Source of the DNA: Octopus vulgaris
Lineage: Eukaryota
DNA: 64,000 nt
Reading direction: 5' to 3'
NCBI GenBank assembly: GCA_951406725.2
Contig: OX597840.1
Span: 18,476,001 to 18,540,000, forward strand
Shown here: positions 1 to 64,000 of the stretch, one piece after another
How the letters are laid out: every line of letters begins with the position of its first letter
How positions within the stretch are numbered: position 1 is the stretch's first letter
Made by a program: the position numbers and the translations under genes
Notes under the pieces: model-generated
The model's input: the letters and a program-made list of their open reading frames with translations, nothing else
What the model was told of the DNA's origin: nothing
Databases searched by the model: none

Positions 1-30
1 GTAGACGGAAACTGAAAGAAGCCCGTCGTA

Positions 31-70
<40 letters not shown>

Positions 71-806
71 TGTGTGTGTTAGTGTGTCTGTGTTTGTCCC
101 CCTAGCATTGCTTGACAACCGATGCTGGTGTGTTTATGTCCCCGTCACCTAGCAGTTCGGCAAAAGAGACCGATAGAATAAGTACTGGGCTTACAAAGAA
201 TAAGTCCCGGGGTCGAGTTGCTCGACTAAAGGTGGTGCTCCAGCATGGCCGCAGTCAAATGACTGAAACAAGTAAAAGAGTAAAGAGTATGAGGGTCACT
301 CTATTTGACTAATTGTTCTTCCATGTGGTGCCCCAGCATGGCCGTAGAATAATGACTGAAACAAGTAAAAGGAGAAAAGATGACAAAAATGAATTTAGTG
401 ATTCTTGAGTGGTTCTTTTGTTGATGCTGGGTAGATTAAGGGTGGTCTCTGTCACTTTATCCTCATCCTGACAATACACACACCACCACCACTATCACCA
501 CCACTACTACCACAACCACCACCACATACCATGATGCTGGCCACCACCACTAACACCACCACCACCATCTTGCTGCCAACTAGATTCCACTAGAGGTTTT
601 CTTAACAAAATTTGACACCAGCCAACAATGTGATTGCTTCTGTCTGTCTGTGTGTCTATTTATTTATTTATTTATTTATTAAGAGGGTGAGTGGTAGTGG
701 TGGTGGTGGTGGTAATGGTGGTTGCAGCTGTTGTTATTGTTGATAGTGATACTGATAGGGGAGTGTTCTTTTTGTATTGATGGTGGTGGTGCTGTGATTG
801 TAATCA

Positions 807-841
<35 letters not shown>

Positions 842-904
842 CTAGTAGTCATGCTGGTGGTGTGATAGTCCTGTTTGTAGTGTGGTAGTAGTAGTCATGG
901 TGGT

Positions 905-964
<60 letters not shown>

Positions 965-1244
965 TGGTCGTAGTAGTAGCAGTAGTAGTAGTAGTAGTAA
1001 AAGTTGTGATGGTGGTTGTCATCCTGCTATGGTTAGTCTATGGTAGTAGTAATAGTACTAGTATCAGTATTGGTATTACTAACAGTGTTAGTGCTTGCTA
1101 GTGCTGGGCAGAGCTAGAGGTGGTGGAGGTGGTGTTGCTGCTGCTGCTGCTGCTGGTGGTGGTGGTGGGACATTTTTACTATTGTTGCCATGGTGATATT
1201 GCTGTTTTGGATGATGGTAGTGGTAATAGTAGCAGCAGAAGCAG

Positions 1245-1420
1245 TAAAGGCCTGAAATTTTGGTGGGAAGGAGACAAGCCAATTACACTGACCCCAACCC
1301 CCATGCTCAACTGGTACTTATTTTATGGACCCCTGAAAGGATCAAAGACAAAGCCAACCTCAGTGGAATTTGAACTCAGCTTTTTTACCCTGTGTGGTAA
1401 CGATTCTGCCAGCTCACACC

Positions 1421-1455
<35 letters not shown>

Positions 1456-1851
1456 TCTTTCTATTATAGGCACAAGGCCTGAAATTTGGTGGGAGGGGCT
1501 AGTTGATTACATCGATTCCAGTACTTGACTGGTAATTAATTTAAGGACCTCAAAAAGATGAAAGGCAAAGTCGACCTTGGTGGAATTTGAACTCAGAATG
1601 TAGCGACAGATGAAATACCTATTTCTTTATTACCCATAAGGAGCTGAATATTAGAGGGGACAAACAAAGACAGACATAGGTATTAAGTCCATTACATCGA
1701 CCCCAGTGCGTAACTGGTACTTAATTTATCGACCCCGAAAGGATGAAAGGTAAAGTCGACCTCGTCAGAATTTGAACTCACAATGTAATGGCAGACGAAA
1801 TATCACTAAGCAATTTGTCTGGCATGCTAACAATTCTGCCAGCACAGCGCC

Positions 1852-1887
<36 letters not shown>

Positions 1888-2945
1888 GTTTCAAATTTTG
1901 GCACAAGGCCAGCAACTTCGGGGAAGGGGTTAAATCAGTTAAAGTGATCCCAGTGCTCTTAATTTATTGACCCTGAAAGGATAAAAGGTAAAGTCGCCCT
2001 CGGTGGAATTTGAACTCAGAATGTAAAGATTTATGAAATGCTGTTAAGTATTTTGTCCACCATGTTAACGGTTCTGCCAGTTCACCACGTTGATAATAAT
2101 AACAATAATAATAATAATAATAATCCTTTCTTCTATAGGCACAAGGCCTGAACTTATGGGGGAGGTAGGGAAGTTGATTACATCGACCCCCACCCAGTAT
2201 TCAACTAGTACTTAATTTAGTGACTCCGAAAGGATGAAAGGCAAAGTCGCCCTCTACGGAATTTGATCTCGGGACATAACAATGGGCGAAATAACCGCTA
2301 AGCATTTCGCCCAGTGTGCTATCCGTTCCGCCTGCTTCCTGCCTTACAAATAATAATAATAATCCTTTCTATTATAGGCACAAGGCCCGAAGCTTTGGGG
2401 GAGGGGACTAGTCGATTACATCGACCCCAGAATTTCACTGCTACTTAATTTATCAACCCCAAAGGAATGAAAGGCATAGTTGCCCTCGGTGGAATTTGAA
2501 CTCAGAATGTAACTTTGGGCGAAATAACTGCTAAGTATTTCACTAGGCGTGCTTACAATTCTGCTATCTCGCTGCCTTAATTAATAATAATAATGATAAT
2601 GATGATGATTTCAAATTTCGGCACAAGGCCAGCATTTTCGGGGGTGTGGTGTAAGTCGGATGTAACTGACCCTGAAAGGATGAAAGGCAAAGTTGAAGTC
2701 AACCTTGGCAGGATTTGAACTCAGAATGTAAAAACAGACAAAATGTTGCTAACCATTTTGCCTGGCTCACCACCTTGATGATGATGATGATGATGATGAT
2801 GATAATCCTTTCTACTAAAGGCACAGGGCCTGAAGTATTTTGAGGGAGGGGTCTAGTTGATTACATCCACCACCCACCCACTGGTACTGAAAAGGTGAAA
2901 GGCAAAGTCAGAGTTGACATCAGCAGAATTTGAACTCAGAACAAA
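1245..2945 (-). mobile_element. Head-to-tail cluster of about 8 copies of the second SINE family separated by (AAT)n/(GAT)n
   Basis: Repeated GAAAGGATGAAAGGCAAAGTCGACC..GGAATTTGAACTCAG units, each flanked by AAT repeats. Confidence 0.85.
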
Positions 2946-3080
2946 GAGAGGCATTGGTGTCAAAAGTACCATACAAGTTATGTTGTAGTAGTAACAGCAG
3001 TATTATTCTTATTCTTCTTCTTCTTATTATTATTATTATTATTATTATTGTTATTATTATTATTGTTATTATTATTATTA

Positions 3081-3141
<61 letters not shown>

Positions 3142-4033
3142 GGCGGTGAGCTGGCAGAATGGTTAGCACACTGGACAAAATGTTTAGCAGTATTTCGCCT
3201 GTTGATACATTCTGAGTTCAAATTCAGCTGAGGTCGACTTTGCCTTTTGTCCTTTCGGAGTTGATAAATTAAGTACCAGTTGCACACTACGGTAGATGTA
3301 ATCGTCTGGTCTCCTCCCTACAAAATCTTGGTATTGAGCCTATAGTAGAAAGGATTACTATTATTATTATTATTATTATTATTTGTAGCAGTAGTAGTAG
3401 TATAGGTAATCATGGTGGTGAAGGAGCATTGTTGTTGCTGTTGTTGTGTGAAATAGTGGTGGTATTAATAACAACAGTAAATAAGTTCTAGTGTAGTAAT
3501 GGTCGTGTATTTTAAAAGTAGTAGATAGGTCATGTAGTAGTAGTTGTAATAGTAGTAGCTACAATAGTAGTATGTGTGGCTGTCCTGGTGGTGGTGAAAG
3601 ACTGGTGATGTTGTGGGTTGGGCGTCAAAAGTCGGGAGACTAAACTTTATTATATTTTAAAGTTGAATATTTTTTTCTTTTCAATTGACATTTAATCTGA
3701 CCTCTGACCTTGACCTCGTTTCTTTTTAACAACAAGACAATAAGAATGTCCTATTTTGTTTCATTTTATTTTATTTTTTAATTTATTGTAAACTGTTCTT
3801 GAAGCAGAAATAAGGCTGAAGGCATGTGAAACACACACACACACTCACACACACACACACACACATGCATGTGTATAGACACATGTAGCTACTCACAAAC
3901 ACACACACACCCAGATTTATGTGTACCACACACAGCCACGTGTTTATACATATACTCATGCACAAACAAGCTCATGCACATGAATATATACATAAAGAGA
4001 CATGCCCGCATCTGTGGGTGTGTATATATGTGA

Positions 4034-4100
<67 letters not shown>

Positions 4101-4651
4101 TATATAGTGAGAATTCACAAAAAAAACAGGACGAAGACAGGTGGTGTAGACAACAAGCAGATGTATTAGTTTAACGCTCGGGAAGTGAAAAAGTCTTTAA
4201 CATTTCGAGCCTATGCTCTTCAGTGGTGCTCCAGCATGGCCACAGTCAAATGACTGAAGCAATAAAAAAAATATATACCTATATATATACACACACACAC
4301 ATGTTTATATATATATGCTGTATATGCATATATAGACGCAGGTGTGGCTGTGTGGTAAGTAGCTTGCTTACCAACCACATGGTTCCAGGTTCAGTCCCAT
4401 TGCATGACAGCCTTGGGCTGAGACGGAAACTGAGAGAAGCCCGTCATATACGTTTGTGTGTCTGTGTTTGTCCTCCCCAGTATTGCTTGACAACCAATGC
4501 TGGTATGCTTACGTAACTTAGCGGCTCGGCAAAAGAGACTGATAGAATGAGTAATAGGCTTACAAAGAATAAGTCCTGGGGTCGATTTGTTCGACTAAAG
4601 GCAGTGCTCCAGCATGGCCGCAGTCAAATGACTGAAATAAATAAAAAAAAG

Positions 4652-4685
<34 letters not shown>

Positions 4686-4686
<1 letters not shown>

Positions 4687-4856
4687 GTAAGGAAATTTTT
4701 TAAAAATGCAGAATGCTCAAATGAAAGAAAATTTTAATAAAATGAGAAAATGATAAAATATATATTTATATAATTTATATATTTTATCATTTTCTCATTT
4801 TATTAAAATTTTCTTTCATTTGAGCATTCTGCATTTTTAAAAAAATTTTCCTTACT
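4686..4856. repeat. AT-rich near-perfect palindrome (~80-bp arms)
   Basis: agtaaggaaatttttt...gataaaatata / tatattttatc...aaaattttccttact. Confidence 0.85.
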
Positions 4857-5488
4857 TATCATTTCTCCACGTGCGGTCAACACAACCCCACCATTTATTG
4901 ATCTATATATATATATATATGTAAATATAATGGCCTCCCACAGTGTTAGATAACATTATGAAAGTTCTGTAATTTCTTGCTGAAGAAACAGATTATTTGC
5001 TTATAGTGATCAAATGTTTGTTTTCACGTCAACTCACTCCCTTCATCAAATCGACATTATCTGTACAAGTGCATGACATACCACATGTCAAGTGACAAAA
5101 TGATCACAGAGGAATGTAAAATGATGATGATATGTGTATGTATATATATGTGTATGTATGTATGTATATATGTATACATATATTATCATCATTTAACATC
5201 CGTTTTCCATGCTGGCATGGGTTGGACAGTTTGATTAAGGTCTAGAGAGCACAACAGGTGCGTGCCACTGGCACAGGAGCCAGTCAGGCAGCACTGGCAT
5301 TGACCACGTTCGGATAATGCTTTTTACATGCCACCAGAACAGGGGTCAGTGGCCATAGCTACGACTTTGGTTTTACTTGACTCAATAGGTCTTCTCAAGC
5401 ATATCATATTGCCAAAATGCATCAGAGGTACTTTTAAACGGGCCAGACATGCAACACTGGCATTGGCCATTGCTGCAATCTCACTTTC

Positions 5489-6256
5489 AGGTCGAGTAGC
5501 TCATCTCGCTCAAAAGGTCTGTTTTGAATAAGGGTTGTTTAAGGATGTTGAACAAAACACCCATGTTTCCAAAGGTGAATTATCCAAACCCCAAAGAATT
5601 CCTCTCAATACATGGCTATGATGCTCCCCAACTAATTCTGCTCATGATCAGAGTTGCACATATTGTCAGCCACTAAGGGACATAATCAACTGCTTAAGGT
5701 CAAACAACTGACAAGCATATATGCTGTAGCCCATCTTATTATTATTATTATTCAGTGAGAGAGTAGTGCATGCCATCAAAGTGACACTGGGGTAAAATAT
5801 ATGAAGCCCAGTATACCCATCATGACTACACATCTGATAAGGGTACACCAGGCACATAATCACAACCATATGTGTGCAACATGGTGATCTCATATCAAGA
5901 TAAACAGCACATGACCTTGCAGGTAGGACCCAGTTAGAATTTTGTTCTGGTCGAGTAACCCATTCTGCTCACAAGGTCCCTGAATAAGGGTTGTTTAAGG
6001 ATGTTGGACTAACCACCCATGTTTCCAGAGGTGAATTATCCAAACCCCAAAGAATCCCTCTCAACACATGGCTATGATGCTCCCCTTCTACTCATGATCA
6101 GAGATGCACATATTGTCAGCCACTAAGGGACATAATCAACTGGTTAAGGTCAAACAACTGACAAGCAAATCTGTGGTACTGAGCAGAATATTTGTTGCAG
6201 CCCATCTTTTATACCAAGACAAAACAATGTACATGATAACACTTCCAATCAGTTAA
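5489..6256 (-). mobile_element. Two tandem fragments of a non-LTR retroelement 3' UTR with (AAT)n tail
   Basis: 5489-5735 repeats at 5950-6205; (ATT)n junction at 5737-5752. Confidence 0.6.
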
Positions 6257-6501
6257 TTATTATTATTATTATTAAATAAGGCAGCAAGCTGGCAGAATCG
6301 TTAGCACACTGGACAAAATGCTTAGGGTCATTTTGTCTGTCTTTATGTTCTGAGTTCAAATTCTGCCATGGTTGACTCTACTTGTAATACTCTCAAGATC
6401 TGTAAAATAAGTACCAGTGATGTGCTGGGGTCAATGTGAATCGAGTTCCCAACCTCCCTCAAAATTCCTGACATGTGCCAAGATTGGCTAGAATTATTCA
6501 T

Positions 6502-6890
6502 AATAACCCACTGAGGCCAACTTAATGCCATTCAACGGGTAGTGTCAGAGCTATGCCGCCAGGAACTTCGGTTCCTGGTAGGGCCAACCAAGGCGGATTG
6601 GTCTGACACCGAGTGGTATTAAGGCCACAACCCGGCAGACGGGGTTCTGGTGAAAATCCTCGGAGTGTCTGCTTCGGCAACCGGCGGCTCCTCAGTCGTT
6701 CTGTCCCTGCGTCTGCAGACAATCTGCAGCAAACAGGATGTCTCCACATGCGGGATTGTTGGGGACCTCTTGTGAAATCCACATATTTCCACAAAACTTC
6801 TTCCATGAACTTCCTCGATGGCTCGAGGGTGCTAGAAGAAGCCGACTCAACCCGCCCAGGGTGAATGTCGCCACAAGTACAAGTAAGTAC
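6502..6890 (+). mobile_element. Short non-autonomous RTE-derived retroelement (structured 5' part plus CAAGTA tail)
   Basis: AGAGCTATGCCG...CTGGTAGGG motif like RTE/Expander 5' UTRs; tail acaagtacaagtaagta; candidate TSD ATTCAT at 6496-6501 and 6891-6896. Confidence 0.65.
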
Positions 6891-7533
6891 ATTCATCCCT
6901 TTGGGTGGATGGGGAAGCAGGGAGGGCTCAAATAGACTCACCCCCTCACCTCAAAATCTATGACCTTGTTCCAAAATTAGAATTATTCATCATCATCATC
7001 ATCATATTTCGAATTTCTGGGAAGGTTTGGAAATTTAAGGTTGAGTCCTGTGTGCATGTGTATGTATGTATGTATGTGGGGCGGAAAGGGGTTGTGTGTG
7101 TTTTGTGAGCAGCTCTGCCGGATGAGATAAGGAAATGTTTTTTTTTATTTTTCATATCTAACAAGAATAGTTTATTTATTCTTATATACGCAAACACATT
7201 CACACATTTTACACAATGCTTTCACACACACATGCACGTGTGCATGTGTGTGCACATACACACTTGTATGTATGCATGCACACATGCATCAATACACACC
7301 CAACCGGTCTTCTGTACTTCTTCATTTTCCCTTCTTCTCTCTCTCCCTCTCTCTCTCCCTCTCCCTCTCTCTCTCTCCTCTCTCAACCTCTCTCCTTTTC
7401 ACCTTTTACTTCCCCACTTCTATTCTGCATATATCTCTCTTACCTTCTCTCTCTCTCTCTCTCATCCCCCTCTTTCTCTCCCATTTTCTCTCCCTCTCTC
7501 TCTCTCTCACATACACTCCCCTCCTTTTGTTAG

Positions 7534-7549
7534 CAACAAGCAACCACAG
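7534..7549 (+). CDS. Candidate 16-nt micro-exon of integrin beta (QQATT+g)
   Basis: Follows a 200-nt pyrimidine tract ending ttttgttag; ends cag|gtgtga; its phase-1 end would fit the 8856 exon; the donor is weak. Confidence 0.3.
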
Positions 7550-7656
7550 GTGTGATGGATCACTCATTCCTCTCTCTCTCTCTCTCTTTCTCCTTCCTCC
7601 CTTCCCCCTCTCTCTCCTTTCTCTATCTCTCTCACCCTTTATATATATGTTTGTGC

Positions 7657-7704
<48 letters not shown>

Positions 7705-8275
7705 ATATATACTATAAAACTTTGATTGAGTCCTTTCATCAACAAATGTCTATTGTTGTTCAGTTATTAACAATATTTATGTATGTATGTATAATGTATA
7801 TAGTACATATATAATATAAAAGTGTGTGTGTCACGCTCCGAGTGTTAAACTAATACATCTATTTGTTGTCTGCACCACCTGTCTTCGTTTTTTGCCTTTT
7901 TGTGAATTCTCCCTATATATATGTATATATATATATAATAACAAATTAATAAATAAAACATATGCATATATACATACATATATGTACGTACCTACATCTA
8001 CATGTATATATACATGCATATATGGGTACAGGACACCAAAAAAACGTCGAAGACAATGAGAAACGACAACATAAACACAAAACCAAGGAACTGGACATTT
8101 TTCTTAAACAACAAAAAAATAGAGTACAGGACATACAACACAAGGAAAATTCCCCTTCTATATATATAGCTGAAATTTACAGAAAGACAAAAGATGAGGA
8201 CAGGCATCAAACTAATACACCTGTTCCTTGTTACAAGTAGGTGTATTAGTTCGACACTTGGGAAAATGTAAAAGT

Positions 8276-8311
8276 CTTTTACGTTTCGAGCCTATGCTCT
8301 TCAACAGAAAG
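8276..8311 (-). ncRNA. Minimal hammerhead-like motif (A6U variant); copies at 47817-47852(-) and truncated ~4196-4223(-)
   Basis: Reverse complement cttt CTGTTGA a gagc-atag-gctc GAAA CGTA aaag. Confidence 0.5.
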
Positions 8312-8524
8312 GAATAAGAGAAAAAAGGGGGAATGAAAAAAAAACTTGTAGATTTAGCAAGCTACTTACCACATAGCCACTCCTACGCCTTAATTTATTG
8401 ACCCTAAAATGATGAAAGGCAAAGTTGATCTTGGCAGAATTTGAACTTGGAACATAGGAATGGGCAAAATACCACTAATCATTTCGCCCAGTACGCTAAT
8501 GATTCAACCACCTTTGCTGCCTTA

Positions 8525-8811
8525 AATAATAATAATTAATAATAATAACAATAATAATAATTAATAATAATAACAATAATAATAATAATTAATAATAATA
8601 ATAACAATAATAATTAATAATAATAATAATAATAACAATAATAATTAATAATAATAATAATAATAACAATAATAATTAATAATAACAATAATATTAATTA
8701 ATAACAATAATAATTAATAACATTAATAATAATAATAATAATTAATAATAACAATAATATTAATAATAATTAATAATAATAATAATAATTAATAATAATA
8801 ATAATAATAAT
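8525..8811. repeat. (AAT)n-based microsatellite
   Basis: Read directly from the sequence. Confidence 0.95.
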
Positions 8812-8855
8812 ATATGTAATAAATATATATCTAATATCTTCTTTTTTTATTCCAG

Positions 8856-8959
8856 AGAAATACACTTCCGAAGAAGAGAGTAAGAATCCCTGTACAAAAC
8901 ACGAAACTTGTGGTCAATGTATTTCATCAAGTGTCAACTGCACGTGGTGTACTCTTAAC
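8856..8959 (+). CDS. ITGB: Integrin beta exon, PSI domain ([34 protein letters not shown])
   Basis: ttccag|...|gtaagt; phase 1 in, 0 out; C-x5-C-xx-C...C-x-W-C PSI signature. Confidence 0.93.
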
Positions 8960-9401
8960 GTAAGTGAAGTTTTCCTTTCCATCAAGCTCTAATTTCAGAG
9001 ATATTTGGCTACTATTTCTAGCATGATGAGCAACCACCATTTTTTTTTTTTTTTGGCCAACACAAATTATGACAATTTTCTTGGGATTCTGTTTTCTATG
9101 CTCCTTATGTTTATTTGACCAAGCATACTGACCATTGGTGTTTGGGATCGTTAACTGAGCCCATGCTGGTCATGGACTGGGTATACTGTGTCCCTGGGGG
9201 TTGTGAGAGGTGGCTAAAGCAGCTGGAATCAGGAGAGGCGGCATTGGTGTTGTCATCATCATCACTATTTAGAGTCCACTTTTCAATGCTTGTTTCGAAG
9301 TGAAGTAATATTTGGCCATGGCTGGACATGTCTCTCCACTGCACTGGGAGTGACACTGCTCTTTAATTGCAAGAAAAGGGGACACACACATTCACACACA
9401 C

Positions 9402-9453
<52 letters not shown>

Positions 9454-9653
9454 CATTCACACACACACACATTCATTCCCACACACACACACACACGTTC
9501 ATTCACTCACACACACACGTTCATTCACACACACACACATTCACACACTTACTCATACACAATTTACACATTCACATGCATACGCATGCACATTTATGCA
9601 CATACTCACACACATACACATGTGCACACACTAACACAAAAATACACACACAG

Positions 9654-9703
<50 letters not shown>

Positions 9704-12700
9704 GTGTGTGCTATAAGCTTCTATCAGTTTCCATCTGTCAGATCCACTCCCAAGCTATTGGTTGGCCCAGATTTTCTGTCACAAACACTTGCCTAAGGCA
9801 GCATTGTGAGGTAGGACTGAACCTTGAATCATGTGGTTGGGAAGAAAACTTCTTACCACACAACCACGCCGGGAATATTGTTATTAAAACACTGCCTTAG
9901 CCATTTGACCTCTGCCAGTATGGAAAAAAAACAGATCTGAAATGATGATGGTGTTGATGATGGTGGTGGTGGTGGTTTATGGATTGAACTGACTAGGGAC
10001 TAGTCATAGGCTAGTTGTTGATTGACAATAGATTGGCTAAATACTGACCATAGATTTGTCATGGAATGAGTATTGTATACCGCTCTGTTCAAAGTCTCCC
10101 TTGACCTCAAGTGGCCTGAACTCTTTACATGAACACCACCCTGTACATAACTCCATGTCCCCCTACATGGCCTAGCTTTTTGCTTTTTGAGCCAAATTAC
10201 TGTAATGTACTGACCACAGACTAGTCATAGAATAACCATGGCTGGTCAAATACTGACCATAAGCAGGTCAAATTTTAGCCATAAGCTGGCCAAATACTGA
10301 TCATAAGCTGACCAAATACTGATCATAAGCTGGTCAAATATTGACAAGCTACCGGACAAGATAGTGAAGATACTGACAACCGCTCGGTTCAAAGTCTCCT
10401 TGACCAGAAATGGCCTGAACTCTTTGCATGAACACCACCCTGTACATAACTCCATGTCCCCCTACATGGCCTTGCTTTTTGCTTTTTGAGCCAAAAAATT
10501 AACTTAACTTAACAAATACTCACTGTAAGCTGGCCAAATGCTGATCATATGTAGGCTAAATATTTACGATCAGTTGACTAAATACTGACCACAAGCTGGA
10601 CAAATACTTACTATAAGCTGGCTAATTACTGACCACAGATTGGCCAAATATTGACCATAGTCTGGCTACCCCAGACGTAACTCCTCTTGCAACTTTGAAC
10701 TGAGCACTAGTTTCATAGTAATGAGAGCAGGAGTGTATATAGACGTAGATGATAGTGAGTATATATAAATCTTAATTATATACTTTATACTTCACTAATT
10801 ATAGCTACTGCCTAATTAGTGCGTACCTTCGTTAACAAACTTCAAAAATTGGTGGTCTGCTACTGTTGTTTCTGTCTACAATGAAATGCATAACAGCAAA
10901 GGAGAGGGAGGGAGCGGCATTAACAAAATTGGTAGAGCATCAGATGGAATATTTTGTGATATTTTGTTGTGGTGCTTTGTGTGAATTCGAACCCTTTTGG
11001 GGGTTTGGAGGAAACTTTTATTTTCATCCTTCCAGAGTGTTATGATGTGAGTGTACATGCTGGGTGTAAAGCAGTATTGGGTTGGGGCAAAATTATTGCA
11101 GCTTTTTTTCAACAAATTTTATTCAACAAAAACAATAACATGTAACAAAAACATCTTTGACCCTTTAGCATTTAAACCGGCCCCTTATCCAGCCCAAATA
11201 TTCTACTTGTTTTATGTCCAAACTGGCCCAATTTGGCCTCTCAAACCTACTCTACAATGTCATTCTAAAGATAAACAATCACACCATTGAAATCCCCAAA
11301 CTATGAGATAAAGTATGATTAATTCAAATCAATGTGAAGGCAGAAGCATGGCATTTGGCAGAGTAACCAGAATACTAAAGGGTTAAATAATGATCTGACC
11401 ATCTGCCAAGCAGTAATTGAAGTGGATGGTGAATATGCTCCAGAATAATCATTTAACCCTTCAGTGTTCAGATTATTCTGTCGATTGTGATGTTTGTTTA
11501 TTTAAAATGGTTTGAATTAATTCTGCATTATCTTGTAGTTTAGAGATTTCAGTCATGTGATTTTTTTAGTTTTAGAATGACATGGTAGGGCTGAGGTGAG
11601 AGGCGAGATCTGGTCAGTTTTAATATAAAACAGGTTAAATATTTTGGCCAAATACGGCCGGTTTGAATGCTAAAGAGTTAAAGATGTTTCTGTTACATGT
11701 TGTTATTGTTTTTGTTGAATAAAATTTGTTGAAAAAAAGCTGCAATAATTATGCACCAGCCCAATATTACCCGAATAAATATTTGGATGTGGTTATCTAA
11801 AATAATCCAAGCACAGAATTATTATGTTTATACAAGATGCACTCTGTACTGCTTGAACGTAGACATGATATTAAACCAACTCACATCGCACTAGCACAGT
11901 AACCAATACAGTCGACCAACACTGTCATCTGCCCTGACAGTTCACACAGTTTTTTATTTATGCCAGAGCAGCCAGCCAAGAACACCATCCAAGCGTGATC
12001 GTTGCCAGAGCAGCCAGCTGGCTTCCGTGCTAGTGGTATGTAAAAGGGCACCATTCGAGCGTGATCGTTACCAACGTCGCCTTACTGGCACCTGTGCCGG
12101 TGATATGTGTAAAAAGATTCAAGCGAGGTCATTGCCAGTACCGCCTGACTGACCCCCATGCTGGTGGCACGTAAAAAGCATCCACTACACTCTCGGAGTG
12201 GTTGGCATTAGGAAGGGCATCCAGCTGTAGAAACTCTGCCAGATCAAGATTGGAGTCTGGTGCAGCCATCTGGTTCACCAGCCCTCAGTCAATCGTCCAA
12301 CCCATGCTAGCATGGAAAGTGGACGTTAAGCGATGATGATGATGATGATGATGATGAAACGCATTAGTCCACTTTCAGTCATGTGGGAATATACAGGGGG
12401 TTAATTTGCTTGTCTCTGATCCTACATACGTCTTTGTGCTTATGTTTGCTCCCCACCTGCCCACCACTTGATAGAGTTGGTTTGTTATGTCTCTGTAACT
12501 TATTAGTTCAGCAAAAAGAGACCAATAGGCATAAAATACAAAAGAAATATGTACTAGGTTTGATTTGTTTGACTAAACCCTTCAAGGCGGTGCCCCAGTA
12601 TGGCCACAGTCCAATGACTGAAACAAGTAAAAGATAAAAACTTTTTGGAAATTAATTTCATCACTATCTGAAACGAACTCCCAGTACCCCATGAAATGGT

Positions 12701-14047
12701 ACTAGTACCCCAGGTTATGCAACACTAATTTCATTGAAGAATTTATCCTATAAATTTCACATGTTTTTCAAAAAAGAAATAAATTCCACTGTCACACATT
12801 CTTACCATTTTAATATTTCTTTTTCCAGTTGAATATAAAATTATGCAACACCCGTGAAGCCCACATTGCAAATGGCTGTGATCAACATATTGTCGATCCA
12901 GTTTCAGAAATTACCATTGCTAAGGTCAGTATTTCACTTGATACCTGGACAGCAGTCTTTTTGAAATCTATTTTAGTCACCTTTTAACATAATTTTAAAT
13001 ACGAATAAGTTGATAATTTAGTTCTATATTTAAGAGATGAGGAATTATTTACATTATTTACATTATTTACATTTGACAGATATTTGTCCTCATCTTGTTT
13101 GTTGTTAACACAACGTTTCGGCTGATATACCCTCCAGGCTTCATCAGGAGTCTTGGGGAAATTTCGAACCTAGGTTCTCATTCCTAAGGTATATTTTTTG
13201 ATGTTGTTGTTATTATATGCCCATGGGTATATGGCATAGTGGTTAAGAGCGCGAGCTACTAATCCCAAGATTCCAAGTTCAATTCCAGGTAGCAACCTGA
13301 ATAATAATAATAATAATAACATCAAAAAATACCTTAGGAATGAGATTCCAGGTTCAAAATTTCCCCAAGACACCTGAAGAAGGCTGGAGTGTATATCAGC
13401 CGAAACGTTGTGTTAACAACAAACAAGATGGGGACAAATATCCATCAAATGTAAATAATGTAAATAAGGTGATTATTTATTTTTAAACGTATAAAAGCCG
13501 ACAGAACAGCAGAGACTGGATAAGATATCCTTATAAAACAGAAAACTTTATCAACAATCAGTCTCATGGCTGGCTGCTGACCAATTTTTCTGCTTTTATA
13601 AGGATCTTTTATCCACTCTCTGCTGTTCTGTCAACATTTATGCATTTGAAAATAAAATTATCATCTTATTTGTATCTCAATACACATTTCAAGGCTTCTT
13701 AAACAAATATTAGTTTGTTTACATTTATTGTAATTTGAAATTAAAAATTTTATACATGTGGCTGTGTGGTGAGTAGCTTGCTTCCCAACCACATGGTTCT
13801 GGGTTCAGTCCCACTGTGTGGCACCTTGGGCAAGTGTCTTCTACTATAGCCTCAGGCTGACCAAAGTCTTGTGAGTGGATTTAGTAGACAGAAACTGAAA
13901 GAAGCCTGTCGTATATATATATATTTATTTTTATATATATATATATATTTATTTTTATATATATATATATATATATTTATTTTTATATATATCTATATAT
14001 ATATATATGTATATATATATATGTATATATATGTATATATATATATG

Positions 14048-14144
<97 letters not shown>

Positions 14145-14146
14145 GT

Positions 14147-14178
<32 letters not shown>

Positions 14179-14513
14179 GTATATATATGTATGTATATAT
14201 GTATGTATGTATATGTATATATATATATATGTATATATATGTGTGTGTGTGTATATGTTTGTCCCCACCAACATCACTTGACAACCGTTGCTGGTGTGTT
14301 TACATCCCTGTCACTTAGCAGTTCGGCATGAGAGACTGATAGAATAAGTGCTAGGCTTACAAAGAATAAGTCCTGGGGTCAGTTTGCTTGACTAAAGGCA
14401 GTGCTCCAGCATGGCCACAGTCATATGACTGAAACAAATAAAAGAATAAAGAAAAAGAAAAAAGAACACATACACATGTGCATGTCTCTCTTTAAAATGC
14501 ACACACACACACG

Positions 14514-14599
<86 letters not shown>

Positions 14600-14612
14600 C
14601 CCACGCACACGC

Positions 14613-14677
<65 letters not shown>

Positions 14678-14909
14678 CACACACACGCACACGCACACGC
14701 ACACGCACACGCACACGCACACGCACACACACACACACACACACAAGTGTGTATGTATGATTAAGAAGTTTAGTTCTCACCCACATGGCTTTCAGATCAA
14801 ATTTACAGTGTGGCATCTGAAGCAAGGTGCCTTCTTTTACAGCCACAGGGGCCTAGCAAGAGCCTTATGAATAGATTTGGCAGCCTAAAATCGAAAGAAG
14901 CCAGTGTGC

Positions 14910-14940
<31 letters not shown>

Positions 14941-16434
14941 TATATATTTGTGTGCGTGCATGTGGATGTGTGTAAATGCAACCAGTACATCATACAAAAT
15001 GTTTGGATTTAGGAAGAGCATCCAGCTGTAGGAACAATGACAAAGCTGACACCAGAGCATGATATGGCCCTGGGGCTCACGGAATTTTGTCAAATTAAAA
15101 GGCGGAGAGCTGGCAGAAACATTAGCACGCCAGACGAAATGCTTAGCGGTATTTCGTCTGCCGCTATGTTCTGAGTTCAAATTCCGCCGAGGTCGACTTT
15201 GCCTTTCATCCTTTCGGGGTCGATAAATTAAGTACCAGTTATGCACTGGGGTCGATATAATTGACTTAATCCATTTGTCTGTCCTTGTTTGTTCTCTCTG
15301 TGTTTAACCCCTTGTGGGTAGTAAAGAAATAGGAATTTTGTCAAATTGCCCAACTCTGCCAGCATGGAAAATGAACTGAGCGATCATAATCCTGTGGGTT
15401 GGTGGGTGCTGGTGCCACATAAAAGCACCCAGTTCAATCTGTAAAGAGACTGGCATTAGGAAGGGCATCCAGCTGTAGAAACCATGCCAAAACGGATATG
15501 GAACCTGGGTAGATCTTCAGCTGTCCAACTCCAGTTAAGCCTTCCAACCCATGCCAGCATGGAAATAGATGTTAATCAATGTTGATGATAGATATAGATA
15601 GATAAGACCTGTCTGTGCTCGAGAAAACCTGCCAAGCTAAGTGAAATCATAGTTATGGCCAATGCCGGTGCCATATAAACGGCATCGATGCTGGTGGCAC
15701 GTAAAAAGCACCTTTCGAGCATTGGGCCTCACAGAAGCAATGACAAGCGATTAAGATCTTTGGCAATCTGCTGTGCTTGAGAAGAAGACCCATCGATACT
15801 GGGGTCACGCAACTGGCAACTGTGCTGGTGGCACATGAAAGCACCCATTACACTCTTGGAGTGCTTGGTGTTAGGGGGGGCATCCAGCCGTAGAAATCAG
15901 ACTGGAGTCTGGTGTAGCCTTCCAGCTTGCCAGCCCTGGTCAAACCATCCAACCCATGCCAGCATGGACAATGGACATTAAGTGATGAGGATGATGTATA
16001 CACACACAACTGTTAAGTTCCTTATATATTACAACATTAATCTTTTTATCAATAGAATCGACCCACAGCAGATGGACAAAATGCGATCCAAATTCAGCCA
16101 CAGAAGATCAAGTTACGAGTACGACCTCGTAAGTAACAATTCTTTTTTTTATTATGAGATATGTACATATTTATGACCGTGTGTGTACCGTTGGTGATTT
16201 TTTTTCCTCTGTCTTCCCTTCTCTGGATCTTTCCTTCTCCTATGTTTCCGACGAAGAGCTCCGCTCAAAACGTTAAACCCTCCTTCTTTCCTTCTTTCCT
16301 GAGCGTCCAATAATACTATATTTGTTCCACGTCCTCGCGTTGTTGTTTTTTTGTGCTTTCTTGTTTGGATTATCTATATATATATATATATATTTACACA
16401 CACACACACACACGTGTGTTTTCGTGCATGTATG

Positions 16435-16484
<50 letters not shown>

Positions 16485-19400
16485 TCTAATTTACTCTTTT
16501 TCTTTGTTTTTGCCCTTCCTTTGCCCCTCTCATTTATGCAATCACTATTTTCTTTCTTCTCTTTCCCTTTCCCCATTCTCGCTCTCCTCCACCCTCTCCT
16601 CTCCCAATTTTTTTATTTCTTTCCCCTCCTCTCCCTCACTCACACTGCACCCCTGTCTTTCCTTCTCTCTTCCACCCATCATATCACCTATACAATCTCT
16701 ATTTCCTGTTCCCACAACTCTTTCACTCTCTCACTCCCCCCCCTCTCTCTATCTCTTTTCCTTCTCCCTCCCTCCCTCATCACCAATACACTTTCAGTGT
16801 TCAATCTCCCCCTTCACACCCTCTCTTAATACTCTCTTTTCTCTCACCACCACCAGATGAAACCGTGGAGATACCATTCCAGTTCTACTTTGCCAAAGAC
16901 AGTCCAGTGGACCTCTACTTCCTCATGGATCTATCCTATACCATGGCGAAATACATCAACCAGCTGGCCACGGTCTCACTTGCACTCGGTAAGTACTTCA
17001 ACCAAGTCACCAGTATGTAGAGGTCAGGAGTCATGTGGGGGCAGCTGGGGGCCCTGGACTAGAATACCCACCACATGGCAAGTTGTCAGGCCTTCAGCCC
17101 CATTTCTGTTTTCCTGATTGACATTACACAGGGTGTCCCAGTATTAACAATCCATTTCAATGAAATCAGGTAAATTATTTAAAGAATTTTATATTTATTT
17201 CTTAATTATGATTCCAAAACAAATAGATTTATAAATTTTACATCCAAACTTTATTGAAAATTTTGTCTTGATCCCTGCAAATTTGAAACCTACCCTTAGC
17301 TTTACAAGACACATTTAGAAGCATTTCAAGGAGTTATCATCATCATCGTTTAACGTCCGCTTTCCATGCTGGCATGGGTTGGACGGTTCAACTGGGGTCT
17401 GGGAAGCCAGAAGGCTGCACCAGGCCCAGTCTGATCTGGCAACGTTTCTACGGCTGGATGCCCTTCCTAACGCCAACCACTCCATGAGTGTAGTGGGTGC
17501 TTTTTACGTGCCACCAGCACGGGGACCAGACGGGGCTGGCAAACGGCCACGATCGGATGGTGCTTTTTATGTGCCACCGGCATGGGGGCCAGGCAAGGTT
17601 GGTAATGGCCAAGGTCGGATGGAGCATTTTACGTGCCACCAGCACGGATGCCAGTCGGGCAGTGCTGGCATCTCCTGCACAAATTTCAAATCTACCCTAA
17701 GCATTCTAAGACACATTTAGAAGCATTTCAGGTGTTATTTCCTACACTGCTAACTGAATGCATTCTTTTAGTTCAGCTAAACTATTGTTCCATCCTGGGG
17801 ATGGAAGCAGAGAAAATGGTTGCAGCCAAATTGAAAAAAAAAAACTGTTTTGAACAAATGTGCAGCATCCAAAAGGAATGAAAATATAACTATGAAATTA
17901 TAAACAAAGTTTATTCTATCAGTCTCGTTTGCCAAACTGCTAAGTTACAGGCATATAAACACACCAACCAACACCAGATGTCAAGTGGCGGCAGGGGACA
18001 ACTACAGACACACACACGCGTGCATGCGCATGTGCACAATGGGCTTCATTCAGTTTCCGTCTATGAAATCCACTCCCAAGGCTTTGATTGGCCCAGTATT
18101 ATTAATTTCCACTCTTATTGCTTCAGAAGATATGCCCACCACAACAGAATTGAGATCCTAAAACCGAGATGCCACTTAAAAAGCATTGGTCTGAATGTTG
18201 GTCCCACATAAGACGCACTGGTGATGGTGCCACATAAGACGCATTGGTGATGGTGCCACATAAGACGCATTGGTGATGGTGCCACATAAGACGCATTGGT
18301 GATGGTGCCACATAAGACGCATTGGTGATGGTGCCACATAAGACGCATTGGTGATGGTGCCACATAAGACGCATTGGTGATGGTGCCACATAAGACGCAT
18401 TGGTGATGGTGCCACATAAGACGCATTGGTGATTGTGCCACATAAGACGCACTAGTGATGGTGCCACATAAGACGCACTAGTGATGGTGCCACATAAGAC
18501 GCATTGGTGATTGTGCCACATAAGACGCATTGGTGATGGTGCCACATAAGACGCACTAGTGATGGTGCCACATAAGAAGCACTGGTGATTGTGCCGCATA
18601 AGATGCACTGGTGATGGTGCCACATAAGACGCATTGGTGATGGTGCCACATATAAAGCAGCCAGTACACTCCAAGTGATTGGCATTGGGAAAGGCATCTA
18701 ACTGTAGGAAACCTAAGCAAAACAATGAGATTTGGTGCAGCCTCTGGCCTTTCCAGTTCCTCTCAAGCCGTCCCACCCATGCCAGCATGGAAAATGGACG
18801 TTAAATGATGATGATGTGAAAGGCAGGTTGTCTGGTGATGGGAAGATCCTGCCTTGCTTGGAAACCAGTGAAGGTTGATGGCAAGGTGCAGGCATCTGCA
18901 GACAGAAAGTCTGCCTCAGTCAATTCTGTCAGAACCATGCAAGAATGGAAAAGTGGATGTTTGAGGATGATACACAAACACATGTGTGTGTGTGTGTGAG
19001 TGGTTTAGTGGTCAGAGTATTTATGGCGGCGAGCTGGCAGAAACGTAGCACGCCGGGCGAAATGCTTAGCGGTATTTCATCTGCCATTACGTTCTGAGTT
19101 CAAATTCCGCCGAGGTCGACTTTGCCTTTCATTCTTTTGGAGTCGATAAATTAAGTACCAGTTACACACTGGGGTCGATATAATCGACTTAATCCGTTTG
19201 TCCTTGTTTGTCCCCTCTATGTTTAGCCTCTTGTGGGTAGTAAAAAAATAGGTATTTCGTCTGCCGTTACGTTCTGAGTTCAAATTCTGCCGAGGTCGAC
19301 ATTGCTTTCATCCTTTCGGAGTCGATAAATTAAGTACCAGTTACGCACTGGGGTCCATATAATCGACTTAATCCATCTGTCTGTCCTTGTTTGTCCTCTC

Positions 19401-22400
19401 TGTGTTTAGCCTCTTGTGGGTAATAAAGAAATAGGTATGTGGGTAGCATTTGTGATTCTTACGGGTGCGTTATGTCCTTCAGCAAAACCCTCTTTTTCTT
19501 GATGGTTCAGTGCACTCAGCTAGCAAAAATGTACCAGTAATTTGAAAGGGCCAGCCTTGTCACATTCTCTGTCATGCTGAAATCTCCATGAAGGACTACA
19601 TTTAGTGCATGTGTATCTGTGGAGTACTCAGCCACTTGCACATTAATTTCACAAGCAGGCTGTTCTGTTGATCGGATCAACCGGAGCCCTCACTGTCACA
19701 ACCAGTGGAATGCTAGTGTGTGTGTTTATAAAAATATATAGATGTATATGGCCTAGTGGTTAGAGCAGCGGACTCGCGGTCAAGGGATCGTGGGTTCGAA
19801 TCTCAGACTGGGCGATGTGTGTGTTTATGAGCGAAACACCTAAGCTCTACATGGCTCCGGCAGAAGGTAATGGCGAACTTCTGTGACTAAAAAATGGTGG
19901 TGCCCCAGCATGGCCACAGCTCATGAGCTGAAACTAGATGAAATGAAAAAATGTATGCATGTGCATATGTATGTATGTGTGCATGTGTATGTATGTATGC
20001 ATGTGTGTGTTTGTGTGTGTAAGTATGCATCTATATATTTATATATGTATTTATATATATTTATATGTATGTCTGTATGTGTGTATGTCATCATTATCAT
20101 CATCATTTAACATCCGTGTTCCAGGCTAGCATGGGTGGGATATGCATATGTATGCATATGAGTGTGTGTGTATGTATATCTTTATATATAAAACTGAAGT
20201 TGTGTGTGTATCTGTCTACTCCGATTTAGATTCCTAACTACTCCCACATTTTGCGGTGCAGTTTAACCAAAAGCGGGTATCTTATAGTCGTGATTCATAT
20301 CGAGCCCTTCTAGGTATTAGCGCGAATCTATGATGAGTTTACAATTTAAAAAAAAAATTACCATCATTTTTCCGCATTTTAATGCATTTTTGCTCGGTTT
20401 GTATAGAGGAAATAACTCTCTAAAAATGCTTATATAGTTATTTCCCTTACAAACCTGAGCAACGCTGGGCGATACTGCTAGTGTATTTATATAAATAACC
20501 TGCTGTGCTTACCTTGGATCGTAGGGTGACCTGCTCTGCTTGAGGAGACCTATTGAGTCAAGTACATCACCATCAAAATAAATATCAAATGGAAATTGTA
20601 GTTGTGATACCTGTGCCGGTGGCACGTAAAAAGCACCATCCGAACGTGGCTGATGCCAGCGCCGCCTTGACTGGATTCTGTGCCAGTGGCACATAAAAAA
20701 CACCATCTGATCGTGGCCGCTGCCAGCCTCCCCTAGCACCTGTACCGGTGGCATGTAAAAAGCACCCACTACACTCACGGAGTGGTTGGCGTTAGGAAGG
20801 GCATCAAGCTGTAGAAACACTGCCAGATCAGATTGGAGCCTGGTGCAGCCTCCTGGCTTCTCAGACCCCAGTCGAACTGTCCAACCTATGCTAGCACGGA
20901 AAACAGACGTTAAACAATGATTGTGATATATATACACACACATATATATATATGTCTACATATATATGCGTGTGTGGCGGGGTATATGTATTTATATCTG
21001 TGTGTGTGTTGTGTGTTTCTTTACACAGACTAATTCTGCATATTTTTTACCAATCCCTTGTTTACTTCCACAGTGAATGACATTCAAAAACTGACGGGCA
21101 AGCTGAATGTTGGCATCGGATCCTTCATAGACAAAGTGCTCCTACCTTACACAGACACAAGTAAAGATGCGTAAGTGAACCCTTTCTCTGCATTTCCCCA
21201 ATTCTTCTCTTTTAAAACCAAACTATTTTGCTTTCCTCATCTTTTATCTCCTCCTCTCCTTCCTCCTCATCACTATCATTAATTACTTTGACATGGTTCC
21301 TATGGCTGGATGCCCTTGCTAACACCAACCACATTACAGCGTGTGTACTGGGTGCTTTTCCCATGCCACCAGCATCAGTGAGGTCATCACACAGTATGCT
21401 AAACAACAAACCCCGAGGAAGGTAACTTTATGCTCAGAAATGAGGGCCTCATCTTCATCAAATTTAGTGTCCGTTTTCCATGCTGACATAGGTTGGACAA
21501 CTTAATAGGAACTGACAAGACCAGGGGCTGCACCAGGTTCCATTGTCTGTTTTGGCATGGTTCCTATGGCTGGATGCCCTTGCTAACACCAAATATTTTA
21601 CAAAGTGTGTACTGGATGCTTTTTCCATGCCACCAGCATTAGTAAAATCATCATACAGTATGCTAGACAAGGAACTTTGAGGCGGTGGGAACTTTATGCT
21701 TGGAGATGAGGGACATCATTATCATCTTATGTCCATCTTCCATGCTGACATGGGTTGGACAGTTTGACAGGAGTCGGTAAAGCTGTGGCCACACCAAGTG
21801 CCCATTGTCTGTTTTCGCTTGGATTCTGTGACTGGATGCCCTTTTTGTGTCGCAGGCAGGGGTGCCCATTCATGTGTCACCAGCATCGATACCTTTTACA
21901 TGCCATACACTCTTTTACTCTTTTACTCGTTTCAGTAATTTGACTGTGGCCATGCTGGAGCACCGCCTTTAGTCGAGCAAATCGACCCCGGGACTTATTC
22001 TTTTTGTAAGCCCAGTACTTATTCTATCGGTCTCTTTTGCCGAACCGCTAAGTGACGGGGACGTAAATACACCAGCATCGGTTGTCAAGCAATGCTAGAA
22101 GGACAAACACAGACACACAAACATATACATACACATACATATATATATACATATATATGACAGGCTTCTTTCAGTTTCCGTCTACCAAATCCACTCACAA
22201 CGCAGTGGGACTGAACCCGGAACCATATGGTTGGTTAGCAAGCTACTTACCACACAGCCACTCCTGCACCTATATATATATATATATAAATATATGAGTT
22301 AATTTTGAGTGTTGGGCCTCATGGAGGCAAAGAGGCCAAGATCCTTTCAAGTTTTGGGCTTCACGGAGGCAATAACCAAGACCTTTGGCATTATGTCGAG

Positions 22401-22640
22401 CTTGAGAAGAAGACCCATCAAGTTGAGCAAAATCACAGTTGTGGCAGATACCAGTGTCACAGAAATTGGCACACGTGCCGGTGGCATGTAGAAACTCTCA
22501 TTACATTCTCGGAGTGGTTGGCATTAGGAAGAGCATCCTGCTATAGAAAACCATGCCAAATCAGACTGGATCTTGGCGCAGCCTTCCAAAATGCCAGCCA
22601 TGCCAGCATGGACAACAGACGTTAAATGATGATGATCACA

Positions 22641-22680
<40 letters not shown>

Positions 22681-25600
22681 TACTTGCTACATTAGTGCTT
22701 GCTTGGCCGAATCGATGCTTGTTGAATTTTTACTTGCTGAGTAAGGGTGTAATGATTTAAGGCCCCTGTGGTACGGGGGTCCATATAAGATTTTGGTGGT
22801 TCACTTAAGCGATATAGAAAACTGAATACCAGCAGTATTATTTTCAGCGTTCATAAAAAATTTTCCAAAAAGGCAGTGCTCCAGCAAGGCCACAGTCAAA
22901 TGACTGAAACAAGTAAAAGAATAAAATAATGTATTTATCACAAGAAACAAGCAAGATTTCTGTTTAGCATTTTATGTAGTTCAACTTTCACAAATTCATG
23001 TGTGAAAGAGCAAAATAGGAATTTTAGCCCGGGTTTACGAGTTTCATTTTTCAGCGCACTTTTGTATAGTGAGATTTTCAAACACAAAATCCAAATTTTG
23101 AACAAAGTGCCAAGGTTTCTACCTCCCTAACAAATGCTTCTGCGTGTTACTGAATTTTTTATTGAGAGAGAAAACGCTTATTCTAAGTAAATAACTCTCG
23201 ATTTGTTTTTTAAAAAAAAATCTACAAGTCCGTCTACAAGTGTTTGTGAGATGGTGGGTGCGAGTCTGGTGGGAGTAAAAGTGATTCAAAAAACGATTAT
23301 AATAATAATATGGATTTTTTCGGTTTGAACGGCAGATTTTTCTAGCGGTGTCATATGAAATTGTCACCCATAATTATGACCCTAGTATCGATCTATTGCA
23401 TTTCAATCTGTTTTAGGGTTAGGGTTGGGGGGAAGGGTATCTTTTTTTCTTCACAAATATAAATAAACCCAATCTGTTTCTTAAACGAGGGACATATTCA
23501 TACGGCACAGAATGTTTTTTTTTACCTCAATAGACGTCAGTGATTGGTTGAAATTGCAGAAAAAAAACAACAAATATCTTATAAACTTTAGAATTTTCTC
23601 AATAAAGCCAAGAGAAAAAGATGTTTTATAAACACATTCTACCAATATACGAAGTTTAAAATTTTTTAGTTACCTAGAAATTATGTTAAAAACTGCCGTT
23701 CAAACCGAAAAGATCCAATATTTTTTATTATAAAGGATCTTGACATTCATTTTATTTTACATAAAATATCTTTTACATTCTACTGTTATTTTATTGCCAT
23801 TTATTTACGAGTATTATAAGTTTTATAAGTAAAATATTTTTCTGGGAACGAATTTAGATTTATAACATTGCCTCTATGAGAAATTATTGCTCCACTTTAT
23901 GAGCAGTCACCGGGAACAGATTATCTCGTAAGGTATGGCGGGGTCCACCAGGATAAAATAGTAATCAAAGGGGTCCATTGGTACAAAAAATAGTTGAGAT
24001 CTACGAGCTTAATGGAATATGGTTTTTTCTAAAGTCAGCAAAATCTTGAAGCTTTGAATATTCAAGGGAAGTAACTCCTGTATACATTTGCAACAGTTTT
24101 CAAAGCTAAAAATTGTGTGGAAGCTACTGGCCTTGCAAGGAAGTCTTTTTATAATAAAATAATAATGAAATTATTGTATACAGTGCTCAGGTTCAGCACA
24201 ACTTGTCAAAAGGGCATATAAAGCATATGCAGTAATGTAAAAATGTCTGGGAAGCGAACAGTGTATGAGTCAGATACATGCTTGCGTGTGTATGGAGGGG
24301 AGAAAATCAGGTGTAGTGTAGGCAAATCTCAGGAAGCATGGAAGTTTTGAAGGATGCAGTGCTCCGACAACTAACAACTGATGCCGGCAGTTTGTTCCAT
24401 GCTTCATCAACTCTTAGCATGAAAAAATGTTTCTGAAAGTCATGGGAGCTGTGCTGTTTTCTGACTTTGTAAACAAAGTATTATAAGTTTTCTGACTTTG
24501 TAAACAAAGTATTATAACACGGGTGTTAGACAGGTGGAGTTTGAAAAGGTGCTCAGAGTTATTGTTAGTAAGATGGTTAATAATTTTATGGGTGTCTACC
24601 AAGTCAGCTGCCATACGTCGGAGTTTCAATGTGTCCATGCCCAGGGAAGTAAGGCGTTCCGAATATGGCAAATGCCTGAAACAATAAACTTCTGATGACA
24701 TTAAGCCAACAACATTACAATCAGCAACACCTTAAGCCTGTTTTGGGACCCAGGAGATTGAATAACAAAGACCCTTTAACCTTGTCTATGACGTGTGTGT
24801 GTGTGTGTGTGTGTAGTGTGTACATGCATCTGTGTGTGTCTTTTATTTGTTTGGGATTAGTTTGCAGCCATACTGGGGCAACACCTTGAAGAATTTTTGT
24901 GGAATGTATCAGCCCCAGGTACTTCATTTTTTAAAGCCTGCTAGTTATTCTATCGATCTCTTTTTGCCGAACAGCTAAGTTATGGAAGACGTAAACGTAT
25001 AAACACTGGTTGTCAAGCGGTTGTGGGGGACACACAGGCGTGATCTCAGGAATTTTTCAAAGGGAAGGTCACAAGGTCAGGAGAGATTACAATTCTAGGA
25101 GAAAAGGGCATAATAACATTATTTAGAAAGGCGATCTTCTTTTCTTGAGAGGGGCACGTGCCCCTCAGCTCCGCCCCTGACACACGGATACAAAGATGTA
25201 ATTAAAATGTCCTTAGTTCATTGTAGTCTTCCATGAAACTGTATCGGGCGAATGAGTTGTCAATAAATACAGGGACGGAGTGGGTTGTTATCAGTTTGTG
25301 CTGGTCGCCATTGAGAGATCAGATGTTCTAGAACCCATCCCCCCACTTTTTTTTTCTTTTCTATTCTAGGTACAAGGCCTGAAATTTTTGGGCAGGTGGG
25401 GGGAGTCAATTAGATTGATCCCAGTATGCAACAGGTATTTCATTTATTGACCTGGCGAGCTGGCAGAAACATTAGCATGCCGGGCGAAATGTGTAGCCGT
25501 ATTTCGTCTGCCACTACGTTCTGGGTTCAAATTTCGCCGAGGTCGAATTTGCCTTTCATCCTTTCGGGGTCGATAAATTAAGTTACGTTTGTCTGTCTTT

Positions 25601-27431
25601 GTTTGTCCCCTCTGTGTTTAACCCCTTGTGGGTAGTAAAGAAATAGGTATTTAATTTATCGACACCCCCACCACCACCACCAAAAGGATGACAGACTTTG
25701 GTGAAATTTGAACTCAGAACGTAAATACTGCTAAGCATTTTGCCCGGTGTGCTAACATTTCTGCCAGCTTGCTACCTTAAACCCTGTTCTGCCGATTGAC
25801 TCAGCAAAACAGGGATAATAGTGGCCCTTTGGAGAAATTGAGTCTCCTTGGATAGGGTAGCTGTTATAGTGAGTATCACTGACCATTCTCCATGGAAACA
25901 CCCCCAGTTGTTTTGTGATGTCTGGCCCATCACCCACCCCCCCACATCGTCTGCTGTTTTATCCTCTTCCCCTTTTTCTTTTCTTCCTTTTCCTTCCTTC
26001 CTGCTCCTTTGTATTTCAATATTAATTTTAAAATTCTATTACTGTGTCGCAACAAACCACATCTGACCCCTGCAAGCATAGTAAGCTTCACATTGTGATG
26101 ATGATGATGACAATGATGATGATGATAATGATGTTGATGCTGTTGCTTAACCAAACTTTTTTTTTTTTCTCCAGTATCAAAAATCCTTGCTTCTCTCAAA
26201 AATTAAAATGTGAAAGTCCGTATAACTTCAAACAAGTTGTGAAGTTGACAAGCCAGTTTCAAGCTTTCAGTGTAAGTAATGCTGTCTTTTCTTATTTTAG
26301 TATGGTATTTATTTGGCTGATGGAAACTGAAAGAAACCCATCATGTGTGTGTGTGTGTATACATGGTGGTTTCTCTCATCGAAGACGATGAATGAGGGTT
26401 CAGTAAATAACCTTCAGCAATTCCTAAGCCCTGTGACACCGCATGTGTACCTTCAATCCAGCAGATGTCTTGCACACTTTCTCGCAAATGGTACACCTGC
26501 ATGTATTCGTTGGCTCAAAATGTCTTCTTGAGTGGACAGCTGACCCAGCTTTGCTTCGTGCTTTGAACCCACAGTGACACACAGTCATTGTTTGGTGGAT
26601 TTTGCTGATGATGCGTTGCTTTCAAATTTGCACGAAGGTCGTCCCTATGACAAAGACGGTTACTTTCAAATTCTCTAGTCTTTAGAAAACACATTTTCCT
26701 CCATTTTATCTTTAAGTCTTATATGTATTACATTGTTACCTCTGCCTTAGTGAAGGCAGAGGTATTGTTTTCGGTCATGTTTGTTTGTTTGTCCAAGGAC
26801 AAGGTATCTTGAGAACCGCTTGGTGGATTCGGATGAAGCTTTCAGAGATGTTTGGCCTCATGACTGGTGCAAACTGATTAGATTTTGGGATTGATCCAGT
26901 ACCGGACAAATATTTTGGATTATTTTTCCTGCTTTTTTACTTAATTTTTGAGAGCAGACAGGTTCGTTTTTAGTATTCTCGTTTATGTTAGTTAGTTAGT
27001 TAATTTGGCTCAAAAGCAAATAGCAAGGCCATGTAGGGGGACATGGAGTTAAGTACAGGGTGGTGTTCATGTAAAGAGTTCAGGCCACTTGAGGTCCAGG
27101 GAGGCTTTGAACAAAGCGGTCGTTGGCATCTTCACCATCTCGTCTGGCAGCTTGTTCCACGGATCTGCAACCCGGACGGAGAAAGCTCCTCTCCTTCGAT
27201 TGAGATGAAATCGTCGCAGGTAGAGCAGTCAAATTTATTTCAGATTTTCTCATTTTAAAAATCATCTGCTAACCATTGAGAAGACGTTGGTGTTGCCTTG
27301 GCAGAGGTTTGCACTCTCTGAGTGCTCTTCATATGATATATTTTTATCATGATACAAATAAAATAAAATTAAATAAGTGTCCACTATATTTCTTCTCCAT
27401 TTTCTTATATTAACATAACAAAAATAAATAA

Positions 27432-27486
<55 letters not shown>

Positions 27487-30255
27487 TTGGGAAGCCATCC
27501 AACTAAGGGGTAGTACCTATCCAATATACTGCTGGTAGTGTGCCCAATTATTAAGACCCAAGTGCTGGTTATTGCGTGGCAATTTTGCAATCGAGTGTCA
27601 TATATGGGTAAGGGTAAAATGTGGTTTGCCCTTAATTTATACAGCAAAAAGAAATTGAAGGGGATACAAAAATGACATGGATCAGCCCGTAGACATTCTA
27701 TTATGTCTATTTATTCCAAAACAAAAGGGAATATTATAAGAATAGATAAACATGCAAAGACTGTCTTCTACACAAATATATACTCGTAATAATAGTAATA
27801 CTTAAAAGAGTAAAAGATTAAAAGATCAGTTCCTTACGGCCATTTCTGCCATGAGGCCACGATATCCTGCATGCTAGGGATGGGTAGATAGAGTTCAGAT
27901 GTTGAGTGTGCCTCTAGGCTTCATCAGAGGGTCTAAATGGTTAGGAGAGCCGATACATACAAGAGTCAGTTACTAATAGGTACTGTATATTTTTATAAAG
28001 ATAGAATGACTACACCTACCTTTCCACCACTGAAAAAAATAACATGGATAACTTGGAAGGCATCACTTGATGTCTTTGACTTATTTCTCTTTCCTATATC
28101 TAATCCATTTTACTAAATTTTACTTCTCTTACACTCAAAGTCTTGCTCCTATTCTTCTTCTGCCCTCTTCAATAAGAAAACTATACAGTACCTATTAGTA
28201 ACTGACTCTTGTATGTATCAGTTCTCCTAACTATTTAGACCCTCTGAAGCAGCCTAGGGCACATTCAACATCCAAATTCTATCTACACATCCCTACAGAA
28301 CGCTGAAGGGATGGAGCTAGCATGGAGGATATCATAGCCTCTTGGTAGAAATGGTCGTAAGGAACTGATTTTCTAACGTTTTACTCTTTTATGTACTACT
28401 AGTATATATTTATGTAGCACACAGTCTTTGCATGTGTATCTATTCTTATAATACTCCCTTTTGTTTTGGAATAAATAGACATAGTAGAATGTCTACCAGC
28501 TGATGTATGTTATTTTTGTATCCCTCTATTTTCTTTTTGCCACACACACACACACACATAAATGAAAGAAGGTTTCAAAATGCAATTTTAAAGTTTATTC
28601 ACTTCAATGGTTTCACTTTTTAAGAAAAAGATTGTCAAAAGTAAAATGTAAAAGTTTTGTAAAAGCTTTGTTGTGTTAAGTACTGATTACCACAAAAGCA
28701 TTAGAATACAGCATACATTCTTTGATAATAATAAGAAAATGTTAAAATAGTTTACAAGAAAGTATTTAAGAAAATATTCAACAAAAAGTATAAGGAGTTC
28801 AATAAAAATCATGTTTGTTTGGTAATATATTTATACACAGAAGGAGATATATTTAAGAGTTTAAATATTTATGTCTTAAATTTATAAGGTTCATGAACTT
28901 ATTTATTTACTTATTTATACTTATATACTTGTAATTAATTTTGACAAACATAGTGATATATAAGGAGTAGTAATATTTATACATGTGGGGAAAGTAGACC
29001 TGTCGATTGGGAGTGCGTAAAGATAATGAGTTTTTAAATGAGACTTTGTGTCTTAACAATACTATACGTACCCTCATGAAACACGTGTAGTCAATAATAT
29101 GGAAAATTTTTGGATTATGAATAGAAATAGTAAATATATTATTTAATATTTTATGGCTTGGTTGAGTTAATACCGTTTGGAGTTGATGAAGTTGTGGGTG
29201 GCTCTATCTCTAACATTATTTTGATATATATACTTTTTTTAGTCTTTTACTTGTTTCAGTCATTTGACTACGGCCATGCTGGAGCACCGCCTTTAGTCGA
29301 GCAAATCGACCCCAGGACTTATTCTTTGTAAGCCTAGTACTTATTCTATCGGTCCAACATCACTTGACAACCAATGCTGGTGTCTTTACGTCCCCGTCAC
29401 TTAGTGGTTCAGCAAAAGAGACCAATAGAATAAGTACTAGGCTTACAAAGAATAAGTCCTGGGATTGATTTGCTCGACTAAAGGTGGTGCTCCAGCATGA
29501 CCACCGTCACATGACTGAAACAAGTAAAGAGAGTAAAAGAGTATATCAATGTAGTGATTGTAGTAGTTTTCTGCTGAAGGTTCTATTTCATCTTGACTTG
29601 GATATTACCCGGCAGTGTAGCAATAGGTCACGACTAGTTGTCAATAACAGCAACAAAATCAAGAACAACAAAAGCAACAACAACATCAACAAGCTGGAAT
29701 TAAAAATTAATCAAAAATCTTTTGCTTCCTTGCAGGACAAAGTCAGCCAGCTGCAGAATTTGTCTTCTGCCAATCTGGACAACCCTGAAGCAGGATTAGA
29801 AGCCATGATGCAGACTATTGTCTGTGGAGTAAGTACCTAGATTTTTTTATATTCATATTTTGTGTGCTAAGAAGCTTGCTTCCCAACCACATGGCTCCAG
29901 GTTCAGTCCCACTGCATGGCACCTTGGGCAAGTGTCTTCTACTATAGCCTTCAGCTGACCAAAGCCTCGTGAGTGGATTTGGTAGACGGAAACTAAAAGA
30001 AGCCCATCATATATATATGCCTATACACATGCTGAATATGCTCCTTTGTCACTTTCATGATAGCTTTGAAAAAATAACTGTTAAAATCGAACTGCACTCT
30101 TCAAAACTTGCACTAAGAATAAGACTAAGGCAAAATTACTACCTGCTTTTATGGCAAGTTCATACAGGTAGTTTATCCCATTCCCCTCCGACTTTTGATT
30201 TATGCAATTGAAAAAACCGCATTATTTGTGGGATGGCCCAATACATACATACCAC

Positions 30256-30319
<64 letters not shown>

Positions 30320-33300
30320 AAAAATATATTTATGATATATGTATAAAAATCAATAGAGTATATAAACAATAAATAGTAAATAGACCTGATGAGTGACTAT
30401 ATTTTTAAATAGAATTAATTTTAATTGATTTTATTATCGATTTGAAAATATAACCACAAAATGTGCATAGTCTATCTACTATTTATTGTTTATGTACATT
30501 ATTGATTTTTAGAATAAGGTTTTTATAGTATATTTAACTTTTTCTATATGGTGTGAATAACATCCTTTGCTATTGAATTGTTTAATAGAGGTTTTTCTCT
30601 AAATTATATACATATATTATATATTGGGAAATTTGATTTAGAATTGCTAAAGTTTGGAATTATATTCCCTACTATTATTATTATTATATATATATATATA
30701 TATATATATTTGATTAATACATATATATATTAATACATACATATATATTTATCTATTACAGGACAAAATAGGATGGCGAAACAACTCCCGTAAACTGATT
30801 ATTTATTGTTCTGATGCTTCATTTCATTATGCTGGTGATGGTAAGGTGAGTACAAGCCCATAGCTTTTTCTTATTAACTCTTTTGTTACCATATTTTTGT
30901 TGACCCATAATACTTTCGTTTCAATTAATTTTTGAAATATTGAAGAATTTTGAAATATAACTTTCTCATTATTAAGTTGGTGTCTGACAAAAATTAACTT
31001 AGAGTTCTTAAGGAAGATTATAATTTAGATCACTTCAAAACAGTAAGTTTATGTCCTGGAACTGGGGGGGTCAGTCTCAGGTGGGTTGGTATCAAAAGGA
31101 TGGAACTGACTCTTATTTTATTGGCACACAGATATACAAGGGGGTACTGAAAAGTCCCTGGCTTTGGGTACAAGAAAACACAGGAGGATCGGTTAATCAT
31201 CATTTTATTCAACATATTCCCCCTCTCTGACCCACACACTTATTGCAGTGGTCCTTCAATGTTTCTAAGTCGAGTAAAAGAACTCAGATGGTTGGACCTC
31301 CAACCAGTCCTTTTGTGATACCTTTAAAGGCAGGAACTTTTCTGTATCCCTTCATACACACTAAGTTAGTCAATTTACATAGAACAAAACAAAAACTGGG
31401 GGACAAGATTTAATATTGAATCGGAATTTGGATAAAGAAGGATAACCCTATAAGATGTACCCAGTGTAAGCTATGGACACATAAAAGGTGCAGCAATGTC
31501 AAAGGAAGGCTAACTGGGAAGATAGTTTTTGTATGTGGCAGATGCTCGGGAGCATTAACCTCTGAAAATCTGCAGAAAACAACTTCCATCACTTTCCAGG
31601 GGAAAAAACTAGAAGTAGTTGATAGCTTCCGTTATCTAGGTGACCAAGTCAGTAGTAGGGGTGGGTGTACTGAAAGTGTAACGGCTAGAGTAAGAATAGC
31701 CCGGGCAAAGTTTAGGGAGCTCTTATCCCTGCTGGTGACTAAAGGCCTCTCGCTCAGAGTAAAAGGCAGACTGTATGATGCATGTGTACGAACAGCCATG
31801 CTACATGGCAGTGAAACATGGGCCGTGACTGCTGAGGACATGCGTAAGCTCGCAAGAAATGAAGCCAGTATGCTCCGATGGATGTGTAATGTCAGTGTGC
31901 ATGCTCGACAGAGTGTAAGTACCTTGAGAGAAATGTTGTACCTAAGAAGCATCAGTTGTGGTGTGCAAGAGAGACGATTGCGCTGGTATGGTCATGTGGC
32001 GAGAATGGATGAAGATAGGTGTGTGAAAAAGTGCCAATCCCTAGCAGTGGAGGGAACCTGTGGAAGAAGTAGACCCAGGAAAACTTGGGACAAGGTTGTG
32101 AAGCACGACCTTCGAACCTTAGGTCTCACTGAGGAAATGACCAGCGACCAAGACCTTTGGAAATATGCTGTGCGTGAAAAGACCAGGCAGGACAAGTGAG
32201 TCCAGCCCACTTATGCATGCCTTTCCTCCCTTGGACACACAAAGACCTGTTGAGGCAAGTGAAGTCGATATCGAACCTCATCCGACGACAGGCACCTATG
32301 CCAACCACCCTTTGCTTGCAAAGACCTGTTGGGGCAAGTGAAATCGGAATCAAAATTGAACCAATCCTATGACTGGCACCCGGCAGATGCCAGGACCCCT
32401 GGACTGGAGATACGTAAAAAGCACTATCCGAATCGTGGCCAATGCCAGTGCCGCCTCGACTGGCTTCCGTGTCGGTGACACGTAAAAAGCACCATCCGAA
32501 TCGTGGCCGAAGCCAGTGCCGCCTCGACTGGCTTCTATGCAGGTGGCGCGTAAAATGCACCAATCCGACCGTGGCTGATGCCAGCCTCGCCTGGCACCAG
32601 TGCAGGTGGCACATAAAAAGCACCCACTACACTCACGTAGGGGTTGGCGTTAGGAAGGGCATCCAGCTGTAGAAACAATGCCAGATAAGACCGGAGCCTT
32701 GTGCAGCCTTCTGGCTTCCCAGATCCCCGGTTGAACTGTCCAACCCATGCTAGCATGGAGAACGGACGTTAAACGATGATGATGATGATGATGAAGGATG
32801 TAGATGGAGTTCTAAGCATTGGTTAACTTGCACTTCATCGGTTACGACGATGAGGGTTCCAGTTGATCCGATCCACAGAACAGCCTGCTCGTGAAATTAA
32901 TGTTCAAATGGCTGAGCACTCCACAGACACATGTACCCTTAATGTTTTTCTAAGGGAGATTCTGTATGACACAGAGTGTGACAAGGCTGACCCCTTTGAA
33001 ATAAAGGCACAACTCATTTTTACCAGCTGAGTGGACTGGAGCAACGAGAAATGAAGTATCTTGCTCAAGGACACAATGCATAGCTGGGAATTGAACTCAC
33101 AACATAATGATCAAGAGCTCAGTGCCCTAACCACTAAGCCATGCACCTTCACTTCAATATTGGTTAACTCAGTGGTTTTCAACTGGGTCCCATAGAAGAT
33201 TTTTTGTAAGAATTTAAGTGCAATAAATTAGTTTTACTTTTATAATGCAAAAAATCTTTTAATAGTTTTTTTAATTACAATTCATAATAATATTCAATTA

Positions 33301-34124
33301 TAAAAATATAGGTGCAGGTATGGCAGTGTGATAAGAAGCCTGCTTCCCAACCACATGGTTCCGGGTTCAGTCACACTGTGTGGCACTCTGGGCAAGTGTC
33401 TTCTACTATAGGCTTGGGCTGACCAAAGCCTTGTGAGTGGATTTGGTAGATGGAAACTGAAAGAAGCCTGTTGTGTGCATAATAATAATAGTATGGAATA
33501 TAATTCCAAAACTTACAGGGAAAAATTCAATTTAACAATTTTAAGTCAAATTTCACAATATATAATATATGTGTATAATTTAGAGAAAAACGTCTATTAA
33601 ACAATTCAATAATGAAAGATGTTATACACCATATAGAAAACATATACTATAAAAAAAAAACCTTTTTTATAGTATATGTTTTAATAGTGGTGTTTCTCAA
33701 AATTATATATATATATTGATAGAAATGGCAAGACAACAAAAGAATGAAAGAGACCTCGATATTATGTAAATAGAGGAATTTATCTGTAAAATAATATGTG
33801 ACAATTATTCTGTAGCCATGATAAAACTCCGAGTTTCGACCCCGACATCCAAAACTCGGAGTTCTATCATGGCTACCGAATAAGTGTCACATATTATATT
33901 TACAGATATATATATATATATAAATGTGACCTTGTGTGTACCGTTGGCGATTTATTTCCTCTGTCTTCCCTTCTCTGGATCTTTCCTTCTCCTATGTTTC
34001 CGATGAAGAGCTCGGCTCGAAACGTTAAACCCTCCTTCTTTCCTTCTTTCCTGAGTGTCCAATAATACTATATTTGTTCCATGTCCTCGCGTTGTTGTGT
34101 TTTTTTGTGCTTTCTTGTTTGGAT

Positions 34125-34201
<77 letters not shown>

Positions 34202-36446
34202 GTATATATATTTATGTGTATATATATTTATGTGTGTGTGTCTTTGTGTCTGTGTTTGTCGCCCTACCATCGCTTGACAACTGATGTTGGTGTGTTTATG
34301 TCCCTGTAACTTAGCGGTTCAGAACCATGTGGTTGTTAACCACACAGCCACTCCTGCACCTATAGCCACTCCTGAAAGATTTAATCACATGTGCCCCTCC
34401 CTCACCTGAAAATTCTTCATTGTGCTATTTTAATCAATCTTAAAACCCCTTTTTTCTTTCTCTTGCAGCTTGGTGGTCTTGTCTTACCCAACGATGGCCA
34501 GTGCCATTTAAATAATAACAAATACACAAAAGCAGAATCTCAGGTAAGACAATTCATTCTGATTGCTTTTTATTTTAATTTTCTTTGTGGCTTTACCAGA
34601 AAAGAAACAACTGGCATCCAAAAACCCTTTCCAGGTTCTCTGAGATACTCAGGTAGGTTGTTGGAAGAAATGAAGTTATTGTGAAACCTGGACATCTGGT
34701 TTAAATGCTTGCAACAGAATGGGCACCTGTAAAGGTAGCAAAGGACCAGTTGGAGCTGTTAAATTGGGTGGCAACATAGTGGACATTACTAAAGGTAACC
34801 AAGGACCAGGATGTGGTGTTAAACTGGGGACCAAGTGGTGGTGTTAAGCTGGGTGGTAACAGAATGGACTCTACTAAAGGTAGCCAAGGACCAAGTGGTG
34901 GTATTAACCCTTTTGATACTAGCCCGGCTGAAACTGCCTCTGGCTCTGTAGTACAGATGTCTTGTTTTCAAAAGTTTTGAATGAAACTCTTCCACCAAAC
35001 CTTAGTCACAATTTATGTTCCTAACACCAACTTAATGATAACTAAGTTATTTTACTAAATTCTTTGTTATATTTAAAATTAATTGAAAGAAACATAGAGC
35101 ATCTCAAAATAAATATGGTAACGAAAGGGTTGAAATATATATAATAGAGAAACAATTCTTAACCCTTGCAATACCAACCCAGTTGAAACAGCCTCTGAAA
35201 CAGAGCATCTCAACAGAAATAGGGTAACAAATGTCCTGTTTTCATAAGTTCTGAATTAAAATCTTCCACCAAACCTTAGTCACAATTTATGTTCCTAACA
35301 CCAACTTAATGATAACCAAGTTATTTTACTAAATTCTTTGTTATATTTAAAATTAACTGAAAGAAACACAGAGCATCTCAACAGAAATATGGTAACAAAA
35401 GGGTTAAACCGGGTGACAACTTGGTGGACATTTTTAAAGATAGCCAAAGACCAAGTGAATTGACTCTCTTAAAAACAGCCAAGGACCGGTTGGTGGTCAG
35501 CTCTGCCTTTTGTCCATTCACGGTTGATAACATTAAGTACTTAAACAGTGATGTTGAAATGATAGACTTGCTCTCAGCCACCAAAATTCCAGGCCTTTTG
35601 CCCAACGTTGAAAGAATTACAATATTATAGAGAATCTGGTTAGATAAAAAGAGACTGTCTGGATTAGAATTAGCCAATAGTAGTGAATGTCAGACACAAA
35701 ATTAGCTTATAGGGAGGGTCGACTTCATGTATAGGACCCAGGGAGAAAAATATTTTGAGAAGCTTTTATTTGTTTACCAAGAAAAGAGCGTTTTCTATGC
35801 CGCCAAATTTGCTAATCTCTTGGGATCCCTCCCCAATGTTTCTTCTGTCCCCCATCTCTCTCACTGGAATTCCTCTGAATTTACAAAGAATAGGAAATGC
35901 TATCTTTGACGATTGAGAAGCAGTCATTTAAAGGGAGGTAACTCTGCCTTATCTCTTCATGCCAAGAAACCAGAGTTTCGTTTCTTACTTTACTCTGTTC
36001 CGACCATCCTCCATATATATATATATATATATATATATTGTTTGTCATTAGACTGCGGCCATACTGGGGCACTGCCTTGAAGAATTTTTAATTGAATGAA
36101 TCAACCACAGTACTTTATTAAAGCCTAATATTCACTTTGTATATATATATAGTAGAAATATGTTAAGAAAAGAAAATATAAAATACACGGGGAAATGTAA
36201 GGGTAAAATATGTAAAATCAACGAAAATGCATATTGCAAATAGAAAAAGGCTATTTATGACAGGTAACGACAAATATATACATTTAGATTGACTGAGGTA
36301 GTAATACGAGTCATAAAGGTCATTATTATGAGATGATTATAAGATGATAATAAAGTAAGAGAACAAAATGAACCATGGTTTACGCGAATTATTCATCGTT
36401 TGAACAACACCGGTGCATTTTCGTTGATTTTTTATATTTTACCCCT

Positions 36447-36533
<87 letters not shown>

Positions 36534-39500
36534 CATATATACATACACACACACACAAACACACATACATATATGCATGCATATGCATATATGAATGAGA
36601 GGCTTCTTTTAGTTTTCATCTACCAAATCCGTTCACAAGGTATTAGTTGATGTGATGTAGTAGAAAACACTTGCCCAAGGTGCTGCTCAGCAGAACTTGA
36701 ACCCAGGACTACATGGTTGGGAAGTCAGCTTCTGAACCACATTTGCCCATACTCTGTGATTAAGAAGTCTGTGACACCAGCCTGTGGGCTTGATCCCTCT
36801 ATGTGGCCCCTTGAGCAATGGTTTTCCTCTGTAGCACCAAGTTGACCAAAGTCATACGAGAGGAATTCGGTCAATTTGAACCCTCTCTGGTGTATTGTGG
36901 AACTGAGGAAGGATTTCGTTACATATCAGAATGGTTAAGCAAGGTTAATTCTCCTCTCGATTCTTTGTTTCTCCACAGGATTATCCCTCAGTCGGACATC
37001 TTGCTGAGGTGATTGAACAGAATAAAGTGACCGTCATCTTTGCTGTGGCCGGCAAGAACCAGTTGAATCTCTACAAAAAACTGCAAGGCAGCCTGTCTGG
37101 TGCCTATGTTAGCAAGTTGGACAGTAAGGATTACACAATTGCTGATATTGTCAAAGACAACTATGCTGTGAGTTGCTCAGCTTTACCATTTCTCTCTTTC
37201 TCTGTCTGTCTGTCTATTTCTGTGTTTCTATCTGTATCTGTTTGTCTATCTTTCTATCTGCCTGTCTGTTTATTGACCAATCCATTCATCTGTCTATCTA
37301 TCGATCAATCCATCTATCTGTCTATGTATGTATGTATCTATCTATCGATCCATCTATCTGTCTGTCAGACCAACAGCCAATCAGTCCGTTCGTTCATCTG
37401 TTTGTCTATTGATTGGTCTGTTTGTCTATCGATCGATCCATCTGTCTATCAAACAATTCATTTGTCTGTCTATCGATCAATCCATCTGTCTGTCAATCAA
37501 TTCATCTGTCTGTCTATTGATTGATCCCTCTGTCTGTCGATCAATTCATCTGTCTGTCTGTCGATCAATCCATCTGTCTATAGATCAATCCATCTGTCTG
37601 TCTGTCGATCAATCCATCTGTCTGTCTGTCAATCAATCCATCTGTCTGTCGATCAATCCATCTGTCTATCGATCAATCAATCTATCTATCGATCAATCCA
37701 TCTGTCTGTTGATCAATCCATCTGTCTGTCGATCAATCCATCTGTCTGTCTATTGATCAATCCAGCTGTTTGTCTGTCTTTCTCTCCTTCTTTCTCTTTT
37801 GCTTTCATTCATTCATTTGATCAATGAATCAACTAAACCCAGTAAAAGACACTCACATAAGAATTCCTTTTGATTTTACCAAAATTCTGAGTTCAATATT
37901 GTGTATATTTGTTCTTTATATTGTTTTTATATTGTCTTTATCTTTTGCCTATATTTCCAGAACATAACCTCAGGAGTTAAAATTGTTTCACCAAACAAGA
38001 ATCTGAATTTTACGATTATGTCAAAATGTAAAGGGTAAGGGGTACTTCTCTACGTTATATTATCACAAGTGTAGGGGTAGCTGTTTCATAAGAAGTTCGC
38101 TTTCCAATCACATGATTCCGGGTTCAGTCCCACTTCATGGCACCATAGCTAAGTGTTTTCTACTGTAGAGACCTCAGTGAATCATAGATATGAACATCTG
38201 AAAGAAACCCATCATATATGTGTGTGTGTGTGTGTGTGTCCACCACTTGACAACTGCTGTTGGTATGTTTATGTCTCTTTAACTTAGTGATTCAGCAAAA
38301 TGAGATTGATAGAATAATTACCAGGCTTAAAAAATAATAAAAAAATATTTTTAAAAAGGGAGTTGATTTGCTTTACTAAAACCCTTCAAGGTAGTGCCCC
38401 AGCTTGGCCACAGGTCAATGACTGAAACAAGACCCACCTACCACAACAGAATGGATATCCTAAAACCAAAGTGACATGTAAAAAGCACTGGTGCTGGGGC
38501 CACATAAAATTCACTAGTGCTGGTGTTATTGTAAAAAGCACCCAGTACACTCTGTAGAGTGGTTGGTGTTAAGAAGGGCAACCAGCTGTAGAAATGAGCC
38601 CACAACAGACCATGGAACTTGATGTGACCCCTAGCCTTCCCAGTTCTGGTCAAGCTGTCCAGCCTATGTCAGCATGGAAAACAGGCATTAAATGTTGTTG
38701 ATGATAGTGATGATGATGAAGGTTGACTTGCTCCCTAAAAAAAGGTGGCGAGCTGGCAGAAACGTTAGCACATTGGGTGAAATGCTTAGTGGTATTTTGT
38801 CTGCCGTTACGTTCTGAGTTCAAATTCTGCCGAGGTCGACTTTGCCTTTCATCCTTTCGGGGTCGATTAAATAAGTACCAGTTACGCACTGGGGTCGATA
38901 GAATCGACTTAATCCATTTGTCTGTCTTTGTTTGTCCCCTCTGTGTTTAGCCCCTTGTGGGTAGTAAAGAAATAGGTTGACTTGCTCCCTAAAAATTCCA
39001 ACTTAAACTGCAACTAAAACCAGGCATGCTGTAGCTGCCAAACGGTGAAGGGCCCCGGACAGGGTTTCAATCAAACTGGCATTTGAATAACAGAAGTGCT
39101 GGGTGCCTTCTGCATACCAATTGGTATGGGTGCATTTTACTTGGCATCAGCATCTGCAAGACAAAGACCTCTCTGCTGGGGGAGGGAGTGGGGACATAGC
39201 CATAAACGACATGCCAGTCTGTATGGATGGCCACATTTTCACTTCACTTGACAAGTCTTCTCAAGCACAGCAAATTCCCTCAACCCCCTGGTCCCTTGTC
39301 ATCTCCTCAGTGAGGCCCAGCATCTGAAGATCCTTTCTCACCACTTTGTCCCGCATCTTCCTGGGTTTATCCCTTCCACAGGTTCCCCTCCACAATTAGG
39401 GATTGGCACTTTATTGGAGATGCTTATTCACATCGTTTTAGATTAATCTTGCATTATCTTATAGCTTTGAGATTTCGATGATGTGTTTGTTTATTGTTAG

Positions 39501-42500
39501 AATGACATTGCAGAGTATGTACGAGAGGCCAGATCTCTTCAGTTTGACCATAAAACAGGTAGAATATCTGGGCCGGTTTAAATGCTAAAGGATTAAGGTT
39601 CATGCATGTGAGTGAGTGAAGGGTAAGGATGCATGTGAGTGTGGGACAAAAGCACTTGTATTTGACTGAGTTTAGAATTAGTACATCCATGTGAGTGAGT
39701 GTTGAGTGGCAGCATATACATGTGAGTGAAGAGTAGGAACACATACATGTGGGTAAGTGAAAGGTAAGAATGCACACATGTGAGTGTGGGTGATGGCATT
39801 TACATGTGAATGAGAAAAGGGTGAGGGTACATGTGTATAAGTGAGAATGGGATGAAAGCACTGGTATTTGACTAAGCTTAAGATTAGTATATCCATGTGA
39901 GTGGGTGTTGAGTGACAGCATACACATGTGAGTGAGAGTTAGAATACATGCATGTGAGTGAGTGAAGGGTAAGGATGCATGTGAGTGTGGGACAAAAGCA
40001 CTTGTATTGGACTGAGTTTCAGATTAGTATGTGAGTGAGTGTTGAGTAGCAGTATATACATGTGAGTGAATGTCGGAGTATCGACTTGAGTGTGAGAGCA
40101 CACTCAAGGGTCAGCTGCTAGACTTCTTCCACAATATTTCTTCACTTCCAACCATCTTTACCATGCTGCTGTCTCCTTTACTCTTACCATTTTACTCTTC
40201 ACCACAGAACCAAATGGATAGCTTCAGATTCCTGTGATGGCATTAAACCAGCACAAACGGTAAGGAATATTCTATATTTTTCGGGGTGGTGGGGGTGGGT
40301 GGGGGTCTGTTTCATTCTAATTCCACTGGATGCAGGTTTGGTTATGTCGTTAACAATTTCTCTTTGCAACCTCATGGTTCCATTTTCAATTCCACTACAT
40401 GGCACTTTGATTCAGTTATCATCATCATCATCATCATCATTTAACATCTGTTTTCCATGCTGGCATGGGTTGGATGGTTCAACAGGAGCTGTTCTGAGTT
40501 CAAATCCCACTGTCGCCTACCTGGATGGTAGACTTAATCTTTTAGCCAGTTTAACAGGACCACTGGGTCCTTTGGAATTTTTGTGGACTCTACTCCCATA
40601 TGCTTTCAACAGTCTTCGACCAATCAATCTGGAATTCCAGTCATCTCCCTCAAAACAAAACTCTGTATCTTCAATTCCAACATCGAGGCCATTTTGCTTT
40701 ATGGGTAAAAAATTTGGAGGGTCACCAAGACCATAAAGAGTAAGCTACAGACCTGCGTCAACAAATGTCTGTGCTACAATATCCTCAAAATTTAGTGGTC
40801 AGACAAAATTTCAAACAGAAGTCTGTGGAATGGAACAAACCAAACTCTCATCAATCAAGAAGTTCTGAAGCGACCATGCAAGAGAAAACAATGTGAATAA
40901 ATATGCATTTCTTTTGATAGAATTTTGTGAAAACTAAAAGGTTAAGCCAGGACTCCAGTTTAAAGACACCCTTTTCTCACCCTGTAAGTCATCATAGATA
41001 CTATCTCCCTTCCTGACCCCTTTCATGGTCCCTTTACCATTGTTGTCTCTGCCCCTGCTTATTTAGTGTCCTCTATTGTCTTCTTCTTCTTCTTCTCATT
41101 CAACAGGTTGACTTCAAAGTGGTGTTAACTGCACCAGACTGCAGCAGTGCACGGCACCAAAGCATCAAGATCAACCCTGTTGGACTGCATGATACATTGA
41201 CTATAGATATGGAACTCATCTGTGAATGTGACTGTGAGAAATATCCGGTGAGTACCCTCTTTTGTGTGTGTGTGTGAGAATATGTGTATGCGTATGTGTG
41301 TGTGCGCGCTTGTATATATATATATCAGTAAATGTAATATGTGACAATTATTCGGTAGCCAAGGTAAAACCCTGAGTTTCGGATGCTGAGGTGGAAATCC
41401 ATGCCACCATCTCTTCAGTTATCCGGCCATATTACATTTACTGATAAATTCCTCTATTTACATAATATCGATGTCTCTCTCTTTCTTTTGTTATCTTACC
41501 ATTTTTACCAATATATATATATATATATATATATACAAAGCAATGATTAGTAAATTCATGAAACCGGTATGCTTTTGAATCTCTTTAACAATTCACAATA
41601 ATGACTTTTATTACTTTTATTCCTACCTCAGTTCATCTAATCTCTCTCTATATAAACGGCAGTTTGTCTGTGTGTGTTTCTGTGTGTCTGTTTTCTCGTA
41701 CCCTCACTCTGACCACTGCTTTCAACCGATTCTGATGAAACTTGACACACACATAGCCCAATGTCATAATTCAAAACTAACACAGCGAAAATTTTGAAAA
41801 GTTCCCCCAGGTCTGAAAAAGATCGATAAATTCGACATGGGGTCGACAATCAGAAACACAAACCACAGATGGTCTAGGGGACGCAACTCGACCTTTTTAA
41901 CTATCAAAAAAAATTTACCATAATTTTTTTTCCCATTTTTTTGCTATTTTTTGGCTATAACTCTCTAAAAATGCTTTATAGTTATTTCCCTTACAAACCC
42001 GAGCAACGCCGGGCGATACTGCTAGTTGTATATATTTATCGTTACTTTTCATAAAAAGCCTTTATTTTTTTGATTTCCAATGTGCATTTTCGCTTATTTT
42101 TCTTCTTACTTTCCCCTTACATTTCCACGTGTAGTTTCTATTTTCTTTTTGTAACATATTTCTATTTTATATATATATATATGTTTAACTCGCTGACTTT
42201 TTGTCTATCTTCCTCTCTCTCTCTCTCTCTCTCTCTATACACATATACACACATCTGTTTAATGTTTTGTCTGTTTGTCTGCCTATCATTATATATCTGT
42301 GTCTCTCTCTATTCTCCACCTCTTGGACATTTGTATACTCACTTGCTCTCTTTCATATTCTTCCTCTTGCTCTCTCTCTCTCTCTCTCTCCATCTATCTA
42401 TCAATCTATACATTCAGATATATATATATACACACACACATGTACATAAGTGTAATATCAATATCCTATATTGAACTACTCCCACGTCTCTTCAACAAGA

Positions 42501-42884
42501 CTCTTCACTCTCCTTATCCTAAATACTTCACTCTGTCTTATTGCTCACAATCAAATCTATAAATCTAATTAACCTGTCTACTTTAATTACTGCAGGAGAC
42601 AAAAAGTCCACTCTGTAGTTCTGCTGGCAATTTGACCTGCGGTCAGTGTTCTTGTGAGCCAAACCGAAGTGGTCAGAACTGTTCTTGCTCCATTCAAGAC
42701 TTTGAAAATGATCTCATTAACAGATGTCGTCCGTAAGTATGGAATATCACTCACAGCCTCTCTCTCTTTCTCTGTCTGTCTCTTAATCTATCTGCCTAGC
42801 TACCTGTCTCTATTTGTCTGCCTGTTTGTATCTCTCTGTCTATTTCTACCTGTCTGTCTATCTATCTCTATCTGTCTGTCTAGC

Positions 42885-42917
<33 letters not shown>

Positions 42918-42924
42918 GTATCTA

Positions 42925-43006
<82 letters not shown>

Positions 43007-43100
43007 CCTACCTACCTACCTATCTACCTGCCTGCCTGCCCGCCTGCCCGCCCGCCCGCCTGCCTGCCTGCCTGCCTGCCTGCCTGCTTGCCTATATTTA

Positions 43101-43163
<63 letters not shown>

Positions 43164-45334
43164 CTATCTGTCTATCTCTGTCTATCTATCTATCTCTATC
43201 TGTCTATCTCTATCTATCTTTATCTGTCTATCTCTATCTGTCTATCTCTATCTGTCTATCTGTCTATCTCTATCTGTCTATCTGTCTATCTCTATCTGTC
43301 TATCTCTATCTGTCTATCTCTATCTGTCTATCTATCTATCTCTATCTGTCTATCTATCTATCTCTATCTGTCTATCTATCTATCTCTATCTGTCTGTCTA
43401 TCTAACTCTATCTGTCTGTCTATCTCTAGCTGTCTATCTGTCTATCTCTTTCAATCTGTCTGTCTGTTTGTGTCTGTTTGCCTATCTGTCTACTTGTCTA
43501 TCTTTGTCTACCTGTCTATCTTTGTCTGTCTATCTGTCTATCTATCTCTATTTGTCTGTCTCTCTGCTTGCCTGTCTCTATCTGAATATCTGTCTGTCTT
43601 CTTATCTATGTTTACCTCCCCCCCTTTCTTGCTTATCTTCCTCATACCTTTCTCAATCTATTTGTCTCTTCCTTCTACCTTTCTCTCTCTTTCTGTCAGT
43701 CTGACTGTTTGTCTCTTTCTTTCTCTCCCCCCCACCCCATCATGTTCTTTCTCATTTTTTCCTTCCTCTTTCTCTCTCATTCTTTTCCCTCTCTGTCCTT
43801 CACTTTGCCTTTCTCTTTTACCCTCTCTATTGTGCTCTTTTCTGTCATTCTCTCTCTATCCTCCCTCTGACTCTGCTATGCACAAATCCTTTCTCTTTCT
43901 CTCTCTTCATTCATCCTCTCTGTCACTCTTTTTCTCTCTGACTACACCCTCTCTCTCCCTGACATTCCTCTCCCTCCCTGACACTCCTCTCCAGCCATGT
44001 CCACCACTACCAACACCTGCACTCTCCACAACAATACTAAATGTCATTGACATCACTTGTCGTTCCCGTCAAAACTAGACAGCCTGTCAATTTCTTTCTT
44101 GCAGAGACAACAACAGTGCACTGTGCAGCCAGCGGGGTGAGTGCAACTGCGGAAGCTGCATATGTCAAGAGATGCCATCCAACCCGAACTACCACTACAG
44201 TGGTCGCTTCTGCGAGTGTGACGACTACTCCTGCCCAAACTACAACAACTTGTTGTGTGGAGGTAAGTTGCTATTACAACCACTACTACAACCACTGCTG
44301 CCACTACTACCACCACCACCACTACTACTACTACTACCACCGCCACCACTACTATTACCACCACTACTACTACTACCACCATCACTACTACCACTACTAC
44401 CGTCACTGCTGCCACCACCACTACCATCACCACCACCAATACTGCTACTACTACTCTTACCACCATTACTACCTTCACCACCACCACTACTACTACTATT
44501 ACCACCACTACTACCATCACCACCACCACTACCATCACTACCACCACCACCACTACTACTACTATTACCATCACTACCACCTTCATCACCACCACCACTA
44601 CTACCATCACCACCACTACTACTGCTACCACCACTATTACCATCATCACCACCACTACTACTACAACCGCTACTACTAGTACTGTGACGACCACCATTAC
44701 TACTGATGATGATGCTACTATTTCTACTACTGATGGCAGTTTTTTCTCATGTCCAAAGATCATAAGGAAGTGTGGTATGTGCCCTCAAGTGGTTATGTAA
44801 CCCAATCTCTGACGCGGCAGGGTTTTTCTCCTTTCCCGCTCTTCATTTTACAGTGGGAGTCAGCCTACACAACCGCAGAGGCTCAGCCAACCAAAACGGC
44901 TGCAGTGACCAGTAAGCTGAAGGTTTTTCCATTAGAGAGGCCTTCTCCATGGTGAATTGCTTTACAGAGCTGGGAGCCCCATCTACCCTGGAGTTGCCAG
45001 AAGGTATCAAAGATGGTACTGCCCTCCCCCACCACCACCATCGCAAGGGGCTCCACTTCTTGATTTGCAGTCAAGGTTGATTCCCTTAGCCTTTTCCTTT
45101 CTCAAATCCCTCACAAATTTTACATTAATCTAATGGGTTACTCTTTTACTTGTTTCAGTCATTTGACTGCGGCCATGCTGGAGCACTGCCTTTAGTCGAG
45201 CAAATCGACACCGGGACTTAGTCTTTGTAAGTCCAGTACTTATTCTATCGGTCTCTTTTGCCGAACCGCTAAGTGATGGGGACGTAAACACACCAGCATC
45301 GGTTGTCAAGCGATGTTGGAGGGGACAAACACAT

Positions 45335-45365
<31 letters not shown>

Positions 45366-48134
45366 CATATATACGATGGGCTTCTTTCAGTTTCCGTCTA
45401 GCAAATCCACTCACAAGGCATTGGTCGGCCCGGGGCTATAGTAGAAGACACTTGCCCAAGGTGCCACGCAGTGGGACTGAACCCGGAACCATGTGGTTGG
45501 TTAGCAAGCTACTTACCACACAGCCACTCTATACTTTTGTAGAGTCTTAAACAAAAATGTCTTTGACAGTGATTTCGAAGTTTCACCCAGCAAAGCCATC
45601 AAAATCCCTGCCCGTAACATTCTTGTTTAAGGATAATAAATGAATATATTACAATATTATCTGTACCAAGCAGTGTTTAGGTTTGTTAAGATATGTTTGT
45701 AACATCTTCCGTCTACTGAAGGCAAATTCACTGCAGTTATGGTGGAGAAAAAATACTCCCTCTTATGGTAAAAAAAAAATGTGTAAAAGCACCATATCTG
45801 TCCCATGCTGCCACCAATGTCAGATTCCCAGACATTGATGTTTCTAGCTTAGTCATTATCAATGGGAAATATTGAAGGGAGGAAACTCTGGACAGACCTA
45901 ATCAAAGCTGTGGCTTTAAGAAAAATAGTCAACAAAATTGACTGGTTTACTCCAGTAGACCATCATGGTCGTGAAAATCGCTGTAATATCAGTGCCAAGC
46001 AGTGTTTAGGCATAAGTAAACGACAGCTTAGTTAAAATACGTTTTTGACCTATTTCAACTGCTAAAAGTTACCCTGAAGAAAATATTCTTTTTATGGTAC
46101 AAAAAAAAAGTGTAAAAATACATCTGTTCAGTGCTACCACCGGTTGGATTCTCAGACATCAATGTTTCTTACCTCTGAGCTATTATCAATGGAAAATGTC
46201 AAAGGGAGGCAACCTGAGACATGCTTAGCCCTTTAGCATTTAAGCTGGCCATATCTGGCCCAAATATGCTTCCTGTTTTATGTTCTAACCATCCAGATCA
46301 AACCTATCACACCTACCCTTCAATGCCATTATAAAATATACAGTCACATCATCAAAATTTAAAAGCTACAAAATAATGCAGCATTAATTAAAAACAGTTT
46401 AAATGAAAAAGTGTTACCTTTGAGAGAATAATCTGAATACTAAATGTGTGTGTGTGTGTGTGCACTTATGTATACACATATACATACATATCTCTACATA
46501 TTTTTTGTCTTTTGTGACTCATCTCTAGGTCCCTCTCATGGCTCTTGTAAATGTGGAGTCTGTGAGTGCAAACCTGAATACACTGGAATGAACTGTGGAT
46601 GTGTGAAAAGTACTGCAACATGTTTGAGCAAAAACAAAGTAAGTATTCTTGTTTCTTTTTTTTCCTTTTCTTGTCTCTGGAACTTTCTAATCTTGTTGTT
46701 GCTATTGTTGTTTTTACCCTTGTCCCTTGTTGCATATGTAAGCATATATATATATGTATATATATATATAATACAAATAATAAAATGGAGAAACAATTTA
46801 GTTTGTTCATCATCTTTTGGATATTAGAATGTTGACTTATTTATTCATTTAACAAAAATGAGAATCTTAATAGCATACATATATACATTATAATTCAATA
46901 CATATAAGATAAGAATAAAATTATAAAAATCATAATATAAATTATTGAAATCATTAAAATCACTCCTTACAGCTGTTTCAGCCTATGGATAAAAGTAGTT
47001 TTTTTTTCAGTGCCTACAGTTGTCAATTATATTGAGGTTGTAAGCATTTAAAAATAGGGTACTTTTATATAACCATAGGCCTTGTCAGAGATTATAAAGA
47101 ACTTTAAAAATATTAATACATGAAACAGGATACATGTAAAATTTAATATATATAAAGATATGAACAAATATCCATATACACCCACATATATACATACATA
47201 AGCAGAGTATATATACTTTTACATGTGTATAACTACATAAATAAACATGGAAAAGGTATCTCATAAAACTAAACAAATTTCTTAAAAATGGAGAAGAGAA
47301 AATGTTAAAATTTAAGAGAATTTTAATTAATGCATACGATCGTTTCAAACAATGTTATTAAAACATGCAAACATTCAACCATGAACTTGCATGTTTTAAT
47401 ATCGCTGTTTGAAATGATCGTATGTATAAATTAAAATTCTCTTACATTTTAACATTTTCTCTTCTCCATTTTTAAAAAATTTGTTGAGTTTTATGGGATT
47501 CCTTTCCATAAATTCTCACAACACACCATATACAAGTATTATTTCAATATTTGCAAGCTTACATCAGTAAGCTACCAGCAAAGTATGAAGAATCTACATT
47601 AGAAATTGTTTTTTGGAATGCTCCAAATTAAAGGACAAAATATAAGTCAACCTTTTCACACACACACACATATATATATATGTATATATAAAACACGTAT
47701 GTGTGAAAATGTATATTTCTATATAGGGAGAGTTTACGAAAAAAAACAAAAGACGAAGACAGGTGGTGTACAAAACAAACAGATGTATTAGTATAACGCT
47801 CAGGAATAGAAAAAGTCTTTTACGTTTTGAGCCTATGCTCTTCTACAGAAAGGGACACAGAAAAAAACAAGGAGAGAAAAAATGTGTGTAGTGGCTACCG
47901 ATCTATCATGGCGACTCATAGAAATCTATATATTTCTATATAGATGTGTGTGTATGTATGCACGTGCAAATGTATGTGTTTTAATATGTATAGATGTGTA
48001 TGTGTGTATGCAAGTGTGTTCTAAAGATGTGTGTGTGTGTGTGTGTGCCTCATCCTTTGATTAGGATGTTTTATGTGCAAGAATTATATTGGTCCAACCA
48101 AGTTGACTGACATGGATGGATAGATGGACCAATT

Positions 48135-48178
<44 letters not shown>

Positions 48179-48207
48179 TGTATTCAGCTCTCCCTGTCTC
48201 TTTCTCT

Positions 48208-48261
<54 letters not shown>

Positions 48262-48776
48262 AATATGTTTCTTTTTTATTTCCTCCCACAGAAAATCTGC
48301 AATGGCCACGGCACCTGTAAATGTGGTGTCTGCAAGTGTGAAGAGAACTCTAACTACACAGGCAAACTGTGTGAAGATTGTCCAGTAAGTAGAACTCTTG
48401 GAATTATTTCTAGAAAAGGAAAATGGTCAAAATAAGAAATACAAGGGGATGCTGAGAAGAGTAATAAAAACATACTGCTCTACCTTCAGTAGTCGAGTAC
48501 TAATTTTTCCCTCTTTGTTTTACATTTATGTGCTTAGTCCTATATATATGAAGGGGTGATGAAAAATGCCTGGCTTTAAGGGTATTGCGAAAGGATTGGC
48601 TGGAGGCCCAAACTTCCAAGTTCTTTTACAGGGCTTAAAAAAACTAAAGGACTGTTGCAATAAGTGTGTGAATCTGAGAAGGGAATATGAGGAATAAAAT
48701 CATAATTAAGCAATCCTCCTATGTTTTCTTTTACCTAAAGCCGGAAGTTATCAACACCTCCTTGTGTGTGAGTGTG

Positions 48777-48809
<33 letters not shown>

Positions 48810-51800
48810 GACAAGATGAAGCATCTGGATCAGATATATCTGGAGGCGGAAGATGCTTCACAGAAAGGTGACATCAAGTTTGTTTTTCGTTTGGTGAAGG
48901 AATTGAGTAGAAAGAGGAAGTGGACTCTACGTAGTGATGTCATCAAGGATAAAGAAGGTAACATCCTGACAGAGGAAGAGGACATCAAAGCTAGGTGGAG
49001 GGAATACAGCACCGATTTGTACAGAAGGAGGCAGGAAGATCTCCCTGCTGCACTTGCTGTAGCCAAAGACAGAGAACCAGAACCACTCAAAGAAGTGAGG
49101 CAGGTGCTGTACCATACCAACAACGGGAAGAGCCCTTGCATGGATGAACTTCCCATTGAGGTATGGAAGGCGACAGGAGATATTGGGATAGAATTGTGGA
49201 GACTGTATGTCAAGATCTGGAACAACATGGAGTGGCCGATCGACTGGTGTCGTGCAGTCTTCGTACCAATACCAAAGAAAGGCAACCCACACGAGTGCTC
49301 TAACCACCGAACCATCGGCTTTATTGTCTATGCAAGCAAGATCCTACTGTGAATCATTGTAGGTAGACTGCAGCGGAAATATAGCAGTTTCATCGCTGAG
49401 GAACAAGCCGGCTTCGTCAAGGGAAGAGGAACACGGGAACAGATAGTCAACATCAGGGTGATGATCGAGAAGTTTTAGGAATGTAACATCCCATTTTACA
49501 TGTGTTTCATCGACTACTCTAAGGCCTTCGACTGGGTGAGACACAGCAAGCTGTGGGACATCATTAAGGACATGGGATTTCCTGAACACTTAGTCGCACT
49601 GTTGGGCGACTATATAAAGATCAATAGTCATCTGTTAGGACGTCCGTCAGTAACACTGAGTGGTTCAGCATTGAGTGGGGTGTCCGACAGGGATGTGTTC
49701 TGTCTCCATATCTGTACAACATCTATGCAGAAAACATCATAAGAGTGGTGAAGGAGCACTACGACGGTGGTGTGCATATTGGTGGAGAAAGGCTGCGCAA
49801 TCTGAGATACGCCAATGACACAACCCTCATAAGTAACAGCAAGGATGAATTGCTGCAGATGATACGCAAAGTGAAAGACATGAGTGCACACAGTGACCTA
49901 TTCCTGAATGTAAAGAAGACAAAGACCTTGGTGGGGGATAAGTACCAGACAGACCAAGGTGACTTCACCGAGGACGGAGAGATGATTCAGGAAGTGGATG
50001 ATTTTTATATACTTGGGATCCACAATCAGCACCAGTGGATCAAGTACACCAGAGATATGGAGAAGGCTCGTGATAGCGAGGCAAACGGTACAGGATATGG
50101 AGAACATCTGGAAGAGTCATGGCGTGTCAGTGCTGCTGAAGATAAGGCTACTTTTCGGGCTGCTGCTTTCTCTATTACGACGTACGGCTGCGAGTCGTGG
50201 ACAATATTGAAGGCAGACGAGAAAAGAGTGAGTGCTTTTGAAATGTGGTGTTACCACAGAATCCTTAGAGTGTCATGGATGGAGAGAAGGACGAACAACT
50301 GGGTACTAGAAAAGCTCGGTTGCAAGATGATGCTTCGGCGAAACATCACGAAGCGGAAGCTACAGTTCTTTGGCCACTTCATGCGCTGAGATGGACTTCA
50401 GTGAACGATCATAACTGGCAAAGTGACCGGCAGATGTAAAAGAGGCAGAGCACCCACCCACTTCTTGGCTGAAAGACATCGCAGTCACAGGATTGTCTTT
50501 ATTCTCAGCTGTCCCTGGGATAGAGGACAGGAGAAGGTGACAAGACATCGTGATGACCACAGCATCGCATAGTGCAACACTTGACTAGGATGATGATGAT
50601 GATGATGATATATACTTTATTTAAAGCAGCAGAAAATTCAACAAAACCTGTTACTCTGAGTTTCCCGTTGCCATTCATCGGACAGTCCGATGAACGGCAA
50701 CAGGAAACTCAGAGTAACAGGTTTTGTTGAATTTTCTGCTGCTTTAAATAAAGCATATTACTCTACCACTGGTATTTGAGTACTCTTTTTTCCACCTTGT
50801 TTCACATGTATGTGTTTACTCTGGTATATATATATATATATTATATACACAAATATACACACATATACACACACAAGGGGGTGCTGAATAGTTCCTGGCT
50901 TTAAGGGTGTCACAAAAGGCCTGGTAAGAGGCCCAACTTTCCAAGTTCTTTTACAGGGCTTAGAAATATGGAAAGACCTCTGCAATAAATGTGTGAATCC
51001 GAGAGAGGAAAAAATTGAATAAAACCATAATGAACTGATCCTCCTGTATTTTCTTTTATCCAAAACCAGGACCTTTTCAGCACCCACTCGATATATTTCA
51101 ACTGCTAAAAGTTACCCTGGAGAAAATATTTTACTTATGGTACAAAAGAAAAAAAAAGTGTGAAGATAGCTTCACAGCAGATGAAGGCTATTCTAATACC
51201 CTACCCTATTTCAACCTCTCACTCTCTCTTTCTAGGCTTGTCTCAGCAAGTGCAGTATCTACAAGGAATGCGTCAAGTGTGTACTTAACAATAATGGTGT
51301 TAACTCAACAGACTGTTTCAAGATCTGTGATTACAAACTGGTTACAATGGTGGACACATTGGATGCCGCCAATAATGGTAAGTGACTGTCTTGCTTCTCG
51401 CTCAAATTCTCACCTCATTTCCACCCCCTGTACCATCCAGTGATTGAGTGGTTGAGCAAGGGTATTCATACTTACAACTGCCTCTCTTTTCCTCATCCAC
51501 CCCTGCCTGATACCCTACATCATCCCCACTTCTCCCCCACCTCTCTCTCTCTCCCACATCTTTCTCCTGTCTACTGTTATATTGTTATGGTTCTGCTGTT
51601 CAGCACCGTCAGTCATCTCCTCTCCCCCACCTCATCGTTTTCGAATGCCACCCGATCACTCCCACTTTCTCTTCTGATATGCACATTGTCTTGTAGCTCC
51701 CCTGCACTGGCCCCTGCGCCTCTTGAAGGAGATGACAGAGGACCAAGATATGTGGTGCATTGTTTGTACTTGAGAAGATCTACTCACAACGACAGAAACA

Positions 51801-52846
51801 AGATCCTAAAAGCAAAGTGCCACATAAAAAGCACTGGTGATGGTTCCTCATAAAAAGCACCCAGTATACACTTTGTAAAATGGTTGGTGTCAGGAAGGGC
51901 ATCCAGCCATAGGAACCATGCCAAAACAGACAATGGAACCTGGTGCAGCCCCTGGCCTTGTCAGTTCCTATTAACCCTTTCAATTCCAACCCGGCTGAAA
52001 CCGCCTCTGGCTCTGTAGTACAAATGTTTTGTTTTCATAAGTTTTCAATAAAAATCTTCCACCAAACTTTAGTCATGATTTATGTTCTCAACCCTAGCTT
52101 AATTATAACTAAGTTATTTTACTAAATTCTTTGTTGTATTTAGAATTAATTGAAAGAAACACAGAGTATCTCAAAATAAATACGGTAACAAAAGGGTTAA
52201 GCTGTCCAACCCATGCCAGCATGGAAAACAGACATTAAATTTGATGAAGATGAGGCCCTCATTTCTGAGCATAAAGTTACCCTCCTCGGGGTTCATAGTC
52301 CAGCATACTGTGTGATGACCTCACTAATGTTGGTGGCATGGGAAAAGCACCCAGTACATGCTGTAATGTGGTTGGTGTTAGCAAGGACATCCAGCCATAG
52401 AAAGCATGTCAAAGTAGACACAGGAGCTCAAGGTAGGCCTTAAGATCCATCAGATCCTGTCAAATCACCCAACACATCAGTATCAGGGCCAGCTCAAGGT
52501 CCTGGCAACTTGGGCAGTCACCCAGGGTGCCATGTGGTAGGTAAGGAAAAGGAGGACGTGAATAAGGGCAAGGAGATTTTCACAATCATAAACTTGTGCA
52601 TGCTGAAGATTAGCTTGGCCAGGACACCAGTAACTCTAGGACTGGCCCTGGTCAGTATAGAATGAGGACATTAACCAAAAATGATGATGCTGGCTGTTGT
52701 TATTGTTATGATGATGATTAATTATCAATGTTTCTTAATTTCAGACACAAAAAAGAAGTGTACAGTGGAGTTAGACGAATGTTACGTCCATTATTTAATC
52801 ATCTCGGATTACGATACAGATAGGATTGATGTTAAGAAGAAACAAG
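8856..52846 (+). CDS. ITGB: Integrin beta subunit gene (partial: 19 ectodomain exons, ~683 aa; signal-peptide and TM/cytoplasmic exons not found)
   Basis: Manual splicing of 19 AG/GT-bounded exons gives one continuous frame with integrin-beta hallmarks (PSI Cys pattern, [58 protein letters not shown], four I-EGF repeats, beta-tail Cys). The orthologue (beta1/PS-like vs lineage-specific) cannot be fixed from sequence alone. Confidence 0.97.
11076..11764. mobile_element. Tc1/mariner-like fold-back MITE containing two mirror-image TTAA MITEs (11161-11382 and 11457-11677)
   Basis: TA-flanked ~85-bp inverted arms TTGGGTTGGGGCAAAATTATTGCAGC / GCTGCAATAATTATGCACCAGCCCAA; inner CCC..GGG elements; further inner-family fragments at ~39420-39595 and 46229-46445. 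Confidence 0.7.
12829..12924 (+). CDS. ITGB: Integrin beta exon, end of PSI ([32 protein letters not shown])
   Basis: ttttccag|...aag|gtcagt; 96 nt, phase 0/0. Confidence 0.9.
13369..13414 (+). ncRNA. Hammerhead-like motif in the right arm of a fold-back element (mirror copy 13107-13152 on -)
   Basis: gacac CTGAAGA a ggctg..cagcc GAAA CGTT gtgtt. Confidence 0.6.
16056..16128 (+). CDS. ITGB: Integrin beta exon, hybrid domain ([24 protein letters not shown])
   Basis: aatag|...|gtaagt; QIQPQ..LRVRP matches the conserved QIxPQxxxLxLRP. Confidence 0.93.
16857..16988 (+). CDS. ITGB: Integrin beta exon with MIDAS loop ([44 protein letters not shown])
   Basis: caccag|...g|gtaagt; [12 protein letters not shown] motif; phase 1/1. 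Confidence 0.97.
18204..18650 (+). repeat. 26-bp minisatellite, ~17 units (GTGCCACATAAGACGCATTGGTGATG)
   Basis: Direct head-to-tail units with few substitutions and no spacers. Confidence 0.95.
19025..19435 (+). mobile_element. Second tRNA-derived SINE family (GCCTTTCATCCTTTCGGGGTCGATAAATTAAGTACCAG central domain, Meta-SINE-like), here with internal duplication
   Basis: Head GGCGAGCTGGCAGAA...GAGTTCAAATTC; other copies at 3140-3380, 6279-6480, 15100-15332, 25455-25650, 38743-38975(+), 56715-57128(-). Confidence 0.85.
20179..20481 (+). mobile_element. Non-autonomous Helitron-like element sharing the 3' ~140 bp with 41636-42025
   Basis: A|TC start, ...TTACAAACCTGAGCAACGCTGGGCGATACTGCTAG|T end. 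Confidence 0.72.
20520..20925 (+). mobile_element. Retroposon made of the RTE 3' UTR/tail (GGCGTTAGGAAGGGCATCCAG...CCAACCCATGCTAGCATGGAA..GACGTTAAA(GAT)n)
   Basis: Same sequence as 32200-32792; further copies at ~11960-12355, 15380-15985, 17337-17680(-), 22300-22636, 38440-38720, 55395-55695, 58630-58960(-). Confidence 0.85.
21074..21170 (+). CDS. ITGB: Integrin beta exon, beta-I ([32 protein letters not shown])
   Basis: ccacag|...|gtaagt; GxGSFxDK motif; phase 1/2. Confidence 0.96.
23312..23716. mobile_element. MITE with ~28-bp TIRs and an internal TTAGGG doublet
   Basis: GGATTTTTTCGGTTTGAACGGCAG ... CTGCCGTTCAAACCGAAAAGATCC. Confidence 0.75.
24155..24680 (-). mobile_element. CR1-clade LINE 3' fragment
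   Basis: [23 protein letters not shown]...KII and R..FF..RV..WN-like C-terminus; internal ~28-bp tandem duplication near 24457-24516. Confidence 0.85.
26175..26271 (+). CDS. ITGB: Integrin beta exon, specificity-determining loop ([32 protein letters not shown])
   Basis: ttctccag|...|gtaagt; NPC..C loop; phase 2/0. Confidence 0.95.
26988..27225 (-). mobile_element. CR1-like LINE 3' end with (TAAC)n tail; shorter + strand copies at ~10078-10200 and ~10348-10510
   Basis: Minus frame [34 protein letters not shown]; identical 3' UTR in all three copies. Confidence 0.8.
27644..28540. repeat. Large diverged inverted repeat (~350-bp arms, ~190-bp spacer)
   Basis: 27644-27990 is the reverse complement of 28182-28540. 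Confidence 0.85.
27832..27930 (-). ncRNA. Hammerhead motif with long stem II; degenerate mirror copy at 28241-28362(+)
   Basis: Reverse complement cct CTGATGA agcc...ggca GAAA TGGCCG TA agg. Confidence 0.6.
28997..29092 (+). ncRNA. Hammerhead-like motif with long stem II
   Basis: gac CTGTCGA ttgggagtgcgta...tacgtaccctcat GAAA CACGTG TA gtc. Confidence 0.55.
29736..29828 (+). CDS. ITGB: Integrin beta exon, SyMBS/MIDAS Glu ([31 protein letters not shown])
   Basis: ttgcag|...|gtaagt; NLDxPEGG-like motif; phase 0/0. Confidence 0.97.
30381..30474 (+). ncRNA. CpG-decayed hammerhead motif with stem I extended by ~40 bp
   Basis: tagac CTGATGA gtg...cac AAAA TGTGCA TA gtcta. Confidence 0.5.
30762..30845 (+). 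CDS. ITGB: Integrin beta exon ([28 protein letters not shown])
   Basis: ttacag|...aag|gtgagt; IGWR and DAxFHxAGDGK motifs. Confidence 0.97.
31137..31354. mobile_element. Tc1/mariner-like MITE; copies at 48549-48764, 50874-51090 and 60774-60963
   Basis: TIR C(A/G)AGGGGGTGCTGAAAAGTTCCTGG, mostly TA-flanked, shared internal sequence. Confidence 0.75.
31444..32792 (+). mobile_element. 5'-truncated RTE-type LINE with intact C-terminal ORF (to 32199), repeat-rich 3' UTR and (GAT)n tail
   Basis: Open frame [12 protein letters not shown]...FRYLG...LHGSETW...RRLRWYGHV...RPRKTW; candidate 7-bp TSD GAAGGAT at 31437-31443 and 32793-32799. Confidence 0.93.
32835..33152 (-). mobile_element. Fourth tRNA-derived SINE (GTGTCCTTGAGCAAG..TTGCTCCAGTCCACTCAGCTG domain); degenerate + copy at ~19460-19715
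   Basis: tRNA A/B boxes followed by a V/CORE-like conserved domain; shared 3' body between the two copies. Confidence 0.7.
33996..34030 (+). ncRNA. Minimal hammerhead-like motif (U4C variant); second copy at 16244-16278
   Basis: gttt CCGATGA a gagc-tcg-gctc GAAA CGTT aaac. Confidence 0.55.
34469..34543 (+). CDS. ITGB: Integrin beta exon ([25 protein letters not shown])
   Basis: ttgcag|...cag|gtaaga; LGGxVxPNDGxCHL motif. Confidence 0.97.
36979..37167 (+). CDS. ITGB: Integrin beta exon, end of beta-I ([23 protein letters not shown]...IVKDNYA)
   Basis: ccacag|...|gtgagt; DYPS and IFAV motifs; 189 nt. Confidence 0.96.
37200..37780. repeat. Compound (TCTG/TCTA/ATCG/ATCA/ATCC) tetranucleotide repeat with a 20-24 bp higher-order unit
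   Basis: Repeated GATCAATCCATCTGTCT(GTCT) units. Confidence 0.9.
37961..38034 (+). CDS. ITGB: Integrin beta exon, hybrid ([24 protein letters not shown])
   Basis: ttccag|...gg|gtaagg; phase 0/2. Confidence 0.88.
39600..40075. repeat. CATGTGAGTG-rich complex tandem repeat (~3 diverged higher-order units)
   Basis: GGGTAAGGATGCATGTGAGTGTGGGACAAAAGCACTTGTA recurs at ~39621 and ~39967. Confidence 0.75.
40208..40259 (+). CDS. ITGB: Integrin beta short exon, hybrid ([17 protein letters not shown])
   Basis: ccacag|...acg|gtaagg; phase 2/0 bridges the neighbouring exons and supplies the partner Cys (C-x-x-I-K-x-x-x-T-V-x-F pattern). Confidence 0.87.
41107..41247 (+). CDS. ITGB: Integrin beta exon, end of hybrid ([12 protein letters not shown]...[28 protein letters not shown])
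   Basis: caacag|...ccg|gtgagt; IxPVG and CECDC motifs. Confidence 0.96.
41363..41423 (-). ncRNA. Hammerhead-like motif; the same family forms a fold-back at ~33780-33905
   Basis: Reverse complement gataa CTGAAGA gatg...catc c GAAA CTCAGGGT T ttacc; the sister copy shows GAAACTCGGAGTT ttatc. Confidence 0.45.
41636..42025 (+). mobile_element. Non-autonomous Helitron-like element
   Basis: 5' TC, 3' CTAG, subterminal hairpin CCCGAGCAACGCCGGG, inserted between A and T with no TSD. Confidence 0.75.
42596..42732 (+). CDS. ITGB: Integrin beta exon, I-EGF1 ([31 protein letters not shown]...NRCR)
   Basis: ctgcag|...cc|gtaagt; CS..G..xCGxCxC motif. Confidence 0.96.
42760..43610. repeat. (TCTA)n/(TCTG)n/(CCTG)n compound microsatellite
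   Basis: Read directly; source of the spurious 474-aa ORF. Confidence 0.95.
44105..44262 (+). CDS. ITGB: Integrin beta exon, I-EGF2/3 ([20 protein letters not shown]...[22 protein letters not shown])
   Basis: ttgcag|...g|gtaagt; GxFCECDxxSC motif. Confidence 0.97.
44270..44705. repeat. (CAC/TAC)n trinucleotide tract directly after the exon donor at 44262
   Basis: Read directly from the sequence. Confidence 0.95.
45140..45529 (-). mobile_element. Same tRNA/CORE SINE, full-length antisense copy
   Basis: Near-exact reverse complement of 54115-54520. Confidence 0.9.
46529..46638 (+). CDS. ITGB: Integrin beta exon, I-EGF3 ([36 protein letters not shown])
   Basis: ctctag|...|gtaagt; phase 1/0. 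Confidence 0.96.
46965..47091 (-). ncRNA. Hammerhead motif with long stem II (G8 lost, consistent with CpG decay)
   Basis: Reverse complement tct CTGACAA ggcctatgg...ccataggct GAAA CAGCTG TA agg. Confidence 0.55.
48292..48384 (+). CDS. ITGB: Integrin beta exon, I-EGF4 ([31 protein letters not shown])
   Basis: ccacag|...|gtaagt; CNGxGxCxCGxCxC...CExCP. Confidence 0.97.
48810..50609 (+). mobile_element. 5'-truncated RTE-clade (BovB-like) LINE, degenerate reverse transcriptase
   Basis: Peptides [50 protein letters not shown] (YADD decayed), YGCESWT, FEMWCY; stops and frameshifts; (GAT)n tail; sits in a (TA)n tract. Confidence 0.95.
50611..50757. repeat. Near-perfect palindrome (73-bp arms, 1-nt centre at 50684) with hammerhead-like cores; related copy at ~57945-58108
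   Basis: gt CCGATGA ac...GAAA CTCAGAGT A acag in the arms; both copies share the same 3' extension ending in (TA)n. Confidence 0.8.
51236..51377 (+). CDS. ITGB: Integrin beta exon, beta-tail ([47 protein letters not shown])
   Basis: ttctag|...g|gtaagt; KxCVxC beta-tail pattern. Confidence 0.94.
51975..52196. mobile_element. piggyBac-like MITE (TTAA TSD, CCC..GGG ends); further copies at 34908-35129, 35163-35403 and ~30878-31100
   Basis: TTAA|CCCTTT...AAAGGG|TTAA; this copy splits an RTE-tail retroposon at a TTAA site. Confidence 0.8.
52745..52846 (+). CDS. ITGB: Integrin beta exon, beta-tail C-part ([34 protein letters not shown])
   Basis: tttcag|...aag|gtgagt; C-x6-C-xxxY pattern; phase 1/1. 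Confidence 0.9.
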
Positions 52847-53593
52847 GTGAGTAAACAAGATCTACCCTTCATGTATGGCTCCCAATTTAGGGATGCAGGC
52901 AATGCTTACTTATAAAGGGACGTGTTGGTGGGGGGAGGTTAGCCGACATCACTGACCCCTTTCCTGGTACTTGCTTATTATAATTCCCATTTTATTTTAT
53001 GTCCTACTCCCTCCACCCCACATTTGGCAAAAAAAAGGAAGAAGGGTAAAGTTAACCAGAGAAACAAATGGAAAACAAGACAAGTAACATAAAGAGCGAC
53101 CCTTCATCAGTTGTTGACTGTCCATCTACTCCTCATTTTGAGCATTTAATGAGTAAATGCTCAAAATAAGGAGTAGATAAAACAGCCGACAACTGATGAA
53201 GGGTCGTTCTTTATGTTACTTGTCTTGTTTTCTATTTGTTTCTCTCATTCTTCTTTGCGTACCCAAGTTTGTCTTCGTATTTCATGTTGTTTACGTTTTG
53301 TGACGTCCTGTACCCATATGTGCATATACAAATGTATGTATATATGCATATATATGTATATGTTTTATATTATTATATGATTGAATGCCACACATCCATT
53401 TCCAAGTAAGTTTATATATATATATCATCATCATCATTGTTTAACGTCCACTTTCCATGCTAGCATGGGTTGGATGGTTTGACTGAGGGCTGATGGTTTG
53501 ACTGAGGGCTGGCAAATGTTTTCTATATTAGCCTCAGGTCAATCAAAGCCATGTGAGTGAGTTTGATAGATGGAAACTAAAAGAAGCCCCTCA

Positions 53594-53635
<42 letters not shown>

Positions 53636-54114
53636 TGTGTGTGTGTGTTTGTGTCCGTGTTTCTCCCCCACCACTGCTTGACACCCAGTGTTGCTGCGTT
53701 CATGTCCCCATAACTTTGCATTTTAGCAAAAGTGACCGAGGGTTAAAAACATAAAAGTACTGAGGTCAGTTCATTCAATTAAAAATTTCTCAAGGTGGTG
53801 CCCCAGCATGGCCGTAGACTTATGGCTGAATGAAGTGAAAGGGTAAAAGATAAGTTTATAGTTTGTAGCAGATACATTGTTACTTCTTTTTCCCCCCCAT
53901 CTTCTTTTTGTGTATCTGTGTGTGTGTATGTATGTATATATGTACAAGATAAGAAAATGGAGAAATACATCTAAATCAAATATCAATTACATGATAATAC
54001 TCAATCACATACTTTATTACTAGCAGTATATTGGATATATGTTATCCCATGGAAGGTTGCATTTACAACCCCTATCTCAATTTGTATGTATATATATATA
54101 TATATATATATATA

Positions 54115-54520
54115 GGCGCAGGAGTGGCTGTGTGGTAAGTAGCTTGCTTACCAACCACATGGTTCCGGGTTCAGTCCCACTGCGTGGCACCTTGGGCAGG
54201 TGTCTTCTACTATAGCCTTGGGCCGACCAAAGCCTTGTGAGTGGATTTGGTAGACAGAAACTGAAAGAAGCCCGTCGCATATATGTATATATATATGTGT
54301 GCGTGTATGTTTGTGCGTCTGTGTTTGTCCCCCTAGCATTGCTTGACAACCGATGCTGGTACGTTTATGTCCCCGTCACTTAGCGGTTCGGCAAAAGAGA
54401 CCGATAGAATAAGTACTGGGCTTACAAAAGAATAAGTCCCGGGGTCGAGTTGCTCGATTAAAAAGGCGGTGCTCCAGCATGGCCACAGTCAAATGACTGA
54501 AACAAGTAAAAGAGAGAAAA
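54115..54520 (+). mobile_element. tRNA-derived CORE-type SINE (octopus OR-like family), full-length copy
   Basis: A box TGGCTGTGTGG, B box GGTTCAGTCCC, CCTTGGGCAAGTG-like core, internal (TA)/(TG), GTAAAAGA tail. Other copies at ~1-289(+), 4337-4645(+), 13758-14450(+), 21908-22268(-), 29240-29541, 45140-45529(-), 55946-56348(+), 58970-59507(-), 61570-61972(-). Confidence 0.9.
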
Positions 54521-54813
54521 GAAAAGAGTGATATATATATATATACATACATATATATATATATAATCGTAAACTGAATACACATGTGTGAAAAAAATGT
54601 GCTTAATTAAACTAGGAAACCCGCACCTAAGTAATACTCACCCTGCCCTAATTACCCAACGAAACTAACCAGTCTACGACAAGCAAACCTCTACCCAGTG
54701 AATTTAACAGTACAAGAACAAAATTTAATGCAAGAATTACCAATTTGTTTACATTACCATCACATGTGTATCAATTATTTTCGCATCCCAACCAATGCAT
54801 CTACCTGTATTCC

Positions 54814-54862
54814 CATTCTGAAGAGATTTACTTAAACCAGTAAATTGAAACGATCGTTAATG
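54814..54862 (+). ncRNA. Minimal type-I hammerhead ribozyme motif (best-preserved copy)
   Basis: catt CTGAAGA gatttac-ttaaacca-gtaaatt GAAA CGATCG TT aatg: stem I catt/aatg, 7-bp stem II, palindromic stem III, GUU site. Confidence 0.75.
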
Positions 54863-54983
54863 CTAACTTCACCTCAGATTCTTCTTTCTTTGTTATCTAA
54901 TTAATTAAAGACATACCAGCGAAAACCACGAGCTTCCCATTGTTATTGTATCCATTTTCTTCTAAATATATATATATATATAT

Positions 54984-55290
54984 GTTGTTGTTTGTTCCTT
55001 CTCGAGCCACGGCTGGCTCATAAGGGCCAGTTTCCCTGTTTCCTTGACATATAGGTTCCCCACCTGGACGGGATGCCAGTCCATCACAGGTGAGCTGCAA
55101 GATGCAGGAGGAAAGAGTGAGAGAAAGTTGTGGCGAAAGAATCAGCAGAAGTTCGCCATTACCTTCTGCCGGAGCCGCATGGAGCTTAGGTGTTTTGCTC
55201 ATAAACACACACATTGCCCGGTCTGAGATTCGAACCCACAGTCCCTCGACTGTGAGTCTGCTGCTCTAACCACTAGGGCATGTGCATCCA
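54984..55290 (-). mobile_element. Third tRNA-derived SINE; 5' fragment also at 19745-19883(+)
   Basis: tRNA-like head GGCCTAGTGGTTAGAGCAGCGGACTC...GGTTCGAATCTC; (AAC)n tail. Confidence 0.75.
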
Positions 55291-57876
55291 TACATATGTG
55301 TATATATATATATATATGCATATATTTTTTTATAATATACTATTATTATTAATATAAGGAAATTAATATCCAAATATATATATATGTATAGAATCAAAAT
55401 CGAAATCGATCAACATCAATGGAAATTGTGGCTGTGATACAAGTGCCGGGGGCATGTAAGAGAACCATCCAAAGATGACCGTTGCCAGTACTGCCCTGAC
55501 TAGCTTCCATGCCGGTGGCACGTAAAAAGCACCCACTACACTCACGGAGTGGTTGGGGTTAGGAAGGGCATCCAGCCATAGAAACACTGCCAGATCAGAC
55601 GGGGCCTGGTGCAGCCTTCTGGCTTCCCAGATCCCCGGTCGAACCGTCCAACCCATGCTAGCATGGAAAGCGGACGCTAAACAATGATGATGATGTGTGT
55701 GTGTGTGTATGTAAGTAGGTATATATTCATTTGTGTGTATGCATGTGTATATTTGTACACGTGCATGTATTTATATATCTGTACATGTGTGTGTCGTCAT
55801 AGATATCTTCTTTTTTCTTATTACTTGTTTCACTGTGGCCATGCTGGAGCACAACTTTGATATTTTTAGTTCAATGAACCAACCCCAGGATATATTCTGT
55901 CAATCTCATTCACACTCACACGTGTATGTGTGTGTGTGTGTGTATTGGCTGTGTGGTAAGTAGCCTGTCTACCAACCCCATGGTTCCGGGTTCAGTCCCA
56001 CTGCGTGGTACCTTGGGCAAGTGTCTTCTACTATAGCCTTGGGCCGACCAAAGCCTTGTGAGTGGATTTGGTAGACGGAAACTGAAAGAAGCCCGTCGTA
56101 TATATGTATATATATATATATATGCGTGTGTGTGTTTGTGTGTCTGTGTTTGTCCCCATAGCATTGCTTGACAACCGATGCTGGTGTGTTTGTGTCCCCG
56201 TCACTTAGCGGTTCGGCAAAAGAGACCGATAGAATAAGTACTGGGCTTACAAAAGAATAAGTCCCGGGGTCGAGTTGCTTGATTCAAAGGTGGTGCTCCA
56301 GCATGGCCGCAGTCAAATGACTGAAACAAGTAAAAGAGTAAAAGAGTATATATATGAAGAACTAGAACACTATGTGAAGTGGTTAGTATTAGGAAGGGCA
56401 TCTAGCTGTATAAATCAAGCTAAGTGTGACTGGAACCTAGTACAGCTCTCAATTTGGCCAGCTCTGGTCAAACTGTCCATGATATTTATTCTATCAATTT
56501 CCTTTGCTGAACTACTAAGTTAAAGGAATATTAAACACACAAGTTGTCAAGTGGTGGTGGGTGACAAACACAGATACGAAGACGCACACACAGACACACA
56601 TATGTGTATACTATGGGCTTCTCTCAGTTTCCATCTACCACAAGGTATTTGTCGGCCCAAGGCCATAGTAAAGGACACTTGCCCAAGAAACATGTGGTTG
56701 GGAAACAAACTTCTTATTTCTTTATTGCCCACAAGGGGCTAAACACAGGGGACAAACAAGGACAGACAAAGGGATTATGTCGATTCCATCGACCCCAGTG
56801 CGTAGCTGGTACTTAATTTATCGACCCCGAAAGGATGAAAGGCAAAGATGACTTCGGCGGAATTTGAACTCAGAACGCAGCGGCAGACAAAATACCTATT
56901 TCTTTACTACCCACAAGGGGCTAGACACAGAGGGGACGAACAAGGACAGACAAACGGATTAAGATGATTATATCAACCGCAGTGCATAACTGGTACTTAA
57001 TTTATTGACGCCGAAAGGATGAAAGGCAAAGTTGACCTCGGCGGAATTTGAACTCAGAACGTAACGGCAGATGAAATACGGCTACGCATTTCGCCCAGCG
57101 TGCTAACGGTTCTGCCAGCTCGCTGCCTTCTTACACACAACCATGTCTGCACGTATATATATATATATATATACACACACGCACATGCCAGTGTGTATAT
57201 TGAAAAGCAAGTTAGTACATGCACATGCAGTATTGTTCCATTGTCTTCTCTCGGTGCTCAACTCTTTACAAGCCACTGCTGTGTGCTGCATACATACCTG
57301 CATGTCCGCATGCACACTTGCAGACTATAGACTCCAGCCTACACTTTGACCACACCCATCACTCGACTTCAGTGACACTCTGCCCCACTCCACACTCGAC
57401 TCATCTTAATAGAACTGAGCTGCTAGATCAGATGGTGATGACTAACATCTTATGCAATCACTTGTTCTCAGTCACCTGCAGCATCTCACTTCCCCCCACC
57501 CTCTACCTCACCACAGATATATGTGTGATTGTGTGTGCATATATGTATGTATGTATGTATATATTAATGTATGCATATATGTATGTATATATTTATATAT
57601 GCATATATGTATATATGTATTTATTAATGTATGTATATATTTATATATGCATATATATATGTATGTATATATTTATATATGCATATATATATGTATGTAT
57701 ATATTTATATATGCATATATTAATGTATGTATATATTTATATATGCATATATGTATATATATTAGAAGGTTTGGAGATGATGTACATATATGTATATATA
57801 TATATATATAAATGTATATATAAATATATATATATGTATATATATTAGGTTTGGAGATGATGTACATATATATATG

Positions 57877-57919
<43 letters not shown>

Positions 57920-59920
57920 GTGTGTGTGTGTGTGTGTGCATGTATATGCTTTATTAAAATGCAGCAAAGATATCACAAAAGCTGTTACTCAGACTTTCAC
58001 GTTCCTGTTCACCAGACAGTTTTCTAAACAAAACTGTCCAATGGATGTGAATGTGAAACTCTGAGTAACAGTTTTTGCGATATTTTTGCTGCTTTTTAAC
58101 AAACCATATTGCTCTACCCCTGGTATTTGAGTACTATTTTTTCCACCTTGTTTCACATTTATGTGTTTACTCTGGTATATATATATATATATACACATGA
58201 TATATAGTTCCAGTCATTGAACGGTAGCTATGCTGGGGCAAACGAATTCACCCTCATACTTGTTTTTTATTTTTTTTTACTTCTTAAGTTCATTACTTAC
58301 TCTGTTGGTTGGTCATTTGCCAAACTGCTAAGTTAGGGGGGTGTAAAGGAATCAGCATTGGTTGTCAAGTGATGGTAGGGGTAGGTGCCGAACACACACA
58401 CACACGCATTCATACATGGCCATCCACTGCGTTTTCACACAATTTTCATCTCCCCAATTCACTTACATTTACAAGAAATTGGTCAGCCTGGAACTATGGT
58501 AGAAAACACCCACCCAGTATGCTGTGCAGTGGGATTGAACACAAAGCCACATGGCTACAAAGCAAAGTGCTTAACCACACAACAACGCCTCTGATACACA
58601 CATACACAAGTATATTCATGTATATGTGTCATCATCATCATCATCGTTTAACGTCTGCTTTCCATGCTGGCATGGGTTGGACGATTTGACTGAGGACTGG
58701 TGAACCAGATGGCTGTGCCAGGCTCCAATCTGATCTGGCAGAGTTTCTACAGATGGATGCCCTTCTTAACGCCAACCACTCTGTGAGTGTAGTGGGTGTT
58801 TTTACGTGCCACCGGCACAAGGGCCAGTTTGGCGGTACTGGCAATAGCCATGCTCAAATGGTGTTTTTTATGTGCCACCTGCACAGGAGTCAGTCCAGTG
58901 GCACGGCAATGAGCTCTCTCGAATGTTTTGTTCACATGCCAATGGCACAAGTGCCGTGTGTATATTACCGTTTTACTTGTTTCAGCCATTTGACTGTGGC
59001 CATGCTGGAGCACCGTCTTTAGTCAAACAAATCGCCCCCAGGACTTATTCTTTGGAAGCCTAGTACTTATTCTATCGGTCTCTTTTGCCGAAACACTAAG
59101 TTACGGGGACGTAAACACACCACCATTGGTTGTCAAGCGATGTTGGGGGACAAACACAGACACACAAACATATACACACACATACATCATCATCATCATC
59201 ATTTAACGTCCGCTTTCCATGCTAGCATGGGTTGGACGGTTCAACTGGGGTCTGGGGAGCCCGAAGGCTGCACCAGGCCAGTCAGATCTGGCAGTGTTTC
59301 TACAGCTGGATGCCCTTCCTAACGCCAACCCCTTCCTAATGCCAACCCCTGACGGGCTTCTTTCAGTTTCTGTCTATCAAATCCACTCACAAGGCTTTGG
59401 TCGGCCCAAGGCTATAGTAGAAGACACTTGCTCAAGGTGCCACACAGTAGAAATGAACCCAGAACCATGTGGTTGGGAAGCAAGCTACTTACCACACAGC
59501 CACTCCTGTTTCTATTATAATTATTTAGTTTAGACTTTATCTAAAGAAGCTATATGATGTTGGCCAAGAACTCATTCCTTTTTTTTAGCAGAAACAACTG
59601 TAAGCTACTGAAATAAGATTTTGCAATACCTGTTTCTTTGTCCTTCAATAATATATGTGTGTGTGTGTGTGTGTATAAACAAACGATGTAAAGATGTCAA
59701 TCCATTACACCTGTTTTGACGAATTTTTTAATGGTTACATTATATCATTATGAAAAACCATTTTCATCTGATGAATACACGAACCACAATATTAGAAACA
59801 TATTAAAATATTTTAAATTAAAAAAAAATTTTCAAGTGCATATTTAGTGATTCTACGACCTTCGTTGCCCAAAGAGCATATCTATCTATCTAACTATCTA
59901 TCTATCTATCTATCTATCTA

Positions 59921-59956
<36 letters not shown>

Positions 59957-59992
59957 ATTATCTATCTAATTATCTATCTATCTATCTATCTA

Positions 59993-60035
<43 letters not shown>

Positions 60036-60079
60036 ACCTACCTACATATCTATCTATCTAATTATATATATATATATAT

Positions 60080-60122
<43 letters not shown>

Positions 60123-60336
60123 CACACATAAATATTCGTACATGCACTCGCATACGTATAAAAACTTTTAAGAAAACGTTCATTTACATACCAAACGTGT
60201 GTGTGTGTTCACGCATACACACACACATAAACTTTAAAAATATTCACATACATACCCATCCATACATGTATATACTTTCTACGCACGCACACACACACAC
60301 ACACACATTCACACGGATAGTTACACACGCTTTTAC

Positions 60337-60600
60337 CTTGGCTCGAAGCCAACTGTATCTGTGTGTTGTTACCAAGTTGATTGAGTGAGCAACTTTCGTC
60401 AAGTTATTTCTAACTGTTCGTGTATTTAATTGACCCTAACGGAAAGAGTTGAAAGCAGGGAACAAAACGAGAGCGAAAAATCAGTGCCGTTGCGGTTGGA
60501 GCTCTCTTCACACTGCTTCACACATTAATTGCTGTGAACTTCTCCCTGTGTTTTGCTGTCTCGCTTCGCCTCCGCTCTGTTGCACCGTCTTTATCTATCT
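60337..60600 (-). promoter_or_regulatory. Candidate non-coding first exon/promoter of a minus-strand gene
   Basis: Non-repetitive, CpG-retaining block; minus-strand donor CAAG|GTAAAA at 60337/60336; flanked by a (GA)n tract. Confidence 0.35.
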
Positions 60601-61116
60601 TGTTCTTTCTGTCGCTTTTCGTTTCTCTCTTTCTTCCCCTTCCTCTCTCTGTCTCTCTCTCTCTCTCTCCATCATCACTCTCTCTATCTCTCCCTGTGCT
60701 TGATTCTCCCTCTTTGCTATTCACTCCCATGTCTGTCTGTCTGTCTATCTGTCTGTGTGTGTAAACACTCATACAAGGGTGGGGGGGCTGAAAAGTTCCT
60801 GGTTTTAAGGATATCGATAAAGGCCTGGATGGGGGTCCAACTTTCCGAGCTCTTTATACAGGGCGTAGGCTTCTGCAATACGTGCTTAAATCTGAGAGGG
60901 GATATGGTGAATCCTCCTGTATTTTCTTTTACCCAGAACCAGGAACTTTTCCGCATCCCCTCGTATGTCATTTTTCAGTTCTATTTCAAGATTTCTTGCC
61001 AATAGAGAAAGAACCGGTTTCTAACCTAGATTCAAGATTCTTTCATTAGAATTTCGTATGTATATATGTATGTTTGCGTGTGTGTGTGTGTATGTATGTA
61101 TGTATGTATGTATGTA

Positions 61117-61153
<37 letters not shown>

Positions 61154-61205
61154 ATGTATGCCTGTATGTATGTATGTATGTATGTATGTATATATGTATG
61201 TTTGC

Positions 61206-61283
<78 letters not shown>

Positions 61284-62439
61284 ATGTAGGCAGGCGCAGA
61301 TGTAGTTATGTGGTAAAAAGTTTGCTTCTCAACCATATGGATTCAGGTTCAGTCCCGCCGTGTGACACTTTGGGCAGATGTCTTCTGCTATAGTTCAGGA
61401 CCGACCTAAGTGAATGTGGCAGACGGAAATTGAAAGAAGCTTGTTGCGCGCGTGTGTATATTTGTTAGTTTGTGTGTGTAGTTGAAATTTACGGAAAAAC
61501 AAACAAGCTTAGTAAAGTGAGAAAGCCTTAATATATGTATATATGTATGTGTGTGTGTGTATTTGTGTACTCTTTTACTTGTTTCAGTCATTTGACTGCG
61601 GCCATGCTGGAGCACCGCCTTTAGTCGAAGAAATCGACCCCAGGACTTATTCTTTGTAAACCTAGTACTTATTCCATCGGTCTCATTCGCCGAACCGCTA
61701 AGTGACGGGGACGTAAACACACCACCATCGGTTGTCAAGCGATGTTGGGGGTGGGGACAAACACAGACATACAAACAGACACACACCTGTATATGTATAT
61801 ACATATATACGACGGGCTTCTTTCAGTTTCCGTCTACCAAATCTACTCCCAAGGCTTTGGTCAGCCCAATACTATAGTAGAAGACACTTGCCCAAGGTGC
61901 CACGCAGTGGGAATGAACCCAGAACCATGTGGTTGGTAAGCAAGCTACTTACCACACAGCCACTCCTGCTCCTATAAGCCACTCCTCACCACCTGGCAAC
62001 CGGTGTTGGTTTGTTTGCGTCCTTGTAACTTAGCAGCTTGGCAAAACAAGACCGATAAAATAACCAGAAGACTTTACAGAAATAAGTACTGGGGTCGATT
62101 TGTTTGACCAAACCTTTCATGTTGGTGCTGCAGCATGGTCATAGTATAACGAGTGAAACAAAAGACAGGTAGGTAGGTAGGTAGGTAGATAGACAGATAG
62201 ATAGATGGACAGATAGATAGATAGGTAGGTAGGTAGGTAGATAGATGGATAGATGGAGAGATAGATAGAAGCACAATCTCCCCCATCAAAGTCTGGGGAG
62301 CAGAATTGAACGAGAGATGATCAAGATATATATATATATATGTGTGAGGGTGTGTGTGTAAGAGAGAGGAAAGAAAGAAAGGGTCAAGAGGAGGTAACTG
62401 CGTGTGGTGTGTTGCATGTGTGTGTGTGTGTGTGTGTCT

Positions 62440-62865
62440 TCGTGTTCGACCATTGACGGAGGTTGACGAAGTCGTGATGTCTCTTCCTCTCACTTTACAT
62501 CTTGGAAGAGCGATTGCGCTCGCTCGCTCTCTGGCTGTTGCGGCGCCGCCGCCGCCTCCAACCACCTCAACCGTCCACTCCGCCGCCCGCCGCCGCCGTC
62601 GCCGCACTAGTGTCTCTATCACTACGACTACCGCAGCCACCGCTACCGCCTTTCATTTAAACTCCGGCTACTACCACCGCCGCCGCCACCACCACCACCA
62701 CCACCTCTATCACTGCTATCGCTACCAGTAGTATTATCACCGCCGCCTCCACCACCACCGCCACCACCACTGTTACTACTACTAGCAGCCGCACATTGTA
62801 CACCATCAGCTTCCTTAATGACACTGTTACGAATTGGCCGAGGTTTGCGGTGATGACCTGTAAAG
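62440..62865 (+). promoter_or_regulatory. GC/CpG island, candidate first exon of a + strand gene (possible next exon from 63996)
   Basis: (GCC)n/(ACC)n-rich island; donors GAG|GTTTGC (62842) or AAG|GTTTGA (62865); long pyrimidine tract ending aacag|atgcg at 63995. Confidence 0.45.
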
Positions 62866-63011
62866 GTTTGAAATCCCTTACAATTTTCATTTTCACTTTA
62901 TTTCTTAAACCTCTTCATACATACATTCATATTTATGCCTCTATACGCTTCTATTTCCATATATACATTACATATAGGTAATGCGTGTATATTGCGAGTG
63001 TATGTACATGT

Positions 63012-63042
<31 letters not shown>

Positions 63043-64000
63043 CACACTCATGTATATTTATGCATATAAGTGTGCGTGTGTATATACATGAATCTAAATA
63101 TATTGATGTGGTATGTAATATGTTTTGTCATTTATATTTGGTCATCTGATTCTTTGTTTTTCCTACTTTCTCTCATTTTCTTCTCCTTTTCGTCGGTCCC
63201 TTCACTTTCTTTTTCTCTCATACTCTCTGTCTCTCTTTTTCTTTCTCTTTCTTTCATACAGTATGTCTCTCTCTCTTTCTCTCTCATACTACACGCGCGC
63301 GTGTGTGTATGTATGTATGTATATATATGTGTGTGTGTGTGTTTGTGTCACGTTGTTCTTTCTTCCTTTCTCTCTTATAACACTGCGTGTCTCCTCTCTC
63401 TTTCTGTATTTCTGTCTCCCTCTCATACTATCTGTCTGTCTCTCTCTCTCTCTCTTCCTTTCTGTCTTACTGCATATATCTTTCTTTTTATTCTCTCTCT
63501 CTCTCTCCCTTTCTGTCTTACTGTATATGTCTTTCTTTTCCTTTTATTCTCTCTCTCTCTCTCTCTCACCCTATGTGTGCATCTGTCCCCTACTTACTCC
63601 CTCTCTCTTTCTTATTCTGTCACACAGTCACACACCTTCTCCTCCCCCCTTCTCTCTCTCTCTCTCTCACGCGCACATTTCTCTTGTCCCTTTCTGTCAT
63701 TTTCCCAGTCTTATCCTCGATTCTTACTCTTTCATTTTTCACTTTCTTTCCTTGATACTTTCTCCCCTTCTCCCCCCTCTCTCTGAATTTCTCTCTCTTT
63801 GTATCTCTCTCTCTCTCTCTCTCCCTCCCTCAATATTGCAACCCTTTTCTGCCCACATACCCCCCCCCAACACCAGTTCCTTCCATTATAAACCTATTTC
63901 TTTCTCCTTCGTCCTCACTTATCATCTCTCTCTCACTTTGTTCTCCCATTTTTTCTTCTTCAATGTATCTTAATTTCTCTTTTCTCTCTCAACAGATGCG

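Follow-up and report, generated by a model that had tools for sequence, protein, structure and literature searches.

In the head of typical integrins, no side chains other than those of the aspartates D8 and D9 contact the ADMIDAS ion, a Ca2+ that ties these two residues and the S5 carbonyl to the beta6-alpha7 loop and keeps the head closed (PMC6889490, in the part available, whose position names D1-S3-S5-D8-D9 are followed here). In alphaV-beta6, exchange of DD for NN raised affinity 6-fold and reduced the Mn2+ response from 12- to 3-fold, and replacement of the DS motif raised affinity 13-fold, whereas Ala at positions 8/9 lowered affinity in both alphaV-beta6 and alphaV-beta8; the same text proposes that residue 8 may assume the role of the ion towards the beta4-alpha5 Asp (PMC6889490). 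ADMIDAS mutants of alpha5-beta1, alpha2-beta1, alphaV-beta3 and alphaIIb-beta3 are described as losing binding, a loss accompanied by an Ala252-type residue (PMC3792891, in part), and according to unpublished work cited in PMC1538996, DD-to-SN deprived alpha5-beta1 of almost all activity. The function of the ADMIDAS is a matter of dispute, because single substitutions increase affinity in some human integrins and destroy it in others.

Natural chains lacking the site are already known as a kind. The beta8 chain of alphaV-beta8 (PDB 6OM1/6OM2; PMC6889490) has no D8/D9, bears Lys rather than (D/N)S at its beta6-alpha7 loop tip, has neither L/V/I at +5 nor the beta5-alpha6 Thr, and keeps the MIDAS and SyMBS. 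It is the one natural ADMIDAS-less case with a structure, yet its leg and tail also differ. Beta8 is further marked by ligand binding that brings no hybrid swing-out and by an RGDLxxL/pro-TGF-beta ligand. A sequence-only reading of the locus described below had cited beta8 as the known vertebrate case, which is too narrow, as zebrafish beta1-3 (DD to SN) has also been published; this cyprinid chain is a duplicated beta in which both ADMIDAS Asp are replaced while the MIDAS and SyMBS, 56 cysteines, and a conserved TM segment and tail are retained (PMC1538996, in the sections available). Also published is a coral beta2 that has EDL instead of DDL. Oyster betas have been grouped with insect beta-nu by neighbour joining, and the accessible portion of that family paper does not discuss metal sites (PMC7390872). 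No description of a molluscan ADMIDAS loss was found in the literature searched; subscription papers and supplements fell outside it, and alignment figures there could show the change. Nor did the same literature yield a description of a mollusc-wide clade in which a beta8-like head is paired with a full leg and a putative talin-type tail. Here we report one such chain from Octopus vulgaris.

Gene structure, transcripts and predicted fold

The window, a 64,000-nucleotide stretch of O. vulgaris DNA, holds 19 coding exons of an integrin beta gene (Table 1), the number that the sequence-only reading had proposed to splice, and they match residues 28-711 of the 789-aa annotated O. vulgaris protein P0122 letter for letter. 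Exon chaining, Pfam, AF2 and Foldseek assign the encoded domains as PSI, hybrid, beta-I, I-EGF1-4 and beta-tail. Downstream of the window follow the TM and tail exons, at ~86966 and ~95114 when its coordinates are extended (~23 and ~31 kb beyond its end). For the signal-peptide exon(s), no 7-residue match turned up in the window itself, within 40 kb upstream of it or within 60 kb downstream.

Table 1. Positions of the integrin beta features in the window
Feature	Position	Strand	Evidence
Integrin beta gene, 19 coding exons in window	8852..52845	+	Exact exon chaining to P0122
PSI-domain exons	8852-8959, 12829-12924	+	Exon chaining
Hybrid-domain exon, spliced to MIDAS exon	16054..16128	+	Joint 16128->16857 in 4/4 runs
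Beta-MIDAS exon: beta1 strand, beta1-alpha1 loop, alpha1 helix	16857..16988	+	AG/GT ends, phase 1-1
D1-x-S3-x-T5-x-x-K8-Y9 loop; codon starts (P0122 numbering) D144 = 16928, S146 = 16934, T148 = 16940, K151 = 16949, Y152 = 16952	16928..16954	+	Codon check; alignment to beta1
Exon with SFIDK (SyMBS Asp183) and start of specificity-determining loop	21073..21171	+	
Exon with NLDNPE (SyMBS N241, D243, P245; MIDAS E246)	29736..29828	+	
Exon with CSDA: D277 of beta4-alpha5 loop, Ala278, extra Cys275	30762..30845	+	
Exon with beta5-alpha6 loop (Ala336, 37048) and beta6-alpha7 loop (K362-D-Y-T-I-A367, 37126-37143)	36979..37167	+	
I-EGF exons	42596-42733, 44106-44264, 46528-46638, 48292-48384	+	Exon chaining, Pfam
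Beta-tail domain exons	51236-51376, 52744-52845	+	Exon chaining; PF07965; Cys alignment with frog beta1

The gene is expressed as a spliced transcript. The GT..AG joint between the hybrid-domain and MIDAS exons was present in contigs of all four runs, which come from four studies, with 0 other letters in the exon, and the three listed beta-I joints around the SDA and beta6-alpha7 exons were recovered in 3/4, 3/4 and 4/4 runs. In a 2613-base contig of run X1 the exon offsets are, by arithmetic, consistent with an unbroken 789-codon frame. No listed run is on record as RNA, and the status of the contigs as transcripts rests on these GT..AG exon joints. DD, whose appearance through A-to-I recoding had been proposed as a check, was absent from the four contigs. 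Such recoding was ruled out, since A-to-G changes cannot turn TAC into an Asp codon and can turn AAA at most into Glu, Arg or Gly codons; the four contigs carried 0 variant letters in the MIDAS exon, although contigs drop rare variants and low-level editing may go unseen. A pseudogene was excluded by canonical splice ends, zero stops in the 19 matched exons and the spliced contigs. Neither chance nor sequencing error accounts for the loop, because proteins of O. sinensis and O. bimaculoides also carry DLSYTMAKY, and the Argonauta counterpart reads DLSYTMADY.

Identity as an integrin beta is given by Pfam PF00362 (E 2.8e-86), I-EGF and PF08725, with a weak beta-tail match (PF07965, E 3.6e-5, under its curated cut-off). 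The beta-tail nevertheless aligns with frog beta1 in its cysteines, as do 56/57 Cys of P0001, giving the canonical 56-Cys pattern; the full leg proposed from the exons alone, beta-tail and cysteines included, is thus borne out. The cytoplasmic tail carries DRRE, W-x-x-x-x-NPIY and ASTT-x-x-NPVW, its distal motif being NPVW as against the usual NxxY/F. NPxY and S/T-rich tail motifs serve talin and kindlin binding, and typical integrin betas bind these adaptors. The AF2 model has a pLDDT of 87, and every Foldseek match among those listed is an integrin beta. It lies nearest to closed headpieces (TM 0.90-0.92 by target vs ~0.5 for open ones), a weak guide to the real state, and does not discriminate structurally between the octopus chain and its canonical paralog, the two models being alike in alpha1. 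A fused alpha1/alpha1' helix in the model was considered as an open-like sign and rejected, as the model of the canonical paralog has it too. Matches to alpha domains occur in the genome on C27 and C10.

Metal sites of the octopus beta-I head

The loop in the MIDAS exon reads DLSYTMAKY, and its HMMER alignment to DLSYSMKDD of human beta1 is gap-free, so that K151 and Y152 occupy the two ADMIDAS Asp positions and the octopus chain becomes D1-S3-T5-K8-Y9. Misalignment hiding other acids was discounted: alpha1 contains none between T148 and L161, and the sole acid nearby is D363. The loss of the ADMIDAS by exchange of DD for KY, as first read from the exon, therefore holds, as does the reported retention of the SyMBS and MIDAS residues, FIDK, NLDNPE and SDA all being found. 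The MIDAS keeps D144, S146, T148, E246 and D277, and Thr148, which takes the place of Ser at position 5, should be able to bind Mg2+ from its hydroxyl; the SyMBS keeps D183, N241, D243 and P245. Ala278, following D277, is the MIDAS-associated residue of the beta1/beta3 type. The remodelling described for the beta6-alpha7 loop was also found: it reads LDSKDYT, with K-D-Y-T replacing (D/N)S-x-N and Ala367 at +5 replacing L/V/I, and the beta5-alpha6 loop has Ala336 where Thr is usual.

At the sequence level, all four beta8 hallmarks named in the available text of PMC6889490 have a counterpart in the octopus chain. Searched against PDB, the exon with the beta6-alpha7 loop scores best with human beta8 (26 bits, LDSK to IESK), followed by beta6 (22) and beta1/beta3 (21); this lead is only 4-5 bits, and for the MIDAS exon beta8 ranks last. 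The two chains differ in that beta8 has N/N where the octopus has K/Y, and in the octopus Thr at position 5. They also differ below the head, where gecko beta8 lacks the second half of the beta-tail region and the octopus chain has a full beta-tail with 56 Cys, and in the tail, which in beta8 is divergent, lacks NPxY and is of a band-4.1-binding type, as far as the sources available describe it, and has NPIY and ASTT-x-x-NPVW in the octopus. With cyprinid beta1-3 the octopus chain shares all the features listed above for that chain, from duplication to the conserved TM segment and tail. The fish chain has, however, a fish-specific origin from beta1, and the three such proteins in our tree retain S5 and the Thr of beta5-alpha6, together with the loop Ser and an Ile at +5, their heads being far less remodelled. 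The canonical mollusc beta-PS/beta1-like chains (P0144 of the same genome; Haliotis, Dreissena) share the domain layout, fold and tail type, but keep DD, S5, Thr and DSSN, are ~40% identical and form a separate clade.

Distribution and origin of the loss

The O. vulgaris genome has at least 5 beta loci, and 4 of the 5 found are without the DD pair. The exception is the canonical beta-PS locus (DLSNSMADD, C1:87.76 Mb, P0144); besides the studied gene, the loci without DD read DISKTMEKY (C1), DCSVTMKGH (C8) and DLSASMKRS (C18). In a 49-row tree the C18 paralog fell among canonical lophotrochozoan betas, outside the clade of the studied gene, and the C8 paralog was unplaced.

A 26-row tree was built with the trait columns removed under a site-heterogeneous model. 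The studied gene belongs to a cephalopod clade with support 100/100 (Octopus, Argonauta and cuttlefish clusters), which is sister to gastropod and bivalve betas (98/99 in 26 rows; SH-aLRT 94 in 49 rows), with Haliotis, Bulinus, Sinanodonta, Pinctada and Argopecten as members. The mollusc clade also appeared in FastTree (0.94; 168 rows, trait columns kept); the long branches of these paralogs are a remaining risk to it. Of the 20 mollusc-group proteins, all but that of Argonauta, with its Asp at 8, are free of acids at 8/9 (19/20), and T5 occurs in 18/20; the divergent bivalve and gastropod betas (Haliotis, Bulinus, Pinctada, Crassostrea, Argopecten, Sinanodonta) share the loss in 9/9 and T5 in 7/9. 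Every cephalopod-clade protein (11/11) keeps D1, S3, T5, N, D, P, E and D277, with Y, F or H at position 9 and Ala at +5, whereas position 8 (K, D, R, P, V, Q) and loop +1 (D, Q, E, T or N) vary.

The proposal that the loss arose independently of beta8 is supported by the AU test on 26 rows, which rejected union with vertebrate beta8 (p-AU 0.031), and beta8 groups with deuterostome betas; since orthology is rejected, the likeness to beta8 is convergent. A single origin of all ADMIDAS-less betas was rejected in the same test (p-AU 4e-44), and union of the mollusc clade with two beetle proteins was not (p-AU 0.215). These p values are a guide only, because the groups were defined with a first tree already in view and the tree contains several long branches. 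Divergent insect betas (beetle, wasp and moth, beta-PS-like or pat-3-like) share the absence of D8/D9, often with KY or xH/xY, often T5, and a remodelled loop; they differ in lying among arthropod betas in the best trees. The simplest reading of the trees is one ADMIDAS loss before the cephalopod, gastropod and bivalve lineages split, followed by duplications in cephalopods.

For a census of divergent betas we took the best 150 of 3346 representatives at 50% identity, of which 129 have a full beta-I domain: 68 have DD, 21 have one acid or Glu, and 40 are acid-less, among them the O. sinensis orthologue of the studied chain and one octopus paralog. With these 40 of 129 acid-less, 4/5 octopus loci without DD, and the loss shared with gastropods and bivalves, the gene is not the rare, singular case it had been taken for. 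Nor is either KY or DxSxT peculiar to it, for KY is the most frequent replacement pair in the census (7/40 acid-less) and DxSxT tracks the loss, T5 occurring in 21/40 acid-less as against 6/68 DD proteins; Y, H or F stands at position 9 in 25/40. When conservation was compared between the 68 DD and 40 acid-less proteins over 84 conserved beta-I columns (same 150 of 3346), the six largest drops after D8/D9 were at the beta5-alpha6 Thr (0.67), the Met before D1 (0.60), the loop S (0.57), the loop D (0.52), S5 (0.49) and the loop N (0.48), against a median of 0.04 and a range of -0.02 to 0.08 for MIDAS and SyMBS columns; these figures ignore kinship. Kinship was taken into account with 10 phylogenetically independent pairs (146 of 168 rows, the 22 one-acid rows being dropped), where co-loss ran in the expected direction and was not significant, median p being 0.06 at best (loop DS 0.06, aromatic 9 0.06, T5 0.25, Thr 0.375, +5 0.5).

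Proposed ligand binding and alternative explanations

The loss of D8/D9 removes every side chain that could hold an ADMIDAS ion, and by analogy with beta8 and with beta6 structures and mutants (PMC6889490, in part) the site would be without one. As the octopus chain lacks both DD and DS, the replacement of each of which raised alphaV-beta6 affinity, we infer Mg2+-dependent binding with little Ca2+ control, a freer alpha1 helix and a tail still linked to actin, much like beta8 in the head; on balance we consider this somewhat probable. The altered cation regulation or ligand binding supposed in the sequence-only reading is thus a putative property of the chain. The MIDAS Mg2+ would bind an acidic residue of the ligand, free of the brake that Ca2+ exerts in typical integrins. 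The beta6-alpha7 loop would be disengaged from the alpha1 helix, leaving Thr148 and alpha1 freer to move towards the MIDAS ion, and the conserved aromatic at position 9 would occupy the vacated ion pocket. Weak Ca2+ inhibition, weak Mn2+ activation, higher resting affinity and looser coupling to hybrid swing-out are predicted, and force would still pass to actin via talin and kindlin, unlike in beta8.

The direction of the affinity effect is contested, as mutants point both ways, and the Ala252-type residue that the octopus chain possesses (Ala278) is of the sort tied to binding loss in PMC3792891, which counts against high affinity. Further points against the main reading are the variation at position 8 in the cephalopod clade, with Asp there in Argonauta, the lack of significance in the independent pairs, the likeness in alpha1 of the AF2 models of the chain and its canonical paralog, and the small lead of beta8 as match of one exon. 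A low-affinity or dampening beta is therefore a real, if rather unlikely, rival: with no ADMIDAS ion to stabilise the open state, such a chain would give weak, transient adhesion or would compete for alpha chains, talin and kindlin. It draws on the Ala mutants of beta6 and beta8 and on the beta1/beta3 ADMIDAS mutants, which share with the octopus SDA an Ala after the beta4-alpha5 Asp, and a dominant-negative role has been proposed for zebrafish beta1-3 (PMC1538996, in part). Those point mutants, however, keep the D/N-S loop, which in the octopus is also remodelled, a change of the kind that gave the 13-fold gain in beta6; the invariance of MIDAS and SyMBS in 11/11 proteins of the cephalopod clade fits selection for ligand binding; and 4/5 loci of the ADMIDAS-less type would seem too many for decoys.

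Two further explanations appear weaker, because position 8 varies while the other new states are conserved. That side chains replace the ion, Lys151 forming a salt bridge to Asp363 (a closed lock) or to Asp277 (a stabilised open state) with typical but Ca2+-independent allostery, is improbable, although Octopus has K / D where D8 / S(+1) is customary, residue 8 could stand in for the ion as PMC6889490 suggests in the text available, and K or R is at position 8 in 15/40 acid-less and 0/68 DD proteins of the census (zero by definition; best 150 of 3346); neither residue of the pair is conserved in the cephalopod clade, and Argonauta has D at both. Equally doubtful is relaxed constraint, by which a duplicate dropped a regulatory site it did not need and the supporting residues drifted, binding and activation being otherwise ordinary. 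The at least 16 state changes at the ADMIDAS on the 146-row tree indicate a site easily lost, and drift on long branches would also yield co-loss of supporting residues; set against this are the conservation of T5 (18/20 in the mollusc clade) and of the aromatic 9 and Ala +5 (11/11 in the cephalopod clade), and the several-fold affinity shifts of human mutants at these positions (PMC6889490, in part).

The single octopus gene is unsurprising in itself, and the useful part lies in the clade and the recurring pattern: the octopus chain is one member of an old, repeated pattern, not a lone oddity. More tentatively, Mg2+-dependent, weakly Ca2+-controlled binding may belong to a recurrent second head design in animals (DxSxT, an aromatic in the empty ADMIDAS pocket, a disengaged beta6-alpha7 loop), possibly one in which a full leg coupled to talin carries a head that, as in beta8, has high affinity independent of Ca2+ and shows no hybrid swing-out. 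The mollusc lineage of this design would predate the cephalopod/snail/clam split and form most octopus betas, and it may be an ancient protostome lineage shared with divergent insect betas. The census suggests that the three-ion model of human integrins fails for about one third of divergent betas (40/129; best 150 of 3346 representatives) and likewise for 4/5 of the octopus beta loci found. Because the octopus chain joins a beta8-like head to a typical leg and an apparently typical tail, it should allow the features of the head to be studied apart from the activation pathway, and if the design is real it would offer a natural experiment in which control of the head by Ca2+ is uncoupled from activation through talin and force.

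Gene layout, gene models and cytoplasmic tail

The last beta-tail exon of the ADMIDAS-less integrin beta gene (ends at 52845) is separated from the transmembrane exon (~86966) by a gap of ~34 kb (loci L041 and L043-L045), which far exceeds every other intron of the gene. No signal-peptide exon was found in a search extending to 40 kb upstream. The tail exon at ~95114, 3' of the window, carries NPVW as its distal motif, and NPxW replaces NPxY/F in most of the cephalopod-clade tails compared. A single extra A at window position 37074 in the beta6-alpha7 exon, present in one contig of run X15 and absent from the other three runs, is probably a homopolymer error, and the Octopus bimaculoides model P0002 (386 aa), which skips the SDA exon and ends after the beta6-alpha7 exon, is probably a faulty gene model.

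Repeats and possible retroelement remnants

The dispersed intronic repeats (Table) are SINE-like in appearance and were matched by hundreds to thousands of contigs. The two short frames look like retroelement remnants; among them are a weak C2H2 finger (Pfam, E 0.0075) and another stretch, without a Pfam match, which we take to be LINE reverse-transcriptase-like.

Table. Features of the window and further ADMIDAS-less beta genes of Octopus vulgaris (genes: loci L002, L004, L005, L024-L040)
Feature	Location	Strand
Dispersed repeats, highly transcribed	window 16174-16351, 29900-30200, 31500-33800, 35000-35400	
Short frame	window 26427-26621	-
Short frame	window 49353-49475	+
ADMIDAS-less beta gene	C1:143.78-143.79 Mb	
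ADMIDAS-less beta gene	C8:115.93-115.95 Mb	
ADMIDAS-less beta gene	C18:41.80-41.86 Mb	

Metal-site surroundings and related genes

An additional cysteine, Cys275 (exon 30762-30845), lies two residues ahead of the MIDAS-linked Asp277; it occurs in 7 of the 11 cephalopod-clade proteins and is possibly unpaired. The Argonauta protein P0003 has Asp both at beta-MIDAS position 8 and at loop +1, placing two acids near the former ADMIDAS, a pair that could possibly form a cation site made anew.

The Octopus vulgaris genome contains three more ADMIDAS-less beta genes. The C18 protein also lacks the beta4-alpha5 Asp, with IAGSS in place of xSDA, and reads SNDIPE, a motif common to its Argonauta orthologue P0161; its MIDAS may therefore be more altered than that of the gene under study.
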